A stretch of DNA of 53,772 nucleotides, taken from positions 1 through 53,772 of the forward strand of contig CBDAFS010000046.1 in NCBI GenBank assembly GCA_965195285.1. Reading direction: 5' to 3'. The translations under genes were made by a program, and so were the position numbers. The notes under the pieces are model-generated. The model saw only the letters and a program-made list of their open reading frames with translations. It was not told the DNA's origin and ran no database searches. Within the stretch, counting starts at the first letter, position 1; each line of letters begins with the position of its first letter. Below, piece by piece: positions 1-53,772 of this stretch. The stretch is from an uncultured Aminicenantes bacterium (lineage in GTDB: Bacteria; Acidobacteriota; Aminicenantia; UBA2199).

Positions 1-4
1 TTTT

Positions 5-670
5 TCAATCCCGGAAAGGATGGGCAAAGCGGTTTTCGAAGGAGTTGTTTTTCTTCAACATCATGTTCCAGTACAGGTTGGTCAAACCGAACCAGGACCC
101 GATACGGTAAAACATGATTCTGCTCCGGGATAGCGTTTCCCAGGGAGTCAGCTTATCGATAATCTCCTTGTTAAAGCATCCGTTGACCCCAAAGTCTTTA
201 CCCAGGTTATAAAAATGTGAAAACAATTTTCGGGTCATCCAGGAAGGCTGGATCCGGACCCCTTCCACGCCACCCCGGATAATGGTTCCGGTGTGGGCAC
301 AGCCCAGACGCCTGGTCAATTTTTCAAGGAAGCGGGCCAAAGGCCGCGAATGCACCGGTTCCGGAAAACCGGATTGGACCACAAATCCCAGGGCCGGATT
401 CTCCCGGTTTTGAGTATAGGGCTGGAGTGCTTCAATGAAATGCTTGACAATACCTGGCATGGCATCGGTATAGAGGGGAAAGGCCAAAATAACCTGATCG
501 ACCTGATTGAACAATTCCAGGTGCCGGTTAGTCTCCCGGATCCGGTTCAGATAGGCTACCTCAACAGTATGGGTACCGGTTTGCAGAAAACCCCGGCTGA
601 AATGATCCATCAATATCCGGGTATTACTCTTTTTTCCCCGGGGAGAACCGTTAAATATCACCAATCGCAT
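5..670 (-). CDS. Flavodoxin-like NAD(P)H-dependent oxidoreductase
   Basis: N-terminal FNGSPRG..SNT FMN-binding loop and AFPLYTDAMPG motif; overlaps the upstream flavodoxin gene. Confidence 0.8.
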   Translation of the reverse strand: MRLVIFNGSPRGKKSNTRILMDHFSRGFLQTGTHTVEVAYLNRIRETNRHLELFNQVDQVILAFPLYTDAMPGIVKHFIEALQPYTQNRENPALGFVVQSGFPEPVHSRPLARFLEKLTRRLGCAHTGTIIRGGVEGVRIQPSWMTRKLFSHFYNLGKDFGVNGCFNKEIIDKLTPWETLSRSRIMFYRIGSWFGLTNLYWNMMLKKNNSFENRFAHPFRD

Positions 671-1205
671 CTTTTACCTCCTGAACGGATTGAGCAGTCT
701 CAATACTGAATACCAGCCGGGTTCTCAAGTTGAGAGTAAAACGCTGAAACATTCGGGAAATAAGCTGGATATCTTCATCATCCGTTTCTCTATCCCGTTC
801 CAGAATCAGTCCTACAGCCGGATAACGGTCATATCTTTTCTTATGATGGCATTCTCCATTTACTATTTCAATGTAAGGATGAAGCAGGGGAATCAACTTG
901 TCCTGGACCTTTTTCAACACCGCGCTTGTAAATCCCATCAGCACCGGTGAGGCCATAACCACCAGGTCTGAGTTGATATATTCCCGGCAAACCACAGCGG
1001 ACTCGTCCCGAAACACACACTCCCCCGGGGTGGGTCCCCACCAGCAGCTCCAGCACCCCGTACAGAATTTAATCTCCATATCCCGGAGATTCAGAATTTT
1101 CACCCGGTGTTTATCAGCTTTCAGGGCTTTACCCAGATCTTCGAGGTAGGCATCCAGGGAATATTTTCCGGTATCAGGGTTGCCATTCAGAATCACAATG
1201 TCCAT
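651..1205 (-). CDS. Iron-sulfur flavoprotein / multimeric flavodoxin family protein
   Basis: CTGCWSCW-x7-C cluster motif, MASPV flavodoxin motif; AGGAGG RBS. Confidence 0.8.
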   Translation of the reverse strand: MDIVILNGNPDTGKYSLDAYLEDLGKALKADKHRVKILNLRDMEIKFCTGCWSCWWGPTPGECVFRDESAVVCREYINSDLVVMASPVLMGFTSAVLKKVQDKLIPLLHPYIEIVNGECHHKKRYDRYPAVGLILERDRETDDEDIQLISRMFQRFTLNLRTRLVFSIETAQSVQEVKDAIGDI

Positions 1206-1273
1206 GTTCTGGCCTCCTGATGACCCGGGGTCATCGATTTAGTAACCTGATGGGCTTTTAAATCCGGTAATCG

Positions 1274-1879
1274 TTACTGTATAAAGCAGTTATTCTTGAT
1301 AATGTCGAAAAGTTCCTCAGGTGTTTTCCAGCTGATGTCCTGGGTTGAATAGATCAGGGTATCATAGGCGGTTTTTTCCTTATTCAAAACCAGGAAGCGG
1401 AGCTCGATCTGGGCTCTGTTTTTCCGGATGCGGGAACCGACTTTGAATATATAAACAGATACGATCAACTTGTTTTTTTGACTGGGTACCGTCCACTTGT
1501 GATAAATAAAGCGTTCGGAAGCCTCAAGTTCCTTGTTGAAAAATCCGTTGTCTTTCCTGCTTTCAAATTTCATATTAAAAGCAAAGGTGTTTACCTTGAG
1601 ATCCAGTTTTTCCTCAATTGAACTTTTCAATTTTTCAACCGGAAATGCCTCCACAAATTGACCATCCAGAACGGCAACAATGGGTTCTATTTCTTCTTTA
1701 AGGGAATATTTGAAATTCAGTTTATTATAGGCAAATTCAAGGTTAACCAAATAGAACGTACGATCAATGCCTTCCAGGCTGGCAAAATCCTTTTTAGTCA
1801 ACTTGCTGCCATAAACGGAAGTCGATAACAGAACTACCAAAACGGTAAGAATAAACAATTGAACCAGTGTCTTTTTCAA
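1274..1879 (-). CDS. Hypothetical exported protein
   Basis: 201-aa ORF, TTG start with AGGAG RBS, N-terminal signal-peptide-like hydrophobic stretch. Confidence 0.6.
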   Translation of the reverse strand: MKKTLVQLFILTVLVVLLSTSVYGSKLTKKDFASLEGIDRTFYLVNLEFAYNKLNFKYSLKEEIEPIVAVLDGQFVEAFPVEKLKSSIEEKLDLKVNTFAFNMKFESRKDNGFFNKELEASERFIYHKWTVPSQKNKLIVSVYIFKVGSRIRKNRAQIELRFLVLNKEKTAYDTLIYSTQDISWKTPEELFDIIKNNCFIQ

Positions 1880-2045
1880 TTTCTTCTCCTTACTTTCAAG
1901 TATTAAAGATTAGATGTACTCGAAATTGAAGTTAAAGTCAAGAGGTAACCGAATTTTTTTACTTCGGGTTCCTCTGGATTTTCAAGTAATGTCAATTGTC
2001 AAACAGGCGTCAATTTGGTAAACTCAAAAAGGAAAAAAAACACAA

Positions 2046-2420
2046 ATGAAATTCCCTTTAAATGAAGATGATTTTACCGGGCGGGTTAAAAACTGGATCA
2101 AAAAAATACCGGCCGGTAAGGTGGCCACTTACGGCCAGATTTCATTTCTGGCCGGCCATTTCAACGGCGCCCGCCAGGTATCCTGGATCCTCCACTCCTG
2201 TTCAAAAAAGGACAAACTGCCCTGGCACCGGGTGATCAACCAGAAAGGCACCATCTCCCTGAACCCCGGATCCGGTTATGAGAAGCAAAAACAGCTGCTG
2301 GAAGCCGAGGGAGTGGAGTTTGATGACCGCCACCGTATCGATCTGGACCGCTTCCAGTGGATGCCCGAAGAGATGAATCATTTCGGATTTTATCCAATGG
2401 ATACCCCGGAAGTTTCATGA
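2046..2420 (+). CDS. atl: Alkyltransferase-like protein (MGMT family, non-catalytic)
   Basis: IPAGKVATYGQI and PWHRV (Trp replaces the catalytic Cys of PCHRV). Confidence 0.85.
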   Translation: MKFPLNEDDFTGRVKNWIKKIPAGKVATYGQISFLAGHFNGARQVSWILHSCSKKDKLPWHRVINQKGTISLNPGSGYEKQKQLLEAEGVEFDDRHRIDLDRFQWMPEEMNHFGFYPMDTPEVS

Positions 2421-2478
2421 CAAACATTTTTAAGCGGAAAAACTATTTTCAATTGTAAAAAAAAAAGGTAAAATAGAT

Positions 2479-3060
2479 TTGAACATGAAATATCTCCAAT
2501 TAAACAAAAATCAAAACCGGACCTGGTACCGCCAAGCAGGGTTTATACTCATGGCCATGCTGTTGCTTCTCTTATTCCAGCTGATCATGCCGGATGAATC
2601 TCCCGGCCCGCTCAGCCGGTTTCACACAGAGTTGGAAGGTGAACAGCACTGCCTGAAATGTCACAACCAGGACTTTGAAACCGACCCGGAAAAATGCCTG
2701 GATTGCCACCAAGAATTAAAGTCCCGTATAGCCGCGGGGAGAGGCTACCACCAGGATAAAGACGAGGGCTGTGATGCCTGCCATCCCGAGCATCAGGGAG
2801 AAAATTCGGTTTTGATTGACTGGGATGTGGAGGATTTTGACCACGAAGAGGCCGGTTGTGAACTCACCGGATCTCATCAAAAAATAAAGGATTGCAAAGT
2901 ATGTCACAAACCTCCCAATCAGTTTCCCCGAAAAAAAGGCAGCAGTTATTTACTGAAAAGCAGTCATTGCAACGCCTGCCACCTATCCCCCCACCTCGGG
3001 AAATACCAAGACTGCACCACCTGCCATACCCAGGCTTCCTGGCGGGTAAACTCATGGTGA
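2479..3060 (+). CDS. Multiheme cytochrome c (6 CxxCH)
   Basis: CLKCH, CLDCH, CDACH, CKVCH, CNACH, CTTCH after an N-terminal hydrophobic segment. Confidence 0.9.
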   Translation: MNMKYLQLNKNQNRTWYRQAGFILMAMLLLLLFQLIMPDESPGPLSRFHTELEGEQHCLKCHNQDFETDPEKCLDCHQELKSRIAAGRGYHQDKDEGCDACHPEHQGENSVLIDWDVEDFDHEEAGCELTGSHQKIKDCKVCHKPPNQFPRKKGSSYLLKSSHCNACHLSPHLGKYQDCTTCHTQASWRVNSW

Positions 3061-3066
3061 GTATCA

Positions 3067-4359
3067 ATGGGCAATAAACGGTTTGGCTGGACACTCATTC
3101 TGCTGCTAATGGCGGTGTGCCTGAACCTGATGTCAAGCCAGCTATCGGATTCCAAATTCTACTTCCGCGGTACCTTTTATCAGGACTGGCTGGGATTCAA
3201 GATCAAAGATGTGGATTTTTACAACCGGCTGAGCAGCCGCTTGAAACTAACCCTGTGGAACCGGCCGGGAACCGGCTGGACCGCTTTTATTGATATCCGC
3301 AACCGTTATACCTTCGGCGATGACCCTGACAACCAGTTGATTATTTATAACGCCTATCTGAGCTTTGATAAACCGGATAAAAAAATCATGTTTTCTCTGG
3401 GCCAGATGAACCTCTACGATACGGCTGGTATCGGTGAACTAACCGGCGGAATTCTGGGGGTCAAACTGAATCAATACCTGACCATGGGAGGGTATGCGGG
3501 TATCGAACCCGACATTTACAATACCCGGTGGGAAACGGATTACCAGAAATTCGGATTTTTTGTCCGGTTCCTGGGAAAAAAGGCACGGCAACTCTCCCTG
3601 AGTTACAACCTGGTTCGCTATACCGGTGACACCGAACGCCAATTCCTGTATTTCAACGGCTTATGGCCTGTAAAAAATATACTGATGTTTTATGGCCAAC
3701 TGGAATATGAACTGGATGCCAAAATAAAAAATGAAGACAGGCTGTCGCTGATATTCGTCAACATCCGCCTGAATCTAACCAAATATGCCGATCTGACCGG
3801 CCACTACAGTTCTGGCCGCGGCCTGGATTATCACCGATTCCTGTTGGAACAGTCCCAAAACCCGACCATTCTGAACTCGGGAATTGATCGTTTTTATTTC
3901 AATACCTCTTACGGACTACGGCTCAGCATCAAACCCCTTCCAAATTTAAGACTCTATGTCGAACGACGGGAAAGCGAACAAATCGATGAAGCCATCGAAA
4001 ACCATACCACCCGTCTGGGGGCATCGGCAACCAATATTCTCAAATCGGGAATTTCCATTTTCGGAAATTATAACTTGAACCGGGGGGAGTTTTCTGAATC
4101 CGACTCCTACTATATGTCGGCTTCGAGAAGCTTCGGAAAACTTTCCTTGAGCCTCAGTTATGCCAACTACTACAATGGTGTCATTACCCTGAATGACGGC
4201 ACCCAGCAAATTTTTCACCTGACCGACCATCAAACCCTGTCTTCCAATTTGTTCTTCATCGTAAACAGGCATTTGGCCGTATCTCTGGAATACGCCTATA
4301 CCAGTCAGGAAGAGGACAGCGAACACCAGTTTTTTTTCCGCCTGATCTACAGGAGATAA
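3067..4359 (+). CDS. Predicted outer-membrane beta-barrel protein (porin)
   Basis: Signal peptide, alternating aromatic/hydrophobic strands throughout, aromatic C-terminal strand QFFFRLIYRR; lies between two cytochromes. Confidence 0.7.
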   Translation: MGNKRFGWTLILLLMAVCLNLMSSQLSDSKFYFRGTFYQDWLGFKIKDVDFYNRLSSRLKLTLWNRPGTGWTAFIDIRNRYTFGDDPDNQLIIYNAYLSFDKPDKKIMFSLGQMNLYDTAGIGELTGGILGVKLNQYLTMGGYAGIEPDIYNTRWETDYQKFGFFVRFLGKKARQLSLSYNLVRYTGDTERQFLYFNGLWPVKNILMFYGQLEYELDAKIKNEDRLSLIFVNIRLNLTKYADLTGHYSSGRGLDYHRFLLEQSQNPTILNSGIDRFYFNTSYGLRLSIKPLPNLRLYVERRESEQIDEAIENHTTRLGASATNILKSGISIFGNYNLNRGEFSESDSYYMSASRSFGKLSLSLSYANYYNGVITLNDGTQQIFHLTDHQTLSSNLFFIVNRHLAVSLEYAYTSQEEDSEHQFFFRLIYRR

Positions 4360-4363
4360 GGAA

Positions 4364-5566
4364 ATGAGAATGAAAAGATTCAAGCACACGGAAATTATCA
4401 TAGTCGTATTTATCCTGCTTTTTTTTTCATTATTGTTCATATCCCTTTACCCTGAAGAAAAGACCAAGGAAAAAAAATGGGATACCATTGCCCATGATCA
4501 GACCAATTTTCCTCTGATCGGCAAGCACCGGACCGTACCCTGCGGCGACTGCCACCTGAAGGGAGTCCTGCAGGGAACCCCGACCAGTTGTGAGGCCTGC
4601 CACTGGATCCGCAAAAAAGATGACCGCTATAACCTGCAGCTGGGACTTCACTGCGGAGACTGCCATACCCCGCATGACTGGAAATCGATCCGGCCCGGGG
4701 CCTGGAATCATGAACAGAAAACGGGTTTCTCCCTCAAGGGATCCCATAAAATCCTGGACTGCACCCAGTGTCACAAGAACAATATTTTCAGCGGACTGCC
4801 CGACGACTGTTTCTACTGCCATGAGAAAGATTACAACAATACCACCGAACCCAACCACCTAACCGCCCAATTCTCGACCGACTGCAGCCTCTGCCATGTA
4901 TCGACTACCTGGAATGCCACCAATTACAGCCACTCCGGTTTTCCTCTGAACGGCAGCCATAAAACCGCTGTCTGCACCAGCTGTCACCAGAATGGCGTAT
5001 ATGCGGGAACCCCCACTCAATGTGTAGCCTGTCATCTGAATGAATACAACCAGGTCCAGGATCCCAACCATCTGGAGGCCGGATTTTCCACCAATTGCGA
5101 GATCTGTCACGGTTTTGAAGCCATTTCATGGGAGGGGGCGGTCTTTGACCATAACCTGGTCTGGCCGCTGCAGGGCGCTCACCGCACCCTGGATTGCACC
5201 GAATGCCACGCCAACGGATACAATCTTCCCCAAAACTGCTATGGCTGCCACCAGGCCGATTACCAGTCGGCACAGGATCCCAATCACATCACCGCCGGTT
5301 TCCCCACCCAGTGTGAAGGCTGCCACTTCCCCAATCACATGTCCTGGTCCCAGGCAGTTTTTAACCACAATTTTCCTATTAATTCAGGTGCCCATGCCGG
5401 TACTGCCTGCACCGATTGTCACCTTACCGCCAATTACAATGTGTTTTCCTGCATCGACTGTCATGCCCACCGCAAGAGTAGAATGGATGGGATACACAAC
5501 CATGTGCCCGGTTATGTTTACAATAGCCAGGCCTGCTACTCCTGCCACCCCCAGGGAACTGAATAG
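4364..5566 (+). CDS. Multiheme cytochrome c (15 CxxCH)
   Basis: 15 CxxCH motifs counted; repeating PL.G.H...CxxCH / PNH modules; N-terminal hydrophobic anchor or signal. Confidence 0.92.
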   Translation: MRMKRFKHTEIIIVVFILLFFSLLFISLYPEEKTKEKKWDTIAHDQTNFPLIGKHRTVPCGDCHLKGVLQGTPTSCEACHWIRKKDDRYNLQLGLHCGDCHTPHDWKSIRPGAWNHEQKTGFSLKGSHKILDCTQCHKNNIFSGLPDDCFYCHEKDYNNTTEPNHLTAQFSTDCSLCHVSTTWNATNYSHSGFPLNGSHKTAVCTSCHQNGVYAGTPTQCVACHLNEYNQVQDPNHLEAGFSTNCEICHGFEAISWEGAVFDHNLVWPLQGAHRTLDCTECHANGYNLPQNCYGCHQADYQSAQDPNHITAGFPTQCEGCHFPNHMSWSQAVFNHNFPINSGAHAGTACTDCHLTANYNVFSCIDCHAHRKSRMDGIHNHVPGYVYNSQACYSCHPQGTE

Positions 5567-5588
5567 GGACAACACCCGAACCTGAGGT

Positions 5589-5972
5589 TCAGCAGAAGAG
5601 ATCACCCAGTTTGACAACGATCTCCCGGGCACTTTCCACTTTCTGATGTATCAGGAGATCGTATAGAAACTCGTCTTCGGAATTCAAAGGCATCTCCTCC
5701 ATCAACCCGGACAGGATATCCTGACAGTCCTTGAGGGTTTGCCGTTCTTCAGCCGGAAAAGCACTTGGTTGAGCTTGAACAATTGTGTCCAGCTCTTTCA
5801 GGATCTGACCGGCATTTCCGATCTTCTTCAGGGTAGAATCATCATAAACAAAGTCCTCCGAAGCACTTTTGGGGAATTCCTTTAACAGATTAACAAATGT
5901 CTTAAACGTTTTCTCAATAATATTTTTCGCATCCGAAGAAACTTTGTCTGGCATTTTTTCTCCTTTAGTCAT
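5589..5972 (-). CDS. Hypothetical protein
   Basis: 127-aa helical-looking ORF filling the gap; the true start may be the second Met after GGAG. Confidence 0.55.
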   Translation of the reverse strand: MTKGEKMPDKVSSDAKNIIEKTFKTFVNLLKEFPKSASEDFVYDDSTLKKIGNAGQILKELDTIVQAQPSAFPAEERQTLKDCQDILSGLMEEMPLNSEDEFLYDLLIHQKVESAREIVVKLGDLFC

Positions 5973-6055
5973 AATTATACCAATTTCATATTTTTTTGAA
6001 CAGAGGGGACAAAAACCCGGAAAAACCAGAGGGCAGATTTTTTATAATTAAATAC

Positions 6056-6109
6056 TTGACAGTTCCAAAGCAATCGAATACAATGACCATATCGGTAGGT
6101 AACGATATG
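6056..6109 (+). promoter_or_regulatory. Sigma70 promoter plus ArsR-type operator
   Basis: TTGACA(6056-6061)-17 bp-TACAAT(6079-6084); inverted repeat CATATCG-N8-CGATATG (6088-6109) over the RBS and start codon. Confidence 0.75.
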
Positions 6110-6448
6110 TTAAAGCAAATGGAAAAGATATTCAAGGCGCTGGGGGATAAAAACAGGTTGAGAATTCTCAACATGCTGAGAGACAGTCCCATGTGTGTCT
6201 GCGAAATTACCGATGTGCTTTCATTATCCCAGTCCACTGTTTCAGGCCATTTAAGGGTACTAAAAGAAGCCGGACTGATTGAAGATGCAAAAGACGGATT
6301 ATGGGTTGAGTACCGCCTTTCCCCGGATGAAAAGATTAAAAAAGAACTTCTGAAAATTATCGAACAAGCAGGTAACCAGGATAAAAACCTGGAGAAAGAA
6401 CGACAGTTGGCCCGCCGGGCTGATCGGCAGGTCCTCTGTAGAAAATAA
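6107..6448 (+). CDS. arsR: ArsR/SmtB family repressor
   Basis: FKALGDKNRLRIL, MCVCEI metalloid site, SQSTVSGHLRVL HTH; start moved to ATG 6107. Confidence 0.9.
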   Translation: MLKQMEKIFKALGDKNRLRILNMLRDSPMCVCEITDVLSLSQSTVSGHLRVLKEAGLIEDAKDGLWVEYRLSPDEKIKKELLKIIEQAGNQDKNLEKERQLARRADRQVLCRK

Positions 6449-6509
6449 AAAATTTTATGGTGATAAATCGTTATATGGAAATATACAGAATTAGTCAAGA
6501 AGGAATAAA

Positions 6510-7679
6510 ATGAAAGAATGGAAAATCTTTTTTTTGCTGGCTGTTGTATTTTTGATCTTCTACTTTTTTCCTTTGGCTATTATCCCCTTCGGAGGACCTC
6601 TTTTTGAAGCCCTGGCCCTGGTGCAATGGTATGCCCGGGAACATGTGCTGTTGTGCCTGGTACCCGCCTTTTTTATTGCCGGAGCAATTTCCGTTTTCCT
6701 CAGTCAGGAATCGGTGATCAAGTACCTGGGGCCGGATGCCAACAAGTTTCTATCTTACGGAGTCGCATCGGTTTCCGGCACGATACTGGCGGTATGTTCC
6801 TGCACGGTCTTGCCCCTGTTCTCGGGAATTTACAAAAGGGGCGCCGGACTTGGGCCCGCCACCGCCTTTCTTTACTCAGGACCCGCCATCAATGTACTGG
6901 CCATTATCCTCACCGCCCGGGTGCTGGGCTGGCAGCTGGGATTGGCCAGGGCCGTGGGAGCGGTGGTATTTAGTATTGTTATCGGATTGCTGATGCATCT
7001 GATATTTCTAAAAGAAGAGAAAAAACAGCCTATGGCAGCGGGTTTTCAATTGACCGGATCCGATGATGAACGCCCGCTGTGGAAAAACACCTTCTATTTT
7101 ATCACCATGGTGGGTATCCTGGTATTTGCCAACTGGGGAAAACCGGCTTCCAGCGATACCGGACTTTGGACTTTGATTTTTCAAAACAAGTGGTGGATCA
7201 CCGGAGCCTTGCTCATAACACTCATATTCATGTTAATCCGCTGGTTTCAAAAGGATGAGTTGAAGGATTGGACCATTTCTTCCTGGGGATTTGCCAAACA
7301 GATAATGCCGCTTTTATTTCTGGGTGTACTGGCAGCCGGAGTTCTGCTGGGCCGGCCCGGACATGAAGGGTTGATTCCTGCAGGATGGATCCATGATTTG
7401 GTTGGCGGTAATTCACTGTTTGCCAACTTTTTTGCCTCCATTGTAGGGGCATTCATGTATTTTGCCACCCTGACCGAAGTCCCGATTCTCGAGGGTTTGA
7501 TCGGTGCGGGAATGGGAAAAGGACCGGCACTGGCCCTGTTGTTAGCCGGCCCTGCTTTAAGTTTGCCCAACATGTTAGTGATACGCGGAGTTCTGGGAAC
7601 AAAAAAAACCATGGTATTTGTCAGCCTGGTGGTCATCATGGCCACCATTTCGGGTCTGACTTACGGATATTTATTCTAA
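6510..7679 (+). CDS. ArsP-like (DUF318) permease
   Basis: Polytopic membrane protein with AVCSCTVLP and FMYFATLTEVP motifs; ars context. Confidence 0.85.
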   Translation: MKEWKIFFLLAVVFLIFYFFPLAIIPFGGPLFEALALVQWYAREHVLLCLVPAFFIAGAISVFLSQESVIKYLGPDANKFLSYGVASVSGTILAVCSCTVLPLFSGIYKRGAGLGPATAFLYSGPAINVLAIILTARVLGWQLGLARAVGAVVFSIVIGLLMHLIFLKEEKKQPMAAGFQLTGSDDERPLWKNTFYFITMVGILVFANWGKPASSDTGLWTLIFQNKWWITGALLITLIFMLIRWFQKDELKDWTISSWGFAKQIMPLLFLGVLAAGVLLGRPGHEGLIPAGWIHDLVGGNSLFANFFASIVGAFMYFATLTEVPILEGLIGAGMGKGPALALLLAGPALSLPNMLVIRGVLGTKKTMVFVSLVVIMATISGLTYGYLF

Positions 7680-7701
7680 GGTTTGGAGGAGGAGGATAAT
7701 C

Positions 7702-7935
7702 ATGAAAGAGATAAAAATCCTGGGGACCGGATGTCCCAAATGCCAGAAATTGGCAGAAGCGGCAGAATCTGTTGCCAGAGAAATGAACATTGACTACAAA
7801 TTGGAAAAGGTCACCGATATCAACAAAATCATGGATTTCGGGGTTATGATCACCCCGGCCCTGGTGGTAGACGGAGAAATTAAAATCGCCGGTAAAATCC
7901 CGAAACCCGATGACATCAAAAAGATGTTGTCATGA
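7702..7935 (+). CDS. Small redox-active disulfide protein (thioredoxin-like, MTH895 type)
   Basis: IKILGTGCPKC and GVMITPALVVDG. Confidence 0.88.
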   Translation: MKEIKILGTGCPKCQKLAEAAESVAREMNIDYKLEKVTDINKIMDFGVMITPALVVDGEIKIAGKIPKPDDIKKMLS

Positions 7936-7960
7936 AAATCCGGATAAAAAGGAGAATACA

Positions 7961-8416
7961 ATGCAGAATAATAAGAATTTCCGGGTATTTTCAGGAAGCA
8001 ACAGATTCTTTTTTCCCCTTTCAGTCATATTTTTTATGACCTGGGTTACCCTATCCCTGCCGGGGGTCTGTCGGAATAATGATAAACAGAATTTGAAGGA
8101 TACGGCCAAAAAAGAAGGTAAAAAGCCCGACAATATCAAGGTAACCTTCGTTGAACTGGGTTCGATAAAGTGTATTCCCTGTAAAAAAATGCAACCCATC
8201 ATGGAGGAAATAAAAAAGGAATATAAGGGCCAGGTCAAGGTGGTTTTTTACGATGTATGGACTGACAAAGGAAGACCATATGCTAACACTTACAGGATAC
8301 GACTCATCCCCACCCAGGTATTTCTGGATAAGGACGGAAAAGAATATTTCCGGCACGAAGGTTTTTTTCCCAAGGAAGAGCTGGTGAAAATCCTGAAGCT
8401 GAAAGGGGTTAAGTAG
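7961..8416 (+). CDS. Exported thioredoxin family protein
   Basis: CIPC active site, IPTQVF cis-Pro motif, N-terminal hydrophobic segment; ATG 7961 follows AGGAG. Confidence 0.85.
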   Translation: MQNNKNFRVFSGSNRFFFPLSVIFFMTWVTLSLPGVCRNNDKQNLKDTAKKEGKKPDNIKVTFVELGSIKCIPCKKMQPIMEEIKKEYKGQVKVVFYDVWTDKGRPYANTYRIRLIPTQVFLDKDGKEYFRHEGFFPKEELVKILKLKGVK

Positions 8417-9111
8417 TGTTAGAATCTGTCTTCAGCTGGTTGTCAGAATTGGTGCAATCCACCTTTCTGGTTGCCCTGCTGGGTGCATTCCTCTGGGGCA
8501 TTCTCAGCATTTTACTCAGCCCCTGCCATTTGGCCAGCATCCCATTGATTGTGGGATACATCAGCCACCAGGGAGTAAAATCTTTCAGGAAGGCTTTCTG
8601 GACTTCCTTTGCCTTCTCTTTCGGTATTCTGATCACTATCGCTCTGATCGGCCTGGTAACCGCACTGCTGGGCCGAATGATGGGGGATATCGGCAAGTGG
8701 GGCAATTACCTGGTGGCAGTAATTTTTTTCATTGTGGGCCTTTACCTGCTCGATATTATCCGATTCAATCTACCCGGTGTTAAGCAGATGAAATTCAAAA
8801 AAAGAGGCGCCGGGGCTGCCCTTTTACTGGGATTAATCTTTGGGATTGCCCTGGGTCCCTGCACTTTTGCCTATATGGCACCGGTTCTGGCCATTACCCT
8901 GTTTTCATCTTCTTCCAATTTTGTTCACAGTTTTTCTCTTCTGGCAGCCTACGGCCTGGGTCACTGTCTGGTAATAGTCCTGGCCGGTTCCTTTACCGAA
9001 GTCATACAAAAATATGTGAACTGGAATGAGAAATCCAAAGGCACACTGATAGTTAAACGTATTTGCGGTATTCTGGTTATAGTTGCCGGTATTTATATGT
9101 TAACAATGTAG
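8416..9111 (+). CDS. ccdA: CcdA/DsbD-type transmembrane electron transporter
   Basis: LSPCHL and LGPCT Cys pair in a ~6-TM protein. Confidence 0.85.
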
Positions 9112-9148
9112 CCTAAATAAAGACTTTTTCAGGTCAGGAGGCAGTCCC

Positions 9149-10327
9149 ATGAACCATGAAAAAATCGAACGAAAGTTAAATGTGTTCGAAAAATATCTTC
9201 CACTTTGGGTAATATTGTGCATAGCATCCGGTATTATCATAGGGAAATTGGCTCCGGGAACGGCAACATTTTTGGATGGCCTGGCCATATATGTGAATGA
9301 ATCCCCGGTTGTATCCATTCCTATTGCCATCTGCCTGTTTTTTATGATGTACCCCATCATGGTAAAAATCGACTTTACCAATGTGGTTAAATCCGCCAAA
9401 ACCCCCAAACCGGTTGGATTAACACTTTTTGCCAACTGGTTGGTAAAGCCCTTCACCATGTATCTTATTGCCATCTTTTTCCTGGGTTTTCTTTTTAAAA
9501 CCTTCATAGGTGTGGATGCCATTGACCTGGTTAAACTTCCACCCGGTGCTGACTGGGATATCGGAAGCATTCATGGGGCAGGAAAGGTTGTACTCCACGA
9601 AGGATTAAAAATGCTTGAAATTCCCCTCTGGCGAAGTTACCTGGCTGGCTGTATCCTCCTGGGGATTGCCCCCTGCACGGCCATGGTTCTGGTCTGGGGA
9701 TACCTGGCAAAGGGAAACGATGCGCTTACCCTGGTTATGGTGGCCATTAACTCGTTAACCATGCTGGTTTTATACGGCCCGTTGGGAGGATTTTTATTAG
9801 GTGTCGGCCGGTTGCCTATTCCATGGCAGGCCTTGTTACTTTCAATCAGTATTTACGTCGCCTTACCCTTGATTGCCGGGTTCTTTTCAAGAAAACTCAT
9901 TATAAAAGCAAAGGGAGAACAATGGTTCAAAGAGAAATTCCTCCACCTGCTTACCCCGGTTTCCATTGTGGCCCTCCTGTTCACTCTGGTTTTATTATTC
10001 TCTTTTAAGGGAGACATCATTCTCACACGGCCGTTAACCATTCTATGGATCGCCATTCCCCTCTTTATTCAAACCAACCTGATCTTCTGGATGACTTATG
10101 GGCTGGCCAGATTGCTGAAATTAAAGCATGAAGATGCTGCGCCCTCCGCCATGATAGGGGCCAGCAATCATTTTGAGGTGGCTATCGCTACAGCCACCTT
10201 GATATTCGGTTTGTCATCCGGTGCGGCTCTGGCAACTGTTGTGGGCGTTTTAATCGAAGTTCCGGTGATGCTCATGCTGGTCAAAATCTGCCTGAAAACC
10301 GGACACTGGTTTAAACAACCATTATAA
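9149..10327 (+). CDS. acr3: Acr3 family arsenite efflux transporter
   Basis: [40 protein letters not shown] motifs. Confidence 0.93.
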
Positions 10328-10402
10328 AACCCTGAGCAAAGCATTGTGCTCAATTAAATTAAAAATAGGACAGTGATTCTATTTAATGAAAAATTTTTAT
10401 AA

Positions 10403-10431
10403 TTGACAAATAAGAATTGTTACTATATAAT
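10403..10431 (+). promoter_or_regulatory. Consensus sigma70 promoter with a possible PerR/Fur box in the spacer
   Basis: TTGACA(10403-10408)-17 bp-TATAAT(10426-10431); imperfect dyad AATAAGAAT-T-GTTACTATA between them. Confidence 0.7.
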
Positions 10432-10449
10432 AACTATGTTAATTAAGCA

Positions 10450-10884
10450 ATGAATATGGATTTGGAATTTTTTAAAAAGCAGTGTAAACAATACAACCTG
10501 AGAATCACTCCTCAGCGCATTTTAATATACAAAGTTGTTTTAAGCTCACCCGAACATCCCAATACCGAAATTGTATTCAGGCAAGTTAAAGAAGAGTTTT
10601 CAAATATCTCATTCAATACCGTCCACCGAACCCTTTTAACCTTTGCTGAACTTAAGCTGTTGGATACGGTTGAGGGATTTGGCGGTCCGAAACGGTTTGA
10701 TCCCAATTTGAGTAATCATCACCATCTGCATTGCGAAAAGTGTGGGAAGATCGTTGACTTCAAAGATAAAACCTATGATGACCTGCCAGCTCCCCGACAG
10801 CTGGACAACGATTTTGAGATAACCAGAACAAGAGTGGTCATCAGTGGGATATGTAAAGATTGTCAAAAGAAAATTAAATATTGA
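10450..10884 (+). CDS. perR: Fur family regulator, PerR-like
   Basis: LRITPQR, EHP, HHHLHCEKCG and CKDC zinc motifs; directly upstream of catalase. Confidence 0.82.
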   Translation: MNMDLEFFKKQCKQYNLRITPQRILIYKVVLSSPEHPNTEIVFRQVKEEFSNISFNTVHRTLLTFAELKLLDTVEGFGGPKRFDPNLSNHHHLHCEKCGKIVDFKDKTYDDLPAPRQLDNDFEITRTRVVISGICKDCQKKIKY

Positions 10885-10921
10885 AAAAAATTTTAAATTA
10901 GTTTGTAAATAGGAGGAAACG

Positions 10922-12385
10922 ATGAGTAATGACAAAAACAAGGGGAAAGGGGAGAAGATCCTAACCACAGCAGCCGGTATTCCGGTTCCGGATAACCAGA
11001 CTTCGCTAACTGCCGGGGAACGTGGACCCACTTTAATGCAAGATCATTTTTTACTTGAAAAACTGGCTCATTTCAATCGGGAACGCATTCCCGAGCGGGT
11101 TGTTCATGCCAAGGCAGCCGGCGCCCACGGTACTTTTACGGTAACCAATGATATCACCAAGTATACCAAAGCCAAACTTTTCTCTAAGGTTGGGGGAAAA
11201 ACCGACATGTTCGGTCGCTTTTCTACGGTGGCCGGTGAAAAAGGTTCTGCGGATACGGTTCGTGATGTTAGGGGATTTGCCCTCAAATTCTACACCGAAG
11301 AAGGCAACTGGGATTTGGTTGGAAATAATACCCCCACATTTTTTATTCGGGATGCCATGAAATTTCCCGATTTTATCCATACCCAAAAGCGGGTTCCTCA
11401 AACCAATTTAAGGTCAGAAACCATGTGGTGGGACTTCTGGTCTCAGGTTCCGGAATCACTTCATCAGGTAACCATTCTTTTTTCAGATCGCGGTATCCCC
11501 AAGGGGATCCCCTTTATGAATGGCTACGGTAGCCATACCTACAGTTTTATCAATGCCAACAATGAACGATTTTGGGTCAAATTTCATTTTAAAACCCGGC
11601 AAGGAATTCAAAACATGACCCAGGAAGAGGCGGATACAATGGTAGGAAAAGATCCGGATTACCATACCCGCCAGTTGTTTGAGACCATACAAAAAGGTGG
11701 TTTCCCCAAATGGATATTTAACATACAGATAATGCCCGAAGCCGAGGCTGAACACTATCGCTGGAATCCCTTTGATCTGACCAAGGTATGGCCCCACGGT
11801 GATTACCCCCTGATCGAAGTCGGGGTGATGGAATTAAATCGCAATCCGGAAAACTACTTTGCCGAGGTTGAACAATCCGCCTTTTCACCGGCAAACGTGG
11901 TCCCCGGAATATCCTTTTCACCCTGCAAAATGCTTCAGGCCCGTATTTTTGCTTATGCCGATGCCCATCGGTACCGCCTCGGAGTTAACTATGAGAGTTT
12001 GCCCATTAACCGTCCCCAAGGACCAGAAGTCAACAACTATCAGCGGGATGGACATATGAGATTTGACGGCAACCGGGGCACAGCGGTGAACTATGAGCCC
12101 AATACCTTTGGAGGTCCCAATGAAGATTCTGCCTTTGCCGAACCTCCTCTAAAAATTTCCGGTGATGCAGATCGGTATGAGCAGAAAAGAGGGGTTGATG
12201 ATGATTACATTCAACCGGGAAATCTGTATCGGTTACTCCCCCCGGATGAACAGAATCGTTTGATCAATAACATTGTTGGCACCCTTAAAAATGTTCCCCG
12301 GCAAATCCAGGAAAAGATGGTTAGCCATTTCAGAAAAGCGGATCCAGCTTACGGAGATGGAGTCGCCAAGGGATTGGGACTTTAA
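10922..12385 (+). CDS. katA: Monofunctional heme catalase
   Basis: [34 protein letters not shown] signature motifs. Confidence 0.96.
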
Positions 12386-12422
12386 TTCGATAAAAAGGTA
12401 TTTCTGGGAAAAAAGAACAAAT

Positions 12423-12566
12423 AAGGGGACGGTTCTATTCTGCCGGTTGTTACCTCTTGTTAATATGTGAATTACAGCATCCCTCGGTGCTGCTCTGGCT
12501 GTTCTTGGCATAATTAAAATATTTCACTGTTATTATCGACTGTCAATAAAATAGAACCGTCCCCTT
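12423..12566 (-). mobile_element. Internally deleted RAYT-type element with 17-bp terminal inverted repeats
   Basis: AAGGGGACGGTTCTATT (12423-12439) / AATAGAACCGTCCCCTT (12550-12566) enclosing a transposase N-terminus MPRTARAAPRDAVIHILTRGNNRQ (ATG 12511). Confidence 0.75.
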
Positions 12567-12575
12567 TTTTATTTA

Positions 12576-12839
12576 TTAGATTAAAAACCAGAAAGCCAGG
12601 CCAATCAAGCCCAGGAAAAAGATCGCAGTACCGCAACCGGCTGATTTGGATGGTTTTACCATAAACCGGTCCGGATACTTCTCATACAATTCCATACTCA
12701 GCTGATCGACATAATCTTTCGACTCCTTCAACCCTTTACATGTTGCGTTCCGGTAAACCTTGATGGCCTGGATCTTCTTTCCTTCATAAATCAAGGATGT
12801 AATCTCATCTTCAACGGTTTTTTCGATATCTTGACTCAT
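12576..12839 (-). CDS. Small membrane-anchored protein with a ribosomal L7/L12 C-terminal-like motif
   Basis: GKKIQAIKVYR...GLKESKDYVD plus a C-terminal TM; not the true rplL. Confidence 0.7.
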   Translation of the reverse strand: MSQDIEKTVEDEITSLIYEGKKIQAIKVYRNATCKGLKESKDYVDQLSMELYEKYPDRFMVKPSKSAGCGTAIFFLGLIGLAFWFLI

Positions 12840-13074
12840 TTTATACGCTCCCATTTTTCTGTTTTCGATAAAATGTTCCATATTGCCTTTTTAACTGTTT
12901 CATGAAAATTGCCATTCTGTTAACGGTCCTTAAATTCAACCGCTCTTATTGTCAACATCATTATATTAAAAAAATATAATTTTTTTTTCAAATACTATCT
13001 GATGTACAATTATCGACCGGGTAGCAGCTTTACGGATTTTCATGATATGATAAAGAATAAAAAATGAGGTAACC

Positions 13075-15234
13075 ATGACCGGAAAAAAAGGAAACTATAA
13101 AAAGGGCTTTACATATGCGGAAAATATTTCTTTACTTATCATGCTGTTTGTCTTGCTTTGTGTCCCTATTAAAGGCGAAGTAAAAGGCATTGAAATTTTG
13201 TCTCGATACCTGTTTGCCGATGGGAAAACCTTCAGTAGTGTTGGGAGTTATGAAGTACTCAAAGGCCGTTTGGTCTTCGAAGTTGATCCGCGACATCCGG
13301 CAAATTCTGCCGTAGTAGATTTGGAATATGCGCCTAAAAATGCCCGGGGCTGGGTGGAATTCTCAGCCGAATTTTTGCTGATGAAACCCTTGGACTTAAG
13401 CAAGGGAAACCACCGGCTGCTCTACGATGTTAATAACCGGGGCAACCTAATCATGTTGGGAGTAATGAATGACGCACCTTTCAGCAATTTGCCCTCTACA
13501 ACGGAACATGCGGGCAGCGGTTTTTTGATGCGGGAGGGGTATTCCCTGCTGTGGACCGCCTGGAACTGGGATGTCAGGCCTGGCGATCAACGTCTGCAAA
13601 TGGATATCCCGGTAGCAACAGATATGGGCAAACCCATTACCCAGCAGATTGCTGCGGAAATTGTTTTAAGCTTCGACGATAAACCCGCTTTGAGTCGACC
13701 CCTGGCCTGGGGTAACAGCCGTTGTTATCCTCCGGCAGATGCCACAAACAAAAGCGGGGCCCGTTTGACAGTGCGGGACGAACCCCGGGGCCAACGCCGT
13801 CTTATCTCTCCTGAACAGTGGGGATTCGGTAAGTGGCAGGGTAAGCAATTGGTGCCGGACTCTACCTGGCTCTATCTAAAGAGCGGCTTTTTACCCGGCA
13901 AGATTTACGAATTGATATACACAGTCAGGAATCCCCGCGTCGTGGGATTGGGACTGGCATCTGTTCGGGATGCACTCACTTTTTTCCGTTTCCGGATAGA
14001 GGATCGTTTAGGCTGCGCCAATCCCCTGGCCGTTCGTGAAACGGACAAGGGGTTCAAACCGGACCCGGAGAAAGTGTATATATTTGGCGTGTCCCAGTCA
14101 GGACGCTTTATCACCCACATGATCTACGAGGGTTTTCATGTAAACAAACAGGGACAGATGGTCTTCGACGGTGCCAGGATTCATGTGGCCGGCGGTGGTA
14201 AAGGTGGTTTCAATCACCGTTTTTCCCAAACAACTCACCACCCCAGTCACCTGGAGGGCAACTACATGCCGGCGGATTTTTTCCCTTTTAATTATGCCCT
14301 GCAAAAAGATTTGCTGACAGGAAAGAAAGGGGATGTTCTGGCTAAGGCTAAGAAATTGGGCAAAATTCCCTATATTATGATTACCAATAATGAATTGGAA
14401 TACTGGACCCGTTCCGCGTCCTTGATTCATACCGACGCGTCGGGGGAAAAAGATGCGCCGCTTCACGAAAAAGTCCGGATTTACCTGACCAGCAGTGCTC
14501 CCCATCGCAATGCCCGGTCCAGGCAGCGCCGTATCTATGAACACTCCGTAAATATCCTGAATCACTATCCCATTTCCAGGGCACTACTGCGAGCATTGGA
14601 CCTCTGGGTGACAAAAGGCATCCTACCGCCCGACAGCCGCTATCCGAGAATCGATAGAAAAGAGTTAATAACGGCAGCGGAGCATAAAAAAAGATTCCCC
14701 CAAATCCCGGGCATGCGCCATCCGGGCAGGAATCTCAAACCACCGCGGGTGGATTACGGCCCTCAATTTTGGGTCAATGGTATTATAACGATCATACCAC
14801 CCCGGATGGGTGAACCTTATCAAGCCATGGTCCCTGCATTTGACAGGGATGGCAATGGTATAGGTGGTATTCGCCTGCCCGAAATCCGGGTACCCCTAGG
14901 TACCTATCAGGGTTGGAATCCCAGGCGTGCGGAATTTGGCGCGCCCAATTATTTAGGCCGGTTTGAAGGATCTTTTTGGCCTTTTGTTTTAACGGAGAAG
15001 GAACGAAAAAAGAACGGTGACCCCCGGCCTTCCATCGCAGCCCGTTACCCGACAAAGGAATTATATGTAGAAAAGGTCAGGGAAGCGGTTCTGCAGTTGA
15101 TAAAAGAGGGATTTTTGCTGAAAGAAGATGCGAAGCGTTACATTGAGCGGGGCGAAGCCATGGCCTGGCCGCCTCAATTGATACCGGATTTTCCCTTCTG
15201 GAAAGAAGTACCCAAAACAAGTAAAAATCATTGA
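13075..15234 (+). CDS. Exported alpha/beta-hydrolase domain protein
   Basis: Signal peptide, GVSQSG nucleophile elbow, DGNGIGGIRLP..VPLGTY C-terminal motif. Confidence 0.8.
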   Translation: MTGKKGNYKKGFTYAENISLLIMLFVLLCVPIKGEVKGIEILSRYLFADGKTFSSVGSYEVLKGRLVFEVDPRHPANSAVVDLEYAPKNARGWVEFSAEFLLMKPLDLSKGNHRLLYDVNNRGNLIMLGVMNDAPFSNLPSTTEHAGSGFLMREGYSLLWTAWNWDVRPGDQRLQMDIPVATDMGKPITQQIAAEIVLSFDDKPALSRPLAWGNSRCYPPADATNKSGARLTVRDEPRGQRRLISPEQWGFGKWQGKQLVPDSTWLYLKSGFLPGKIYELIYTVRNPRVVGLGLASVRDALTFFRFRIEDRLGCANPLAVRETDKGFKPDPEKVYIFGVSQSGRFITHMIYEGFHVNKQGQMVFDGARIHVAGGGKGGFNHRFSQTTHHPSHLEGNYMPADFFPFNYALQKDLLTGKKGDVLAKAKKLGKIPYIMITNNELEYWTRSASLIHTDASGEKDAPLHEKVRIYLTSSAPHRNARSRQRRIYEHSVNILNHYPISRALLRALDLWVTKGILPPDSRYPRIDRKELITAAEHKKRFPQIPGMRHPGRNLKPPRVDYGPQFWVNGIITIIPPRMGEPYQAMVPAFDRDGNGIGGIRLPEIRVPLGTYQGWNPRRAEFGAPNYLGRFEGSFWPFVLTEKERKKNGDPRPSIAARYPTKELYVEKVREAVLQLIKEGFLLKEDAKRYIERGEAMAWPPQLIPDFPFWKEVPKTSKNH

Positions 15235-15318
15235 GAATTCCAGGGAACGCAGATCAGAGTCCTGGAGCCTTGAAGCGGTGATTAAGCGATTTAAGAGTTA
15301 TTTAAACAGGAGGTTATC

Positions 15319-16131
15319 TTGAAAAAAATAATTATTTTATTATGGGTTTGTTTTCTTATGGTATTTTCGTCAGCAATCGGATCTGCTCATGATTTATGGC
15401 TGGTTCCGCAACAGTTTGTCATAGAGCCCGGGCAACCACTGACAATTTTTGCCAATACAGGCATGGATTTTCCCAGGAGCTTGAATGCCATTAAACCGGA
15501 TAGGATAAATCAATTCATCCTATTGGGACAAACAATAAGAAAAGAACTTACAGAATTAAAAATACAGGACAAATCCCTAACCACGGTCTGTGTGATTCAA
15601 AATCAGGGAACCTATGTCGCGGCCATGTCTCTGCACCCCAGAGAGATAAAACTGAAGGCAAACGAATTTAATGAATATCTGCTTCATGACGGCCTTAAAA
15701 ACATATATGAATTGAGAAAAAAGGAGGGTATTCTTCATGAAGATGCCGTTGAATACTATTCAAAATATTCCAAGACCATTATTCAGGCGGGCAATCAACT
15801 GGATGAAACACCCTGCAAACCGCTTAACATTGTCCTGGAAATCATCCCGCAGAGTAATCCCTACAGATTGAAGCAGGGTGACAAACTGACCGTATCCGTT
15901 CTGTTCAGGGGCAAGCCATTGATCGATGCCGAATTGAGCTGGAGTTTCCCGGGCCGGGGAGAACAATTCGCCGGTACGACCAGGACCGACACTGACGGGA
16001 ACGCCATTGTTCCACTCGCTAAGGCCGGGCCCTATGTAATCCGAATGACCCACATGGAATGGGTCAAAAAGCAAACCCATGAATGGGAAAGCTACTGGGC
16101 TTCCCTAACTTTTGAAGTTTTGCCTAAATGA
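15319..16131 (+). CDS. DUF4198 family periplasmic protein
   Basis: Signal peptide followed by AHDLWL; FNEYL, KYSKT, LEIIP..NPY, YWASLTF motifs. Confidence 0.8.
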   Translation: MKKIIILLWVCFLMVFSSAIGSAHDLWLVPQQFVIEPGQPLTIFANTGMDFPRSLNAIKPDRINQFILLGQTIRKELTELKIQDKSLTTVCVIQNQGTYVAAMSLHPREIKLKANEFNEYLLHDGLKNIYELRKKEGILHEDAVEYYSKYSKTIIQAGNQLDETPCKPLNIVLEIIPQSNPYRLKQGDKLTVSVLFRGKPLIDAELSWSFPGRGEQFAGTTRTDTDGNAIVPLAKAGPYVIRMTHMEWVKKQTHEWESYWASLTFEVLPK

Positions 16132-16368
16132 ATGATTTCAATCTGCTCATTGGCAGGACATTGGACACATCATTAGCGGTTTTTGCCTAGGGGTATTTTT
16201 CAAATAAATATTTATAGTTTAAAATCTATATAAGAAACTTTTGTCCTACCCACCCTTCATTATATTTTCGTGCTTTCATACCTGGGTCGAGAGTTTTTAT
16301 CAGGTAATTATTTCTTTCGTTTGGTTTTGCCACGCTGGCTGTAATGATGAACAATGTCTTCAAAAGAA

Positions 16369-16581
16369 AAGAGGGACGGTGCTTTACAATTTGACATTTT
16401 TAGCTACCACTTTTCTCCCTAATTTTTTCAGATAACCAAGGACAGCCTGTAAATAGGAATCATTCTGTATAAGAAAGGATTTGTATCGATCCTGAAAAAC
16501 ATACCCCCTACCTTTTTCCGGGTATTTCCGCTTAGGGACATATAGGTAACGATGACTTTCATCTGTCACCCCTTTTAACAA
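16369..16581 (-). pseudogene. RAYT-type transposase remnant (internal plus C-terminal fragment) with end motif
   Basis: GYVFQDRYKSFLIQNDSYL aligns by eye with GTLFKGRYKSILIEFDNYF of the intact 20682 protein; GGGACGGT motif just past the stop, shared with the 12423 element. Confidence 0.7.
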
Positions 16582-16587
16582 AATAGT

Positions 16588-17436
16588 CTATTGAACATAA
16601 TTCGTATCCGCGAAACTATTGATCAGTTTATCGCAGCCGCCGTTTTCTATGAATTCCGTATGATCATCTATTGACTTGAAACACTTTCCCGTTATATTTT
16701 TACATTCCATTTCATAATCGGCCGCTTCATAAAATGCCTTTAATATCTTTTCCGAAATCGGATCGGAAAAAGAGGTTTTATAGTTTTGTTCTCTGACCCT
16801 GGCGAGAGTGCTCATCCATATGGCGGCAGCCAGTGCCCCGCATCCATTGCCACTCAGGCCAAGGCCTCCCGCAAATCCGGCGACCATCACCATCTCCTCA
16901 TCGCTGCCGCCCATTTTTCTGACGACTTCTGAAGCACAGCTAATCGGCTGTTTAGGCAGATCGGTTTGATCTAGGGATAATCCTTCAGTCGCTGACCGGA
17001 TCGCATCCGGAGCCCATTTATCCGCCAGTTTATAGCAGGCCCAGAATTTACCGGAGAAAAAGTATTTCGCGATACTGAATTTGTTTGACCAGTCACAAGC
17101 GGTTATCTCCGAACAGTCAGCGGTATTTGTCCTGTTAATAAATGATTTCATAATATGTTGGGTTGCTTTTATGGCCATACCAATGGCCTTGTCCCGGTTT
17201 TCAGACCGGCGAAAGGCCTCCGCCCCCACAGCCAGTGAAGCCCCCCAGAGCATTCCGCATTGATATCCCTGCTGCAGTATTCCGCCCGCTAACGGGTCTG
17301 CGGCATGCTCCTCATTCTCGAGCGGATGACCGAATTCGCGGTTCAATATATAGGAGAATGCGCGGGAGCAGGTGCCCTTTTTCATAAATACTCTTTTGGT
17401 GTCTCGCCGAACCTTTTTTGTTTTTTTCATTTTCAA
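16588..17436 (-). CDS. C_GCAxxG_C_C family putative redox protein (two domains)
   Basis: Duplicated C...CGxxxG/A...C...C pattern (QCGMLWGA, GCGALAAA). Confidence 0.75.
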   Translation of the reverse strand: MKMKKTKKVRRDTKRVFMKKGTCSRAFSYILNREFGHPLENEEHAADPLAGGILQQGYQCGMLWGASLAVGAEAFRRSENRDKAIGMAIKATQHIMKSFINRTNTADCSEITACDWSNKFSIAKYFFSGKFWACYKLADKWAPDAIRSATEGLSLDQTDLPKQPISCASEVVRKMGGSDEEMVMVAGFAGGLGLSGNGCGALAAAIWMSTLARVREQNYKTSFSDPISEKILKAFYEAADYEMECKNITGKCFKSIDDHTEFIENGGCDKLINSFADTNYVQ

Positions 17437-17453
17437 CCATTTCCTCTGGTTTG

Positions 17454-18470
17454 TCAGGTTTTGTTATTATGTCCTACCGTTATGACCACATTTCCCTTAT
17501 GGTGGCCTTCCTCAACATACCGGTGGGCTTCGGCAGCCTGTTCCAACGGAAAACATTTGTCAATAACCGATTTTATCTTTCCCGCCTCAATCAGCTCTTT
17601 GAAGAAAACGAGATCTTCAGTCCCTCCATCCATCGCCAGTGCACATATTACCCTCTTTCCGCCGGTGAATTTGGTCCTCAACATCTGCAAAACCTTTCTC
17701 ATCTTGAAGCTGGCCAATAGATAGCGCCCCTTTGGCTTCAGGCAGCTTTTAACTTTTGAAAAGGAACTCTTGCCCAGTATGTCAAAAACAAGGTCATAGG
17801 TCTCACCCTGTGTGGTAAAATCCTCCCGGGTATAATCAATCACCCGATCGGCTCCCAGAGATTTCACAAATTCCAATCTCGGGGTGCCGCATACCCCGGT
17901 AACCTCCGCCCCATAGTGAGATTTGGCAAGCTGTACAGCAGCTGAACCAATCCCTCCGGAAGCGCCATTGATAAGGACTTTTTGTCCTTGCTCAATTTTT
18001 CCTTTTCTAAGCAAGCTCCCGGCCATTATGGCCCCGTATGGATGGACCACAGCTTCCTCATAGGAGATATTGGCGGGTTTTATGGCCACCGTACCTTTTT
18101 CAGGCACACATAGATACTGGGCATAAGCTCCCATGTTCTGACCGAGATATCCATAGACCTGGTCCCCTTTCTTAAACCGCTTGACATCTTTGCCTACTGC
18201 TTCTATTTCCCCGGCAAACACACTGCCCAGTATTTTAATTCTTGGTTTTCTCATCCCGAAAAATATTTTTGTGGGGAAGATGAGGGGGGAAGGCATGTGG
18301 AACTCGCGTAAAGGGATGTTTTTAAAATTCCGGGCGACAACATCCCCGTAATTCACTGTCGTGGCATGGTTCTTTATTAATATTTCTTTGTCCCCGGGAA
18401 CAGGTTTATCCACCTCCTGTAGCTGAAGAACTTCCGGTGGTCCGTATTTTTCATATACAATCGCTTTCAT
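17454..18470 (-). CDS. Zn-independent MDR / quinone-oxidoreductase-like NAD(P) dehydrogenase (paralog 3)
   Basis: [30 protein letters not shown]; start at ATG 18470 after GGAGG. Confidence 0.88.
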
Positions 18471-18483
18471 GACATCCTCCTTG

Positions 18484-19452
18484 TTAAGTTTTATAATTGC
18501 CTTCCACAGTGATGACGACTTTTCCCCGGGCGTGTCCCTGGTCCAGATAGCGGAAGGCCTCAGGGATTTCACTCAGGGGGTAGGTTCTGTCTATGACCGG
18601 TGTGACCTTTCCGGATTCAATGAGCTCCTTCAGAACAACCAGGTCCTCTTTCTTCGGGATCGAAACGTACGGGCGTCCCTGCTGGCGCACGAACAGTGAC
18701 AAAAAGAAAGCCTTCATGATAAAACCCAATCCGCTATGTCCGCTGTTAGGTATGTGGATCCCCTGGGGGTTGAGCGCGCGCCTGTAGTCTGACAAGGAAT
18801 GGTTCGCTACTTGATCAAGGATGAGATCGTAGCGCTGCTCGCTTTGCGTGAAGTTCTCCTGGGTGTAATCAATGACATGGTCAGCGCCGATGGATCGGAC
18901 CAGATCCACTTTTCTGGTGCTGCAGACACCGGTCACTTCGGCTCCCAAGGCCTTGGCGATCTGCACGGCAAAGGTTCCCACCCCTCCTGACGCACCATTA
19001 ATAAGAACCTTCTGTCCCGGCTGTACCTTTCCTGCATCCCTTAGACCCTGGAGGGCAGAGAGTGCCGAGGTAGGTACGGCTGCGGCCTGCTCAAGGGTGA
19101 GGTTGACGGGCTTGGGCAAAAGGGTTTTTCCCTTAACACAGACATATTCGGCACAGGTGTGGGTACCCGCGCCAAAAACCTCATCACCTGGTTTAAACTG
19201 CTTTACGTTCTTACCGGCCGCCTCTATGTACCCGGCCACATCGAATCCCGGAATATAGTTCTTTGGTTTGGGAAACCCGGCACTTATTCGCACCATGTAG
19301 GGCATCCCTCTCATGAAGAAGAGGTCACCGGCATGGAGGGCAAGTGCATGAACCTTCACCAGCACCTCGTTATCCTTGACCACCGGCTTGTCAACCTCCC
19401 TGAGTTCGAAGAAATCCGGTGAGCCATACCCGGTTTGAATTATTGCTTTCAT
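18484..19452 (-). CDS. Zn-independent MDR dehydrogenase (paralog 2)
   Basis: [23 protein letters not shown]. Confidence 0.88.
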
Positions 19453-19469
19453 AGTATTCCTCCTTTTTG

Positions 19470-20417
19470 TCAGGTTTTATTTTTATGGTCCACTGTTATG
19501 ACGACATTTCCCTTTTTGTGTCCTTTGTCAACATATCTATGAGCCTCGACAATCTCTTCAAGCGGATAGGTTCTGTCAATGACCGGTTTTAACTTTCCCT
19601 TCTCAATAAGCTCTTTGAGGAAAATTAAATCTTCAGCCTTAATTTTTGCTAAATCATTAGTGGAAAGAAAAATTCCATTTTTCTTTAACGAGCCTTTACA
19701 ACGTGAACGCGAAGTCTTACCTACTGCGTCGAAAATAACATCATAGGTCTCACTGCTTTTGGTAAAATCATCTTTAGTGTAATCTATTACTTTTTCAGCT
19801 CCAAGAGATTTCACCAATTCTAAATTCGAAGTACTGCATACCCCGGTCACCTCAGCCCCGAAGTACCTGGCAAGCTGTACCGCATAAGTACCTAAACTTC
19901 CGGAAGCGCCATAGATAAGGACTTTTTGTCCTTTCTGGATATTTCCCTTTCGAAAAACCTGAAGTATGGTAAGTCCTGCTGCAGGAACGGCGGCGGCTTT
20001 CTCATAGGTCAAATTGGTCGGTTTTATTGCCATCAATCCCTTTTTTTCAATCGTTCCTTCTTCAGGTTTTTCAGGTAGACATATGTACTCGGCATAAGCA
20101 CCGAAAACAAAACCGGTAAATGCAAAAACCTTGTCACCTTTCTTAAACAGCTTTACATCTTTGCCTACTGATTCAATTTCTCCCGCTAACTCCATCCCTA
20201 GTATGCTTCTTTTTGGCTTTCTAATACCTAAATATATTCGAAAAGGGATCATTTGCCAGAAAGGAACCCTGAAACCCCGAATTCTCGCATCCCCCACGTG
20301 TGCTGTTGTCGCATATACTTTTATCAACACTTCATTGTCCCTGGGAACAGGTTTATCCACCTCCTGTAGCTGAAGAACTTCCGGTGGTCCGTATTTTGTG
20401 CATATAATTGCTTTCAT
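19470..20417 (-). CDS. Zn-independent MDR dehydrogenase (paralog 1)
   Basis: [23 protein letters not shown]. Confidence 0.88.
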
Positions 20418-20631
20418 AAGTTTCCTCCCTGTTTACTTTTATTAATAAACATCGGTATATATTTTATAAAAATAAAAAAAAAATATCAAAAGTGGAGTTT
20501 TATGGTTATATTTTGGTCACAAGGTGAAAATGTAATGAATACATTTGCTTTCAATGAACATTAACTTGGGTAACCAGTAACAAGAAATATACAGTAAATC
20601 AAGCAAGAGGGGTCAATTTGGAGGGAAAGAG

Positions 20632-21665
20632 GGGTCAAGTCTTTAGTTTACATTTCAAACTTTGTTTGATATATTATCTTCATGAGCAGACCATTAAGAA
20701 TTGAATATCCCGGAGCCTGGTATCATGTGATGAACAGGGGAAGGAGATCTGAGAAGATATATCTTGATGATGAAGATTATCATAGCTTTATGGAATTGTT
20801 GATTGAATCTTCAGAATTGTGGTCGGTAAATATCTGTGCATTTTCACTTATGCCCAGCCATTATCATTTGTTGATCAATACTCCTCTGGGAAACCTGAGT
20901 AGATTTATGCGCCATGTAAATGGTGTTTATACACAAAGATTCAATAATGCCCATAAATACGAAGGAACTCTGTTTAAAGGGAGATATAAATCGATCTTGA
21001 TCGAATTTGACAATTACTTTTTGCAATTGATCCGTTATATACACAGGAATCCGATCAGAGCGAAACTGGTAAATAATCTGGAAGATTATAAATGGAGCAG
21101 CCATCATGCATATATAAATAAATCTCCGGAATGGGCATGGATCAAAAGTGAACAGCTGTTATCAATATTGTCAGAAAAGACAGATGATCAGATTGATGAA
21201 TATATAAAATTTATGGAAATTGATGATGACCCGAAACTGATAAAGGTATTTGAAAGTAAGAAATGGCCTTCTCTTCTTGGAGGAGATAAATTCATTAATT
21301 TAATAAAAAGGAAATATTTCCCGGAGGTAAAGGATAAGGAAATTCCGGAATCGGGTAATTTAGCACCCGATATTGAATTAATCAAAGAAATGGTTTGTAA
21401 ATATTACAACATACCTCCCAGAACTTTATGCAGGGCGAAAAGGCAGTCGTATAATGAGCCAAGAAACATGGCAATATATCTATCCCGTTACTTGAGAAAT
21501 GATTCCCTTAAGCAAATTAGTAAAGAATATCTTCTTGGAAGCGAAAGTTCTGTAAGCAGTATACTGAATTCAATAAAGGAAATGATCATAAATGATCCTG
21601 AAGTTGAGAATAAAGTGGTAGAGATGAGTAGACTTGTGACGAAACGTGAAATAAAGACTTGACCC
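20632..21665 (+). mobile_element. RAYT/Y1 transposase element bounded by 14-bp inverted repeats
   Basis: GGGTCAAGTCTTTA (20632-20645) / TAAAGACTTGACCC (21652-21665); the gene's TGA lies inside the right repeat. Confidence 0.75.
20682..21662 (+). CDS. REP-associated tyrosine transposase-like HUH enzyme with C-terminal DnaA-C-like HTH
   Basis: YHVMNRG, LMPSHYHLL (HUH), YIHRNP (catalytic Tyr), WSS; C-terminal PRNMAIYLSR...SLKQI. Confidence 0.88.
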   Translation: MSRPLRIEYPGAWYHVMNRGRRSEKIYLDDEDYHSFMELLIESSELWSVNICAFSLMPSHYHLLINTPLGNLSRFMRHVNGVYTQRFNNAHKYEGTLFKGRYKSILIEFDNYFLQLIRYIHRNPIRAKLVNNLEDYKWSSHHAYINKSPEWAWIKSEQLLSILSEKTDDQIDEYIKFMEIDDDPKLIKVFESKKWPSLLGGDKFINLIKRKYFPEVKDKEIPESGNLAPDIELIKEMVCKYYNIPPRTLCRAKRQSYNEPRNMAIYLSRYLRNDSLKQISKEYLLGSESSVSSILNSIKEMIINDPEVENKVVEMSRLVTKREIKT

Positions 21666-21701
21666 TTTAATTTTATATTTAACAGAAATTCTGCAACCAA
21701 T

Positions 21702-22928
21702 TTAACTCAACAAGGCATGGACTCTGGCCAATTGTTGGGGAATCTGCAGGCTTTGCGGGCAGTGCTGGATACAGGTTTGACAATTGATGCAGGCATTGGC
21801 CTTGGTCGGTAGTTCGGAGTAGAACCTTCGCGCCTTGTTCCAGTCGTAATCATCCAGCGCATAACGCTCAAACCTTAAAATGTCTGCAATCGGCACTTGT
21901 TGGGGACAGTAGGGTTGACACAGGGTGCATAGCCGGCAGGTGGTTTTGTCAGCTTCAGTGATCATCATCTGGATAGCCTTTGCGTCACTGGTACGCAGGC
22001 TTTTGCCCGCTCCCGAATAGGTCTCCACAAACTGGTCGAGGTTTTTCACCCGAATCACCACTGCATCCAATTGGGTGGCCGTGGTCAGCCAGCGGCACAG
22101 TGCATGATGTGGTGAGGTTCCCGCGGGGAACTTGGCCATGAATTCCTGGTCTTGTTTCATGCGTCCGATGCCCCGGGCGGTTTTCATAGCAATAGTACCG
22201 AAGCCCTTTTTTTTTGCAAACTCGATAAATTTATCCATTTCCGGATCAGCGCCATAGGAGTAGATGAATTGAGCATGCTCATAGAGGCCATCCTCCACCA
22301 CCGCGGTCATAACCTCGGCTGCGGTTTGACCGCCTGGAATCTTGCTCCGGCCACTGGCATACCCGTGTTGCGACAAGCAGAGGTGCTTCACCAGGCCCTC
22401 CTTTTCCAACCGTTCAAAAGCCTTGACAAAAGCTTTCTCCTTTTTAACTTCCGCTACATTATGGTAGCCGTAGTGGAGCTGCATGTCATCATAATAGCCC
22501 AGACCTGTCTTTTTTAATGATTCCTTGACATAGGCTACATGCGCATCTTCGTCAAAGTGTCCAGTACGATGATTACCACCCACCCGGTCAACAGTGACCT
22601 GGCAATAGTGGGCCTCGCGGTTTTTCAGGATGGCTTCCGGTGTTTTTCTGCGGGCCCAGCGATTGGCCTTATGCCAGTAATTCATACCGCATCTGATCCC
22701 AGCTTCGGTACACTTCTCTTCCAGACCGCCGGCACCCAGCAATATTGACACCTTACGGCCGCTATATCCAAGTTTGCGGCGCGGCAATTGACCCACCTTT
22801 TTAGCGGCTTCAGCTATCGGATTCGGTTCATCCACGCCGATTACTGGTTTTCCGGTCAAACTATTCACCACTGCTGCTGATGACAATTTTAAAAAGTCTC
22901 GTCTTTTAATTGAAGATTTTTTGCTCAT
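21702..22928 (-). CDS. Tat-exported aldo/keto reductase with C-terminal 2x[4Fe-4S] domain
   Basis: RRDFLK Tat motif, LPRRKLG, IAMKT, CRLCTLCQPYCP and CINCQTCIQHCP. Confidence 0.82.
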   Translation of the reverse strand: MSKKSSIKRRDFLKLSSAAVVNSLTGKPVIGVDEPNPIAEAAKKVGQLPRRKLGYSGRKVSILLGAGGLEEKCTEAGIRCGMNYWHKANRWARRKTPEAILKNREAHYCQVTVDRVGGNHRTGHFDEDAHVAYVKESLKKTGLGYYDDMQLHYGYHNVAEVKKEKAFVKAFERLEKEGLVKHLCLSQHGYASGRSKIPGGQTAAEVMTAVVEDGLYEHAQFIYSYGADPEMDKFIEFAKKKGFGTIAMKTARGIGRMKQDQEFMAKFPAGTSPHHALCRWLTTATQLDAVVIRVKNLDQFVETYSGAGKSLRTSDAKAIQMMITEADKTTCRLCTLCQPYCPQQVPIADILRFERYALDDYDWNKARRFYSELPTKANACINCQTCIQHCPQSLQIPQQLARVHALLS

Positions 22929-23133
22929 CCAATACCTCCTTTCCCATACCTACCACTTTCACTTTACCCGGGAAAATATTTTAAGTCAAGAATATGTATA
23001 GGTTGCATACATATGAGACACTGGGTAAGATTTTATCACATAATCAATGGGAGATAAATTTAAATTGTATTTTGAACGGTAATTTTTACCTCAATCATGG
23101 GAACCGCCTGCCCAGGTTCAGTGAAGGGAAAAA

Positions 23134-23206
23134 AGCCGATGCCCAGAGTCGAACTGGGGACCTTTTGATTACGAATCAAGCGCTCTACCAGCTGAGCTAC
23201 ATCGGC
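23134..23206 (-). tRNA. tRNA-Thr(CGT)
   Basis: GCCGATG acceptor, TAGCTCAGCTGGTAGAGC D-arm, anticodon loop TT-CGT-AA, GTTCGA T-loop; CCA not encoded. Confidence 0.95.
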
Positions 23207-23219
23207 TTGAATAAAATAA

Positions 23220-23248
23220 ATTATACTTAAATAAATGAACCATGTCAA
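23220..23248 (-). promoter_or_regulatory. Consensus sigma70 promoter of tRNA-Thr
   Basis: Minus strand TTGACA(23248-23243)-17 bp-TATAAT(23225-23220). Confidence 0.8.
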
Positions 23249-23384
23249 AAGTACCCGATCTATGCTGGCTCAGGTAAAGGTAGAGGTAAAGGTAAAGAAA
23301 AAAAGAGTCAGACTATATCCTTAGTCGCGCGAGGGAATTTCTTCTTCGATATGAGCCTCAAGTACAAAATTGACCTGGTCAATA

Positions 23385-23535
23385 TTAAAATTCGAAGCAC
23401 GAAGCATCAAATTCGAAACAAATCCAAAATTTAAAACAAATAAATTGAAAAAGATATCTTTGTCACTGTTTTGTTAATTTGGATTTTTGTCATTTGAATT
23501 TGTTTCGGATTTCGATATTCGAATTTCGGATTTAA
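23385..23535. repeat. Imperfect inverted repeat built from heptamer units
   Basis: Left AAATTCG-AAGCACG-AAGCATC-AAATTCG-AAAC-AAATCC; right arm reverse complement AAATCCG-AAATTCG-AATATCG-AAATCCG-AAAC-AAATTC. Confidence 0.75.
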
Positions 23536-23586
23536 CAAGCAATAACGGGTGAATCGAGAAGAAAAAATCACCTGTTCCAAAAGGAA

Positions 23587-24783
23587 TTATTTAATTGTCT
23601 TTAGCGTTGCCAGAACTTTTTCGGCCATTTTGTTCTGAAAAATGACCAGTTCATGGGACATGCGCTTTTGTTTGAGAAAGGCTTCGGTCTCCCGGAAAAT
23701 TTCCTTTTCGGTTTCGAGTATCAGTGGCAGAAACCCGGTTTTTTCTCTGTTAACCAGGCGGTTGACCTTCATGTAATATTCCTTTTCCGGTGTGCCCGAA
23801 GGACTGATTAATTTTTTAAGGCGAAAAGCCTCAGCACAGATAGGGGCATCCTTTCCCGTCCACATCACTTCGGGCACCTGCCCGGCCTCCACCCACAGGG
23901 GTACGGCAATGGAGGTGACCGGTTCGCCCAGAATCACCCAGAAGGTGGCCAGTGAGTCCTTCTGCCCCGGTTTTTTACCGGTTATCACCACAGTAGACGA
24001 GGTGTAAGGCCGGTTGATGCAGTCCCGGTAGTAGATCCACCGGGGCGGGTCTGCCGGCATATTTTGAAGTTCCTTCAGGGCAGGATGCCGGAGCAGCACA
24101 TGGCCCAGGTCCCGGGAAAGATTCTGCAGTATATATTGAGGAGATATTTTTAGCTCAGGCCTCTCCTCAAACAATTGAGCTGCCCGTTCGAATCGCAAAA
24201 AACCGAATCCCTCACCCTTTTTTCCGCTGCGTGCGAAATTAGTATTGATCAGGTATTTTTTGTCTGTATCCGCCGCATCCAGTTTGTGAAATCCATTATT
24301 GTGCACTTCAAAAATGACCGCATTTCCCTTAGCGTCAATTATTCCGAAATTGGCCAGGCTTCCCAGGCTGGATCCCTGGTTTTTGCGTAGATACAGTTCA
24401 AAATCATCCACGCTTCGGCAGGTACGCAGGGCATCGGCCATGATCTGCCCCTCCAGGTCTTTCATTTCATCGTGCTTCTGATCCAGGTTGTAGGCCACCG
24501 AATTCATGATGCCAAAACCAACAGAGTTCAGGCCGGCATACACCCATCTTCCCGAGGTCTCTTCGGCATTGACCAGGCCGATATAACTGAAAGGAACCTC
24601 CTTCACAAAAATCACCTTGTTGGACAGGTTGTTGGTATCCCGGTTTTTCCAGAGCAGAGGTCGTCCGTCAACCGATGCCTCGGGCCCTATAATGGCCGTG
24701 GTACACTCCTCACCAGAAACCAGCAAAGGCAACAAAAACAAAATGCCCAGACAAAAAACAATTCCATATTTTTTAATTTTCAT
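23587..24783 (-). CDS. Ntn-hydrolase, peptidase C45 / acyltransferase family
   Basis: Signal peptide followed by nucleophilic Cys (CTTAI), DGRPLLWKNRD, GLNSVG, NTNF. Confidence 0.8.
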   Translation of the reverse strand: MKIKKYGIVFCLGILFLLPLLVSGEECTTAIIGPEASVDGRPLLWKNRDTNNLSNKVIFVKEVPFSYIGLVNAEETSGRWVYAGLNSVGFGIMNSVAYNLDQKHDEMKDLEGQIMADALRTCRSVDDFELYLRKNQGSSLGSLANFGIIDAKGNAVIFEVHNNGFHKLDAADTDKKYLINTNFARSGKKGEGFGFLRFERAAQLFEERPELKISPQYILQNLSRDLGHVLLRHPALKELQNMPADPPRWIYYRDCINRPYTSSTVVITGKKPGQKDSLATFWVILGEPVTSIAVPLWVEAGQVPEVMWTGKDAPICAEAFRLKKLISPSGTPEKEYYMKVNRLVNREKTGFLPLILETEKEIFRETEAFLKQKRMSHELVIFQNKMAEKVLATLKTIK

Positions 24784-24843
24784 TTTAGTTCTCCAAAGCT
24801 ATTGTAACGATTTCCCGGACCTCCCGTCAACCATTAATCCAAT

Positions 24844-25035
24844 CAACAACCGTTCATGTCTCGTTCGCCCGTCCGGTAATTGACCGGAATACGAACTCGT
24901 CTCATTAAAAATGTCCAACTCGGCCTTCGGCCTCAGACAGAGACATTTTTTCCCCGATTAAAAAAGACCATTCGACTCGTTCTTGCCGGTACCCAATTAC
25001 CTCCCTGAGGCTCACTCGTTCATGAACGGTTGTTG
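24844..25035. repeat. Long nested hairpin element
   Basis: 15-bp perfect terminal IR CAACAACCGTTCATG/CATGAACGGTTGTTG with nested GGTAATTG/CAATTACC and AAAAATGTC/GACATTTTT. Confidence 0.75.
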
Positions 25036-25087
25036 TTAAATCAATAAACTTCCAAGAGAAAACCTGAAGGATTAAAAAGCGCGCGGA

Positions 25088-25197
25088 GCAAACAATCTCC
25101 GGAGCGGCTTCGGAAGCCAATTTCTCGAACATCGAAAATTGGCGTACGGCTCCCGAAAATGAGAGCATTTTCGGGTAAAGCGGAGGAGACTGTTTGC
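25088..25197. repeat. Multibranched structured element
   Basis: Closing GCAAACA.TCTCC/GGAGA.TGTTTGC with inner stems GCCAATTT/AAATTGGC and CCCGAAAATG/CATTTTCGGG. Confidence 0.65.
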
Positions 25198-25285
25198 GCA
25201 AGCCCGCAGAGTTTTTATATTATTTAATACCCTGAGGGCCCAACGGACCATAAACAGCTGTTATCCAAGTAAAAGAAAAAATTAA

Positions 25286-25651
25286 TTACTCCTGCTCGAA
25301 GGCATTCTCGATGTGGTTGATTTCAATTGTTTTACCTTGATATAAAACCGAGATGATGTCAAAGCGGATGCGTAAATCTCGGTAGGGTTTGCGGGAAGCC
25401 AGTAATTTTGCAGCCCGGATCAATCGGGCCTGTTTCTTCTGATCCACAAACTCTTCCGGAAATCCGAAATCCAGAGACTGACGGGTCTTAACCTCCACCA
25501 GGCAGAGGAAATCATCCTTGAGGGCCAGCAAATCGATTTCCACGCCACCCACCCGCTTATTTTTGCCCGCAATGATATAGCCTTTCTTAATCAAAAACCG
25601 TTCGGCCCTTTTTTCCCCCTGGGGCCCCAGTTTGTTTTTCGGGTCAGGCAA
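25286..25651 (-). CDS. yraN: YraN family (UPF0102) nuclease-like protein
   Basis: LG..GE..A, EIDL, VEVKTR, RFDII, ENAF; probable TTG start at 25651. Confidence 0.9.
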   Translation of the reverse strand: MPDPKNKLGPQGEKRAERFLIKKGYIIAGKNKRVGGVEIDLLALKDDFLCLVEVKTRQSLDFGFPEEFVDQKKQARLIRAAKLLASRKPYRDLRIRFDIISVLYQGKTIEINHIENAFEQE

Positions 25652-25652
25652 T

Positions 25653-26975
25653 TCAGGATATCCGGGTACGCTTTTCCTGCATCCTGATATCCAGATTCTC
25701 CAGTTCGGCCAGAACCAGGTCATACACTTCGGGTTGAATGGGAATCTGGACTCCGGTCAGTTTGATCCTGTCTTCAGCCATCAGCTTCACACCCACGGCC
25801 AAAGGCAAACTCACGGTCCGGGCCATGGAGGTATCCCCGTGGGGGATGCCAAAATCGATCAGGGTAGAGGTGATTTGATCGCGGCTCTTATCGGCGTTTT
25901 CCACCACAAAGGTATGCTTCATCACGATCATGTCCTTTTCACCCGGTCTATAGTAAAGCTTTTCCTGCAGTCTCTCACAGAGCACATCCAGGCGGTTGTC
26001 GTAATCAGCCACCGGCTCATCCGCAAACAACCCCAGCCATTCCAACCGCTTGATGATTTCAGAATCCCGGGAGATCCCCATTTTTCCGGCTACTTCCGCT
26101 TCGACATCATTGGCCGGATCACAACCCGCCAGGTCAGCCATCATTCCCCGGTAGGTATTGCCTTTCAGGCCTGGCACCGGCGAATCATCGACCAGCCCCA
26201 GGTCAACCATTTTCTTGAAGGTTTCACACCAGCCCACATAGCGGTAGGTGCCCCTCATCACGGTTTGGGCATCGGATAAACCGTACAGGCCTTTGTAGGG
26301 CATGGAATCGCGGTTGGCGTATATTTCCAGTTCGCCCACTTCCTCGATCTCCTCGAGCCGGGTGTTGGCAAACAGCTCCTTTCCTTCGATATCCACTACT
26401 TCTCCGTTCTCTAAAAACCGGGCCGCATTGCGGCTGGCCAACACCACTCCCCGGGGACTCCAGGAAAATTTATAGCCGAAAGGATTATCATTGTCCTCGG
26501 GAGCCGGCAGCCCGCCGGTTACCGAATAAAAATGAACGACTTTTCCACCCGTATTCCGGACTTCATCAATGACCTTCATGGCTGACATGTGATCAATCCC
26601 CGGATCCACACCGATTTCATTCAGAAACAGTAAACCCTTTTCCCGGACCGGGCCATCCAGTTTCTTCATCTCATCACTGACATAGGAGGTGGTGGCCATG
26701 TCCCGGTTGCAGTCCAGACAGAGTTTGGCCACTTTCTGATGGTGAATCCAGGGTAGCAGGCTCACCACGATATCATGCTCCCGGATAAGCTGTTTCAATA
26801 ATTCCTCGTTTTCAACCACCAGCTCCCGGGCCGTTCCGTTTTCATATCCCTCAACCAGTTTCTCCGCCTTGCTTACGGTTCTGGATGCCACGGTTACCGG
26901 CAATCCATTGTCCAGCAGGTAACGCACACCAGGCCTGCTGACCAGGCCGGCGCCTAAAACCAGTACTTTTTTCAT
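25653..26975 (-). CDS. Saccharopine dehydrogenase (glutamate-forming; SDH half of AASS)
   Basis: LGAGLV, EIGVDPGIDHM, GGLPAP..NPFGYKFSWSPRG, RGTYRY, SMARTV. Confidence 0.9.
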   Translation of the reverse strand: MKKVLVLGAGLVSRPGVRYLLDNGLPVTVASRTVSKAEKLVEGYENGTARELVVENEELLKQLIREHDIVVSLLPWIHHQKVAKLCLDCNRDMATTSYVSDEMKKLDGPVREKGLLFLNEIGVDPGIDHMSAMKVIDEVRNTGGKVVHFYSVTGGLPAPEDNDNPFGYKFSWSPRGVVLASRNAARFLENGEVVDIEGKELFANTRLEEIEEVGELEIYANRDSMPYKGLYGLSDAQTVMRGTYRYVGWCETFKKMVDLGLVDDSPVPGLKGNTYRGMMADLAGCDPANDVEAEVAGKMGISRDSEIIKRLEWLGLFADEPVADYDNRLDVLCERLQEKLYYRPGEKDMIVMKHTFVVENADKSRDQITSTLIDFGIPHGDTSMARTVSLPLAVGVKLMAEDRIKLTGVQIPIQPEVYDLVLAELENLDIRMQEKRTRIS

Positions 26976-28294
26976 TTCAACCTCCCGTCCAAAAATTCCT
27001 GCATGTATTGATAATCGACGGTAAATTCGCCATTGAGTAAAATCAGGGCCCTTTTCAGGGGCGGGGATAACACCAGCTCATCAAGAGGCCGGTCATAATC
27101 CGCCACAATCAATTCGTCGACAAAATCCTTTATAACCGATGAAAAATATTCCGATGATTCCCGGGGAAATTCACAAGGCAAATTGTCAATGGCCATCACA
27201 CTCACACCCTGGCGTTCCACCCCGTCCTGGAACACGTCCTGTTGGGCCAGGTAGGTGTAGCAGGGGTTGTCCGGCATGGTAGCTTTGTACGTAATTTCAA
27301 TGGAACCCTCGATGTCACAGCTGATATCTCCGATCACCCTCAGATTGAGATTGGATTGCAAAACGGTTTGATCCTTTATGTATTGCTTGGTCACCAGTCG
27401 GGGATAATCTTCGGTCCAGTATATGCAGTTGACCAGCACCTGCAGATAGGGAATGTAGTCTTCAAACTGGGACTCATACTTCTGGGGAAAATCATAATAA
27501 TCCTTCAGGTCAAAACTCCCCTGCTTGGACCGTACCAGGTCCTCCTCCTTGAAAACGACCTTGTACAGGTGATACCGATCGGCAGCAAAACTTTCCGCCA
27601 TTTCCTTTAAGGTCAACGGGGAAATAACCTTGTGGGGGAGCAGGTCAAAGATTTCCTGGGCTCCCCTGGACACGTTTCCGTAGCCGGCAAATCCTACCAC
27701 CAGGGGGCATAATTCCCGGGGAAGCCCCTGGCTGTTGATCTCCTCGCCCAGTTCAGCAATCTTCTCTTTGGCCTCCTTCAGGGAACCGTATAGATAGGCC
27801 TGTTTGACTTTTTCAAAGGGGGTTTTAAATCCCTGCAGCTTCAACTTTTCACCGAAACAGTGGAGGGTTTCGATCATGCCGGCCATCCCGGCATATTTTC
27901 CGAAAAAAATCAGCCGGCGATGGTGGTCATCCATGATGCATTCATAATCGATGAGGTTGGTCTTCAAGTCCTTGAGGCGCTGCAGCATGTCCATATTATA
28001 AGCCTGCCCCTTGATGGTGTGGGAAAAAAACACATAGGTTTTACCGGGTTCCAGGAATTTCAGTGGAATCTCTTTGATGCCAAAAATGACCCTGGCCTGA
28101 CTCAGGTCCTCATTGATTTCCGCCCCGGCCCGGCTATATTCATCATCTGAAAACACCCGGATCCCGGATGGCTGGACAATGGTGTGAATGTCGTACTTAT
28201 CTTTCAATTCCCGGACATGTTCCGGGGTAAAGGGGGTGCGTTTCTCCCACTGGTTTTTGTTTTCTCGTCTGATTCCAATGCTCTTCATGGTCAT
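26972..28294 (-). CDS. Lysine-ketoglutarate reductase (LKR half of AASS)
   Basis: IRRE.KN.WE.R.P, FFSHTIKGQ, IDYE, FFGKYAG, DISCD, IDNLP. Confidence 0.88.
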   Translation of the reverse strand: MTMKSIGIRRENKNQWEKRTPFTPEHVRELKDKYDIHTIVQPSGIRVFSDDEYSRAGAEINEDLSQARVIFGIKEIPLKFLEPGKTYVFFSHTIKGQAYNMDMLQRLKDLKTNLIDYECIMDDHHRRLIFFGKYAGMAGMIETLHCFGEKLKLQGFKTPFEKVKQAYLYGSLKEAKEKIAELGEEINSQGLPRELCPLVVGFAGYGNVSRGAQEIFDLLPHKVISPLTLKEMAESFAADRYHLYKVVFKEEDLVRSKQGSFDLKDYYDFPQKYESQFEDYIPYLQVLVNCIYWTEDYPRLVTKQYIKDQTVLQSNLNLRVIGDISCDIEGSIEITYKATMPDNPCYTYLAQQDVFQDGVERQGVSVMAIDNLPCEFPRESSEYFSSVIKDFVDELIVADYDRPLDELVLSPPLKRALILLNGEFTVDYQYMQEFLDGRLK

Positions 28295-28352
28295 ACCTGC
28301 TTAAAATTAACTTAGAAATGTATCAGAGTACCCGTATCAAGTCAACACCTTT

Positions 28353-30065
28353 CTATTTTCTTTTCATTTTTTTCTCGATTTCATCCAGACCCAACCGGAT
28401 CATGATGGGGCGTTGATGGGGGCAGAAATCGGGATTGGAAGTTTCAAACAAATCCCGGACCAGATCTACCATCTCCTGGGGAAGCAGTTTGTGATTGACC
28501 TTTATCGAACCCTTGCAGGCGATTTCCGAGAGCACCCGGTCCTCAAATCCGGACTCCTCCTCTTTTTTCAAATGAAGGATCCTGACGATCACCTCCCGGA
28601 CATGTCGCTCTTCCAGAATCCGGGGAAACCGTTTCACGTCATAGGCATTCCCGCTCAAAGGCCTGATTTCGAATCCCATCTCCCCGAGCAGATCACTCTT
28701 TTCTTCCTCCAAAAGAACCTGCTCCGAAGCAGTCAGTTCCAGGACCACCGGGAACAGGGGTAAGAGGGAAACTACCTTCCGGTTCTGGTACTGTTCTTTC
28801 AGCCGGTCAAAGCGGATGCGTTCATGGGCATTGTGCTGGTCGATGATGAGCAGTGCTCCGTCTTTTTCCACAATGATATACGAATTTCGGTACTGGCCGA
28901 TCAGGGAAAAATTATCATCCGCGGTGGTCCAGGACCCGAACAGTCCGGACTCCCGGGATGGGTCAAAATCAAACTGGTCCGGGTAGCCATCACCCGCAAA
29001 CGGTCCGGACAGCGACCTTCGGTCCGGAAAATCCGGCAGGGAATCCAGCCCGCTGACAGCTCCGGGCATGACCCCCGGGCCGGCCATGGACCGGTCAATG
29101 GCCTGTTTTAAAAATTGAAACATGAAACCGGAATCCCTGAACTTGATCTCCAGCTTCATGGGGTGGATATTCACATCAATCTGGTCGGGGGGGACTTCAA
29201 ACATGAGGATGGCAACCGGGCTGCGGCTCTTCTCCAGGTATTTTTGATAGGAGCGGTTCAGGGAGGCGATCAGGGTCTTTTCCCGTACCGGCCTTTGGTT
29301 GACGAAAAAGTACTGGCGCTTTTTAGTAGCCGCCCCGGTATTCAGCCTGGATGCAAACCCGCTCAAACCATAAGGCGGCTGCTCCAACCGGACTTCCTGG
29401 AGGGAGTTCAGAAATTCCTTGCCGAAAACCTGATAAATGCGGTCTTTCAGCCCGCTGGTTTTTTCATAGGCAAATATTGATTTTCCGTTGTTTTCCAGGG
29501 AAAAGGAAATATTATAATTGACCAGGCAACACGGTTCCAAAAAGGCTGTGATCCTATTGAGCTCGGTCCGGTCGCTCTTCAAAAATTTTTTTCGCACCGG
29601 AAAATTGTAAAACAGGTCCCGGACATCAATCAGGGTTCCCTGCTTGAATCCAATCTCCTGTTGGGAGATCATTTTCCCTTTTTCAAAAACAGCAGCTATC
29701 CCCTGGCCCTGCCGGTTATTGGCTGATTTCAGCTCAACCCGGGACACCTCCAGTATGGAGGGCAGGGCTTCCCCCCGGAATCCCAGGGTTTGGAGCCGGT
29801 CCAGGTCCTCCAATTCCGCCAACTTGGAGGTGGTGTGCCGCTGAAAGGCAATCTCAATATCCAGGGGCTCGAATCCATGTCCCGTGTCTTCCACGCTGAT
29901 TCGGGCAATCCCACCGCCGACCAGCCGGATGGCAATATCATCGGCCCCGGAATCAATGGAATTCTCCACCAGTTCTTTGACTACTGAAAGGGGCCGCTCA
30001 ATTACTTCGCCGGCCGCGATTTTCTGGTACACATCGGTTTTTAAAATTTTGACTCGGTTGCTCAT
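28353..30065 (-). CDS. mutL: DNA mismatch repair endonuclease MutL
   Basis: IAAGEVIERP, GFRGEAL, DVNIHP.K, DQHNAHER, ACK, CPHQRP. Confidence 0.95.
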   Translation of the reverse strand: MSNRVKILKTDVYQKIAAGEVIERPLSVVKELVENSIDSGADDIAIRLVGGGIARISVEDTGHGFEPLDIEIAFQRHTTSKLAELEDLDRLQTLGFRGEALPSILEVSRVELKSANNRQGQGIAAVFEKGKMISQQEIGFKQGTLIDVRDLFYNFPVRKKFLKSDRTELNRITAFLEPCCLVNYNISFSLENNGKSIFAYEKTSGLKDRIYQVFGKEFLNSLQEVRLEQPPYGLSGFASRLNTGAATKKRQYFFVNQRPVREKTLIASLNRSYQKYLEKSRSPVAILMFEVPPDQIDVNIHPMKLEIKFRDSGFMFQFLKQAIDRSMAGPGVMPGAVSGLDSLPDFPDRRSLSGPFAGDGYPDQFDFDPSRESGLFGSWTTADDNFSLIGQYRNSYIIVEKDGALLIIDQHNAHERIRFDRLKEQYQNRKVVSLLPLFPVVLELTASEQVLLEEEKSDLLGEMGFEIRPLSGNAYDVKRFPRILEERHVREVIVRILHLKKEEESGFEDRVLSEIACKGSIKVNHKLLPQEMVDLVRDLFETSNPDFCPHQRPIMIRLGLDEIEKKMKRK

Positions 30066-30113
30066 GGTTTGAATCCGGAATTATGTATTAACACAATCCG
30101 GATTTTTTTTCAA

Positions 30114-30142
30114 TTGACAGGGTTTGCTAAACCCCTTATAAT
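30114..30142 (+). promoter_or_regulatory. Consensus sigma70 promoter of def-fmt-rsmB
   Basis: TTGACA(30114-30119)-17 bp-TATAAT(30137-30142). Confidence 0.8.
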
Positions 30143-30158
30143 AGTGAAAGGGAGCACC

Positions 30159-30665
30159 ATGTTTGAAATATGTAAATACGGCGAAACCGTGTTAAAACAA
30201 AAAGCCAGGGAAGTAGAGAACATAGATGAAAAAATGGCCCTGCTGGTGGAAAAAATGCGTCAGACCATGTACGGGGCCAACGGCATCGGGCTGGCTGCTC
30301 CCCAGATCGGCAAATCCATTCAGCTGGCCCTGGTGGATATCACCATGGGAGAAGACGGGGATGAATTCATGGTGTTGATCAACCCGGAAATCATCGAATC
30401 CGAAGGAAACGAAGCCAATGAAGAGGGCTGCCTCTCCATTCCCGGGATTTCTACCCAGTTATCCCGGGCCATCCATATCAAAATCAGGGCCTATGACCTG
30501 AACGGAAAGGAAATCCGGCAGGAATATGAGGGCCACAAGGCCCGGGTGATCCAGCATGAAATCGACCATTTGAATGGAATTCTGATCGTGGATCGGGTTT
30601 CCAGTCTGAAGAAACAATTACTGAAAAAGGAAATCAGAAAATTGAAAGCCAATGAGCAATGGTAA
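30159..30665 (+). CDS. def: Peptide deformylase
   Basis: GIGLAAPQIG, EGCLS, QHEIDHLNG; start ATG 30159. Confidence 0.96.
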   Translation: MFEICKYGETVLKQKAREVENIDEKMALLVEKMRQTMYGANGIGLAAPQIGKSIQLALVDITMGEDGDEFMVLINPEIIESEGNEANEEGCLSIPGISTQLSRAIHIKIRAYDLNGKEIRQEYEGHKARVIQHEIDHLNGILIVDRVSSLKKQLLKKEIRKLKANEQW

Positions 30666-31602
30666 TATTGTCTACTTCGGCACTTCGGAAGCAGGAATCC
30701 CCTTTCTCCATGAGTTGAAAAAGGATTTCACCCTCAAACTGATCATTACCCGGCCGGATGCTGTCGGCGGACGCTGCCGACAGACCATATGCCCTCCGGT
30801 GAAATCCTTTGCCGAGTTGCATCACCTCCCTCTTGAACAACCGGAAAAGCTCAATAATCCCGGTCTGGAGGAAAAAATCAGGCTGGCCAGGCCGGATATC
30901 GGGGTGGTGATCGGTTATGGCAAGTTCCTTCCGGAACGGCTCTATACCATTCCCGAATTCAACACGGTGAACGTCCATTTTTCCCTGTTACCCCGCTACC
31001 GGGGGGCAGCACCGGTACAACGGTCCCTGGAAGCAGGTGAAACCCGGACCGGTATTACCGTATTCGAGATCGACAAACAAATGGATACCGGTCCATTGTG
31101 GGCCATGCAGGAATTCGACATCCTTCCCGAGGATACCAGCCAGACCCTGATGGAACGGCTAAGCCGGGAGGGGGGGGCTTTCCTGAGCGAGACCATTCAC
31201 CACATCCTGAACGGTTCCATCAACAAACAACCCCAGGATCACAGCCGGGCCAGCTATGCCCCGCTCCTGCAAAAGCAGGAGGGCCGGGTGGACTGGAACC
31301 TTACCGCTTGGCAGATACACAACAAGTACCGGGCCTTCACCCCATGGCCGGGGCTCTTCTTTCTGATGAACGGTAAAACCATGAAGATTACAAAGACATC
31401 CTTGCCCGGCACCAATGGCCGGGGAGCAATCGCGGGCCGGGAAAAGCCCGGGAAGATCATCGAGCTGAACCGAAACCGGCTGGAGGTGTGCTGCGGAAAC
31501 CAGACCATACTCGCCATTGAAGAATTTCAGCCCCAGGGCAAGAAGACCATGACCCCCTATTGCTTTTCGCTGGGAAACCCGCTCCCCGATCTGTTGAATT
31601 GA
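30652..31602 (+). CDS. fmt: Methionyl-tRNA formyltransferase
   Basis: NVHFSLLPRYRGAAP, MDTG, PWPG; follows def. Confidence 0.95.
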   Translation: MSNGNIVYFGTSEAGIPFLHELKKDFTLKLIITRPDAVGGRCRQTICPPVKSFAELHHLPLEQPEKLNNPGLEEKIRLARPDIGVVIGYGKFLPERLYTIPEFNTVNVHFSLLPRYRGAAPVQRSLEAGETRTGITVFEIDKQMDTGPLWAMQEFDILPEDTSQTLMERLSREGGAFLSETIHHILNGSINKQPQDHSRASYAPLLQKQEGRVDWNLTAWQIHNKYRAFTPWPGLFFLMNGKTMKITKTSLPGTNGRGAIAGREKPGKIIELNRNRLEVCCGNQTILAIEEFQPQGKKTMTPYCFSLGNPLPDLLN

Positions 31603-32927
31603 ATTTTCTGGACCCTGTCTTTCAAATCCTGACTCATTTTCAGGATCACCCCGAATCCAACCTGAAACTGTTGTTAAACCGGTCCCTGAAAACCCAAAAA
31701 TCCTTGGCCAGTCCCAAAACCACCCTGCTGGTTTATGATATTATCCGCCAACAACAGATCCTGGATACCGTGATCAAGCGCTTTTCCAGGATCCGGTTGG
31801 AAAAAATCGATCCCCGAAATCGGGTATTGCTGAGAATGGGCGTATACCTGCTGCTCTACTCCGATGCCACTCCGGATTATGCGGCAGTGAATGAGATCGT
31901 GGGCCGGTCTGACCGTTCATCGCGGGGGTTTGTCAATGCCCTGTTGAGAAACCTGGCCCGCCAGCGTCACCAGGTCTTGAAGGACCTGCAGGAGATCCGC
32001 GACCCCAAGATCCGTTATTCCATATCCCCGCTTCTGGTATCAGAACTGAATCGGATCTCCGCCAACCCTGAAGAAGACCTGCAATATCTGAACACCAAAC
32101 CGGTTTTTCATCTCCGGGCCAACACCCGGGTGTTATCCGTTTCGCGGCTTCGCCAACACCTGACCGACCGGGCAGTGGAATTCAAGGAGTTGAAACCCTT
32201 TTTATCATTTGAGATCCGTAATCCCGGAAGGATCCTGGAAGCAATGGTCAACCGCGGTCAGGGCTTTTTTCAGAACACCGGTTCTCAGCTGGTCTCCATC
32301 GTGGCCTCCCGTTATGCCCGTGGGAAAGTGCTGGATGGCTGTTGTGCACCGGGCACCAAGTCCATGACCCTGCAACTGTTAAAACCGGACCTTAAAATTG
32401 TGGCCAATGACATCAACCTGAAGCGGGTCCGAATGATGCAGATATTTCATAAACTCAGCCGGATGGCAGCCAAACACATGGTGGTTTCTGACCTCACCCG
32501 TCCGGCACTCCGGCAGGGTTTTGATTTGATCCTGCTGGATGCCCCCTGTTCCTCCTCCGGCACGATGCGAAAAAATCCGGATTTAAAACTGAAGATTGAC
32601 CGGGAATCGCTCAACAGCCATTCCCGCCTCCAGGCCCGCCTGCTGACCACACTGCTGGAATCCCATCCCCGAGCCTGGATCCTGTATTCGGTCTGTTCAT
32701 TTACCGAAATCGAAACCGAAGCGGTTCTGGAGCAGGTGGCCGGTAAAAACGCCCGGATCGTTACCAATAACCAGGACCTGTCCGGGATACTGGATGAATT
32801 CGGATTTAGCTATAAACAGGGAAAATGGGGAATCTACCTGCTGCCGCATTGGGGTTTAAACAATGATTTGTTTTATCTGTCTCTGATCCGGAGAGAAGAA
32901 TCCGGTAAAACGGATCGGGGTTACTGA
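31599..32927 (+). CDS. rsmB: 16S rRNA m5C967 methyltransferase (RsmB/Sun)
   Basis: NusB-like N-terminus (GFVNALLR), DGCCAPGTKS, DAPCSSSG, YSVCS; follows fmt. Confidence 0.85.
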   Translation: MNFLDPVFQILTHFQDHPESNLKLLLNRSLKTQKSLASPKTTLLVYDIIRQQQILDTVIKRFSRIRLEKIDPRNRVLLRMGVYLLLYSDATPDYAAVNEIVGRSDRSSRGFVNALLRNLARQRHQVLKDLQEIRDPKIRYSISPLLVSELNRISANPEEDLQYLNTKPVFHLRANTRVLSVSRLRQHLTDRAVEFKELKPFLSFEIRNPGRILEAMVNRGQGFFQNTGSQLVSIVASRYARGKVLDGCCAPGTKSMTLQLLKPDLKIVANDINLKRVRMMQIFHKLSRMAAKHMVVSDLTRPALRQGFDLILLDAPCSSSGTMRKNPDLKLKIDRESLNSHSRLQARLLTTLLESHPRAWILYSVCSFTEIETEAVLEQVAGKNARIVTNNQDLSGILDEFGFSYKQGKWGIYLLPHWGLNNDLFYLSLIRREESGKTDRGY

Positions 32928-32934
32928 ATAAATA

Positions 32935-33291
32935 TTAAAAGGAAGAGATCAACTTGTCCCGGTGGATCTTGACATAAAAATCCAGTTTACCCGGAATGAT
33001 GTCCCTTTCGGCCAGAATCACCATGAAATAGTCCCCGGTCAGGGAAAATACCATCAGGGTCTCATCGGAATAATTGATGCGTATCATATGGTTCAGAGCC
33101 GAGAGGGTAATGGTTTCGAAACGGGATAGCACATCGGCCAGCATGGCTCCCATGAGCTCGATATCCTGAGAAAACTCCTTATAACCCATCCTTTCCAGTT
33201 CCAGCCCGTCTTTTCCCCAGATGCCAATGCACTTGATCTCTTTATTTTGTTTTTGAATTTTATTAAAAATGTCTTCAAACAACTTCGCCAC
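32935..33291 (-). CDS. Roadblock/LC7 domain protein (MglB/MglC-like)
   Basis: 118 aa, GIWGKDGLEL motif and helix-strand pattern; last gene of the pil operon. Confidence 0.65.
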   Translation of the reverse strand: MAKLFEDIFNKIQKQNKEIKCIGIWGKDGLELERMGYKEFSQDIELMGAMLADVLSRFETITLSALNHMIRINYSDETLMVFSLTGDYFMVILAERDIIPGKLDFYVKIHRDKLISSF

Positions 33292-34288
33292 CTCGCTCCT
33301 GAATGATATTTAAAAAAACCGTCAGTGCCTTAATTTTTTTCTGGCAGAGGCCCTTGGATTTCAGCTCATTGACCTTGGCCAGGAACTTCTCATCCTTGTG
33401 GTTCTGGTACAGCTTTTCATAGATATAAAGGGCCTCCTCATACAGTCCCTGGGACAGGTAGAGTTCGGCCGCGCTCTCGGTGATAAACTCATCGCCCGAT
33501 TCAGTTTTGGGGACCTGGGTGGTAACCGTGTCGGACTTTTGAGCCGCTGCACTGTCGACAAACAGGTCAGCCACATCCTCGGTAGACACCTCATCCCCTG
33601 ATTTCTCCGGCCCGGAGCCAACAAAAACCGGGTCAGCCATCAGGCTCTCTTCCACGTCCTGGCTGACTTTGTCAGGAACGGCTTCCACCTTGATCTGATC
33701 CACCTCCACATAGGACTCATCCACCCCGGGAATGGAAGGATTGAGCTCTTCCTCTTCCAGTTGAATGGAATCCTCGGTCAAGACGTCTTCCTCTTCCTCT
33801 TCTGTCAGAGAGTTGTCTAAAATATTGCTGATTTCTTCCTCGGGCAGGGTATCGGCCCTCCATTTCTCTTTTTCCCGGATCATGGCTGCCTGGATGCCCG
33901 GCTCTTCGGCGGATTCGGTTCCGGATTTCTGCTGGAGCTCTTTTACTGCTTCCTTGGCCTGGCTGTTAAAGGGATCGATGAACAGGGCCTTGTTGTAATA
34001 ATCCAGGGCCTGGCTGTATTTTTTCAGATCCAGGCTGAGGCCCCCGATTTCCAGGAACAGGTTCAGGTGGTTGTCATGGGTGGAAATCAGATCGGACAGG
34101 ATGTCCTCGGCCTCGGTCAATTTGCCCGTGGCCCGCAGCAGCTTGCTGGTTACGAACCGGATCAGGAAGGATTCGGGAAATTCTTTCAGCAAATGCCCGG
34201 ACAGTTCCAGCCCCTCTTCATACTTTTCCTCATTGAAGAGCTTTTCCAGGGCAATCAGTTGATCTTTTTCATTCAATAATTCAGCCAT
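33275..34288 (-). CDS. TPR protein with acidic linker
   Basis: N-terminal TPRs (ALDYYNKALFIDPFN), D/E-rich middle, C-terminal TESAAELYLSQG..EEAL.IYEKL repeat. Confidence 0.75.
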   Translation of the reverse strand: MAELLNEKDQLIALEKLFNEEKYEEGLELSGHLLKEFPESFLIRFVTSKLLRATGKLTEAEDILSDLISTHDNHLNLFLEIGGLSLDLKKYSQALDYYNKALFIDPFNSQAKEAVKELQQKSGTESAEEPGIQAAMIREKEKWRADTLPEEEISNILDNSLTEEEEEDVLTEDSIQLEEEELNPSIPGVDESYVEVDQIKVEAVPDKVSQDVEESLMADPVFVGSGPEKSGDEVSTEDVADLFVDSAAAQKSDTVTTQVPKTESGDEFITESAAELYLSQGLYEEALYIYEKLYQNHKDEKFLAKVNELKSKGLCQKKIKALTVFLNIIQERGGEVV

Positions 34289-34326
34289 GTTTTTTTTTAT
34301 TTTTTAATAAGTTTATTTTTTTATTA

Positions 34327-35118
34327 TTATAATTGGTTTATAGTAATCGTTTCTGTTTGGTTAAAAACATCCGCAGGAGCTGTTGCAGTAATTATTATCG
34401 TAGTTGATCTAGAGGGATTCCCAGTATTATCAGCAACCGTAAAGGCTATGGTTGAGTCTGTTGTACCTGAGGCGACCGAACTGGTAATCCAGGTATCAGT
34501 AGCCGGAATGGTCACCAAGAAACTTATGGCATCGGTTCCTTTACTGTTAAATACCAGATAATTCAATGTGACTGGTCCTAAATTTGGAACATTCAAAGGA
34601 TCCACTCCGGTATCAACCAGAGTTATTGCCAGTTGGTTGGCTCCGTCATCCGGCATGTTGGTAACCAGTTGCAGGGGAATAATTTCCCAGACATTGTACA
34701 GGTCGACCTGCATCAAGGCCTGGATATAGATCATTGAATCGGAACCGATCTTATCGATGGCCAGATGGGTAACCGAATACTGGATCGAGGTCTTGCCCTG
34801 GGCATTGGTGGTCCGAACTGCGGTGCGGGACCCACCGGGAAAATAGCCGATATCATCACTGATTTTAAATACAATGTTCTTGCCGGTTACCGGAGTCCCA
34901 TTATTGTACAGGGCAGTGGTGTTCAAATACGATATTGCCGGACTGGTTCCCTGAGAGACAAACAGTAAACCGGGATTGGCCACTCCGGACAGGTTTATGA
35001 TAAAACCCGCGGGTTCATGCATATCCGGGTCAGCCAGATCCGACCGCTTGCACCCGGGCACAAACACCAATGCGCCAATGACCGCTATCATAAAAACGAA
35101 TAATATATATTTTTTCAT
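34327..35118 (-). CDS. Lipoprotein with Ig-like and C-terminal BACON-like domains
   Basis: Lipobox VPGC; TTNAQG Ig-like motif; W-I-T...TVADNT...R.TTI.I...ITINQ pattern. Confidence 0.6.
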   Translation of the reverse strand: MKKYILFVFMIAVIGALVFVPGCKRSDLADPDMHEPAGFIINLSGVANPGLLFVSQGTSPAISYLNTTALYNNGTPVTGKNIVFKISDDIGYFPGGSRTAVRTTNAQGKTSIQYSVTHLAIDKIGSDSMIYIQALMQVDLYNVWEIIPLQLVTNMPDDGANQLAITLVDTGVDPLNVPNLGPVTLNYLVFNSKGTDAISFLVTIPATDTWITSSVASGTTDSTIAFTVADNTGNPSRSTTIIITATAPADVFNQTETITINQL

Positions 35119-35139
35119 TGTATAACCTCCATGAAAGGT

Positions 35140-35715
35140 TTATAACTCTTCTTCGCCAAAATTACCGCACCAGACCGAGACCACAGCAATAACCGGACTC
35201 ACACGGTGGCCGCCCAGGTCAATGCCGTGAAAGGTCACCTTGGCTTCAAGTTTGAGAAATTCTTCCTCACCGTAATTGACCAGGTCCACCAGCGGGGGTT
35301 CCAGCTTGGCCACATGCTGGACGATGTTAAAGGGAAAGGTGACGATGGCTTCGAGATCAACCCGGTAATAGACCTTCTGGGAAAAACTGAAGGGAATATC
35401 CCGGCCCTCCTGGCTCAAGCCATCGGAACGCGAATATTCCACATCGATCTGGTCCACGATCACCGAGTAATAATAGGACGCGTTTAAAGGGTCTAAGTTG
35501 GGATTAATGGGCATTGCGGTTAAATTGACCTCGCCCAGGGTATTGATCAGATAGGCAACATTGGAAAATATCGGAAGTTCACCATCCTTATCGGTAATGG
35601 AATTGATGATCAGTATGGTGTTGGAGGTGCTGCCGCCTTCGAAAATATTGCAGCGGGAAAAACCAACCACCACCAATACAATCAAAGCGAATATTTTTAG
35701 ACCGTTCAATTTCAT
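35140..35715 (-). CDS. Putative lipoprotein, beta-rich
   Basis: Signal peptide ending FSRC; immediately after pilQ. Confidence 0.6.
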   Translation of the reverse strand: MKLNGLKIFALIVLVVVGFSRCNIFEGGSTSNTILIINSITDKDGELPIFSNVAYLINTLGEVNLTAMPINPNLDPLNASYYYSVIVDQIDVEYSRSDGLSQEGRDIPFSFSQKVYYRVDLEAIVTFPFNIVQHVAKLEPPLVDLVNYGEEEFLKLEAKVTFHGIDLGGHRVSPVIAVVSVWCGNFGEEEL

Positions 35716-35724
35716 TGTGACCTC

Positions 35725-38196
35725 CTATTTATTGATCCGAGGAGTGATAAATATCAACAACTCGGTCTGTTTGCCGGCCCGCTGATTGTTGCGGAACAGG
35801 TTACCTAAAATGGGAATCTTGCTCAACAGCGGAACCGAATCCACGTTCTTGCTGTCCTCGACCCGGTAGAGTCCGCCGATTACAATGGTGCCGCCGTCCT
35901 TGACCATGACCGTGGTCTCCATTTTCTGTGTGACGATGGGCGGGATGCCTTGGACCAGGTTGGCAAAGTCAGCGGAATTATTGGTGATAAATATTTTGGT
36001 GATGATGGTGCCCTCGGCCGTAATCTGAGGGGTCACCCGCAGTTCCAGCGCAGCCGGAACATACCGGGTGGTCACGGTATTGTTCTGAATCGTCTGTACC
36101 GGAATCTGGCGTCCCTGCTGGATAATGGCTTCCTGGTTGTCCTGGGTGGTGACTTTGGGTGCGGAAATAACCTTGCCCTTACCATTTTTCTGCATGGCGG
36201 TAATGGCCATGTCCAGCTGAAAAGTATTGGCCACGTTTCCAAAACTGAAGGCCGCCCCGCTGTTAAAGGCGGGGGCCGGCAGGTTAATGGCATAGCCACC
36301 CAGATTTCCGGGCAAGCCCGGGGCACTGCTGTCGGCTATGCCGCCGCCGTTGATCCCGATGGAATTGGGAAAGCTCAGCGAGGTCTGGTTTCCAAAAGCC
36401 GCATCGGCAATAAAATTGAACCCCCACTGGATACCGAAGTTCTTGGTATAATTGGCTTCGGTTTCCACGATCCGGGCTTCAATGGATACCTGGCGCGTGG
36501 GCATATCCAGGGTTTCGATCAGCCTGTCAATGGTGGGCCGGTTGCGGGAAATATCGGTTATGATCAGCTGATTGGTCCGTTTATCCACCACAATCTCGCC
36601 CCGCTGGGAGAGGTATTTCTGCAGGATGGGCTTGATTTCCTCCACCCTGGCATAACTTAATGCAATGGTAAACACATCCAGACGTCCTTCCATTTCCCGG
36701 GCTTCCCTCAGCCGTCGCCGCTCCTGGGCCTCCTTCGCTAACACATCGACCTTACCGATGCGAATAACATTGCCCTCCTGAATCATGTCCAGCTTGTTGA
36801 CCCTCAGGAAATATTCCAGGGCCTGATCCCAGGGCACCTGGGTCATGCAGGCCGTGACCTTTCCGCTGACATTGGGATCGATCAGAAAATTCAGGCCGGA
36901 AATCTTGGCAAAAAATAACAGCACATTGTTCAGGTCGGCATCCTTGAAATTGAAATCCATGGGCTCGCCCTGATACTTGCGTTTGCCTTCGGCAATGGTT
37001 GTCTTGAGAACGGGGGGCTTTTCGGTGTCCATCTCCTCATTCTGCTGGTTCAGGAAATTTTCGGTAAAATCATCATTGGCCACTTTTGATTTTTCCTGGC
37101 TGAAGAACTCACTTGTATTTTTAACCGGGTTAACGGTCTGGATCTTAGACTGGGTCACTTCATTCTTTTTACTGGCCGGGCTCGTCTTATCCATCTGAAC
37201 TTTAATGGCGGCGGCCTTGACCGGCTCAATATTCTTGATGGATTCCGGTTTTTTATTGTCCGCAACCGTCTTTTCCGGTGTTTGAGTCTGGACGGCCGGC
37301 AGATCGTTTTTCTTATCGGCTGCCGGCTTTTTCAGCGCAGCCACTTCATTCTTGAACTCTGCCTTATTAAAAAAGGATACTTCCAGAATATTTTGATTCA
37401 ATTGTACGGTATAATTTTTTAAATATTTCAGGTCAAAAACAAGCCGGAACACCGAGGGTGAGTTATAGGCCCCCCGGATGCTTTTTACGTTTAAATAATG
37501 GATGAATTCCTTGAGCCGCTTGCTTTGGGTATTGTCCAGATCAATGGCCAGCCGCACCGGTGTATCCGGGATGGGAATCACCCGGTACTGAGCGCTTTTG
37601 CTCAACCCGAATTGAAATTTAATCCCGTCCTGATTCTTTTCCGCCACCTTGAAATAACGGATGGCGCATTTCCCCTGATTGTTCATCGGGGTGGTCGAAT
37701 CCAGAATGACCACCGGGTACTTGCTCCGGGAAGGGGATATTTTTTCGGTCTCCTTCAGGTCCTTCTGCTTTCGGTCTCCATACTGAACATCAGCTTTGGG
37801 GCCGGGTTTTATGTTTTTAACATCGGGAAATTCGATATATACCCCGTTTCGGTTGGTAAAAACCCGGTAATTGACCTTTTCCTTGAGGGTAATTTCCACG
37901 TCCACGAAGTCTCCATTGTCAACGATATTGACTTTCTGGATAATCGGGGAATCGAATTTCAACCGGCTCTTATCAATGTCAAAATCAATGTTATTGATTC
38001 TCATGACAATAAATTGATAGTTATCCTTTTGGGGATAAAAAATGTCCGGAATGGGAATGATGCGGCTGGATTTGAAATGTAACTGAACAAAACCCTCGCC
38101 GGCCAGACATTCGACATCAGAGACAAAATACTTGGCGTGTACAGCCAGTTGGAATAACAGCAAGAAACACAATATAATCACAAATTTTAATTTCAT
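35725..38196 (-). CDS. pilQ: Type IV pilus secretin with AMIN domains
   Basis: PVRLAIDL AMIN motif, VPWDQAL, QVSIEARIVE, VPLLSKIPILGNLF, ELLIFITPRI. Confidence 0.95.
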   Translation of the reverse strand: MKLKFVIILCFLLLFQLAVHAKYFVSDVECLAGEGFVQLHFKSSRIIPIPDIFYPQKDNYQFIVMRINNIDFDIDKSRLKFDSPIIQKVNIVDNGDFVDVEITLKEKVNYRVFTNRNGVYIEFPDVKNIKPGPKADVQYGDRKQKDLKETEKISPSRSKYPVVILDSTTPMNNQGKCAIRYFKVAEKNQDGIKFQFGLSKSAQYRVIPIPDTPVRLAIDLDNTQSKRLKEFIHYLNVKSIRGAYNSPSVFRLVFDLKYLKNYTVQLNQNILEVSFFNKAEFKNEVAALKKPAADKKNDLPAVQTQTPEKTVADNKKPESIKNIEPVKAAAIKVQMDKTSPASKKNEVTQSKIQTVNPVKNTSEFFSQEKSKVANDDFTENFLNQQNEEMDTEKPPVLKTTIAEGKRKYQGEPMDFNFKDADLNNVLLFFAKISGLNFLIDPNVSGKVTACMTQVPWDQALEYFLRVNKLDMIQEGNVIRIGKVDVLAKEAQERRRLREAREMEGRLDVFTIALSYARVEEIKPILQKYLSQRGEIVVDKRTNQLIITDISRNRPTIDRLIETLDMPTRQVSIEARIVETEANYTKNFGIQWGFNFIADAAFGNQTSLSFPNSIGINGGGIADSSAPGLPGNLGGYAINLPAPAFNSGAAFSFGNVANTFQLDMAITAMQKNGKGKVISAPKVTTQDNQEAIIQQGRQIPVQTIQNNTVTTRYVPAALELRVTPQITAEGTIITKIFITNNSADFANLVQGIPPIVTQKMETTVMVKDGGTIVIGGLYRVEDSKNVDSVPLLSKIPILGNLFRNNQRAGKQTELLIFITPRINK

Positions 38197-38675
38197 TTTC
38201 TTCTGTCCTCCTTTTCAGGATTTAACCATTTGGTCTCAAACTTTTCCTTTTTACCTCCCAAGGGCATTGTCAGGATCTTTTTAAACACCACTGAGTCGAA
38301 ATCAATCTTAACAATCACACCATCATATACATTGACTCCGACAGTGACGTTAAAAGGAGGCTCAGCATTACTGGGACCGGATAGTAAAGCCCGGTATTTC
38401 CCCTTGGTAAAAACAATTCCTTCTAGTTTCAATTCATCAATGAGCAAACCGGCAATACCCTCCAGTTCCTCTCGGGCAGTTTTGGTTTTTTCTCCTTTAC
38501 TCAAATCCCAGAAAGGATCCCTTCTTCCCTGTGGCTGGTAAACGAATTCGCCCGGCGGGATTCCAGCTTGGCTATTGTCATCCGTCACCTTGGCTTCCTG
38601 CTCGTTTGCTTTATTATCTTGCTGGGCAGGAATTACCATGGCAAACAGCATGATCATCACAATTAAAAATTTCAT
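38193..38675 (-). CDS. pilP: Type IV pilus assembly protein PilP-like
   Basis: Y.P.GRRDPF and LKLEGIV motifs; position between pilO and pilQ. Confidence 0.8.
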   Translation of the reverse strand: MKFLIVMIMLFAMVIPAQQDNKANEQEAKVTDDNSQAGIPPGEFVYQPQGRRDPFWDLSKGEKTKTAREELEGIAGLLIDELKLEGIVFTKGKYRALLSGPSNAEPPFNVTVGVNVYDGVIVKIDFDSVVFKKILTMPLGGKKEKFETKWLNPEKEDRRK

Positions 38676-38716
38676 CGCCTTTCTCCTCTAAGTAATTACC
38701 CCCTCCAATTTCCTCG

Positions 38717-39298
38717 TCAAGGTCCTATGGTCTTTTTTTTATCTTTGTCTTCTCGGTATAAATAGGTTGTGGCGGTGAATGTGGCCCGGATGGAATATCC
38801 CCGATCCATCCGGGGCAAGGGGCTTATGCTCAGGCTGTCAACCGTGAAAATCTTCTTTAAGTTGGACAGCTGGTCAAAAAATATGCCCAGATTGTGGTAG
38901 TTGCCGTCCAGGATGATGGCAATGGGGTTTTCAATATACACCGGCTTGGGTCTGAGGTTCAGCGGATCATACTTCTGTATCTGTAAGCGGGCACCGGAAA
39001 TAATGGACTGAATCCGTTTTAATATGGCACTGATTTCTTCTTTTTCTGGCAAAATGGCCTTTAATTTTTCCAATACTGCCTGTTTGGTTTCCAGTTCCTC
39101 CCGGATCATCTTCAATTTACTTTCCTTTTGCTCGGCTCTCTTGATTTCGCGTTCAATGTTTTCAATTTCGGTTTCAATGCTATTGACAGTGTCCTGGGTG
39201 GGTGAATAATGAATATAGTAAAAAATTCCAATGGCAATTCCGCCCACTACCAGGAAAATCAATAATTGACCGTACCAAGGTAAACTCTGAAAATCCAT
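38717..39298 (-). CDS. pilO: Type IV pilus assembly protein PilO
   Basis: TM plus coiled coil, LPEKEEI..IL, GNYHNLGIFFD; start ATG 39298. Confidence 0.9.
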   Translation of the reverse strand: MDFQSLPWYGQLLIFLVVGGIAIGIFYYIHYSPTQDTVNSIETEIENIEREIKRAEQKESKLKMIREELETKQAVLEKLKAILPEKEEISAILKRIQSIISGARLQIQKYDPLNLRPKPVYIENPIAIILDGNYHNLGIFFDQLSNLKKIFTVDSLSISPLPRMDRGYSIRATFTATTYLYREDKDKKKTIGP

Positions 39299-39299
39299 G

Positions 39300-39896
39300 T
39301 TATACCGCCTTTTTATCCGACTGTTTCCGGTATCGACAATTGATGCTGAAGTTAAACACCTCGATCCCGCTGGCCCGGCTTCGCTGGGAGGAGTTGAGTC
39401 GGATATTGAAAAAATGATTGGTGCTCTGCAGGTTGTCAATAAAATTGGCTATCAAGTGATTGGTCCGGGCCCGACCGCTGATATTCAAAACCCCTCCGGA
39501 AAAATTGAGCCGGGTCAACCATACCCAGTCCGGAAGCACCCGGGAGAGTTCATCCATCATGAACACGGTCTGCTTCTGCCTGGCTTTCAGGTCACTGATT
39601 ACTTTGACCTTTCGGTCAAGTTCCTTTTTTGCCTTTTCCAGATGTTCCAGGGTCTTCAAGACATTGTCCAGCTCGGTTTTTCGGGCCTTTCGCTCGGCTA
39701 AGAAACGGGTGGAGCTATCCAGCCGGTAGGATTGAGTAAAATACATGACGCCAATAATGCCCACGGTGATGACAGCAGCCGCAATGGCCGAACCCACATG
39801 GACCTGGCTCTCTCTCTGTTTTTCGACAATGGTTGGGACCTCAACTCCTCTGCCAACATCTTTTTTTTCTGGACTTAATAAATTAACTTTAATCAT
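39300..39896 (-). CDS. pilN: Type IV pilus assembly protein PilN
   Basis: MIKVNLL, LPDWVWLT, FIDNLQ. Confidence 0.9.
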   Translation of the reverse strand: MIKVNLLSPEKKDVGRGVEVPTIVEKQRESQVHVGSAIAAAVITVGIIGVMYFTQSYRLDSSTRFLAERKARKTELDNVLKTLEHLEKAKKELDRKVKVISDLKARQKQTVFMMDELSRVLPDWVWLTRLNFSGGVLNISGRARTNHLIANFIDNLQSTNHFFNIRLNSSQRSRASGIEVFNFSINCRYRKQSDKKAV

Positions 39897-40987
39897 TTTA
39901 AATCTCCAACGGCTCTTAAAGCCAATCCCATGGCCACATTAAAGACCGGGGCCATGTCTTTGATAAACTCCAGGTCAAATTTCTTGGGATTGATATCAAT
40001 ATTATTGAAAGGATTGACAATCTCAACCGGGATATCAAACTCCTGGGAGAAAAAATCCACAATGGATTCCAGGTTGGCGGTTCCCCCGCTGATCAGAATA
40101 TTATCGATTCGGCCCTCGGTGGTATTGGAGCGGTGGAATTCAAAGGTCTTGCTGATTTCATTTTTCAGTTCGTTGAAAACCAGATTGATGGCCGGCTTGA
40201 CCGCTGCCGGCGAAACCCCCTCCACCTGCCTGCCCTTTTTCACCGATTCGGCCTTTTCATATTTCAGATTCAATTCTTTCTGGATCAAGTCGGTAAACTG
40301 ATTACCGCCAAAAGCAATATCCCGGACAAAAACAGGGTGTCCCGACCGGGCAATGATCACATTGGAAATGGAAGCGCCGATATTGATAATGGCGATACAG
40401 CGTTGGTGGTACATTTCGTAATTAGCCAGTACACTGTTCAAGATGGCAAATGATTCAAGATCAATGATATGGGCCACCTTATCGGCAATGGCAAAAACAT
40501 TCAGATAATCATTTATTTTTTCTTTTTTGACCGCGGCCAAAATTACACCCACCCGTTCTGGATGAACATCATCGGATTCAATAATTTCATAATCAATGTT
40601 GACTTCTTCAGGGGTAAAAGGGATATGCGGCCTGGCCTCCCACAGGATGTGTTCGTGCATTTCATTGGGACTGAGTCTCTGGACTTCGATTCGCTTCACG
40701 ATAACCGAGCTGCCCGATACTCCGAAAGACAACTTATTGGTTTTTGTTTTGCTCTCATAGAATATATGCTGGATGGCATCCACCACCGCCGTTGAATCCA
40801 TAATGCTTCCTTCGACAATGGATTGATAAGGAACCGGCTCATAGCCCAGGGAAACCAATTCATAGACGGTCTCCTTTCCCTTCTTCTTGGGTTTAAGTTC
40901 AACCAGCTTTAAGGCAAAACTTCCGATATCAAGTCCGATAACTTTCTTTGATTTTATAAAATCCAAAACAGGCATGCCAATCTCCAT
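39893..40987 (-). CDS. pilM: Type IV pilus assembly protein PilM
   Basis: IGLDIGS, NIGA, FGGNQFT, SGGTA, VAMGLALR actin-like motifs. Confidence 0.93.
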   Translation of the reverse strand: MEIGMPVLDFIKSKKVIGLDIGSFALKLVELKPKKKGKETVYELVSLGYEPVPYQSIVEGSIMDSTAVVDAIQHIFYESKTKTNKLSFGVSGSSVIVKRIEVQRLSPNEMHEHILWEARPHIPFTPEEVNIDYEIIESDDVHPERVGVILAAVKKEKINDYLNVFAIADKVAHIIDLESFAILNSVLANYEMYHQRCIAIINIGASISNVIIARSGHPVFVRDIAFGGNQFTDLIQKELNLKYEKAESVKKGRQVEGVSPAAVKPAINLVFNELKNEISKTFEFHRSNTTEGRIDNILISGGTANLESIVDFFSQEFDIPVEIVNPFNNIDINPKKFDLEFIKDMAPVFNVAMGLALRAVGDLK

Positions 40988-41307
40988 CTAAAATTGTTAT
41001 CATTTCAAACTTTTAGTAACATAGAAAAATTCAGATGTCAACTTTTTTTTTATTTTTGTAGTTATATTGGGCATGTCTGAACAGCACTGTTATAAAACCT
41101 TGAATATACCTTGGTTTCAAAAATGCCAGTCCTCAAATAGCCGATATACCAACATATTTTCGATTTCAACACCTGCTTTTCCGATATTATTTTGTTTTTA
41201 AAACCCGGATTTTATGGTAATTTCAGGTTAAAATAAAAAAATGAAATTTCAAATTATTTTTTATTCAAATATAAAAAAAGCATTCAAAGAAAGAAATGAC
41301 CCTGAAC

Positions 41308-41350
41308 TTGACATGTAATTCGTTTTTGTGTATATTGTAATTTGATTACA
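41308..41350 (+). promoter_or_regulatory. Promoter with palindromic operator
   Basis: TTGACA(41308-41313)-17 bp-TATATT(41331-41336); TGTAAT-TTG-ATTACA (41336-41350). Confidence 0.65.
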
Positions 41351-41445
41351 TTGGTTTTAAATACATGTAAGTATTGCCAGCGGAAAGCGATTACAGGCCT
41401 TCAACCGCGATACAAAGCCGGTATTCGCAGACCGAGGAGGATGAA

Positions 41446-41871
41446 ATGGACAATCAATCCAGTAGCCGCAAGTCGGAAAATCCGGCTTCAGGCCAGTCAT
41501 CAGTAGAAAAAGAGAAAAACGTCTTTGAAGAGTTCGGAGACCAGGTGGAAAAATTCGCCAGCAGAACCGTGGAATCACTGAAGAAAACCATTGACCGGGC
41601 CCTGAGTTCCAGAAACACGGTGTTAACCATACGGGTCAATGATGATGCCAACCGCAATCTCAACACCCTGGTAGAAGCCGGCCTGTTTAAAAGTCGGTCC
41701 GAAAGCGCCGCATACCTCATCGAGGAAGGGATCAAACAGCAGGAAGCGATCTTTCAAAAAATTTCCCAGAAAATGGAAAAAATCGAAAAACTGAAGGGAG
41801 AACTGTCCGAGATCATTTCCAAAGAAATATCAATCCAGGATAAGGAGAATAACAAAAAGAATAAAACGTAA
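41446..41871 (+). CDS. Ribbon-helix-helix-like DNA-binding protein with coiled coils
   Basis: TVLTIRVND...LVEAGLFKSRSE..AYLIEEG; GAGGAGG RBS before ATG 41446. Confidence 0.65.
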   Translation: MDNQSSSRKSENPASGQSSVEKEKNVFEEFGDQVEKFASRTVESLKKTIDRALSSRNTVLTIRVNDDANRNLNTLVEAGLFKSRSESAAYLIEEGIKQQEAIFQKISQKMEKIEKLKGELSEIISKEISIQDKENNKKNKT

Positions 41872-41903
41872 ATTGTAAATCGTGAATAGAACTGGAAAAG
41901 ATG

Positions 41904-41956
41904 GTAGGGGCGAATGGCAATTCGCCCTGATCACTCAAACCACCGTTTGCCCCTAC
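41904..41956. repeat. GTAG-family REP doublet (REPIN-like)
   Basis: GTAG-GGGCGAAT-GGCA-ATTCGCCC hairpin, with inverted partner TTTGCCCCTAC at the far end. Confidence 0.75.
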
Positions 41957-42014
41957 AAACCTTGAAATCCGGTTATTCAATTTATCTCCCGGGCTTTTGT
42001 GATATAATAAATGG

Positions 42015-43265
42015 ATGATTTTTCTGGATATCGGTTATTTCATCCTCCTGGCCCTATCGATCCCCCTCTGGATACAATTCCTGATCTTGAAAAGATACCG
42101 TCGGCTGTTCAAACACCGGTTTTCTCCGGCCCTGGAACCGGGTATAAAAAAAAGCTTGTGGATCCATGCCGTTTCAGTCGGGGAAGTCAGAAGCCTGGAA
42201 AACCTGATCAGCCAACTATCAACCACCCATAAAAACATCATCCTGTCGGTCACCACCCCCTCGGGTTATGACTACGCCCGAAAAACCCTTAGCGGGATCC
42301 GGGTGATCAACTCCCCGCTTGATTTCAGTTTTGTCATTAAAAAATTTTTAAAAATCCTGAATCCCTATCTACTCATACTCAATGAGCTGGAGATCTGGCC
42401 CAACTGGCTTTCCATCATGGAGAAAAACCGGATTCCGGTGGTTGTCATTAACGGCCGGATATCAGAACCCGCCTACAGGAAATACAAAAAATGCCGGTGG
42501 CTGTTTAAAAAATATTTCAACATGGTCGATTTTTATTTCCTGCAATCCGAAGTCCACAGGGAGCGATTCAAGACCTTTGACCTGCCTGAATCCAAACTCA
42601 AAGTCTGCGGAAATATTAAGGCCGATGAAGCCTTTGCCCTCAAGAAATCCCTCCCCCCCAGAACCGAAATCCTGAATTATCTGAAACTCAGCCCTCCCCG
42701 GAAAAAAATCATAGTCCTGGCCAGCACCCATGCCACTGATGAAAAAATTATTTTTTCGGCCCTGCCCGCCCTGACAGACAAATACGCCCTTATCATCGTC
42801 CCCCGGCATCCCCATCGGACCGTTCAAATTGAAAAACAGCTTGAAAAACTGGGCCTGACCCATGCCACCTGGTCCCGCTCCAGCCGCATCAATCCGGATG
42901 AATCTGTTTTTATCTTCGACCGGATCGGCTACCTGTTCCCTATCCTGGCCATATCCGATCTGGTCTTCATGGGTGGGACTTTTCAGAAAAAAATCGGAGG
43001 GCATAATTTATATGAACCGGCCATTAACAGCAACATAATCCTGGGAGGCCCCTGGTTCAATAATTTTCCGGATATCGGAGCGGAACTGGTCAAAAAAGGT
43101 GTTTATCGGATCATCCGGGACGGACCGGATTTTAAGGCCACGATTCAGGAACTCGAGGGCCTGGATCTGGAAAAGATGGGCCAGCAGGCCCTGAATACCG
43201 TTCTGAACCAAAAAGGATCAACAGAATGCATATTAAACCAGCTACAATCATTCATCAGGGAATGA
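42015..43265 (+). CDS. waaA: Kdo transferase
   Basis: WIHAVSVGE, ELEIWPN, NGRIS, ASTH, VPRHP.R, GGHN.YEP. Confidence 0.93.
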   Translation: MIFLDIGYFILLALSIPLWIQFLILKRYRRLFKHRFSPALEPGIKKSLWIHAVSVGEVRSLENLISQLSTTHKNIILSVTTPSGYDYARKTLSGIRVINSPLDFSFVIKKFLKILNPYLLILNELEIWPNWLSIMEKNRIPVVVINGRISEPAYRKYKKCRWLFKKYFNMVDFYFLQSEVHRERFKTFDLPESKLKVCGNIKADEAFALKKSLPPRTEILNYLKLSPPRKKIIVLASTHATDEKIIFSALPALTDKYALIIVPRHPHRTVQIEKQLEKLGLTHATWSRSSRINPDESVFIFDRIGYLFPILAISDLVFMGGTFQKKIGGHNLYEPAINSNIILGGPWFNNFPDIGAELVKKGVYRIIRDGPDFKATIQELEGLDLEKMGQQALNTVLNQKGSTECILNQLQSFIRE

Positions 43266-44221
43266 CCCCGGTATTGAACCTGGTGTCCATTCTGTTCAAA
43301 TGCTTTTCCCTGCTGACCCTCAGCCTGCGTTCCCTGGGCAAAAAAGCCTTTTCCGAGGCATTCATTATTTCAGTGGACAACCTGTCATTCGGCGGTACCG
43401 GTAAAACCACACTGGTTAACGAAATCTGTCAGGCCCTGAACCGGAAAAAACTGAAATTTGCCATTGTCAGCCGGGGGTACCGGTCCGGTTATGAAAAAAC
43501 AGGAGTCCGGGTTACCCCGGAGCACCGGGTTTCGGAGGTCGGGGATGAGGCCATTCTGCTGAGGAACAATTTTCCCCATCAGGAGATTTTTGTCGGTAAA
43601 AACCGGCATGAATCCATAAAAACGGCACTGGACAATGATCGGAACATCATTATTCTGGATGATGGCTTTCAGTCAACCGGAATCCGTAAAAACCTGAAGA
43701 TCATGCTGATCAATCCCCGCCATCCTTATTATTATCTGAGAAATTTCAAATGGTTGAGCCGTTGGGAAGACATTGTACTTCACCTGGCCGGGGAATCCGA
43801 ATTCCAGCATCCACTTAAGAGAAAAAAAAATCACCCCCTTCAGGGTTATTACGCTTTTTCTGTCCTGAAATTCCACCAGGCCTCCGGCCGAAAAACAGAC
43901 ATTGGAAATGCCACATTGCTGGGATTCTCGGCCCTGGGGGATAACCAGCGGTTTCGGGATGACCTCTCCCGGTTCAACCTGAAAGTTTTCAGGCCCTTTC
44001 CGGACCACCATGGATACAACCAGGGGGATCTGGCCCGGTTGAACACCCTCAAAAAACAAAACCGGATTGACTATCTGGTTTGCACGGAAAAGGATTTCAT
44101 CAAGCTCTCGGAATTGAATTTGACCGGGATTCCTTTAATTTATGCTAAAAATAGTATAAAATTTAGTTTTAACCTGAATGAGCTGATTGGGAAACATGTC
44201 AAAAAACACGGTTTTATTTAA
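43262..44221 (+). CDS. lpxK: Tetraacyldisaccharide 4'-kinase
   Basis: NLSFGGTGKT, SRGY, GDEA, LDDGFQ, FPDHH, TEKD. Confidence 0.92.
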   Translation: MTPVLNLVSILFKCFSLLTLSLRSLGKKAFSEAFIISVDNLSFGGTGKTTLVNEICQALNRKKLKFAIVSRGYRSGYEKTGVRVTPEHRVSEVGDEAILLRNNFPHQEIFVGKNRHESIKTALDNDRNIIILDDGFQSTGIRKNLKIMLINPRHPYYYLRNFKWLSRWEDIVLHLAGESEFQHPLKRKKNHPLQGYYAFSVLKFHQASGRKTDIGNATLLGFSALGDNQRFRDDLSRFNLKVFRPFPDHHGYNQGDLARLNTLKKQNRIDYLVCTEKDFIKLSELNLTGIPLIYAKNSIKFSFNLNELIGKHVKKHGFI

Positions 44222-45119
44222 ACACCGGATCGAATATGCCGTTTTCATGGCCTATATCACCAGCATACAATTATCTCCACTGTTCATGCTGCCCCTTCAC
44301 CGAGCCAGCCTGGATTTCTTGTTCCGGGTGCTGGGCCGCCGGCATTCGAAAATCGTGACCCACAACCTGGAGATGGCCTTCCCGGAAAAAAAGACATCGG
44401 AAATCAGACAATTGAAACGCAATGTATACAAGCATTTTGCCAAAATTTTCACCCAGATCATTTATTTGTATATCAAGAAAAAGCCTGAAAAGATCTTACC
44501 GGTAATCCAGATCCGGAACAGCCAGGCTCTTGAGAATAGTCTGAACAGGGGGAAAGGGGTCATTTTGTTTTCGGCTCATTTTGGAAACTGGGAGCTGGTT
44601 CCCTTTATTATCAGCCGGGAACTGAACCGAAAAACCTACAATGTAGCCCGGATCATGGATAATCCATTGATCGAAAAACGGGTAACCCAGTTTAGGGAGT
44701 ACATGGGATCCCGCATTATCTACAAAAAAGGTTCCATTAAAACCATTCTCAAGGAATTGCGGAACAACCAGATCATCGGCATGATCATTGACCAGAACAC
44801 CCTGCCCGAAGAGGGGGTATTTGTTGATTTTTTTTCCCGGAAAGTGTGTGCCGTACCCTCGGTATCCCTGCTCCACCTGAAGCGTAACATTCCCATTGTA
44901 CCGGTTTTTATCCATTACGAACCGAAAAAAATTGTCTTTGAGATCTCGGATGAAGTTGCCTTTCGGAAAACCGGAGATTTCCAGGATGATTTAATCCGGC
45001 TGACCCAGTACTGCAATACCCTCATCGAAGAAAAAATCAGGCAATTCCCCGAACAATGGCTGTGGTTTCACCAGCGCTGGAAATCCAAACCATCAGGAGA
45101 AAATCATGAGACCGGATAA
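44196..45119 (+). CDS. lpxL: Lipid A late acyltransferase (LpxL/HtrB family)
   Basis: AHFGNWE, IDQ, VDFF, PEQWLWFHQRWK. Confidence 0.88.
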   Translation: MSKNTVLFKHRIEYAVFMAYITSIQLSPLFMLPLHRASLDFLFRVLGRRHSKIVTHNLEMAFPEKKTSEIRQLKRNVYKHFAKIFTQIIYLYIKKKPEKILPVIQIRNSQALENSLNRGKGVILFSAHFGNWELVPFIISRELNRKTYNVARIMDNPLIEKRVTQFREYMGSRIIYKKGSIKTILKELRNNQIIGMIIDQNTLPEEGVFVDFFSRKVCAVPSVSLLHLKRNIPIVPVFIHYEPKKIVFEISDEVAFRKTGDFQDDLIRLTQYCNTLIEEKIRQFPEQWLWFHQRWKSKPSGENHETG

Positions 45120-45813
45120 CCGGAAGGATTCTGACATCAGGCGTATCAATATTGTTCCCGACTATATCCAGAACATACCCGGATCAGTACTGCTGGAACA
45201 GGGTAATACCCGGGTCATCTCCACCGCCACCTTTGAAAACAAAACCCCCCATTTCTTAAAAGACTCAAACAAGGGATGGATCAATGCGGAATACGCCATG
45301 CTCCCGGGTTCGGTTGGAATACAACGCTTGAAAAGGGAACGCTCCCGATCCCATTACCGCCATATTGAGATTCAACGGTTTATTGGCCGGGCACTGAGAA
45401 ATACCTTTGACATGAAGGCCATAACCGGGAAAACTTTTTTCGTGGATACCGACGTGATCCAGGCGGATGGCAGCACCCGCTGTGTGGCTCTTAATGCCGC
45501 CATGCTGGTAGTAGTCAAGTTATTGAAATATCTTGTTTTTGAAAACCTGATGGCTGAAATACCCGAACTGGAGATCATTGCCGCCGTATCAGTCGGGATC
45601 AAAGATGACAAAATCCTGGCAGATCTCAACTACAGGGAAGACTCGACCGCGGATGCCGACATCAATATCGTGTCTTCGGAAAAGGAAAACATAATCGAAA
45701 TCCAGGCCTTTGCCGAAGAAAAACCGATCAGCAACCGGTTGACTCGAAAGGCCATTGATCTGGGTATTGAAAAAAACCTGGAAATCATTCAGATTTTAAA
45801 AAACCATCTTTAA
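45106..45813 (+). CDS. rph: Ribonuclease PH
   Basis: GWINAEYAMLP, EIQRFIGRALR, DVIQADGSTR, DLNYRED. Confidence 0.9.
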   Translation: MRPDNRKDSDIRRINIVPDYIQNIPGSVLLEQGNTRVISTATFENKTPHFLKDSNKGWINAEYAMLPGSVGIQRLKRERSRSHYRHIEIQRFIGRALRNTFDMKAITGKTFFVDTDVIQADGSTRCVALNAAMLVVVKLLKYLVFENLMAEIPELEIIAAVSVGIKDDKILADLNYREDSTADADINIVSSEKENIIEIQAFAEEKPISNRLTRKAIDLGIEKNLEIIQILKNHL

Positions 45814-45979
45814 CCCGGCCCCGGTTTCCAGCCTGAAATCTATTTCCTGAACCAGGTTTCGGGAGGGCTTACCCAGCACAAAAAAAGTAAAGGTTGTCAA
45901 CAGAAACCAACAAAAGCGAATGGATTGTCGAACCCATTGCGGGTTCGAATCTACGAACGCAGGTGCAGGTAGAAACGGG

Positions 45980-47314
45980 TCAACCGGTTTTTAAACGGGT
46001 GAGTTTATGAAATCTGGTTGTCAGAAGCAGTGCTGAGACGGTAAGGCCGAGAAAAAGCCCGACCCATACTCCTTGAGCTTTGTAATTCATCACAAAGCCA
46101 AACAGGTAACCACAGGGCAGGCCGATAACCCAATAGGCAATGAAGGTAATAATTGTGGGGAACCTGGTGTCCGCCAAGCCCCGTAATATGCCTAATGAAA
46201 CCACCTGGACACCATCGGAAATTTGGAATAATGCTGCAATAATCAACAGAGATGAGGCAATATTAATTACGGAAACATCAGTAATATACAATTGCGGCAA
46301 TTGTTTTCTAAAAATAATAAATAAAATTCCAAAGGATCCCATGACCGCTGCTGATAAAAAAATTGATATAAATCCTGCCCATCTGGCAGAGACAAAATCC
46401 TTTCGGCCAACGGCATTCCCCACCCGTACTGAAGCCGAGGACGATATCCCCAAGCCGAACATAAAAGTAATGGCGGCCATATTTAACGCAATCTGGTGGG
46501 CCGCCAGTTCCTTTGCCCCAAACCAGCCAATCAAAACCGCTGCTCCGGCAAATGCGCCAATCTCAAAAAAATTTTGAAAGGCGCTGGCCAGGCCAAGTTT
46601 TACCAGCTTCCTCATCATCTTCCAATTTATCTTTTTATAATGTAATCCGGGGGCGAAAGGTTTGAATTTACGGGAAAATAATATGTAAGCTGCGAGTACA
46701 CAAGCCATCACCGTACGGGTACCGAAGGTAGAATAACCGGCCCCTTTCAGCCCCATGGCCGGGAAACCCCAGTGACCGAAAATAAAAATCCAGTTGAACA
46801 ATGCGTTAAGGATATTGGCTGCGATTATTATAATCATTGCTGGTTTCATGAAAAACAAACCCTCGGAAAACTGACGGTAAACCTGAAATATCAAAACCGG
46901 GATAATGGACCACCCCAATATTTTCATGTAAGGTATCGTCTCATTCACAACCTCTGTTGATTGCCTTAACCCTGGAATCATCCCGGTCATCCCGAAGGTG
47001 ATTACAGTTAAAACGATTGCAATGCCGAGTCCCGCCAGCAACCCTTGCCTTAAAACAACCCCGCATTCTGAAAATTCTCTTTTGCCGTTAGCCATGGCCA
47101 CGTAGGGAGTTATTGCATATGAAAAACCAATCCCCACCACCAGGATCAGAAAAAAAATACTATTGGCAAGGGCAGAGGCAGCCAGGGGAATCACACCGAG
47201 CCTGCCCACCATCAGGCTGTCCACTACTCCCATCATCATGTGTCCAAGCTGTCCAATAATAACAGGGATTGCCAGTTTTATGGTTGTTTTTAGCTGGTAT
47301 TTCAGTTCTCTCAT
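45980..47314 (-). CDS. MATE family efflux transporter (NorM-like)
   Basis: 12-TM pattern, VDSLMVGRLG, AAHQIA, VRVGNAVG, FQISDGVQ. Confidence 0.9.
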   Translation of the reverse strand: MRELKYQLKTTIKLAIPVIIGQLGHMMMGVVDSLMVGRLGVIPLAASALANSIFFLILVVGIGFSYAITPYVAMANGKREFSECGVVLRQGLLAGLGIAIVLTVITFGMTGMIPGLRQSTEVVNETIPYMKILGWSIIPVLIFQVYRQFSEGLFFMKPAMIIIIAANILNALFNWIFIFGHWGFPAMGLKGAGYSTFGTRTVMACVLAAYILFSRKFKPFAPGLHYKKINWKMMRKLVKLGLASAFQNFFEIGAFAGAAVLIGWFGAKELAAHQIALNMAAITFMFGLGISSSASVRVGNAVGRKDFVSARWAGFISIFLSAAVMGSFGILFIIFRKQLPQLYITDVSVINIASSLLIIAALFQISDGVQVVSLGILRGLADTRFPTIITFIAYWVIGLPCGYLFGFVMNYKAQGVWVGLFLGLTVSALLLTTRFHKLTRLKTG

Positions 47315-47609
47315 TCATCTCCCATAGCGATCAGTCTATTTTTAGCCTTGAATTATACCATTTCTGTTCGAGATTTGACAAAATGGATAAATTGATGTAT
47401 TCATAATGTACCATGAATGATTCAGTGAGACCGGGAGGAGAAACAATTAATCAGATGAGTGAATCTCTTCAGGAAATCATTTATATCAACCGTTTTAATG
47501 GATTATAAAATCATATCCTGATCAACCTTTTTCGATTTAAATTCCCTTTTTGAAGGATCAAAAAAATCCGTTTTTCTTCCCAAAAAATTTAAAAAAAGGA
47601 GATTCAAAC

Positions 47610-48764
47610 ATGAAAGTTATCATATTAGGTGCTGGATTGGTTGGCGGCCCCATGGCGATTGACCTGGCAAAGGATTCAAATTTTGATGTGACCGCTGTGG
47701 ATGTCAATCCACAGGTTATGGAAAATCTGAAAGAACATTCAATAAAAACCATAAAATCAGATTTATCCAATCCGGAGAATATCATTCATCTCATTGCGGA
47801 TCATGATATGGTGGTTAATGCGGTTCCCGGTTTTATAGGATTCTCTACATTAAAAGCCGTTATTGAAGCGAAAAAAAATGTGGTGGATATCGCATTTTAT
47901 GATGAGGATCCCTTCGAACTTGATGAATTGGCCAAAAATAAGGGCGTCACCGCAATTGTTGATTGCGGTGTATGTCCAGGGATGAGCAACCTGATCATTG
48001 GTCACCTGGATCAATCGATAGAGTTGGATTCCATACTACTATACGTGGGTGGGCTTCCGGAGGAGAGAAAGCTGCCATTTGAATATAAAGCAGGATTTTC
48101 ACCCCTGGATGTCATTGAAATATATGAACGACCCGCCAGAATGATTGAAAATTTCCAAATGGTTTCAAAACCGGCTCTATCTGAACCGGAGCTCATCAAT
48201 TTTCCTCAAATTGGCACATTAGAGGCGTTTAACAGTGATGGGATTCGTTCCCTCATGCGAACCATTAAAGCCAGAAATATTCAGGAAAAAACCCTCCGTT
48301 ATCCGGGGCATATTCAAAAAATTGCTCTACTCAAGGACATCGGCTTATTTGACCTGCAGGAGATTGATGTGCAGGGTCAAAAAATCCGCCCCCGAGACTT
48401 AACAGTCAGGCTTCTGTTTCCCATGTGGGAAATGAAGAAAGATGATTCTGATTTAACCATCCTTAAATTTATCGTGGTGGGTAAAAAAGAGGGAAAAACA
48501 TTAGAATATACCTATGACCTTTTGGATCGTTATGATCCGGAAACCAAAACCAGTTCCATGGCCCGGACCACTGGTTATACCGCTACTGCAGCGGTTCGCA
48601 TGCTGGAACAAAAGTTGTTCAACCAGAAAGGAATCTGCCCTCCGGAATATATTGGAAAGCACAAAAATTGTGTTGATTTTATTTTTGAGAAATTGCGGGA
48701 GAGAAATATCTTCTACCATGAATCCGTAAAAGAACTGGCTCCAGAAATCAACAGTTTTGGGTAA
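47610..48764 (+). CDS. Saccharopine dehydrogenase family protein (lysine 6-dehydrogenase-like)
   Basis: LGAGLVG, DCGVCPGMSN, VGGLP, KTLRYPGH, SMARTTGY; ATG 47610 after AAGGAG. Confidence 0.85.
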   Translation: MKVIILGAGLVGGPMAIDLAKDSNFDVTAVDVNPQVMENLKEHSIKTIKSDLSNPENIIHLIADHDMVVNAVPGFIGFSTLKAVIEAKKNVVDIAFYDEDPFELDELAKNKGVTAIVDCGVCPGMSNLIIGHLDQSIELDSILLYVGGLPEERKLPFEYKAGFSPLDVIEIYERPARMIENFQMVSKPALSEPELINFPQIGTLEAFNSDGIRSLMRTIKARNIQEKTLRYPGHIQKIALLKDIGLFDLQEIDVQGQKIRPRDLTVRLLFPMWEMKKDDSDLTILKFIVVGKKEGKTLEYTYDLLDRYDPETKTSSMARTTGYTATAAVRMLEQKLFNQKGICPPEYIGKHKNCVDFIFEKLRERNIFYHESVKELAPEINSFG

Positions 48765-48776
48765 TCGGATTTTTCA

Positions 48777-48920
48777 AATTTGTCGAACCCATTGGGGGTT
48801 CTCACCACAGCCAGGATTCAAAAAAATGATACGCGAGGTATCATTTTTTTGAATCGGAGGGACTGGGGTGGATGGACAACCGCTGTTGCCCACCCTTACG
48901 GACTACTCATTTCGTTCGCT
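48777..48920 (-). repeat. tRNA-Ser 3'-tail repeat unit (distal copy)
   Basis: Contains CGGAGGGACTGGG (48855-48867), an 18-bp-stem hairpin (48815-48855) and TTGTCGAACCCATTGGGGGTTC, all repeated near 53.0-53.3 kb. Confidence 0.9.
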
Positions 48921-49019
48921 CGTGTGAATTTTGACTCCACGCCAAAATTCATCAAACTCAAGTTCCCTAAAATTGAATTGTTTCCTGTTCAAATTCCCGC
49001 AATAAATACTCAAATATTT

Positions 49020-52000
49020 TTAATTAAAAGGAAGAGCTAAAGGCGAGCAATTAATATTTATTTGGTGCTCTAAGTAGTTCAATTTATTTGTTGCTTTTTT
49101 TATACTAAATTTTTTAATTCTTTTTTTATGTTCAGATCGGATGAATTGCGAACAAATATTCAACAACAACCAACCACTTTTATTTCTATCGGAACCCTGA
49201 CTTTTTAAAAATGGTGGAATTATCTCAATAAAAACATTTTCAGAGAAACGAAGTGAGATAGAATCATCTGAAAGGATTTTACATATAAATTCAGCGATAG
49301 TCTTTATTGAAGTGAGAGGAGCCACTCCATATTCCTTTGAAAGAATCATGTCTAAATGAAATGCTCTAATACATTCCGGTTTAAAAGACAAGAAACTATC
49401 ACCTTGAAACACAGCTTTGAACAAAATGTCAGAACTAATTGGTAAAAATTTACACCTATAAAAGCAAAGTAATTCAAATAAATCCAAATACTCAGAAAAC
49501 TGGATCAGGTTTTTCTCAACCATTTCTTTAACTAGAAACAAGGAAGAACAATACTCCGGGATGCTTTTTGAAGTTTCGGATGCATTAGTACTTAGGTAAA
49601 GAGAATCCTCTGTTAATAATGCTAAATTGTCCCTCTGAGCCAAAACACAAGCATCAACTATTTCAGGTGGCATGTTTTGCTCAATAAAACTATTATTTTT
49701 GCTGGCATTAGAAATTGCTATAATATTCTCCGATTTATCCTCAATTAATTTAATACAATTTATTAAATTTTCCTTCTTAGCTACCAAAAAATCAGATGAT
49801 ACTTTCCCAAATTTCGGCTCACCCTTAACATAGCTAAGATAGAGGTTCTGTCCATTTTTAGAATTGAAATATTCAACCATATTATATAAAAAATTGAGAA
49901 CTGATTGACTTACTTTTAAATTCGGAATTGTCTTAAATACTTTGCTAAATAATTTACTTTCCACCAAAAATAATGTTGATATCCCATCAATAATAGCTTC
50001 AGAGTCATTAAGGATTCTTATTGCCACTTTCTTGTGCTTTAAAAATTCTTGCCTATTGCCCAAAATATTATGAATATACCCCTTTTGTTCTGCGACAATC
50101 TTGCCTAGAGCACGTAAAATTCCATTTTCACTTTTTACAAGAAAGGCAAAGGGCAAGAAGCTTTCACAGTAAAATTGAAAAAATTCATTTTCTGCTCTTG
50201 TTTGATCTTCAAGGAATCGCTTCAAATAGGAAGTGTCGATTGTTTTACCATCCGAAGGTATTTCTATAGGAATGGCATAGTCCCATCTTCTTTCATGAGA
50301 TTGAAGTTTAAAATTATCTTGCACTTTAATGAAAATATAACCTTCAATAGATAGAATGTTTTCAATTATTCTCTCTTCAATCATAGAACTATATTTATCT
50401 TCTGGAAAATCAATTTTGCTTCCTAATTTCCTACCAATAAAAGAAGAATATTTCGAATCAGTGTTAGAAATTTTTGTTGCTCCAAGTCCTATACCATCTC
50501 CAATATAATACCAATGATCTTGGTTTTTAATTTTTACAAAACTGTCATTCCTTACATTGGCCATGGATGAAACAGATATCTTAGATAGATTATCTATCTG
50601 AGTTAAAATTAAGAATAATCTGCCATATTCCTCTGAATTTGGATTCTTTAAAGTTTTTACCCCATCTACAACAGCCATTAATGCCTTTCTTGGGTTATCA
50701 TTTTGCAGATAAGTTTCCGCTTCAATTCTGAATTTGATTTCAGGAGTTTTAATAATCTCTGAATAATCTTCCAAAAGGCTTAACGCTTCAACAGTCTTTC
50801 CTATCTTTAATTGTGCTTGAATCACTTGTGTCAACACACCCTCTAGTACTTCTGGATTTAAATGATGAATGATTAATTCCTGTTCCTTTAGAAGACTTCG
50901 TCCTATTTGAATTACTCTTGAATTTTGCCCAAGATTATATGTAGCAAAAAAAAGTCTTAAATCAGTAATAAGTTTGTCTTTTGATGTCAAATTAAAGGAT
51001 TTAAATCTTTCAAGGATCTTAGATTCGATTTCCCAAGCCTGCATTTTGTGAGCTAAGTCCGAAAATATTTTGCAATCCAAAAAACAGATCTGAGATATAT
51101 CTATTTGTTTTAGAATCTCAAAAGCCTCATCAAGAAAATTGTTTTCAAAATAATATAGAAGCCAGACTTTATCATTCTGTATACGCCCATCCTGTGGGAG
51201 GCCAGTGATGATTTCTTTCCGGATTACTGGAAAGTCCTTGAGACCATTCGCTAATCCAAGCATAAATTGGAGATTCTTGTTGGCAAAACTAAGCACCTCT
51301 TGAATATTTCCATCTACAATATTGGAAATAAAATCAATTCCCTTCTTCATTCCCAAGGTTTCAAAAAATTCTTTCCCAGATGTGGTTAAATTTCCTAACT
51401 GACAAAATTGAAGAAGTAAAGAATAGATGAGTCCTTCAGAATAATTAGTTCGCTTATTCTTCAAATAATCTGAAAGCTTTTCTAGATCATTCTCTTCAAG
51501 CAGTACATCGAAAAGAATTCTACTTAAAAGAGATTCGGTTTTATCATCCAAATAACAAGAATAGATGCTATCAAATATCATTCTTGCAATAGCTTCAAAA
51601 GTATCATACTGATCTAACTCAAGCAAAAGGTCTAATTTTATTATATGTAAATTATTTATTTTTCTTTGGCTGACCCTTCCCAAATTAGAAAATTTCTCGA
51701 ATAGTTTGTCTATATTTTCGAGGACTTCTTCAATCTGATTGAATGACCTTTGTTTATCATCAAATAATTTAGCACTAAGAATAACAAATCTATTAACATA
51801 ATTATCAAACCTCTCTGGATTTAAACTTATTGATATGTCTGCAAATTCAAGGGCCCTTGATAACTTCCCCTCTTTTAAAAAAAAAATCGAAATAATTCTA
51901 TAAAAAATCGATTGAATTCGTTTTTCTTCAGAATGAACACCTTGGATAATTTTCTCTGGATCGAACTCCATCTTGTCATCTAAGTCTCTTATCAATTTTT

Positions 52001-52850
52001 GGATTTTGAATAACCAATGTTCCGTATCTATACTTTCCGCAAGAGACATTAATTCATCATCTTTATCTAAATCACTCTCATAAAAATAAATTTCAGCTAA
52101 ATACAAAATTGCTCGTATATCAGAAGAGTGACATTGAATAATTGATTCATATATTTTCTTGGCTTCTTCTGCATCTTCATTGAGTAGGGCCGCCTTGCCT
52201 TCTAGAATTCTGAGTTCTAGCAACAATTCTGGATCCACCCCATTCTTTAAAGTTGATTTAACTTTTTCAATTCCCTTCAAAACATAGTCAACATGACCTC
52301 GATCAAGGTCAATCTGGACACTTTCGATTAGGTTGTGAACAATTTTGATTGAATGGCGAACATCAATATGAAATCCTAAATCTATCAATTGGGTATTATC
52401 CAATCTAAGAAAAATTTCTTCGAGATTTTTTAAAGAGAATATTTCGAACTCAATATTTAGATAATTATTTTTATGAACAGACAAAGCATCCAGCAATTGT
52501 GGAGATTTGCCTCGTTCTTTATCATTAAAAACAAAACACCATTTTTTGATTGGGAATTTTTTGTTCCAATATTCGTAAAGTGGAGGAAAGTCATTTAATA
52601 GCTTTCGAGCTGCATCAGCTTGCTTTATTTCAGGACATTCAGGCGCATAAACCTGATAATAAATCCCTTTACTTATTCTAAATCCATCATTTTTTCTATC
52701 TCCTAATCTCCCAGACGGTTTAATTTTTTCGAAATCATCGAATGCCGCTCTCATTATTCCTTCAAAAAATGTTTGAAATTCAATTCCATTTTTTCTAAAT
52801 ACATGATTAAAAAATTGTGCTTTTAGATACTGTTTATCCAGTATTCTCAT
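49020..52850 (-). CDS. Large AT-rich multidomain protein: nuclease-like N-terminus, TPRs, GreA/B-C-like domain, PIN-like domain (putative defence)
   Basis: GRLGDRKNDG..YYQVYAP; helical repeats; ISNTDSKYSSFIGRKLG; IIDGIS...DACVLA...LLTED. Confidence 0.7.
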   Translation of the reverse strand: MRILDKQYLKAQFFNHVFRKNGIEFQTFFEGIMRAAFDDFEKIKPSGRLGDRKNDGFRISKGIYYQVYAPECPEIKQADAARKLLNDFPPLYEYWNKKFPIKKWCFVFNDKERGKSPQLLDALSVHKNNYLNIEFEIFSLKNLEEIFLRLDNTQLIDLGFHIDVRHSIKIVHNLIESVQIDLDRGHVDYVLKGIEKVKSTLKNGVDPELLLELRILEGKAALLNEDAEEAKKIYESIIQCHSSDIRAILYLAEIYFYESDLDKDDELMSLAESIDTEHWLFKIQKLIRDLDDKMEFDPEKIIQGVHSEEKRIQSIFYRIISIFFLKEGKLSRALEFADISISLNPERFDNYVNRFVILSAKLFDDKQRSFNQIEEVLENIDKLFEKFSNLGRVSQRKINNLHIIKLDLLLELDQYDTFEAIARMIFDSIYSCYLDDKTESLLSRILFDVLLEENDLEKLSDYLKNKRTNYSEGLIYSLLLQFCQLGNLTTSGKEFFETLGMKKGIDFISNIVDGNIQEVLSFANKNLQFMLGLANGLKDFPVIRKEIITGLPQDGRIQNDKVWLLYYFENNFLDEAFEILKQIDISQICFLDCKIFSDLAHKMQAWEIESKILERFKSFNLTSKDKLITDLRLFFATYNLGQNSRVIQIGRSLLKEQELIIHHLNPEVLEGVLTQVIQAQLKIGKTVEALSLLEDYSEIIKTPEIKFRIEAETYLQNDNPRKALMAVVDGVKTLKNPNSEEYGRLFLILTQIDNLSKISVSSMANVRNDSFVKIKNQDHWYYIGDGIGLGATKISNTDSKYSSFIGRKLGSKIDFPEDKYSSMIEERIIENILSIEGYIFIKVQDNFKLQSHERRWDYAIPIEIPSDGKTIDTSYLKRFLEDQTRAENEFFQFYCESFLPFAFLVKSENGILRALGKIVAEQKGYIHNILGNRQEFLKHKKVAIRILNDSEAIIDGISTLFLVESKLFSKVFKTIPNLKVSQSVLNFLYNMVEYFNSKNGQNLYLSYVKGEPKFGKVSSDFLVAKKENLINCIKLIEDKSENIIAISNASKNNSFIEQNMPPEIVDACVLAQRDNLALLTEDSLYLSTNASETSKSIPEYCSSLFLVKEMVEKNLIQFSEYLDLFELLCFYRCKFLPISSDILFKAVFQGDSFLSFKPECIRAFHLDMILSKEYGVAPLTSIKTIAEFICKILSDDSISLRFSENVFIEIIPPFLKSQGSDRNKSGWLLLNICSQFIRSEHKKRIKKFSIKKATNKLNYLEHQININCSPLALPFN

Positions 52851-53042
52851 AAATCTTTCACCAACATCTTATGTTTCATAAAATCACAACTTTAATATTT
52901 GACTAAATCGATAAATTATATTCTTGCTCCAATCTCCCTAAGTTTTTCTTGTAATACAAGTTTAGTTAAAATTATAGCATATATTTTTATAGGTCGGTTA
53001 TTATGTTTAAATTTTTTTAACCGGTCAATTCTAGTATGTCCG

Positions 53043-53271
53043 AATTTGTCGAACCCATTGGGGGTTCTCACCAACAAAATTGTGCCATGCACCGTATGGT
53101 ACATGGCGGAGGGACTGGGGTGGATGGACAACCGCTGTTGCCCACCCTGACGGGCTGCTCACTGCGTTCACATTCCAAATTCGAGTCTTTCGAATTTGTC
53201 GAACCCATTGTGGGTTCTCACCGCAGCCAAGATTCAAAAAAATGATACACAAGGTATCATTTTTTTGAATC
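53043..53271 (-). repeat. tRNA-Ser 3'-tail repeat units (proximal copies)
   Basis: Tail copy at 53107-53119, 164 bp from the true tRNA end; core motif at 53046 and 53196. Confidence 0.9.
53231..53271 (-). terminator. Hairpin immediately 3' of tRNA-Ser (terminator-like or processing signal)
   Basis: Perfect 18-bp stem GATTCAAAAAAATGATAC-N5-GTATCATTTTTTTGAATC; AT-rich stem with no classical U-tract. Confidence 0.45.
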
Positions 53272-53357
53272 GGAGGGACTGGGATTCGAACCCAGGGACC
53301 CTGTGATGGGTCAACGATTTTCGAGACCGTCCCGTTCAACCGCTCCGGCATCCCTCC
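53271..53357 (-). tRNA. tRNA-Ser(CGA)
   Basis: GGAGGGA acceptor, anticodon loop CT-CGA-AA, long variable arm GACCC-ATCACA-GGGTC, GTTCGAATC T-loop, G discriminator; CCA not encoded. Confidence 0.95.
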
Positions 53358-53772
53358 TTTCCTGAAAAAATGCCTTTAACATATCGGAAACTTGCTGCTG
53401 CAAGATTCCGGATTCCACCTGAATGGAATGGTTGTAAATATCATTGATACGTTCGAAAGCCCCGGTGGAAAAAATCCCGGTTTTGGGATCCCGGGCCGCA
53501 TACACCAGTCGCCTGACACGGGCATGCACCAGGGCTGAAAAACACATCAGGCAGGGTTCCAGGGTTACATAGATTTCAGAACCGGATAAACGGTAGTTTC
53601 GGATCTTTTTACCGGCCTTCCTCAGGGCCACCACTTCGGCATGGGCACTGGAATCGGATTTCCCGATCATTGAATTATATCCCCGGCCGATTATATCTCC
53701 GTCCCGAACCACCACAGCCCCCACCGGCACTTCACCCCGGTCCCGGGCCATCCTGGCTTCCGCCAGTGCCTG
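53311..53772 (-). CDS. tadA: tRNA adenosine(34) deaminase, 5' end truncated by the window edge
   Basis: EVPVGAV, AHAE, VTLEPCLMC, DPKTG; the frame stays open to the window end (QALAEARM...). Confidence 0.93.
   Translation of the reverse strand, partial: QALAEARMARDRGEVPVGAVVVRDGDIIGRGYNSMIGKSDSSAHAEVVALRKAGKKIRNYRLSGSEIYVTLEPCLMCFSALVHARVRRLVYAARDPKTGIFSTGAFERINDIYNHSIQVESGILQQQVSDMLKAFFQERRDAGAVERDGLENR

Follow-up and report, generated by a model that had tools for sequence, protein, structure and literature searches.

RtT-like Repeat Units behind tRNA-Ser in an Uncultured Aminicenantes Bacterium, with a Gene-Bearing Insert between Them

Introduction

The RtT repeat of Escherichia coli has been known since the late 1970s and gives an RNA product. 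This rtT RNA is reportedly trimmed by tRNA-processing enzymes, and RtT is still not known to have a function in any organism. Integrase-less or tRNA-linked cargo systems are also known, namely cis-mobilizable elements (CIMEs), tandem accretion at tRNA genes, and tycheposon-type tRNA islands. Integrases of the T-loop type are reported (Williams 2002) to duplicate the tRNA 3' end, from within the T-loop, as direct repeats. A 2024 preprint calls the mode of action of RtT "still unknown".

Here, we describe an array of repeats from an uncultured bacterium of the Aminicenantes, a far-off sediment lineage, in which an RtT-like plan is found behind tRNA-Ser and tRNA-Glu genes with strong covariation. 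The whole stretch of DNA analysed, hereafter called the window, comprises 53,772 nucleotides of contig CBDAFS010000046.1 (assembly GCA_965195285.1). An initial annotation had compared the repeats with the E. coli tyrT/rtT tail repeats and had proposed that they act as a landing pad for gene cassettes, serviced in trans. We hold with moderate confidence that the array consists of tRNA-linked repeat units of the RtT type, and that the gene-bearing insert within it arrived by recombination between units without a dedicated integrase.

The tRNA-Ser(CGA) Gene and the Repeats behind It

The array begins at a gene for tRNA-Ser(CGA) (53271..53357; all features are on the minus strand unless stated otherwise), called by ARAGORN and by Rfam RF00005 at 51.7 bits. 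A tadA-like deaminase upstream of the tRNA (53311..53751; Pfam) is a conserved neighbour in three relatives (G003, G002, and G092; tblastn). The final 13 nt of the tRNA form the "tail" that the units copy; two further copies of its final 12 nt lie at 53107 and 48855 (152 and 4404 nt downstream, respectively), and with the one in the tRNA they are the only three occurrences in the whole genome of 3.28 Mb. The repeat period of 164 bp is 53271 minus 53107. Longer repeats surround the tails: D3 (48855-48917 versus 53107-53169; 63 nt, 92%, the first 42 nt identical), D1 (48765-48867 versus 53181-53283; 103 nt, 91%), and D2, a 31-nt core with four copies at 45922, 48777, 53043, and 53193. The D2 copies at 48777 and 53043 are 100% alike, whereas those at 53193 and 45922 reach 94% and 74%, respectively. 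A pattern search of the genome with the core gave exact matches at 45925, 48780, 53046, and 53196 and a fifth match with two mismatches on another contig (C45:38937), and the reversed pattern, used as a control, gave 0 matches. These results confirm what had initially been noticed at this locus: the tail 13-mer at 53271, 53107, and 48855, the 42-bp identity between 48855-48896 and 53107-53148, and the four core copies at 53196, 53046, 48780, and 45925.

Directly after the tRNA stands T1 (53232..53270), an A/T-flanked, perfect hairpin of 18 bp (inverted repeat I9), which we read from its sequence as a bidirectional terminator-like element. A second copy of this post-tRNA hairpin, T2 (48816..48854; inverted repeat I8, within D1), is found far downstream.

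Structure of the Units

The repeats are units of a structured element, rather than bare att scars. A full unit of ~125 nt has an outer stem P1, a hairpin H derived from the T-arm, three or four more hairpins, and a 3' tail, and it folds into a closed multi-helix junction on the tRNA-sense strand. At its 5' side, the unit repeats the tRNA T-arm in inverted orientation, the central TCG being changed to GAG. P1 and H arise when this inverted copy base-pairs with a direct copy, which spans the T-arm and the 3' end. The T-loop is interrupted precisely between TTCGA and ATCC by the conserved core of ~80 nt, which comprises three to four hairpins. The final 8-12 nt of the unit match the acceptor 3' strand of the tRNA and are single-stranded in the fold, and a terminator follows.

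Unit 1 (53107..53236) is a complete RtT-like module that scores 121.5 bits with R1, a covariance model built from 11 units, all from Aminicenantes (MFE fold z = -3.11; alignments A1 and A2). In its P1, CUGCGGUG is paired with CACCCCAG; its H is formed by GAACCC and GGGUUC, followed by GAC; then come P2, P3, a CCCG-loop-GGG hairpin, a Y hairpin, and a 3' tail (53107-53119) equal to the tRNA 3' end. After the tail stands the terminator-like hairpin b (53084..53107; terminator scan), which is present in G003 as well, and then H2 (53043..53073; D2), a truncated unit with hairpin H and the first core bases only (R1 partial match 52995-53079, 19.6 bits). Unit 2 (48855..48986; D3) is a nearly complete module (R1 60.4 bits, E 8.8e-15), in which H is degenerate, P2 (GAAUUUUG/CAAAAUUC) is AT-rich and, like P3, its own, and the Y hairpin and tail equal those of unit 1 over 42 nt. 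The terminal truncated unit H3 (48777..48807; D2; R1 partial match 48697-48813, 20.0 bits) is 100% identical to H2 over 31 nt, and it is followed by the 3' end of a saccharopine dehydrogenase gene. The diverged fourth H copy, H' (45922..45952; D2, 74%; R1 partial match 45860-45958, 18.1 bits), has a degenerate tail-like GCCCTCCCG ~60 nt beyond it. The earlier description of a second unit split by ~4.1 kb needs correction: a truncated unit (H2) lies on the tRNA side, and a separate, nearly complete unit 2 lies on the far side.

A second place in the same genome carries a unit, behind tRNA-Ser(TGA) on C45. Its tail matches tRNA-Ser(TGA), and its P2 and Y hairpins show compensatory changes relative to the units of the tRNA-Ser(CGA) array. 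Outside the units, nothing in this genome reaches 18 bits with R1.

In the alignment of 11 units, 18 of the 32 pairs are compensatory. In the alignment of 53 units, 93.1% of cells are paired versus 74.9% in shuffles and at most 46% in slid controls, changes on both sides occur in 27 of 32 pairs, and 0 of 500 shuffles reach the observed values, with the proviso that alignment A2 was fitted to the model, which favours the pairing counts. At one position of helix 4, the commonest pair is G-U (40 of 51 sequences), and thus the tRNA-sense strand is the folded strand. P1 has an exact complement of at least 7 nt in only 12 of 47 units. In MFE folding, the plans obtained for unit 1, for the C45 unit, and for an E. 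coli unit look alike (z = -3.1, -3.25, and -2.9, respectively).

These structural data bear on the possibility that the copies are only attR scars of decayed integrase islands that were serially integrated into tRNA-Ser. Integrases of the T-loop type leave direct repeats of just this extent, from the T-loop to the tRNA 3' end, the insert is AT-rich and looks foreign, and classical tail repeats with an integrase are present at tRNA-Arg in this very genome. However, scars decay, whereas compensatory changes have preserved five helices of the units in 10 genera; most copies are in tandem without cargo; the inverted T-arm copy is not a product of integration; and the units appear to share their plan with E. 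coli RtT, an RNA product. For these reasons, we judge the scar reading very improbable.

Comparison with RtT

RtT, located in the tyrT-tyrV operon (gene rttR; RF00391), resembles the Aminicenantes array in the following respects: (i) the units stand head to tail right behind a tRNA gene, on the same strand; (ii) the tRNA 3' end, beginning within the T-loop (AAUCC...), is copied at the end of each unit; (iii) an inverted copy of the T-arm, with TCG changed to GAG, makes up the 5' part; (iv) the elements appear to follow in the order GAUGAGAA..GGUUCGAC, two hairpins, CCCG-loop-GGG, GCAGC-loop hairpin, and tail; and (v) P1 appears to close a multi-helix junction. In the E. coli units themselves, the order reads GGAUGAGAA..GGUUCGAC, two hairpins, CCCGAAGGG, the GCAGC-loop hairpin, and AAUCC with the tRNA-Tyr tail. 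They also differ: the host tRNAs are Ser and Glu in the Aminicenantes, whereas that of RtT is Tyr; a 9-bp AU-rich P2 hairpin takes the place of the GAGCG..CGAG hairpin of RtT; some Aminicenantes arrays hold protein genes between units; and some Aminicenantes copies keep the whole tRNA body and a promoter ahead of the core.

The Aminicenantes units are also below the gathering score of RF00391 (45 bits). At E <= 1, the Rfam model had no match in positions 44000-53772 of the window nor in two other unit-bearing loci (L067 and L068), and in the whole genome it gave only an unrelated match of 16.8 bits; in E. coli, it detects four units at 133-138 bits. In the other direction, R1 matches 4 of 4 E. 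coli RtT units at the same places as RF00391, at 21.0-33.5 bits, scores that come partly from tRNA-derived letters and with rough model E-values. Because the Rfam model misses the units, the match is one-way, and homology with RtT rests on one-way model matches. In substance, the suggested link to the tyrT/rtT tail repeats was right, as the R1 matches, the order of elements, and the MFE plan indicate. The natural variants with a whole tRNA body and promoter add comparative material on RtT-like units, and such material could define the essentials, namely the junction in the T-loop, the pairing of GAG with CGA, and a free tail derived from the acceptor strand.

Distribution and Linkage to tRNA Genes

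R1 matches are present in 45 of the 72 genomes of the family and in 10 of its 18 genera, with 1-9 copies each, often in tandem. In a sample of the phylum, 4 of 151 genomes had matches, all within the family of the host. A unit adjoins tRNA-Ser (17) or tRNA-Glu(CTC) (8) in 25 of the 29 loci examined, and three of the four loci where no tRNA was found (L043, L052, and L053) are at contig ends. Most arrays in relatives consist of tandem units without cargo. The core joins the T-loop at the same position (58/59) whether the unit follows one of four tRNA-Ser isoacceptors or tRNA-Glu, and it does so within otherwise full-length copies of tRNA-Ser as well. For example, in G085 and G084, a promoter (TTGACA-17-TACAAT) is followed by tRNA-Ser positions 1-58 and then by the core and tail, and Rfam detects the partial tRNA ahead of the core. 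In G035, and in unit 1 of G028, the tail mismatches the adjacent tRNA and matches tRNA-Ser of G021. It should be mentioned that a fixed junction of this kind, after TTCGA, would be equally expected if the core were inserted site-specifically.

Some of these observations would suit a different idea, which we regard as doubtful though not negligible: the ~80-nt, four-hairpin core is a small mobile module homing to T-loops after TTCGA, with the arrays and captured genes as by-products. Such a core would move as single-stranded DNA or RNA, by an enzyme acting in trans, such as a Y1 (HUH) transposase. The constant 58/59 junction and the G035 and G028 tails speak for it, as do the 17 Y1_Tnp matches in the host genome (G000). 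On the contrary, Y1_Tnp is present in 59 of the 72 genomes, including genera without units (genomes G030, G020, and G064 have 6-14 copies each), and is absent from five unit-bearing genomes (G077, G078, G083, G087, and G023); where Y1 genes were found next to units, in two cases, they are separate IS-like inserts that bear inverted hairpins of their own; no clean pair of empty and filled sites was found for the core alone; and neither TnpB nor a reverse transcriptase was found in the host genome. A wider form of the idea, in which the core is a self-propagating module homing to T-loops across bacterial phyla, with E. coli RtT as a branch, and its copies make the DNA behind tRNA genes a platform on which defence-type genes such as PIN-TPR are gained and lost without an integrase, appears distinctly unlikely to us.

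An IS200/IS605 or REP-RAYT system was considered and rejected, since the presence of Y1 is independent of the units. REP/BIME-RAYT elements share with the units the form of tandem, hairpin-rich intergenic repeats in a genome with many Y1 transposase genes; however, the Y1 genes do not co-occur with the units, which are found only behind tRNA-Ser and tRNA-Glu and are not dispersed.

The PIN-TPR Insert and Its Neighbours

Between the units lies an AT-rich insert of 4.3 kb; positions 49000-52999 have 29-34% G+C versus 42-53% in the flanks. Its cargo is the ORF of a 1276-aa TPR + PIN-TPR-GreABC-type protein (49020..52850), whose Pfam match to PF20698 (22.8 bits) is below the cut-off. Among the matches listed, the other 41 proteins are 32-42% identical, most of them with PF20698. 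The insert begins directly past GGGTTCGACAA at H2, which is the point where the core starts in full units, and is bounded by perfect repeats of 31 bp and 42 bp. The tail copies at 53107 and 48855 are direct repeats of the tRNA 3' part that flank the gene.

In G003, a species of the same genus, the tRNA, unit 1, hairpin b, and H2 are present, and the 1276-aa gene and unit 2 are absent. In the X3 contig, the tail of unit 1 is joined to a terminator copy, not to b. The bounds of the insert depend on which of these two comparators is used: the 31-bp H repeat against G003, and the 42-bp repeat of Y and tail against the X3 junction. Unit 2 belongs to the insert. Other cargo is found between two units behind tRNA-Glu, namely nuclease/ATPase and nucleotidyltransferase genes in G071 and a sensor kinase in G032. 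Cargo at the repeats therefore varies across relatives, as had been anticipated. For the lysine-dehydrogenase and MATE block that had also been assigned to the array, a role as cargo is not supported. The block consists of a saccharopine/lysine dehydrogenase-family gene between H3 and H' (47610..48764, plus strand; Pfam PF16653 and PF03435) and a MATE efflux family gene (45980..47314; Pfam PF01554); G003 carries a saccharopine dehydrogenase gene with 93% amino acid identity beside its own array, so that the dehydrogenase block adjoins the array there too.

Because the contig comes from a metagenome-assembled genome of 62 contigs, with perfect repeats at both insert junctions and a fall of ~15 points in G+C, one may ask whether the insert is an assembly chimera, with the 31- and 42-nt repeats as the points where DNA from a low-G+C organism was attached. 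We would be greatly surprised by this. Unit 2 is a mosaic that passes from an AT-rich 5' part to the 42-nt host-identical stretch, the host terminator, and H3, and a second organism would thus have to share those segments exactly. In addition, run X1, which may be the source sample, holds 98% of sampled words of the window.

Recombination and Expression

Pfam PF00589 (tyrosine recombinase) gave six matches in the genome, none on the array contig and none beside tRNA-Ser: Xer-like genes, an integrase adjacent to tRNA-Arg(TCG), a further integrase, and two fragments. PF00239 (serine recombinase) gave none in this genome, which is 94.9% complete, and Pfam scans of the cargo ORFs of this locus, G071, and G032 found no recombinase. 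The earlier remark that the array has no integrase is borne out by the lack of tyrosine or serine recombinase matches on the contig, but the expected co-occurring recombinase did not appear, and the Y1 transposase genes do not track the units.

In the landing-pad reading, the repeats are renewable, cassette-like sites of the att type, at which a recombinase encoded elsewhere inserts and excises cassettes. The varying cargo and the missing local integrase agree with it: three genomes (this one, G071, and G032) carry different cargo at sites of one kind, the left edge of the insert coincides with the core start after GGGTTCGACAA, the far unit in G071 and G032 follows an attR-like piece of tRNA-Glu, and other tRNA genes of the genome have tail repeats kilobases downstream, with one integrase beside tRNA-Arg(TCG). 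However, none of the three cargo arrays holds an integrase, and the genome, at 94.9% completeness, has no spare integrase linked to tRNA-Ser; the breakpoints vary by comparator (H versus Y and tail) instead of being single; the arrays of relatives are mostly cargo-free tandem units; and compensatory hairpins and G-U pairs, that is, covariation of the RNA type, are not a property of double-stranded att sites. Since recombination between repeated units accounts for the data as well, this reading is only partly supported, and we consider it unlikely.

The tRNA-Glu piece ahead of the far unit in G071 and G032 starts in the anticodon loop. This is what an integrase crossover leaves, and it counts against homologous recombination.

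Among known cargo systems, CIMEs and tycheposons are alike in having integrase-less cargo flanked by direct repeats from the tRNA 3' end, segments stacked in tandem behind one tRNA gene, and cargo that differs between relatives. They are unlike in that the cargo here is flanked by ~125-nt structured units, conserved in their own right, instead of bare att sites, and in that no cognate integrase was found in the Aminicenantes genome. Integron attC sites are likewise folded, structure-conserved repeats that separate promoter-less or single-gene cargo in a directional array; however, there is no intI or attI here, the units are linked to tRNA genes, whose ends they reproduce, most arrays are gene-free, and a multi-helix junction takes the place of the single imperfect hairpin. 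An integron was rejected because the contig has no PF00589 match and the repeats are tRNA-derived multi-helix units.

Returning to RtT-type units that recombine with one another, we suppose that they are transcribed, either together with the tRNA or in the same manner. Co-transcription needs read-through of the terminator that separates unit 1 from the tRNA; the contigs of RNA run X14 are found only on the dehydrogenase gene, with nothing on the units. As in the case of E. coli rtT RNA, the unit RNA would probably be trimmed by tRNA-processing enzymes, and we may guess that it serves as a tRNA-end mimic or decoy. At the DNA level, recombination between direct-repeat units that are 90-100% identical would expand and contract the arrays, and the same homologous recombination could admit or shed DNA that carries a unit. 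The AT-rich PIN-TPR gene may have arrived in this way with its own unit 2, through a crossover in the shared 42-bp Y and tail or in the 31-bp H. Repeats of this type can frame foreign genes without an integrase, which bears on the recognition and interpretation of tRNA-associated genomic islands. A promoter-like site, TTGACC-17-CATAAT (53000..53028), identified by consensus match only, is located upstream of the 1276-aa gene.

The Repeat Array Downstream of tRNA-Ser(CGA)

In the window, units of ~125 nt form an array that begins at tRNA-Ser(CGA) (53271-53357, minus strand). Read along this strand, away from the tRNA, the array consists of the terminator-like hairpin T1 directly after the tRNA, unit 1 (53236-53107, minus), a terminator-like hairpin b, H2 (a truncated unit of which hairpin H alone is left), a promoter-like site, the gene for a 1276-aa TPR/PIN-type protein (52850-49020, minus), unit 2 (48986-48855, minus), hairpin T2, the truncated unit H3, the genes for a saccharopine dehydrogenase and a MATE pump and, as its last element, H' (45952-45922), a diverged copy of H. 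Pfam matches identify the neighbours of the array as a tadA-like deaminase at one end and RNase PH, LpxL, and LpxK at the opposite end. The tadA-like open frame ends within the tRNA-Ser gene (53311-53357), overlapping it by 46 nt up to the stop codon.

The initial annotation described this region as an array of tRNA-Ser tail repeats and core copies with no integrase, and both parts of that description hold. The last 12 nt of tRNA-Ser(CGA) have only two further copies in the 3.28-Mb genome, which lie 152 and 4404 nt downstream. The repeat search paired 48765-48867 with 53181-53283 (103 nt, 91%) and 48855-48917 with 53107-53169 (63 nt, 92%), the first 42 nt of the latter pair being identical in the sequence, and it found a 31-nt core in four copies, including an identical pair. 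The core pattern proposed earlier matched four times in the window and once, with two mismatches, on another contig of the same genome (C45); the reversed pattern, used as a control, gave 0 matches. A covariance model (R1), built from an alignment of 11 units (A1), scored unit 1 at 121.5 bits, unit 2 at 60.4 bits, and the three H-only remnants at 18-20 bits. The G+C content of 49000-52999 is 29-34%, against 42-53% in the surroundings. Repeated tRNA ends might be read as plain integrase scars, a reading that we consider quite improbable. The recombinase families PF00589 and PF00239 have no match on the window contig, and there is no recombinase in or near the array.

A Folded Unit with a Constant Junction

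The unit is conserved in structure, folds in the tRNA-sense strand, and has a fixed junction in a T-loop context. RNAalifold predicted 32 pairs for A1, and compensatory changes occur at 18. Among 53 aligned R1 matches (51 distinct rows), 93.1% of the cells pair, against 74.9% in shuffles, and both-side changes occur at 27 of the 32 pairs; this alignment was fitted to R1, so that the pairing counts are favoured and the pair-type counts less affected. The observed measures were reached by 0 of 500 shuffles, and a control with slid partners paired in at most 46% of the cells. At one position the pair seen most often is G-U (40 of 51), which marks the folded strand as the tRNA-sense strand.

The 3' arm of H and the bases that follow it read (T-stem 5' strand)-TTCGA, as in the T-arm of the tRNA, and the 3' end of the unit is made up of ATCC, the T-stem 3' strand, the acceptor 3' strand, and the discriminator, plus CCA where the tRNA gene encodes CCA. 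Between the TTCGA and ATCC pieces lies a core of ~80 nt with P2, P3 (carrying two GA/GA steps), a CCCG-loop-GGG hairpin, and a Y hairpin with a CAGCAG-type loop. On its 5' side, the unit carries the T-arm in inverted form, in which GAG replaces the TCG of the T-loop complement, and this copy pairs with the direct one to form H and, further out, P1. In unit 1, P1 consists of CUGCGGUG paired with CACCCCAG; its 5' strand varies with the tRNA type (CGGGGAU/AUCCCCG behind tRNA-Glu, CAGGGAU/AUCCCUG behind some tRNA-Ser, GAAGGAU/AUCCUUC in the E. coli tRNA-Tyr units). P1 is clear in part of the units only: an exact complement of at least 7 nt is found in 12 of 47 units, against 9.5% in controls, and the mean duplex energy of -12.4 kcal/mol, against -11.6 kcal/mol with mismatched tails, is not discriminating. 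When unit 1 and the C45 unit are folded as single sequences (z-scores -3.1 and -3.25), P1 closes a four-hairpin junction and the last 6-8 nt stay free. The units may be RNAs, made together with the tRNA or from a tRNA promoter, and trimming would cut such putative RNAs back to the P1/tail end. GAUGAG...CGA was not retained as a hammerhead-like motif, since several units have UUCGAACCC in its place.

Some copies in two genomes of genus g15 (G085 and G084) have no inverted arm. In its place stand a TTGACA-17-TACAAT promoter and positions 1-58 of tRNA-Ser, a partial tRNA that is also detected by Rfam, and this piece runs directly into the core and tail, in tandem with an intact tRNA gene. These copies therefore place the core at T-loop position 58/59 within a real tRNA body.

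Distribution and tRNA Linkage

We class the units as an RtT-type element family that is specific to one Aminicenantes family, where it is linked throughout the lineage to tRNA-Ser and tRNA-Glu and occasionally carries genes. In the window's own genome, R1 finds the five window matches, the unit on C45, and no others. The C45 locus, reached through the fifth core match, has tRNA-Ser(TGA), a terminator, the same hairpin H, and versions of P2 and Y set apart from unit 1 by compensatory changes; its tail copies the end of tRNA-Ser(TGA), not that of tRNA-Ser(CGA). A BLAST search of 60 relatives with unit 1 gave look-alikes, often in tandem, in 10 of 36 genomes from the same family and in 0 of 24 from other families of the class. 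In all nine BLAST-found loci that were read out and hold a tRNA, it is a tRNA-Ser (anticodon CGA, UGA, GCU, or GGA). With R1, matches extend to 45 of 72 genomes and 10 of 18 genera of the family, and to 4 of 151 genomes in a sample of the phylum, all from the window's family; these genome counts include kin and are hence non-independent. Of the 29 loci around the best R1 matches, 17 have a tRNA-Ser as neighbour and eight a tRNA-Glu(CTC); no tRNA was found at the other four, three of which (L043, L052, and L053) lie at contig ends. The arrays of relatives are mostly without genes, and two genomes (G035 and G028) have unit tails that mismatch their tRNA. An exact 26-mer of Y and tail had 0 matches in metagenome contigs.

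Downstream of two other tRNA-Ser genes the same neighbours recur: SRP RNA and dnaX come after tRNA-Ser(GGA) and an H-only remnant in the own genome (G000 contig C21, 32850-33068), and after tRNA-Ser(GCU) and two full units in a relative (locus L008, G001 contig C124). Here, tRNA-Ser genes with a common 3' end seem to have exchanged the regions that follow them.

Relationship to the E. coli RtT Repeats

tRNA-linked repeats of the RtT kind were reportedly described in enterobacteria by Egan and Landy in 1978, by Bösl and Kersten in 1991, and by Rudd in 1999. A link between the window's repeats and tyrT/rtT, already suggested by the initial annotation, is supported by the tyrT-tyrV region of K-12. 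Its four units begin with GGGGAAGGAU-GAG-AAGCUU..AAGGUUCGAC, continue with a CUC-GA-GC..GC-GA-GAG hairpin, a second hairpin, and CCCGAAGGG, and close with the GCGCGCAGCGC hairpin and UAAUCC plus the tRNA-Tyr tail; the order of elements, the GAG deviation, and the junction after TTCGA are thus the same as in the Aminicenantes units. R1, which contains no E. coli sequence, matches all four K-12 units at 21.0-33.5 bits, with rough E-values of 2e-8 to 3e-5 for the 2.6-kb locus that would be ~1800x higher genome-wide, and the minimum free energy fold of an E. coli unit follows the same plan (z = -2.9). The Rfam model RF00391 scores the four K-12 units at 133-138 bits and matches none of the Aminicenantes units searched; its sole match in the whole own genome is unrelated (16.8 bits), and Rfam 15 at E <= 1 offers no family for the units. 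We take the Aminicenantes units to be the same kind of element as RtT and probably its distant relatives; by Rfam's own criterion, they lie outside RF00391. Our literature search, with subscription journals largely outside its coverage, found no report of RtT-like units outside enterobacteria. One preprint describes the mode of action of rttR as unknown.

Genes between Units

The AT-rich gene framed by unit repeats is present or absent at the species level. In a genome of the same genus (G003), whose dehydrogenase and deaminase are 93% and 97% identical to the window proteins, the tRNA, T hairpin, unit 1, hairpin b, and H2 are all present, and directly after GGGTTCGACAA come a degenerate tail-like CCCCTCCCGG, ~190 nt, and then the dehydrogenase gene, without the 1276-aa gene and without unit 2. 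Compared with G003, the window has an extra 4.27 kb framed by the identical 31-bp H2 and H3. Unit 2 is a mosaic that shares the AT-richness of the insert in H, P2, and P3 and is identical to unit 1 in its Y hairpin and tail.

A second junction comes from one sequencing run (X3), in which a contig of 133 nt matches unit 1 without a difference over the part from H1 to the tail. Its next 17 nt differ from hairpin b and equal the 17 nt that precede the tRNA's own end. This sample has a terminator copy after the tail of unit 1, a junction that the window has at 48855 only; this difference is framed by the 42-bp identity of Y and tail. Over 48970-52959, X3 shows only scattered low-depth pieces with covered flanks; another run (X4) has no cover there and covered flanks. 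No contig joins across the stretch, and we do not count missing cover as absence. A cold-seep run (X5) yielded diverged flank pieces only, and the contigs of an RNA run (X14), two on the dehydrogenase gene, left the units uncovered. The insert could be an assembly chimera, a reading that appears very improbable to us; its junctions fall in perfect repeats of a metagenome-assembled contig, and close comparators are few. A candidate tRNA remnant upstream of unit 2 was rejected (tRNA-Ser local alignment score 17, equalled by 79 of 500 shuffles).

In G071, a tRNA-Glu with its unit is followed by 8.8 kb of cargo (a PD-(D/E)XK/AAA_24 protein, an AAA_14/DUF4143 protein, a small nucleotidyltransferase, and several unknowns) and a second unit, and in G032 the gene of a PocR-PAS sensor kinase lies between the unit behind tRNA-Glu and a second unit. 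Neither segment holds a recombinase, and in both a piece of tRNA-Glu beginning in the anticodon loop stands before the far unit. In G092, from another genus, RNase PH is followed in turn by two other ORFs, H, a unit, tRNA-Ser(CGA), and tadA; the space between rph and tRNA-Ser(CGA) therefore varies between genera. The dehydrogenase/MATE block, on a comparison of its flanks in G001 and G003, is at most putative cargo.

The G071 locus (L065, contig C40) also carries a ~50-nt long-hairpin element, GGTGCCGTCACC...GGTGACGGGCTCCC, which interrupts the far unit within its tRNA-Glu tail and is found again immediately behind the near unit (locus positions 2042-2300 and 10850-11000). These loci are thus used by a second small hairpin repeat as well.

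The 1276-aa protein has a sub-threshold Pfam match to PIN-TPR-GreABC, a weak TPR match only in NCBIfam, and no match in PADLOC. The 41 other proteins listed are 32-42% identical to it, most with the PIN-TPR-GreABC family. A single-protein locus search found none, and an alignment-based search found 43 loci from many phyla. A tRNA lies within 5 kb in eight of these 43 loci, and a tRNA-Ser in none. The gene is not a regular companion of such units; it is widely transferred, probably conflict-related, and not usually tied to tRNA. In two CPR genomes (Paceibacterota, L110 and L119), tRNA-Glu(CTC) has a PIN-TPR homologue downstream, at 178 nt and at 3 kb; this is the other tRNA type that bears units in the Aminicenantes family.

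How the Arrays May Change

On the reading that we favour, with moderate confidence, the repeated unit DNA would serve as portable homology through which arrays grow, shrink, and exchange the DNA between units. There is a hint that something more specific than homologous recombination is at work, because (i) the junction after TTCGA is constant; (ii) tails in G035 and G028 do not match their tRNA; and (iii) the tRNA pieces in G071 and G032 start in the anticodon loop. One such process would be a mobile core that homes to the T-loop, which we regard as possible and doubtful; another, a site-specific system acting in trans, we judge unlikely. The earlier proposal of a renewable, cassette-like landing pad serviced in trans is supported in part, by the variation of cargo between units (the window, G071, and G032). 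A search for candidate movers was negative: the own genome (94.9% complete) yielded no TnpB, reverse transcriptase, or serine recombinase. Y1 transposase, with 17 genes there, does not track the units across 72 genomes and was rejected as the mover; the two cases adjacent to units are IS-like inserts.

The 17 Y1_Tnp (IS200-like) matches, one at 20715-21050 (+) in the window and 16 in other places, mostly lie in frames of 300-330 aa. In relatives, the protein has a DnaA-C-type HTH and its gene lies between inverted hairpins (G014 contig C253, G017 contig C5); the group is a multi-copy, REP/RAYT-like element family.

Other tRNA-Tail Copies in the Genome

In the own genome, copies of the 3' parts of tRNA-Arg(TCG) and tRNA-Val(CAC) lie kilobases downstream of these genes (C43:49261-62395; C32:25792 and 29165; C55:74321-80953). 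Several are preceded by a shared motif of ~70 nt, GAATCAGCAYGACTGACYGAARGGAAGGA...GAGCGAG..AAATC, and they look like another family of modules linked to tRNA tails. An integrase of 368 aa adjoins tRNA-Arg (C43:50845-51324). On C45, 600 nt downstream of the tRNA-Ser(TGA) unit, a 3' fragment of ~54 nt of tRNA-Thr(CGT) (39598-39662), whose intact gene lies in the window (23133-23207), may be an att-like site of another element.

Follow-up and report, generated by a model that had tools for sequence, protein, structure and literature searches.

The question raised by this locus is what a single long gene of deviating base composition does in its host and how it came to be there. The window, i.e., the whole stretch of 53,772 nt that was analyzed, contains at 49020..52850 on the minus strand (stop codon included) an open reading frame of 1276 aa starting with ATG, which a sequence-only reading had proposed to be a candidate anti-phage system with a restriction-endonuclease-fold head, a TPR region, a GreA/B C-terminal-like domain and a PIN domain. 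Our analysis supports this reading, and we consider it likely that the gene, a horizontal acquisition, codes for a conflict (anti-phage) protein that stands alone and belongs to the TPR-GreA/B-C-PIN (TGP) family, with a polymerase-docking mechanism that we infer from the family literature. TGP proteins are one of a small number of predicted immune sensors that presumably monitor the condition of the host RNA polymerase, and one distant member has been tested.

The reading frame is present as had been claimed, and all the motifs quoted from it could be located in the translation (GDRKNDG at residues 50-56, YQVYAP at 65-70, ISNTDSKYSSFIGRKLG at 794-810, AIIDG at 952-956, DACVLA at 1066-1071 and LLTED at 1078-1082). 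Because 41 other proteins match it, the frame is more than a chance occurrence. These homologues measure 823-1292 aa, the majority being full length, and match with E values from 0 to 5e-142 at 32-42% identity across 64-100% of the 1276-aa protein. A search of NCBIfam gave no meaningful match and PADLOC returned no match for the full-length protein. Within the AT-rich insert described below, 150 nt upstream of the start codon, there is a promoter-like site TTGACC-17-CATAAT (53000..53028, minus strand; 10/12 in a consensus scan only), which is weak evidence because the scan gave 28 sites versus 20.0 +/- 4.4 in shuffled sequences.

The TGP gene lies on a repeat-bounded, AT-rich insert of 4.3 kb (48750..53045) at a tRNA-Ser locus, and this insert is missing from a congener. 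The gene had been called AT-rich relative to its flanks, which holds with a GC content of 0.311 for the gene and 0.315 for the insert versus 0.464 for the remainder of the window. In 500-nt windows the GC content is 0.286-0.336 from 49000 to 52999, compared with 0.376-0.492 in the flank from 40000 to 48999 (except 0.330 at 41000-41499) and 0.480 at 53000-53499. In the same-genus genome, a metagenome-assembled one, a contig of 2.4 kb matches the window at 47362-48749 (93.9%), continues with 172 nt of its own sequence and resumes at 53046-53703 (93.1%). A repeat search found a perfect direct repeat of 31 nt (100% identical) with copies at 48777..48807 and 53043..53073, spaced by 4266 nt, and the congener has one copy at this point. 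A second repeat of 63 nt (48855..48917, with a 92% copy at 53107-53169) starts with the last 13 nt of tRNA-Ser. The tRNA-Ser (CGA) gene itself is found at 53271..53357 on the minus strand (ARAGORN; Rfam tRNA 51.7 bits) with its 3' end pointing toward the insert. The TGP gene is neighbored by a saccharopine-dehydrogenase-family gene and by tRNA-Ser/tadA, and according to the list of open reading frames there is no other long one in the insert.

Contigs from three sequencing runs of a second study match the window in its flanks, at 48000-48884 and at 53107-53772, mostly with 95-100% identity. In these runs the region 48965-53017 is uncovered except for a spurious piece of 18 nt, and since no contig joins across the gap we do not count a second empty site. 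One contig of the run that is probably the source ends at 53107, and the AT-rich sequence before that point is a different one.

The family as a whole shows a sporadic distribution, fast divergence and no conserved partner gene. No full-length homologue was present in any of 40 relatives searched, including three of the same genus, and the family members, with identities of 25-39% throughout, are spread over more than 10 phyla. When the 347 open reading frames neighboring 44 related loci were clustered, the biggest common cluster spanned 5 loci, and no partner gene is conserved across the 44 loci. Defense or mobile genes (restriction-modification, TIR, SAVED, Abi, toxin-antitoxin, mobile-element) are among the nearest reading frames in 23 of the 44 loci, or in 27 of 44 when four ambiguous loci are included, these being raw counts without a background control. 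We also considered whether the integration site is a family habit. A saccharopine-dehydrogenase neighbor occurs in two related loci too, but these proteins are only 23-24% identical to that of the window, and we therefore reject a common hot spot and regard the neighbor as a coincidence. Likewise, a tRNA-Ser site as a habit of the family was rejected, as eight of the nine related loci scanned have no tRNA gene adjoining the homologue; in the remaining one a tRNA is found within a neighboring open reading frame, some 1.9 kb away from the homologue.

These data bear on the question of whether the protein might be a cellular transcription or RNA-surveillance factor, i.e., a secondary-channel factor of the Gre type through which, as a housekeeping function, a PIN RNase is recruited to RNA polymerase that has stalled. 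The combination of a Gre-like domain with an RNase domain would fit, and PF01272 (GreA/GreB) was not found in the source genome, which is 94.9% complete, and is present in 6 of the 25 genomes of the class that were searched, so that a substitute for Gre is conceivable. A housekeeping factor is, however, expected to be vertically inherited and conserved, and the gene is instead missing from all the relatives searched, sits at a site that is empty in a congener, has a foreign composition and is patchily distributed over distant phyla. Moreover, its neighborhoods are rich in defense and mobile-element genes and its head is common to Lamassu-like effectors. We therefore regard a housekeeping role as very improbable and keep to the reading as an acquired conflict protein.

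The domains of the TGP core were found in the order that had been proposed, all encoded on the minus strand. A PIN domain (residues 948-1119, 49494..50009) is indicated by the family-specific profile PF20698 as well as by structure. All 34 aligned family members match PF20698 (best E 3e-10), the window protein itself with E 1.2e-4 and 22.8 bits over residues 953-1085, which is under the cut-off of 27.8 bits. With VIA-align the model of this domain matches 1y82 with Z 9.7 over 132 aligned residues and VapC chains with Z 8.3-8.5. Among the 34 sequences D955 is at least 90% conserved and E1037, D1066 and D1082 are invariant; judged from their positions these four are probably the catalytic residues of the PIN domain. 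The TPR/helical repeat array occupies residues ~190-740 (50631..52283). Pfam TPR_14 is matched by 31 of the 34 family members (best E 1.1e-9) and TPR_19 by 25 of 34, the window protein having sub-threshold matches only to both, and a sequence-profile search of the PDB with the whole family yielded weak matches to TPR proteins only.

With moderate confidence we place a GreA/B C-terminal-like domain (residues 763-834, 50349..50564) after the TPR array and before the PIN domain, at the residues that the sequence-only reading had indicated. Residues 24-95 of the C-terminal model superimpose on residues 80-156 of Thermus aquaticus Gfh1 (Z 7.5, rmsd 2.7, 69 aligned, 14% identity), this being a single structural match in a Z range that, according to the tool, possibly reflects a common arrangement only. 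With hhalign the GreA profile matched residues 790-837 without significance (E 0.034, probability 1.5%), and a Foldseek search of the PDB with the C-terminal model had no match at E<=0.001. The motif K-I-S...G-(K/R)-x-x-G is situated at the same place in this domain as in the Gre factors. The protein ends in a C-terminal helical tail (residues 1137-1274, 49029..49442), for which residues 398-535 of the model match MIF4G/MA3/HEAT-like helical repeats with Z 8-9, a range that the tool rates as unreliable for helical folds.

The N-terminal part of the protein, residues 1-165 (52356..52850, minus strand), is predicted to fold into a separate domain (pLDDT 86.6) with the alpha-beta-beta-beta-alpha-beta core of the PD-(D/E)xK superfamily, and the proposed restriction-endonuclease fold is borne out by a match of the model to the FokI cleavage domain (VIA-align, Z 8.6, 139 aligned, rmsd 4.0). 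Further matches are R.BspD6I (Z 7.9), LlaBIII (Z 7.6) and the head of Avs4 (Z 5.7), and of the best 50 VIA-align rows 31 are nucleases, namely 20 restriction or nicking enzymes and 11 defense nucleases. On the sequence level the head is a homologue of the effector domain found in LmuA proteins of the Lamassu-like type. Residues 1-170 are 38-48% identical to CTD10/LmuA-like proteins over 81-100% of the query, and the head alone matches the PADLOC LmuA model PDLC03852 with E 2.6e-4. At E<=0.01 we find 470 shorter proteins matching residues 1-170; PF20275, the CTD10 domain of ABC-3C/Lamassu, is present in 94 of 120 among the matches listed, and in all three of the LmuA-like loci examined the next gene codes for a PDC-M68B/LmuB-like ATPase. 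A protein atlas gave for the head only unnamed clusters at 0.9 or above, and the CTD10 and Mrr_cat clusters at 0.85-0.87 can be taken as leads only.

Eight residues of the head (D51, N54, D55, Q66, Y68, K83, N109 and D110) are invariant and common to the TGP and the LmuA-like proteins. D51 and D55 precede strand 2, and strand 3 carries Q66-V-Y68 in place of (D/E)-x-K, a sequence which is unchanged in all 34 TGP proteins and in an alignment of 20 sequences with the LmuA-like proteins. The head may consequently not cut DNA in the usual manner, and since the canonical lysine is lacking, its DNase activity is put forward here as a prediction. One could also argue that within the same family the head is not a nuclease at all, but a degenerate fold serving in DNA or ligand binding or in oligomerization, so that the PIN domain would be the sole catalytic effector. 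Apart from the lysine-free strand 3, this would agree with a Foldseek search of the PDB, in which the head model had no match at E<=0.001. Yet the invariance of eight residues across two kinds of proteins points to a working site and not to decay, and the LmuA-like proteins have, beside the ATPase, no candidate effector other than this domain. Active restriction enzymes without a lysine in strand 3 exist, BamHI and BglII being examples. The conserved K83 or K111 could provide the lysine. On balance we judge a non-nuclease head to be unlikely and continue with the reading as a nuclease.

How could such a protein work? By analogy with the family we infer docking to RNA polymerase, both nuclease activities and protection against phage. 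Carried by the TPR scaffold, the GreA/B-C-like domain would dock to RNA polymerase at the secondary-channel rim and report a polymerase altered by the phage. The PIN domain would then cut RNA at the polymerase and, upon activation, probably via oligomerization, the restriction-endonuclease-fold head would degrade DNA, so that the infection is aborted. The mechanism given in the sequence-only reading, in which interference with RNA polymerase is sensed and answered by DNase and RNase activity, restates a published hypothesis.

Possibly the Gre-like domain of such a defense protein makes no contact with RNA polymerase, and its FKBP-like fold, together with the TPR array, binds a phage protein or nucleic acid directly, in the manner of the repeats with which Avs/STAND proteins sense their targets. 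Arrays of TPRs often serve as ligand sensors, the similarity to Gre is weak as judged from the structural identity and the hhalign result given above, and for the one tested relative, Agp, binding to RNA polymerase is a proposal in the accessible part of the preprint (bioRxiv 10.1101/2024.11.07.622273). The same preprint reports that two mutations of Agp, at residues modeled on the polymerase-contacting residues of GreA, abolish both defense and the signaling induced by T5, and the family survey describes the Gre-like domain as a constant part of the core throughout the TGP family (PMC8195603). We therefore rate a sensor that does not touch the polymerase as quite unlikely and prefer polymerase docking.

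Comparing the protein with known systems, the closest relatives are the TGP systems. The statement of the sequence-only reading that TPR-GreA/B-C-PIN architectures had been predicted computationally as conflict systems proved correct: they were described by Kaur, Iyer, Burroughs & Aravind (eLife 2021, PMC8195603), where 13 variable N-terminal heads including REase are listed, the genes are mostly stand-alone and a polymerase-docking model is proposed. The window protein has the identical order of the core (TPR array, GreA/B-C-like domain, family-specific PIN domain; PMC8195603, PF20698) as well as a head in the variable position and a mostly stand-alone gene, the heads being compared at the level of the REase class. 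Except that it scores slightly below the Pfam cut-off of PF20698, nothing essential is different. Since the TGP architecture has been published, the protein adds little as a catalog entry; new here are the homology of the head to LmuA/CTD10 (PDC-M68A), the repeat-bounded insert and the lack of a conserved partner in 44 loci.

The sole tested relative, a distant one sharing the TPR-GreA/B-C-PIN core, is Agp of E. coli ECOR25, and with it the earlier statement that no mechanism is known is outdated. As far as the accessible part of the preprint goes (bioRxiv 10.1101/2024.11.07.622273), Agp acts with Bab by abortive infection and protects against T5 and some Drexlerviridae, the GreA/B-C mutants S628L and L634P lose protection, the PIN mutant loses protein stability, and no activity was found without Bab. 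Agp has 1094 aa and an N-terminal amyloid motif (BASS11) signaling to the separate pore-forming partner Bab, whereas the window protein has instead a fused nuclease-fold head of 165 aa, and no small neighbor is conserved in the 44 related loci. A phmmer search with residues 740-1276 gave 185 matches, mostly of ~1270 aa, and did not reach Agp.

With GreA, GreB and Gfh1 the window protein appears to share the fold of the C-terminal globular domain, but it has no N-terminal coiled-coil finger extending to the active site, and its Gre-like domain is embedded in a much larger protein without significant sequence similarity. With the PD-(D/E)xK nucleases, such as the FokI cleavage domain and the Mrr-like/Type ISP nuclease heads, the head has in common the core fold, the Asp before strand 2 and a Gln that opens the strand-3 motif, and it differs by an identity of 6-12% and by the Q-x-Y without lysine. 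None of the 34 family members matched a nuclease family of Pfam at E<=0.01.

LmuA (Lamassu/ABC-3C, CTD10 type, PF20275; PADLOC PDC-M68A with PDC-M68B) is homologous to the window protein over the N-terminal 165 residues. The LmuA-like proteins have ~300-320 aa with a C-terminal CTD10 docking domain and adjoin an LmuB-like ABC ATPase. In the window protein PF20275 has no match at E<=1, the TPR array occupying the position of CTD10, and no gene for an LmuB-like ABC ATPase stands beside the TGP gene; here the TPR-Gre-PIN core within the same polypeptide would be the sensor. Tentatively, and as a possibility that we hold for less than probable, the head could be a distinct non-canonical restriction-endonuclease clade (Asp51/Asp55, Gln66-x-Tyr68, with a lysine from helix 2 or strand 4) that circulates as an interchangeable killing module and serves two unrelated sensors, namely the TGP core and an ABC ATPase of the Lamassu-like type (PDC-M68). 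In that case the two sensors would activate the head alike, probably by bringing heads together, and the single-polypeptide version would be a compact model for coupling a Gre-like polymerase probe to the destruction of DNA. A single-gene, nuclease-headed TGP protein is in any case a simple construct for studying polymerase binding, the need for both PIN domain and head, and the switch-on, and the one in the window combines a clear footprint of acquisition with a head that it has in common with Lamassu-like systems.

On the minus strand a single open reading frame with an ATG start occupies 52850 to 49020 and specifies 1276 amino acids. The GC content of this gene is 0.311, and that of the insert carrying it (window 48750-53045) 0.315, versus 0.464 elsewhere in the window; in a 500-nt profile of the window the GC content drops from ~49000 to ~53000. 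The long AT-rich gene described in the sequence-only reading is thus borne out, and all the motifs quoted there were found, at residues 50-56, 65-70, 794-810, 952-956, 1066-1071 and 1078-1082. A word-indexed search returned 41 other proteins of 823-1292 aa with E-values from 0 to 5e-142, identities of 32-42% and coverages of 64-100%, and the frame codes for a real protein. When 1.84 billion cluster representatives were searched exhaustively by phmmer, with residues 740-1276 as query, 185 proteins matched at E<=0.001; of these, 170 reached <=1e-10 and 128 reached <=1e-30. Among the 150 matches listed of these 185, 96 are 1153-1396 aa long with a match beginning near residue 740, and the remaining shorter proteins are probably fragments. 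In its own genome the gene is present once.

The gene is flanked by a saccharopine-dehydrogenase-family gene (47550-48764, plus strand) and, on the other side, by tRNA-Ser(CGA) (53271-53357, minus strand), followed by tadA. The frame of this tRNA adenosine deaminase-like gene (53311-53751, minus strand) has its last 47 nt inside tRNA-Ser, overlapping it on the same strand at 53311-53357. A 2371-nt contig of the same-genus genome G003 corresponds to window 47362-48749 (93.9%), followed by 172 nt of its own and then by window 53046-53703 (93.1%). Window 48750-53045 is an insertion relative to G003, a fragmented metagenome-assembled genome represented here by a short contig. Repeat analysis detected a perfect direct repeat of 31 nt at 48777-48807 and 53043-53073; in addition there is a repeat of 63 nt (92%), with copies at 48855-48917 and 53107-53169, which starts with the last 13 nt of tRNA-Ser, and a 103-nt repeat (91%), a copy of the tRNA-Ser terminator region. 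At its core the 31-nt repeat has the short hairpin-forming motif TTGTCGAACCCATTGNGGGTTC, which is present four times in the window, always intergenic (45925-45946, 48780-48801, 53046-53067 and 53196-53217); the rest of the 3.28-Mb assembly has a single further copy, carrying 2 mismatches (contig C45 of the own genome G000, 38937-38958). Two copies of the motif bound the insert. No integrase is encoded in the insert; a promoter-like site (consensus match only) lies within it, 150 nt upstream of the start codon. One contig from the probable source run ends at 53107, where the 63-nt repeat starts, and the AT-rich sequence preceding this point differs from that of the window; the site may hold other cargo in a co-occurring strain. 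Further upstream there are a type IV pilus operon (pilM, pilN, pilO and pilQ-like frames, 35725-40987) and genes for LPS core and lipid A (kdtA-, lpxK- and lauroyl-acyltransferase-like) together with rph (42015-45813). These genes, named from their translations alone, look like ordinary housekeeping genes of host composition.

Compared with Pfam the protein matched only PF20698, the 'PIN domain associated with the TPR-GreAB-C-PIN system', at residues 953-1085 (E 1.2e-4, 22.8 bits, cut-off 27.8), besides sub-threshold TPR hits. When 34 aligned family members were scanned singly, PF20698 was found in all 34 (best 3e-10) and TPR_14 in 31, and no nuclease or GreA_GreB family was found in them at E<=0.01. 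Two AlphaFold2 models were calculated from family alignments, one of residues 1-200 (pLDDT 86.6) and one of residues 740-1276 (pLDDT 88.1). Foldseek gave zero matches in the PDB at E<=0.001 for both models, and structures were also compared by VIA-align with 48,161 representative chains. Residues 948-1119 (model 209-380) resemble PIN proteins (1y82, Z 9.7; SSO1118, 8.6; VapC chains, 8.3-8.5). D955 is kept in at least 90% of the 34 aligned sequences and E1037, D1066 and D1082 are invariant, and these residues make up the four-acidic-residue pattern expected of PIN RNases. The final 140 residues resemble MIF4G/MA3/HEAT-like helical repeats with Z 8-9, a range which according to the tool's warning is unreliable for helical folds.

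Residues 763-834 (model 24-95) match the C-terminal domain (residues 80-156) of Thermus aquaticus Gfh1 (Z 7.5, rmsd 2.7, 69 aligned). In a profile-profile comparison a profile built from six GreA proteins, all encoded in genomes belonging to the same class, had its single best match at residues 790-837, in the same place as Gfh1, and this match is not significant (E 0.034, probability 1.5%). Since a structural match and a non-significant profile match coincide on the same residues, we regard the Gre-like assignment of residues 763-834 as moderately supported. PF01272 (GreA_GreB) had no match in the own genome (94.9% complete) and was found in only 6 of the 25 genomes of the class searched, among which canonical Gre factors seem to be uncommon.

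The N-terminal head (residues 1-165) has the restriction-endonuclease fold, its best VIA-align rows being the cleavage domain of FokI (Z 8.6, 139 aligned, rmsd 4.0) and the small subunit of R.BspD6I (7.9), followed by AF1548 (7.7), N.BspD6I (7.7), EcoT38I (7.6) and LlaBIII (7.6). By title, 20 of the best 50 rows are restriction or nicking enzymes and 11 are CRISPR-ancillary, CBASS, Shedu, Hachiman or Avs nucleases. The 34-sequence alignment shows that E30, D51, N54, D55, Q66, Y68, K83, N109 and K111 are kept. In the model D55 stands at the start of strand 2, I63-Y68 form strand 3, K83 is in helix 2 and K111 follows strand 4. From the positions of D55 and strand 3 it follows that the usual D...(D/E)-x-K is replaced by D...Q-x-Y, and K83 or K111 may be the residue completing the site. 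Of the domains proposed from the sequence alone, the PIN domain, found in every aligned member, and the nuclease-fold head with its likeness to FokI are well supported, and the GreA/B-C domain moderately so.

A search with residues 1-170, restricted to proteins of <701 aa, yielded 652 candidates, 470 of which match at E<=0.01. Among the 120 matches listed of these 470, the first ten are truncated proteins of the TPR-GreA/B-C-PIN (TGP) type, and 94 carry PF20275, the 'C-terminal domain 10 of the ABC-three component systems' (CTD10). The latter are ~300-350 aa long, cover 72-100% of the query and are 34-50%, mostly 38-48%, identical to the head; in sampled head-bearing proteins CTD10 is located at ~residues 180-310. 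In PADLOC the C-termini of the CTD10 proteins match the candidate family PDC-M68A and their N-termini, weakly, the LmuA model PDLC03852, which the window head alone also matches (E 2.6e-4). The next gene encodes a PDC-M68B/LmuB-like ABC ATPase in all three loci examined (L060, L062 and L063; E 5e-88 in L060). Two of these loci, L062 (G019:C76, 1489-3484) and L063 (G007:C3, 3-2016 and 2478-3488), belong to relatives of the same family and pair this ATPase with a PDC-M68A protein bearing the same head; in L063 a DrmD/SNF2-like helicase gene adjoins the pair. According to a review (PMC10586767), ABC-three component systems are the Lamassu family, and LmuA consists of an N-terminal effector and a variable C-terminal docking domain. 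D51, N54, D55, Q66, Y68, K83, N109, D110 and E144 are invariant in the TGP heads and the LmuA-like proteins alike, and position 26 is Q in the former versus E in the latter. The head is thus a mobile effector module serving two different sensor systems, which argues for a working rather than a decayed domain. Related heads are present in 7 Klebsiella phage records and 121 plasmid records match; among the 15 plasmid matches listed most involve the head domain only, with the annotation 'ABC-three component system protein' on several of the 15. A cluster of 270-aa proteins with 1215 member sequences (P0141) joins the head to a sub-threshold HEPN_Apea-like C-terminal region (21.5 bits, cut-off 24.4) and would be a third architecture.

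A full-length homologue is lacking in all 40 relatives searched, of which 3 belong to the same genus (70-91% complete), 21 to the same family and 16 to the same class; any match at all was found in 6 of them, to the head domain or weakly to TPR only. A scan of one genome per species yielded 182 stretches encoding relatives, of which 60 loci were kept. Their hosts are Acidobacteriota, Patescibacteria, Bacillota, Bacteroidota, Planctomycetota, Thermodesulfobacteriota, Chloroflexota, Nitrospirota, Ignavibacteria, Elusimicrobia, Spirochaetota and one Bathyarchaeia genome, and the identity to the query is 25-39%, save for short partial matches and the head-only LmuA-like L060. For the 44 loci matching over most of the protein we clustered the 347 neighbouring ORFs that lie no more than 4 kb away and are 80 aa or longer. 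The biggest neighbour cluster covers only 5 of the 44 loci, so there is no conserved partner gene among them. We compared the 114 nearest ORFs with a length of 140 aa or more with Pfam and counted as defence or mobility genes restriction-modification, TIR, SAVED, AbiEii, AIPR or HEPN, toxin-antitoxin, integrase, recombinase or transposase, conjugation and phage structural genes. Such a neighbour is present in 23 of the 44 loci (27 with four ambiguous ones), a raw count without a background rate. A LexA-like protein, with the LexA DNA-binding domain, peptidase S24 or both, adjoins the TGP homologue in four loci (L006, L007, L022 and L043), and in L007 a 1372-aa protein is headed by a LexA DNA-binding domain.

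Mobility, patchy distribution, gene neighbourhoods, the shared effector head and the tested relative Agp together make a role in defence likely. The Gre-like domain might dock on RNA polymerase, the PIN domain would cleave RNA and the head DNA, and activation could proceed through oligomerisation. The sequence-only reading was correct in what it observed and largely so in its interpretation as an anti-phage system. The gene belongs to a kind which is already catalogued, and the protein is a further member, of modest interest. Its main value lies in offering a compact test construct and in the documented link between the effector heads of TGP and Lamassu-like proteins.

As described by Kaur et al. 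2021 (PMC8195603), the core of the TGP conflict systems, constant and fast-evolving, comprises TPR repeats, a GreA/B-C domain and a new version of the PIN domain, and the genes mostly stand alone. In their proposal, when a polymerase is hijacked, its beta' coiled coil at the secondary channel is engaged by the Gre-like domain; next, the extruded transcript is cut by the PIN domain, and the N-terminal effector is unleashed if this first line fails. Within the collection of papers searched, a query on TGP proteins and antiphage defence found the Agp preprint alone (Ibarlosa et al. 2024, bioRxiv 10.1101/2024.11.07.622273), and no paper naming TPR-GreAB-C-PIN or PF20698 was found. This preprint reports that Agp, a 1094-aa TGP protein of E. 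coli with an N-terminal amyloid motif, together with its pore-forming partner Bab protects against T5 and some Drexlerviridae by abortive infection. Defence was abolished by S628L and L634P in the GreA/B-C domain and also by D762N in the PIN domain, but this last mutation destabilised the protein; by the preprint's account Bab-independent activity was not seen. The window protein has neither the amyloid motif nor a partner and is therefore not of the Bab/Agp type. Likewise, lacking CTD10 and an ATPase neighbour, it is ruled out as a Lamassu component. Each testable defining feature of the TGP systems, in contrast, is found in the window protein, and its place in this family is well supported.
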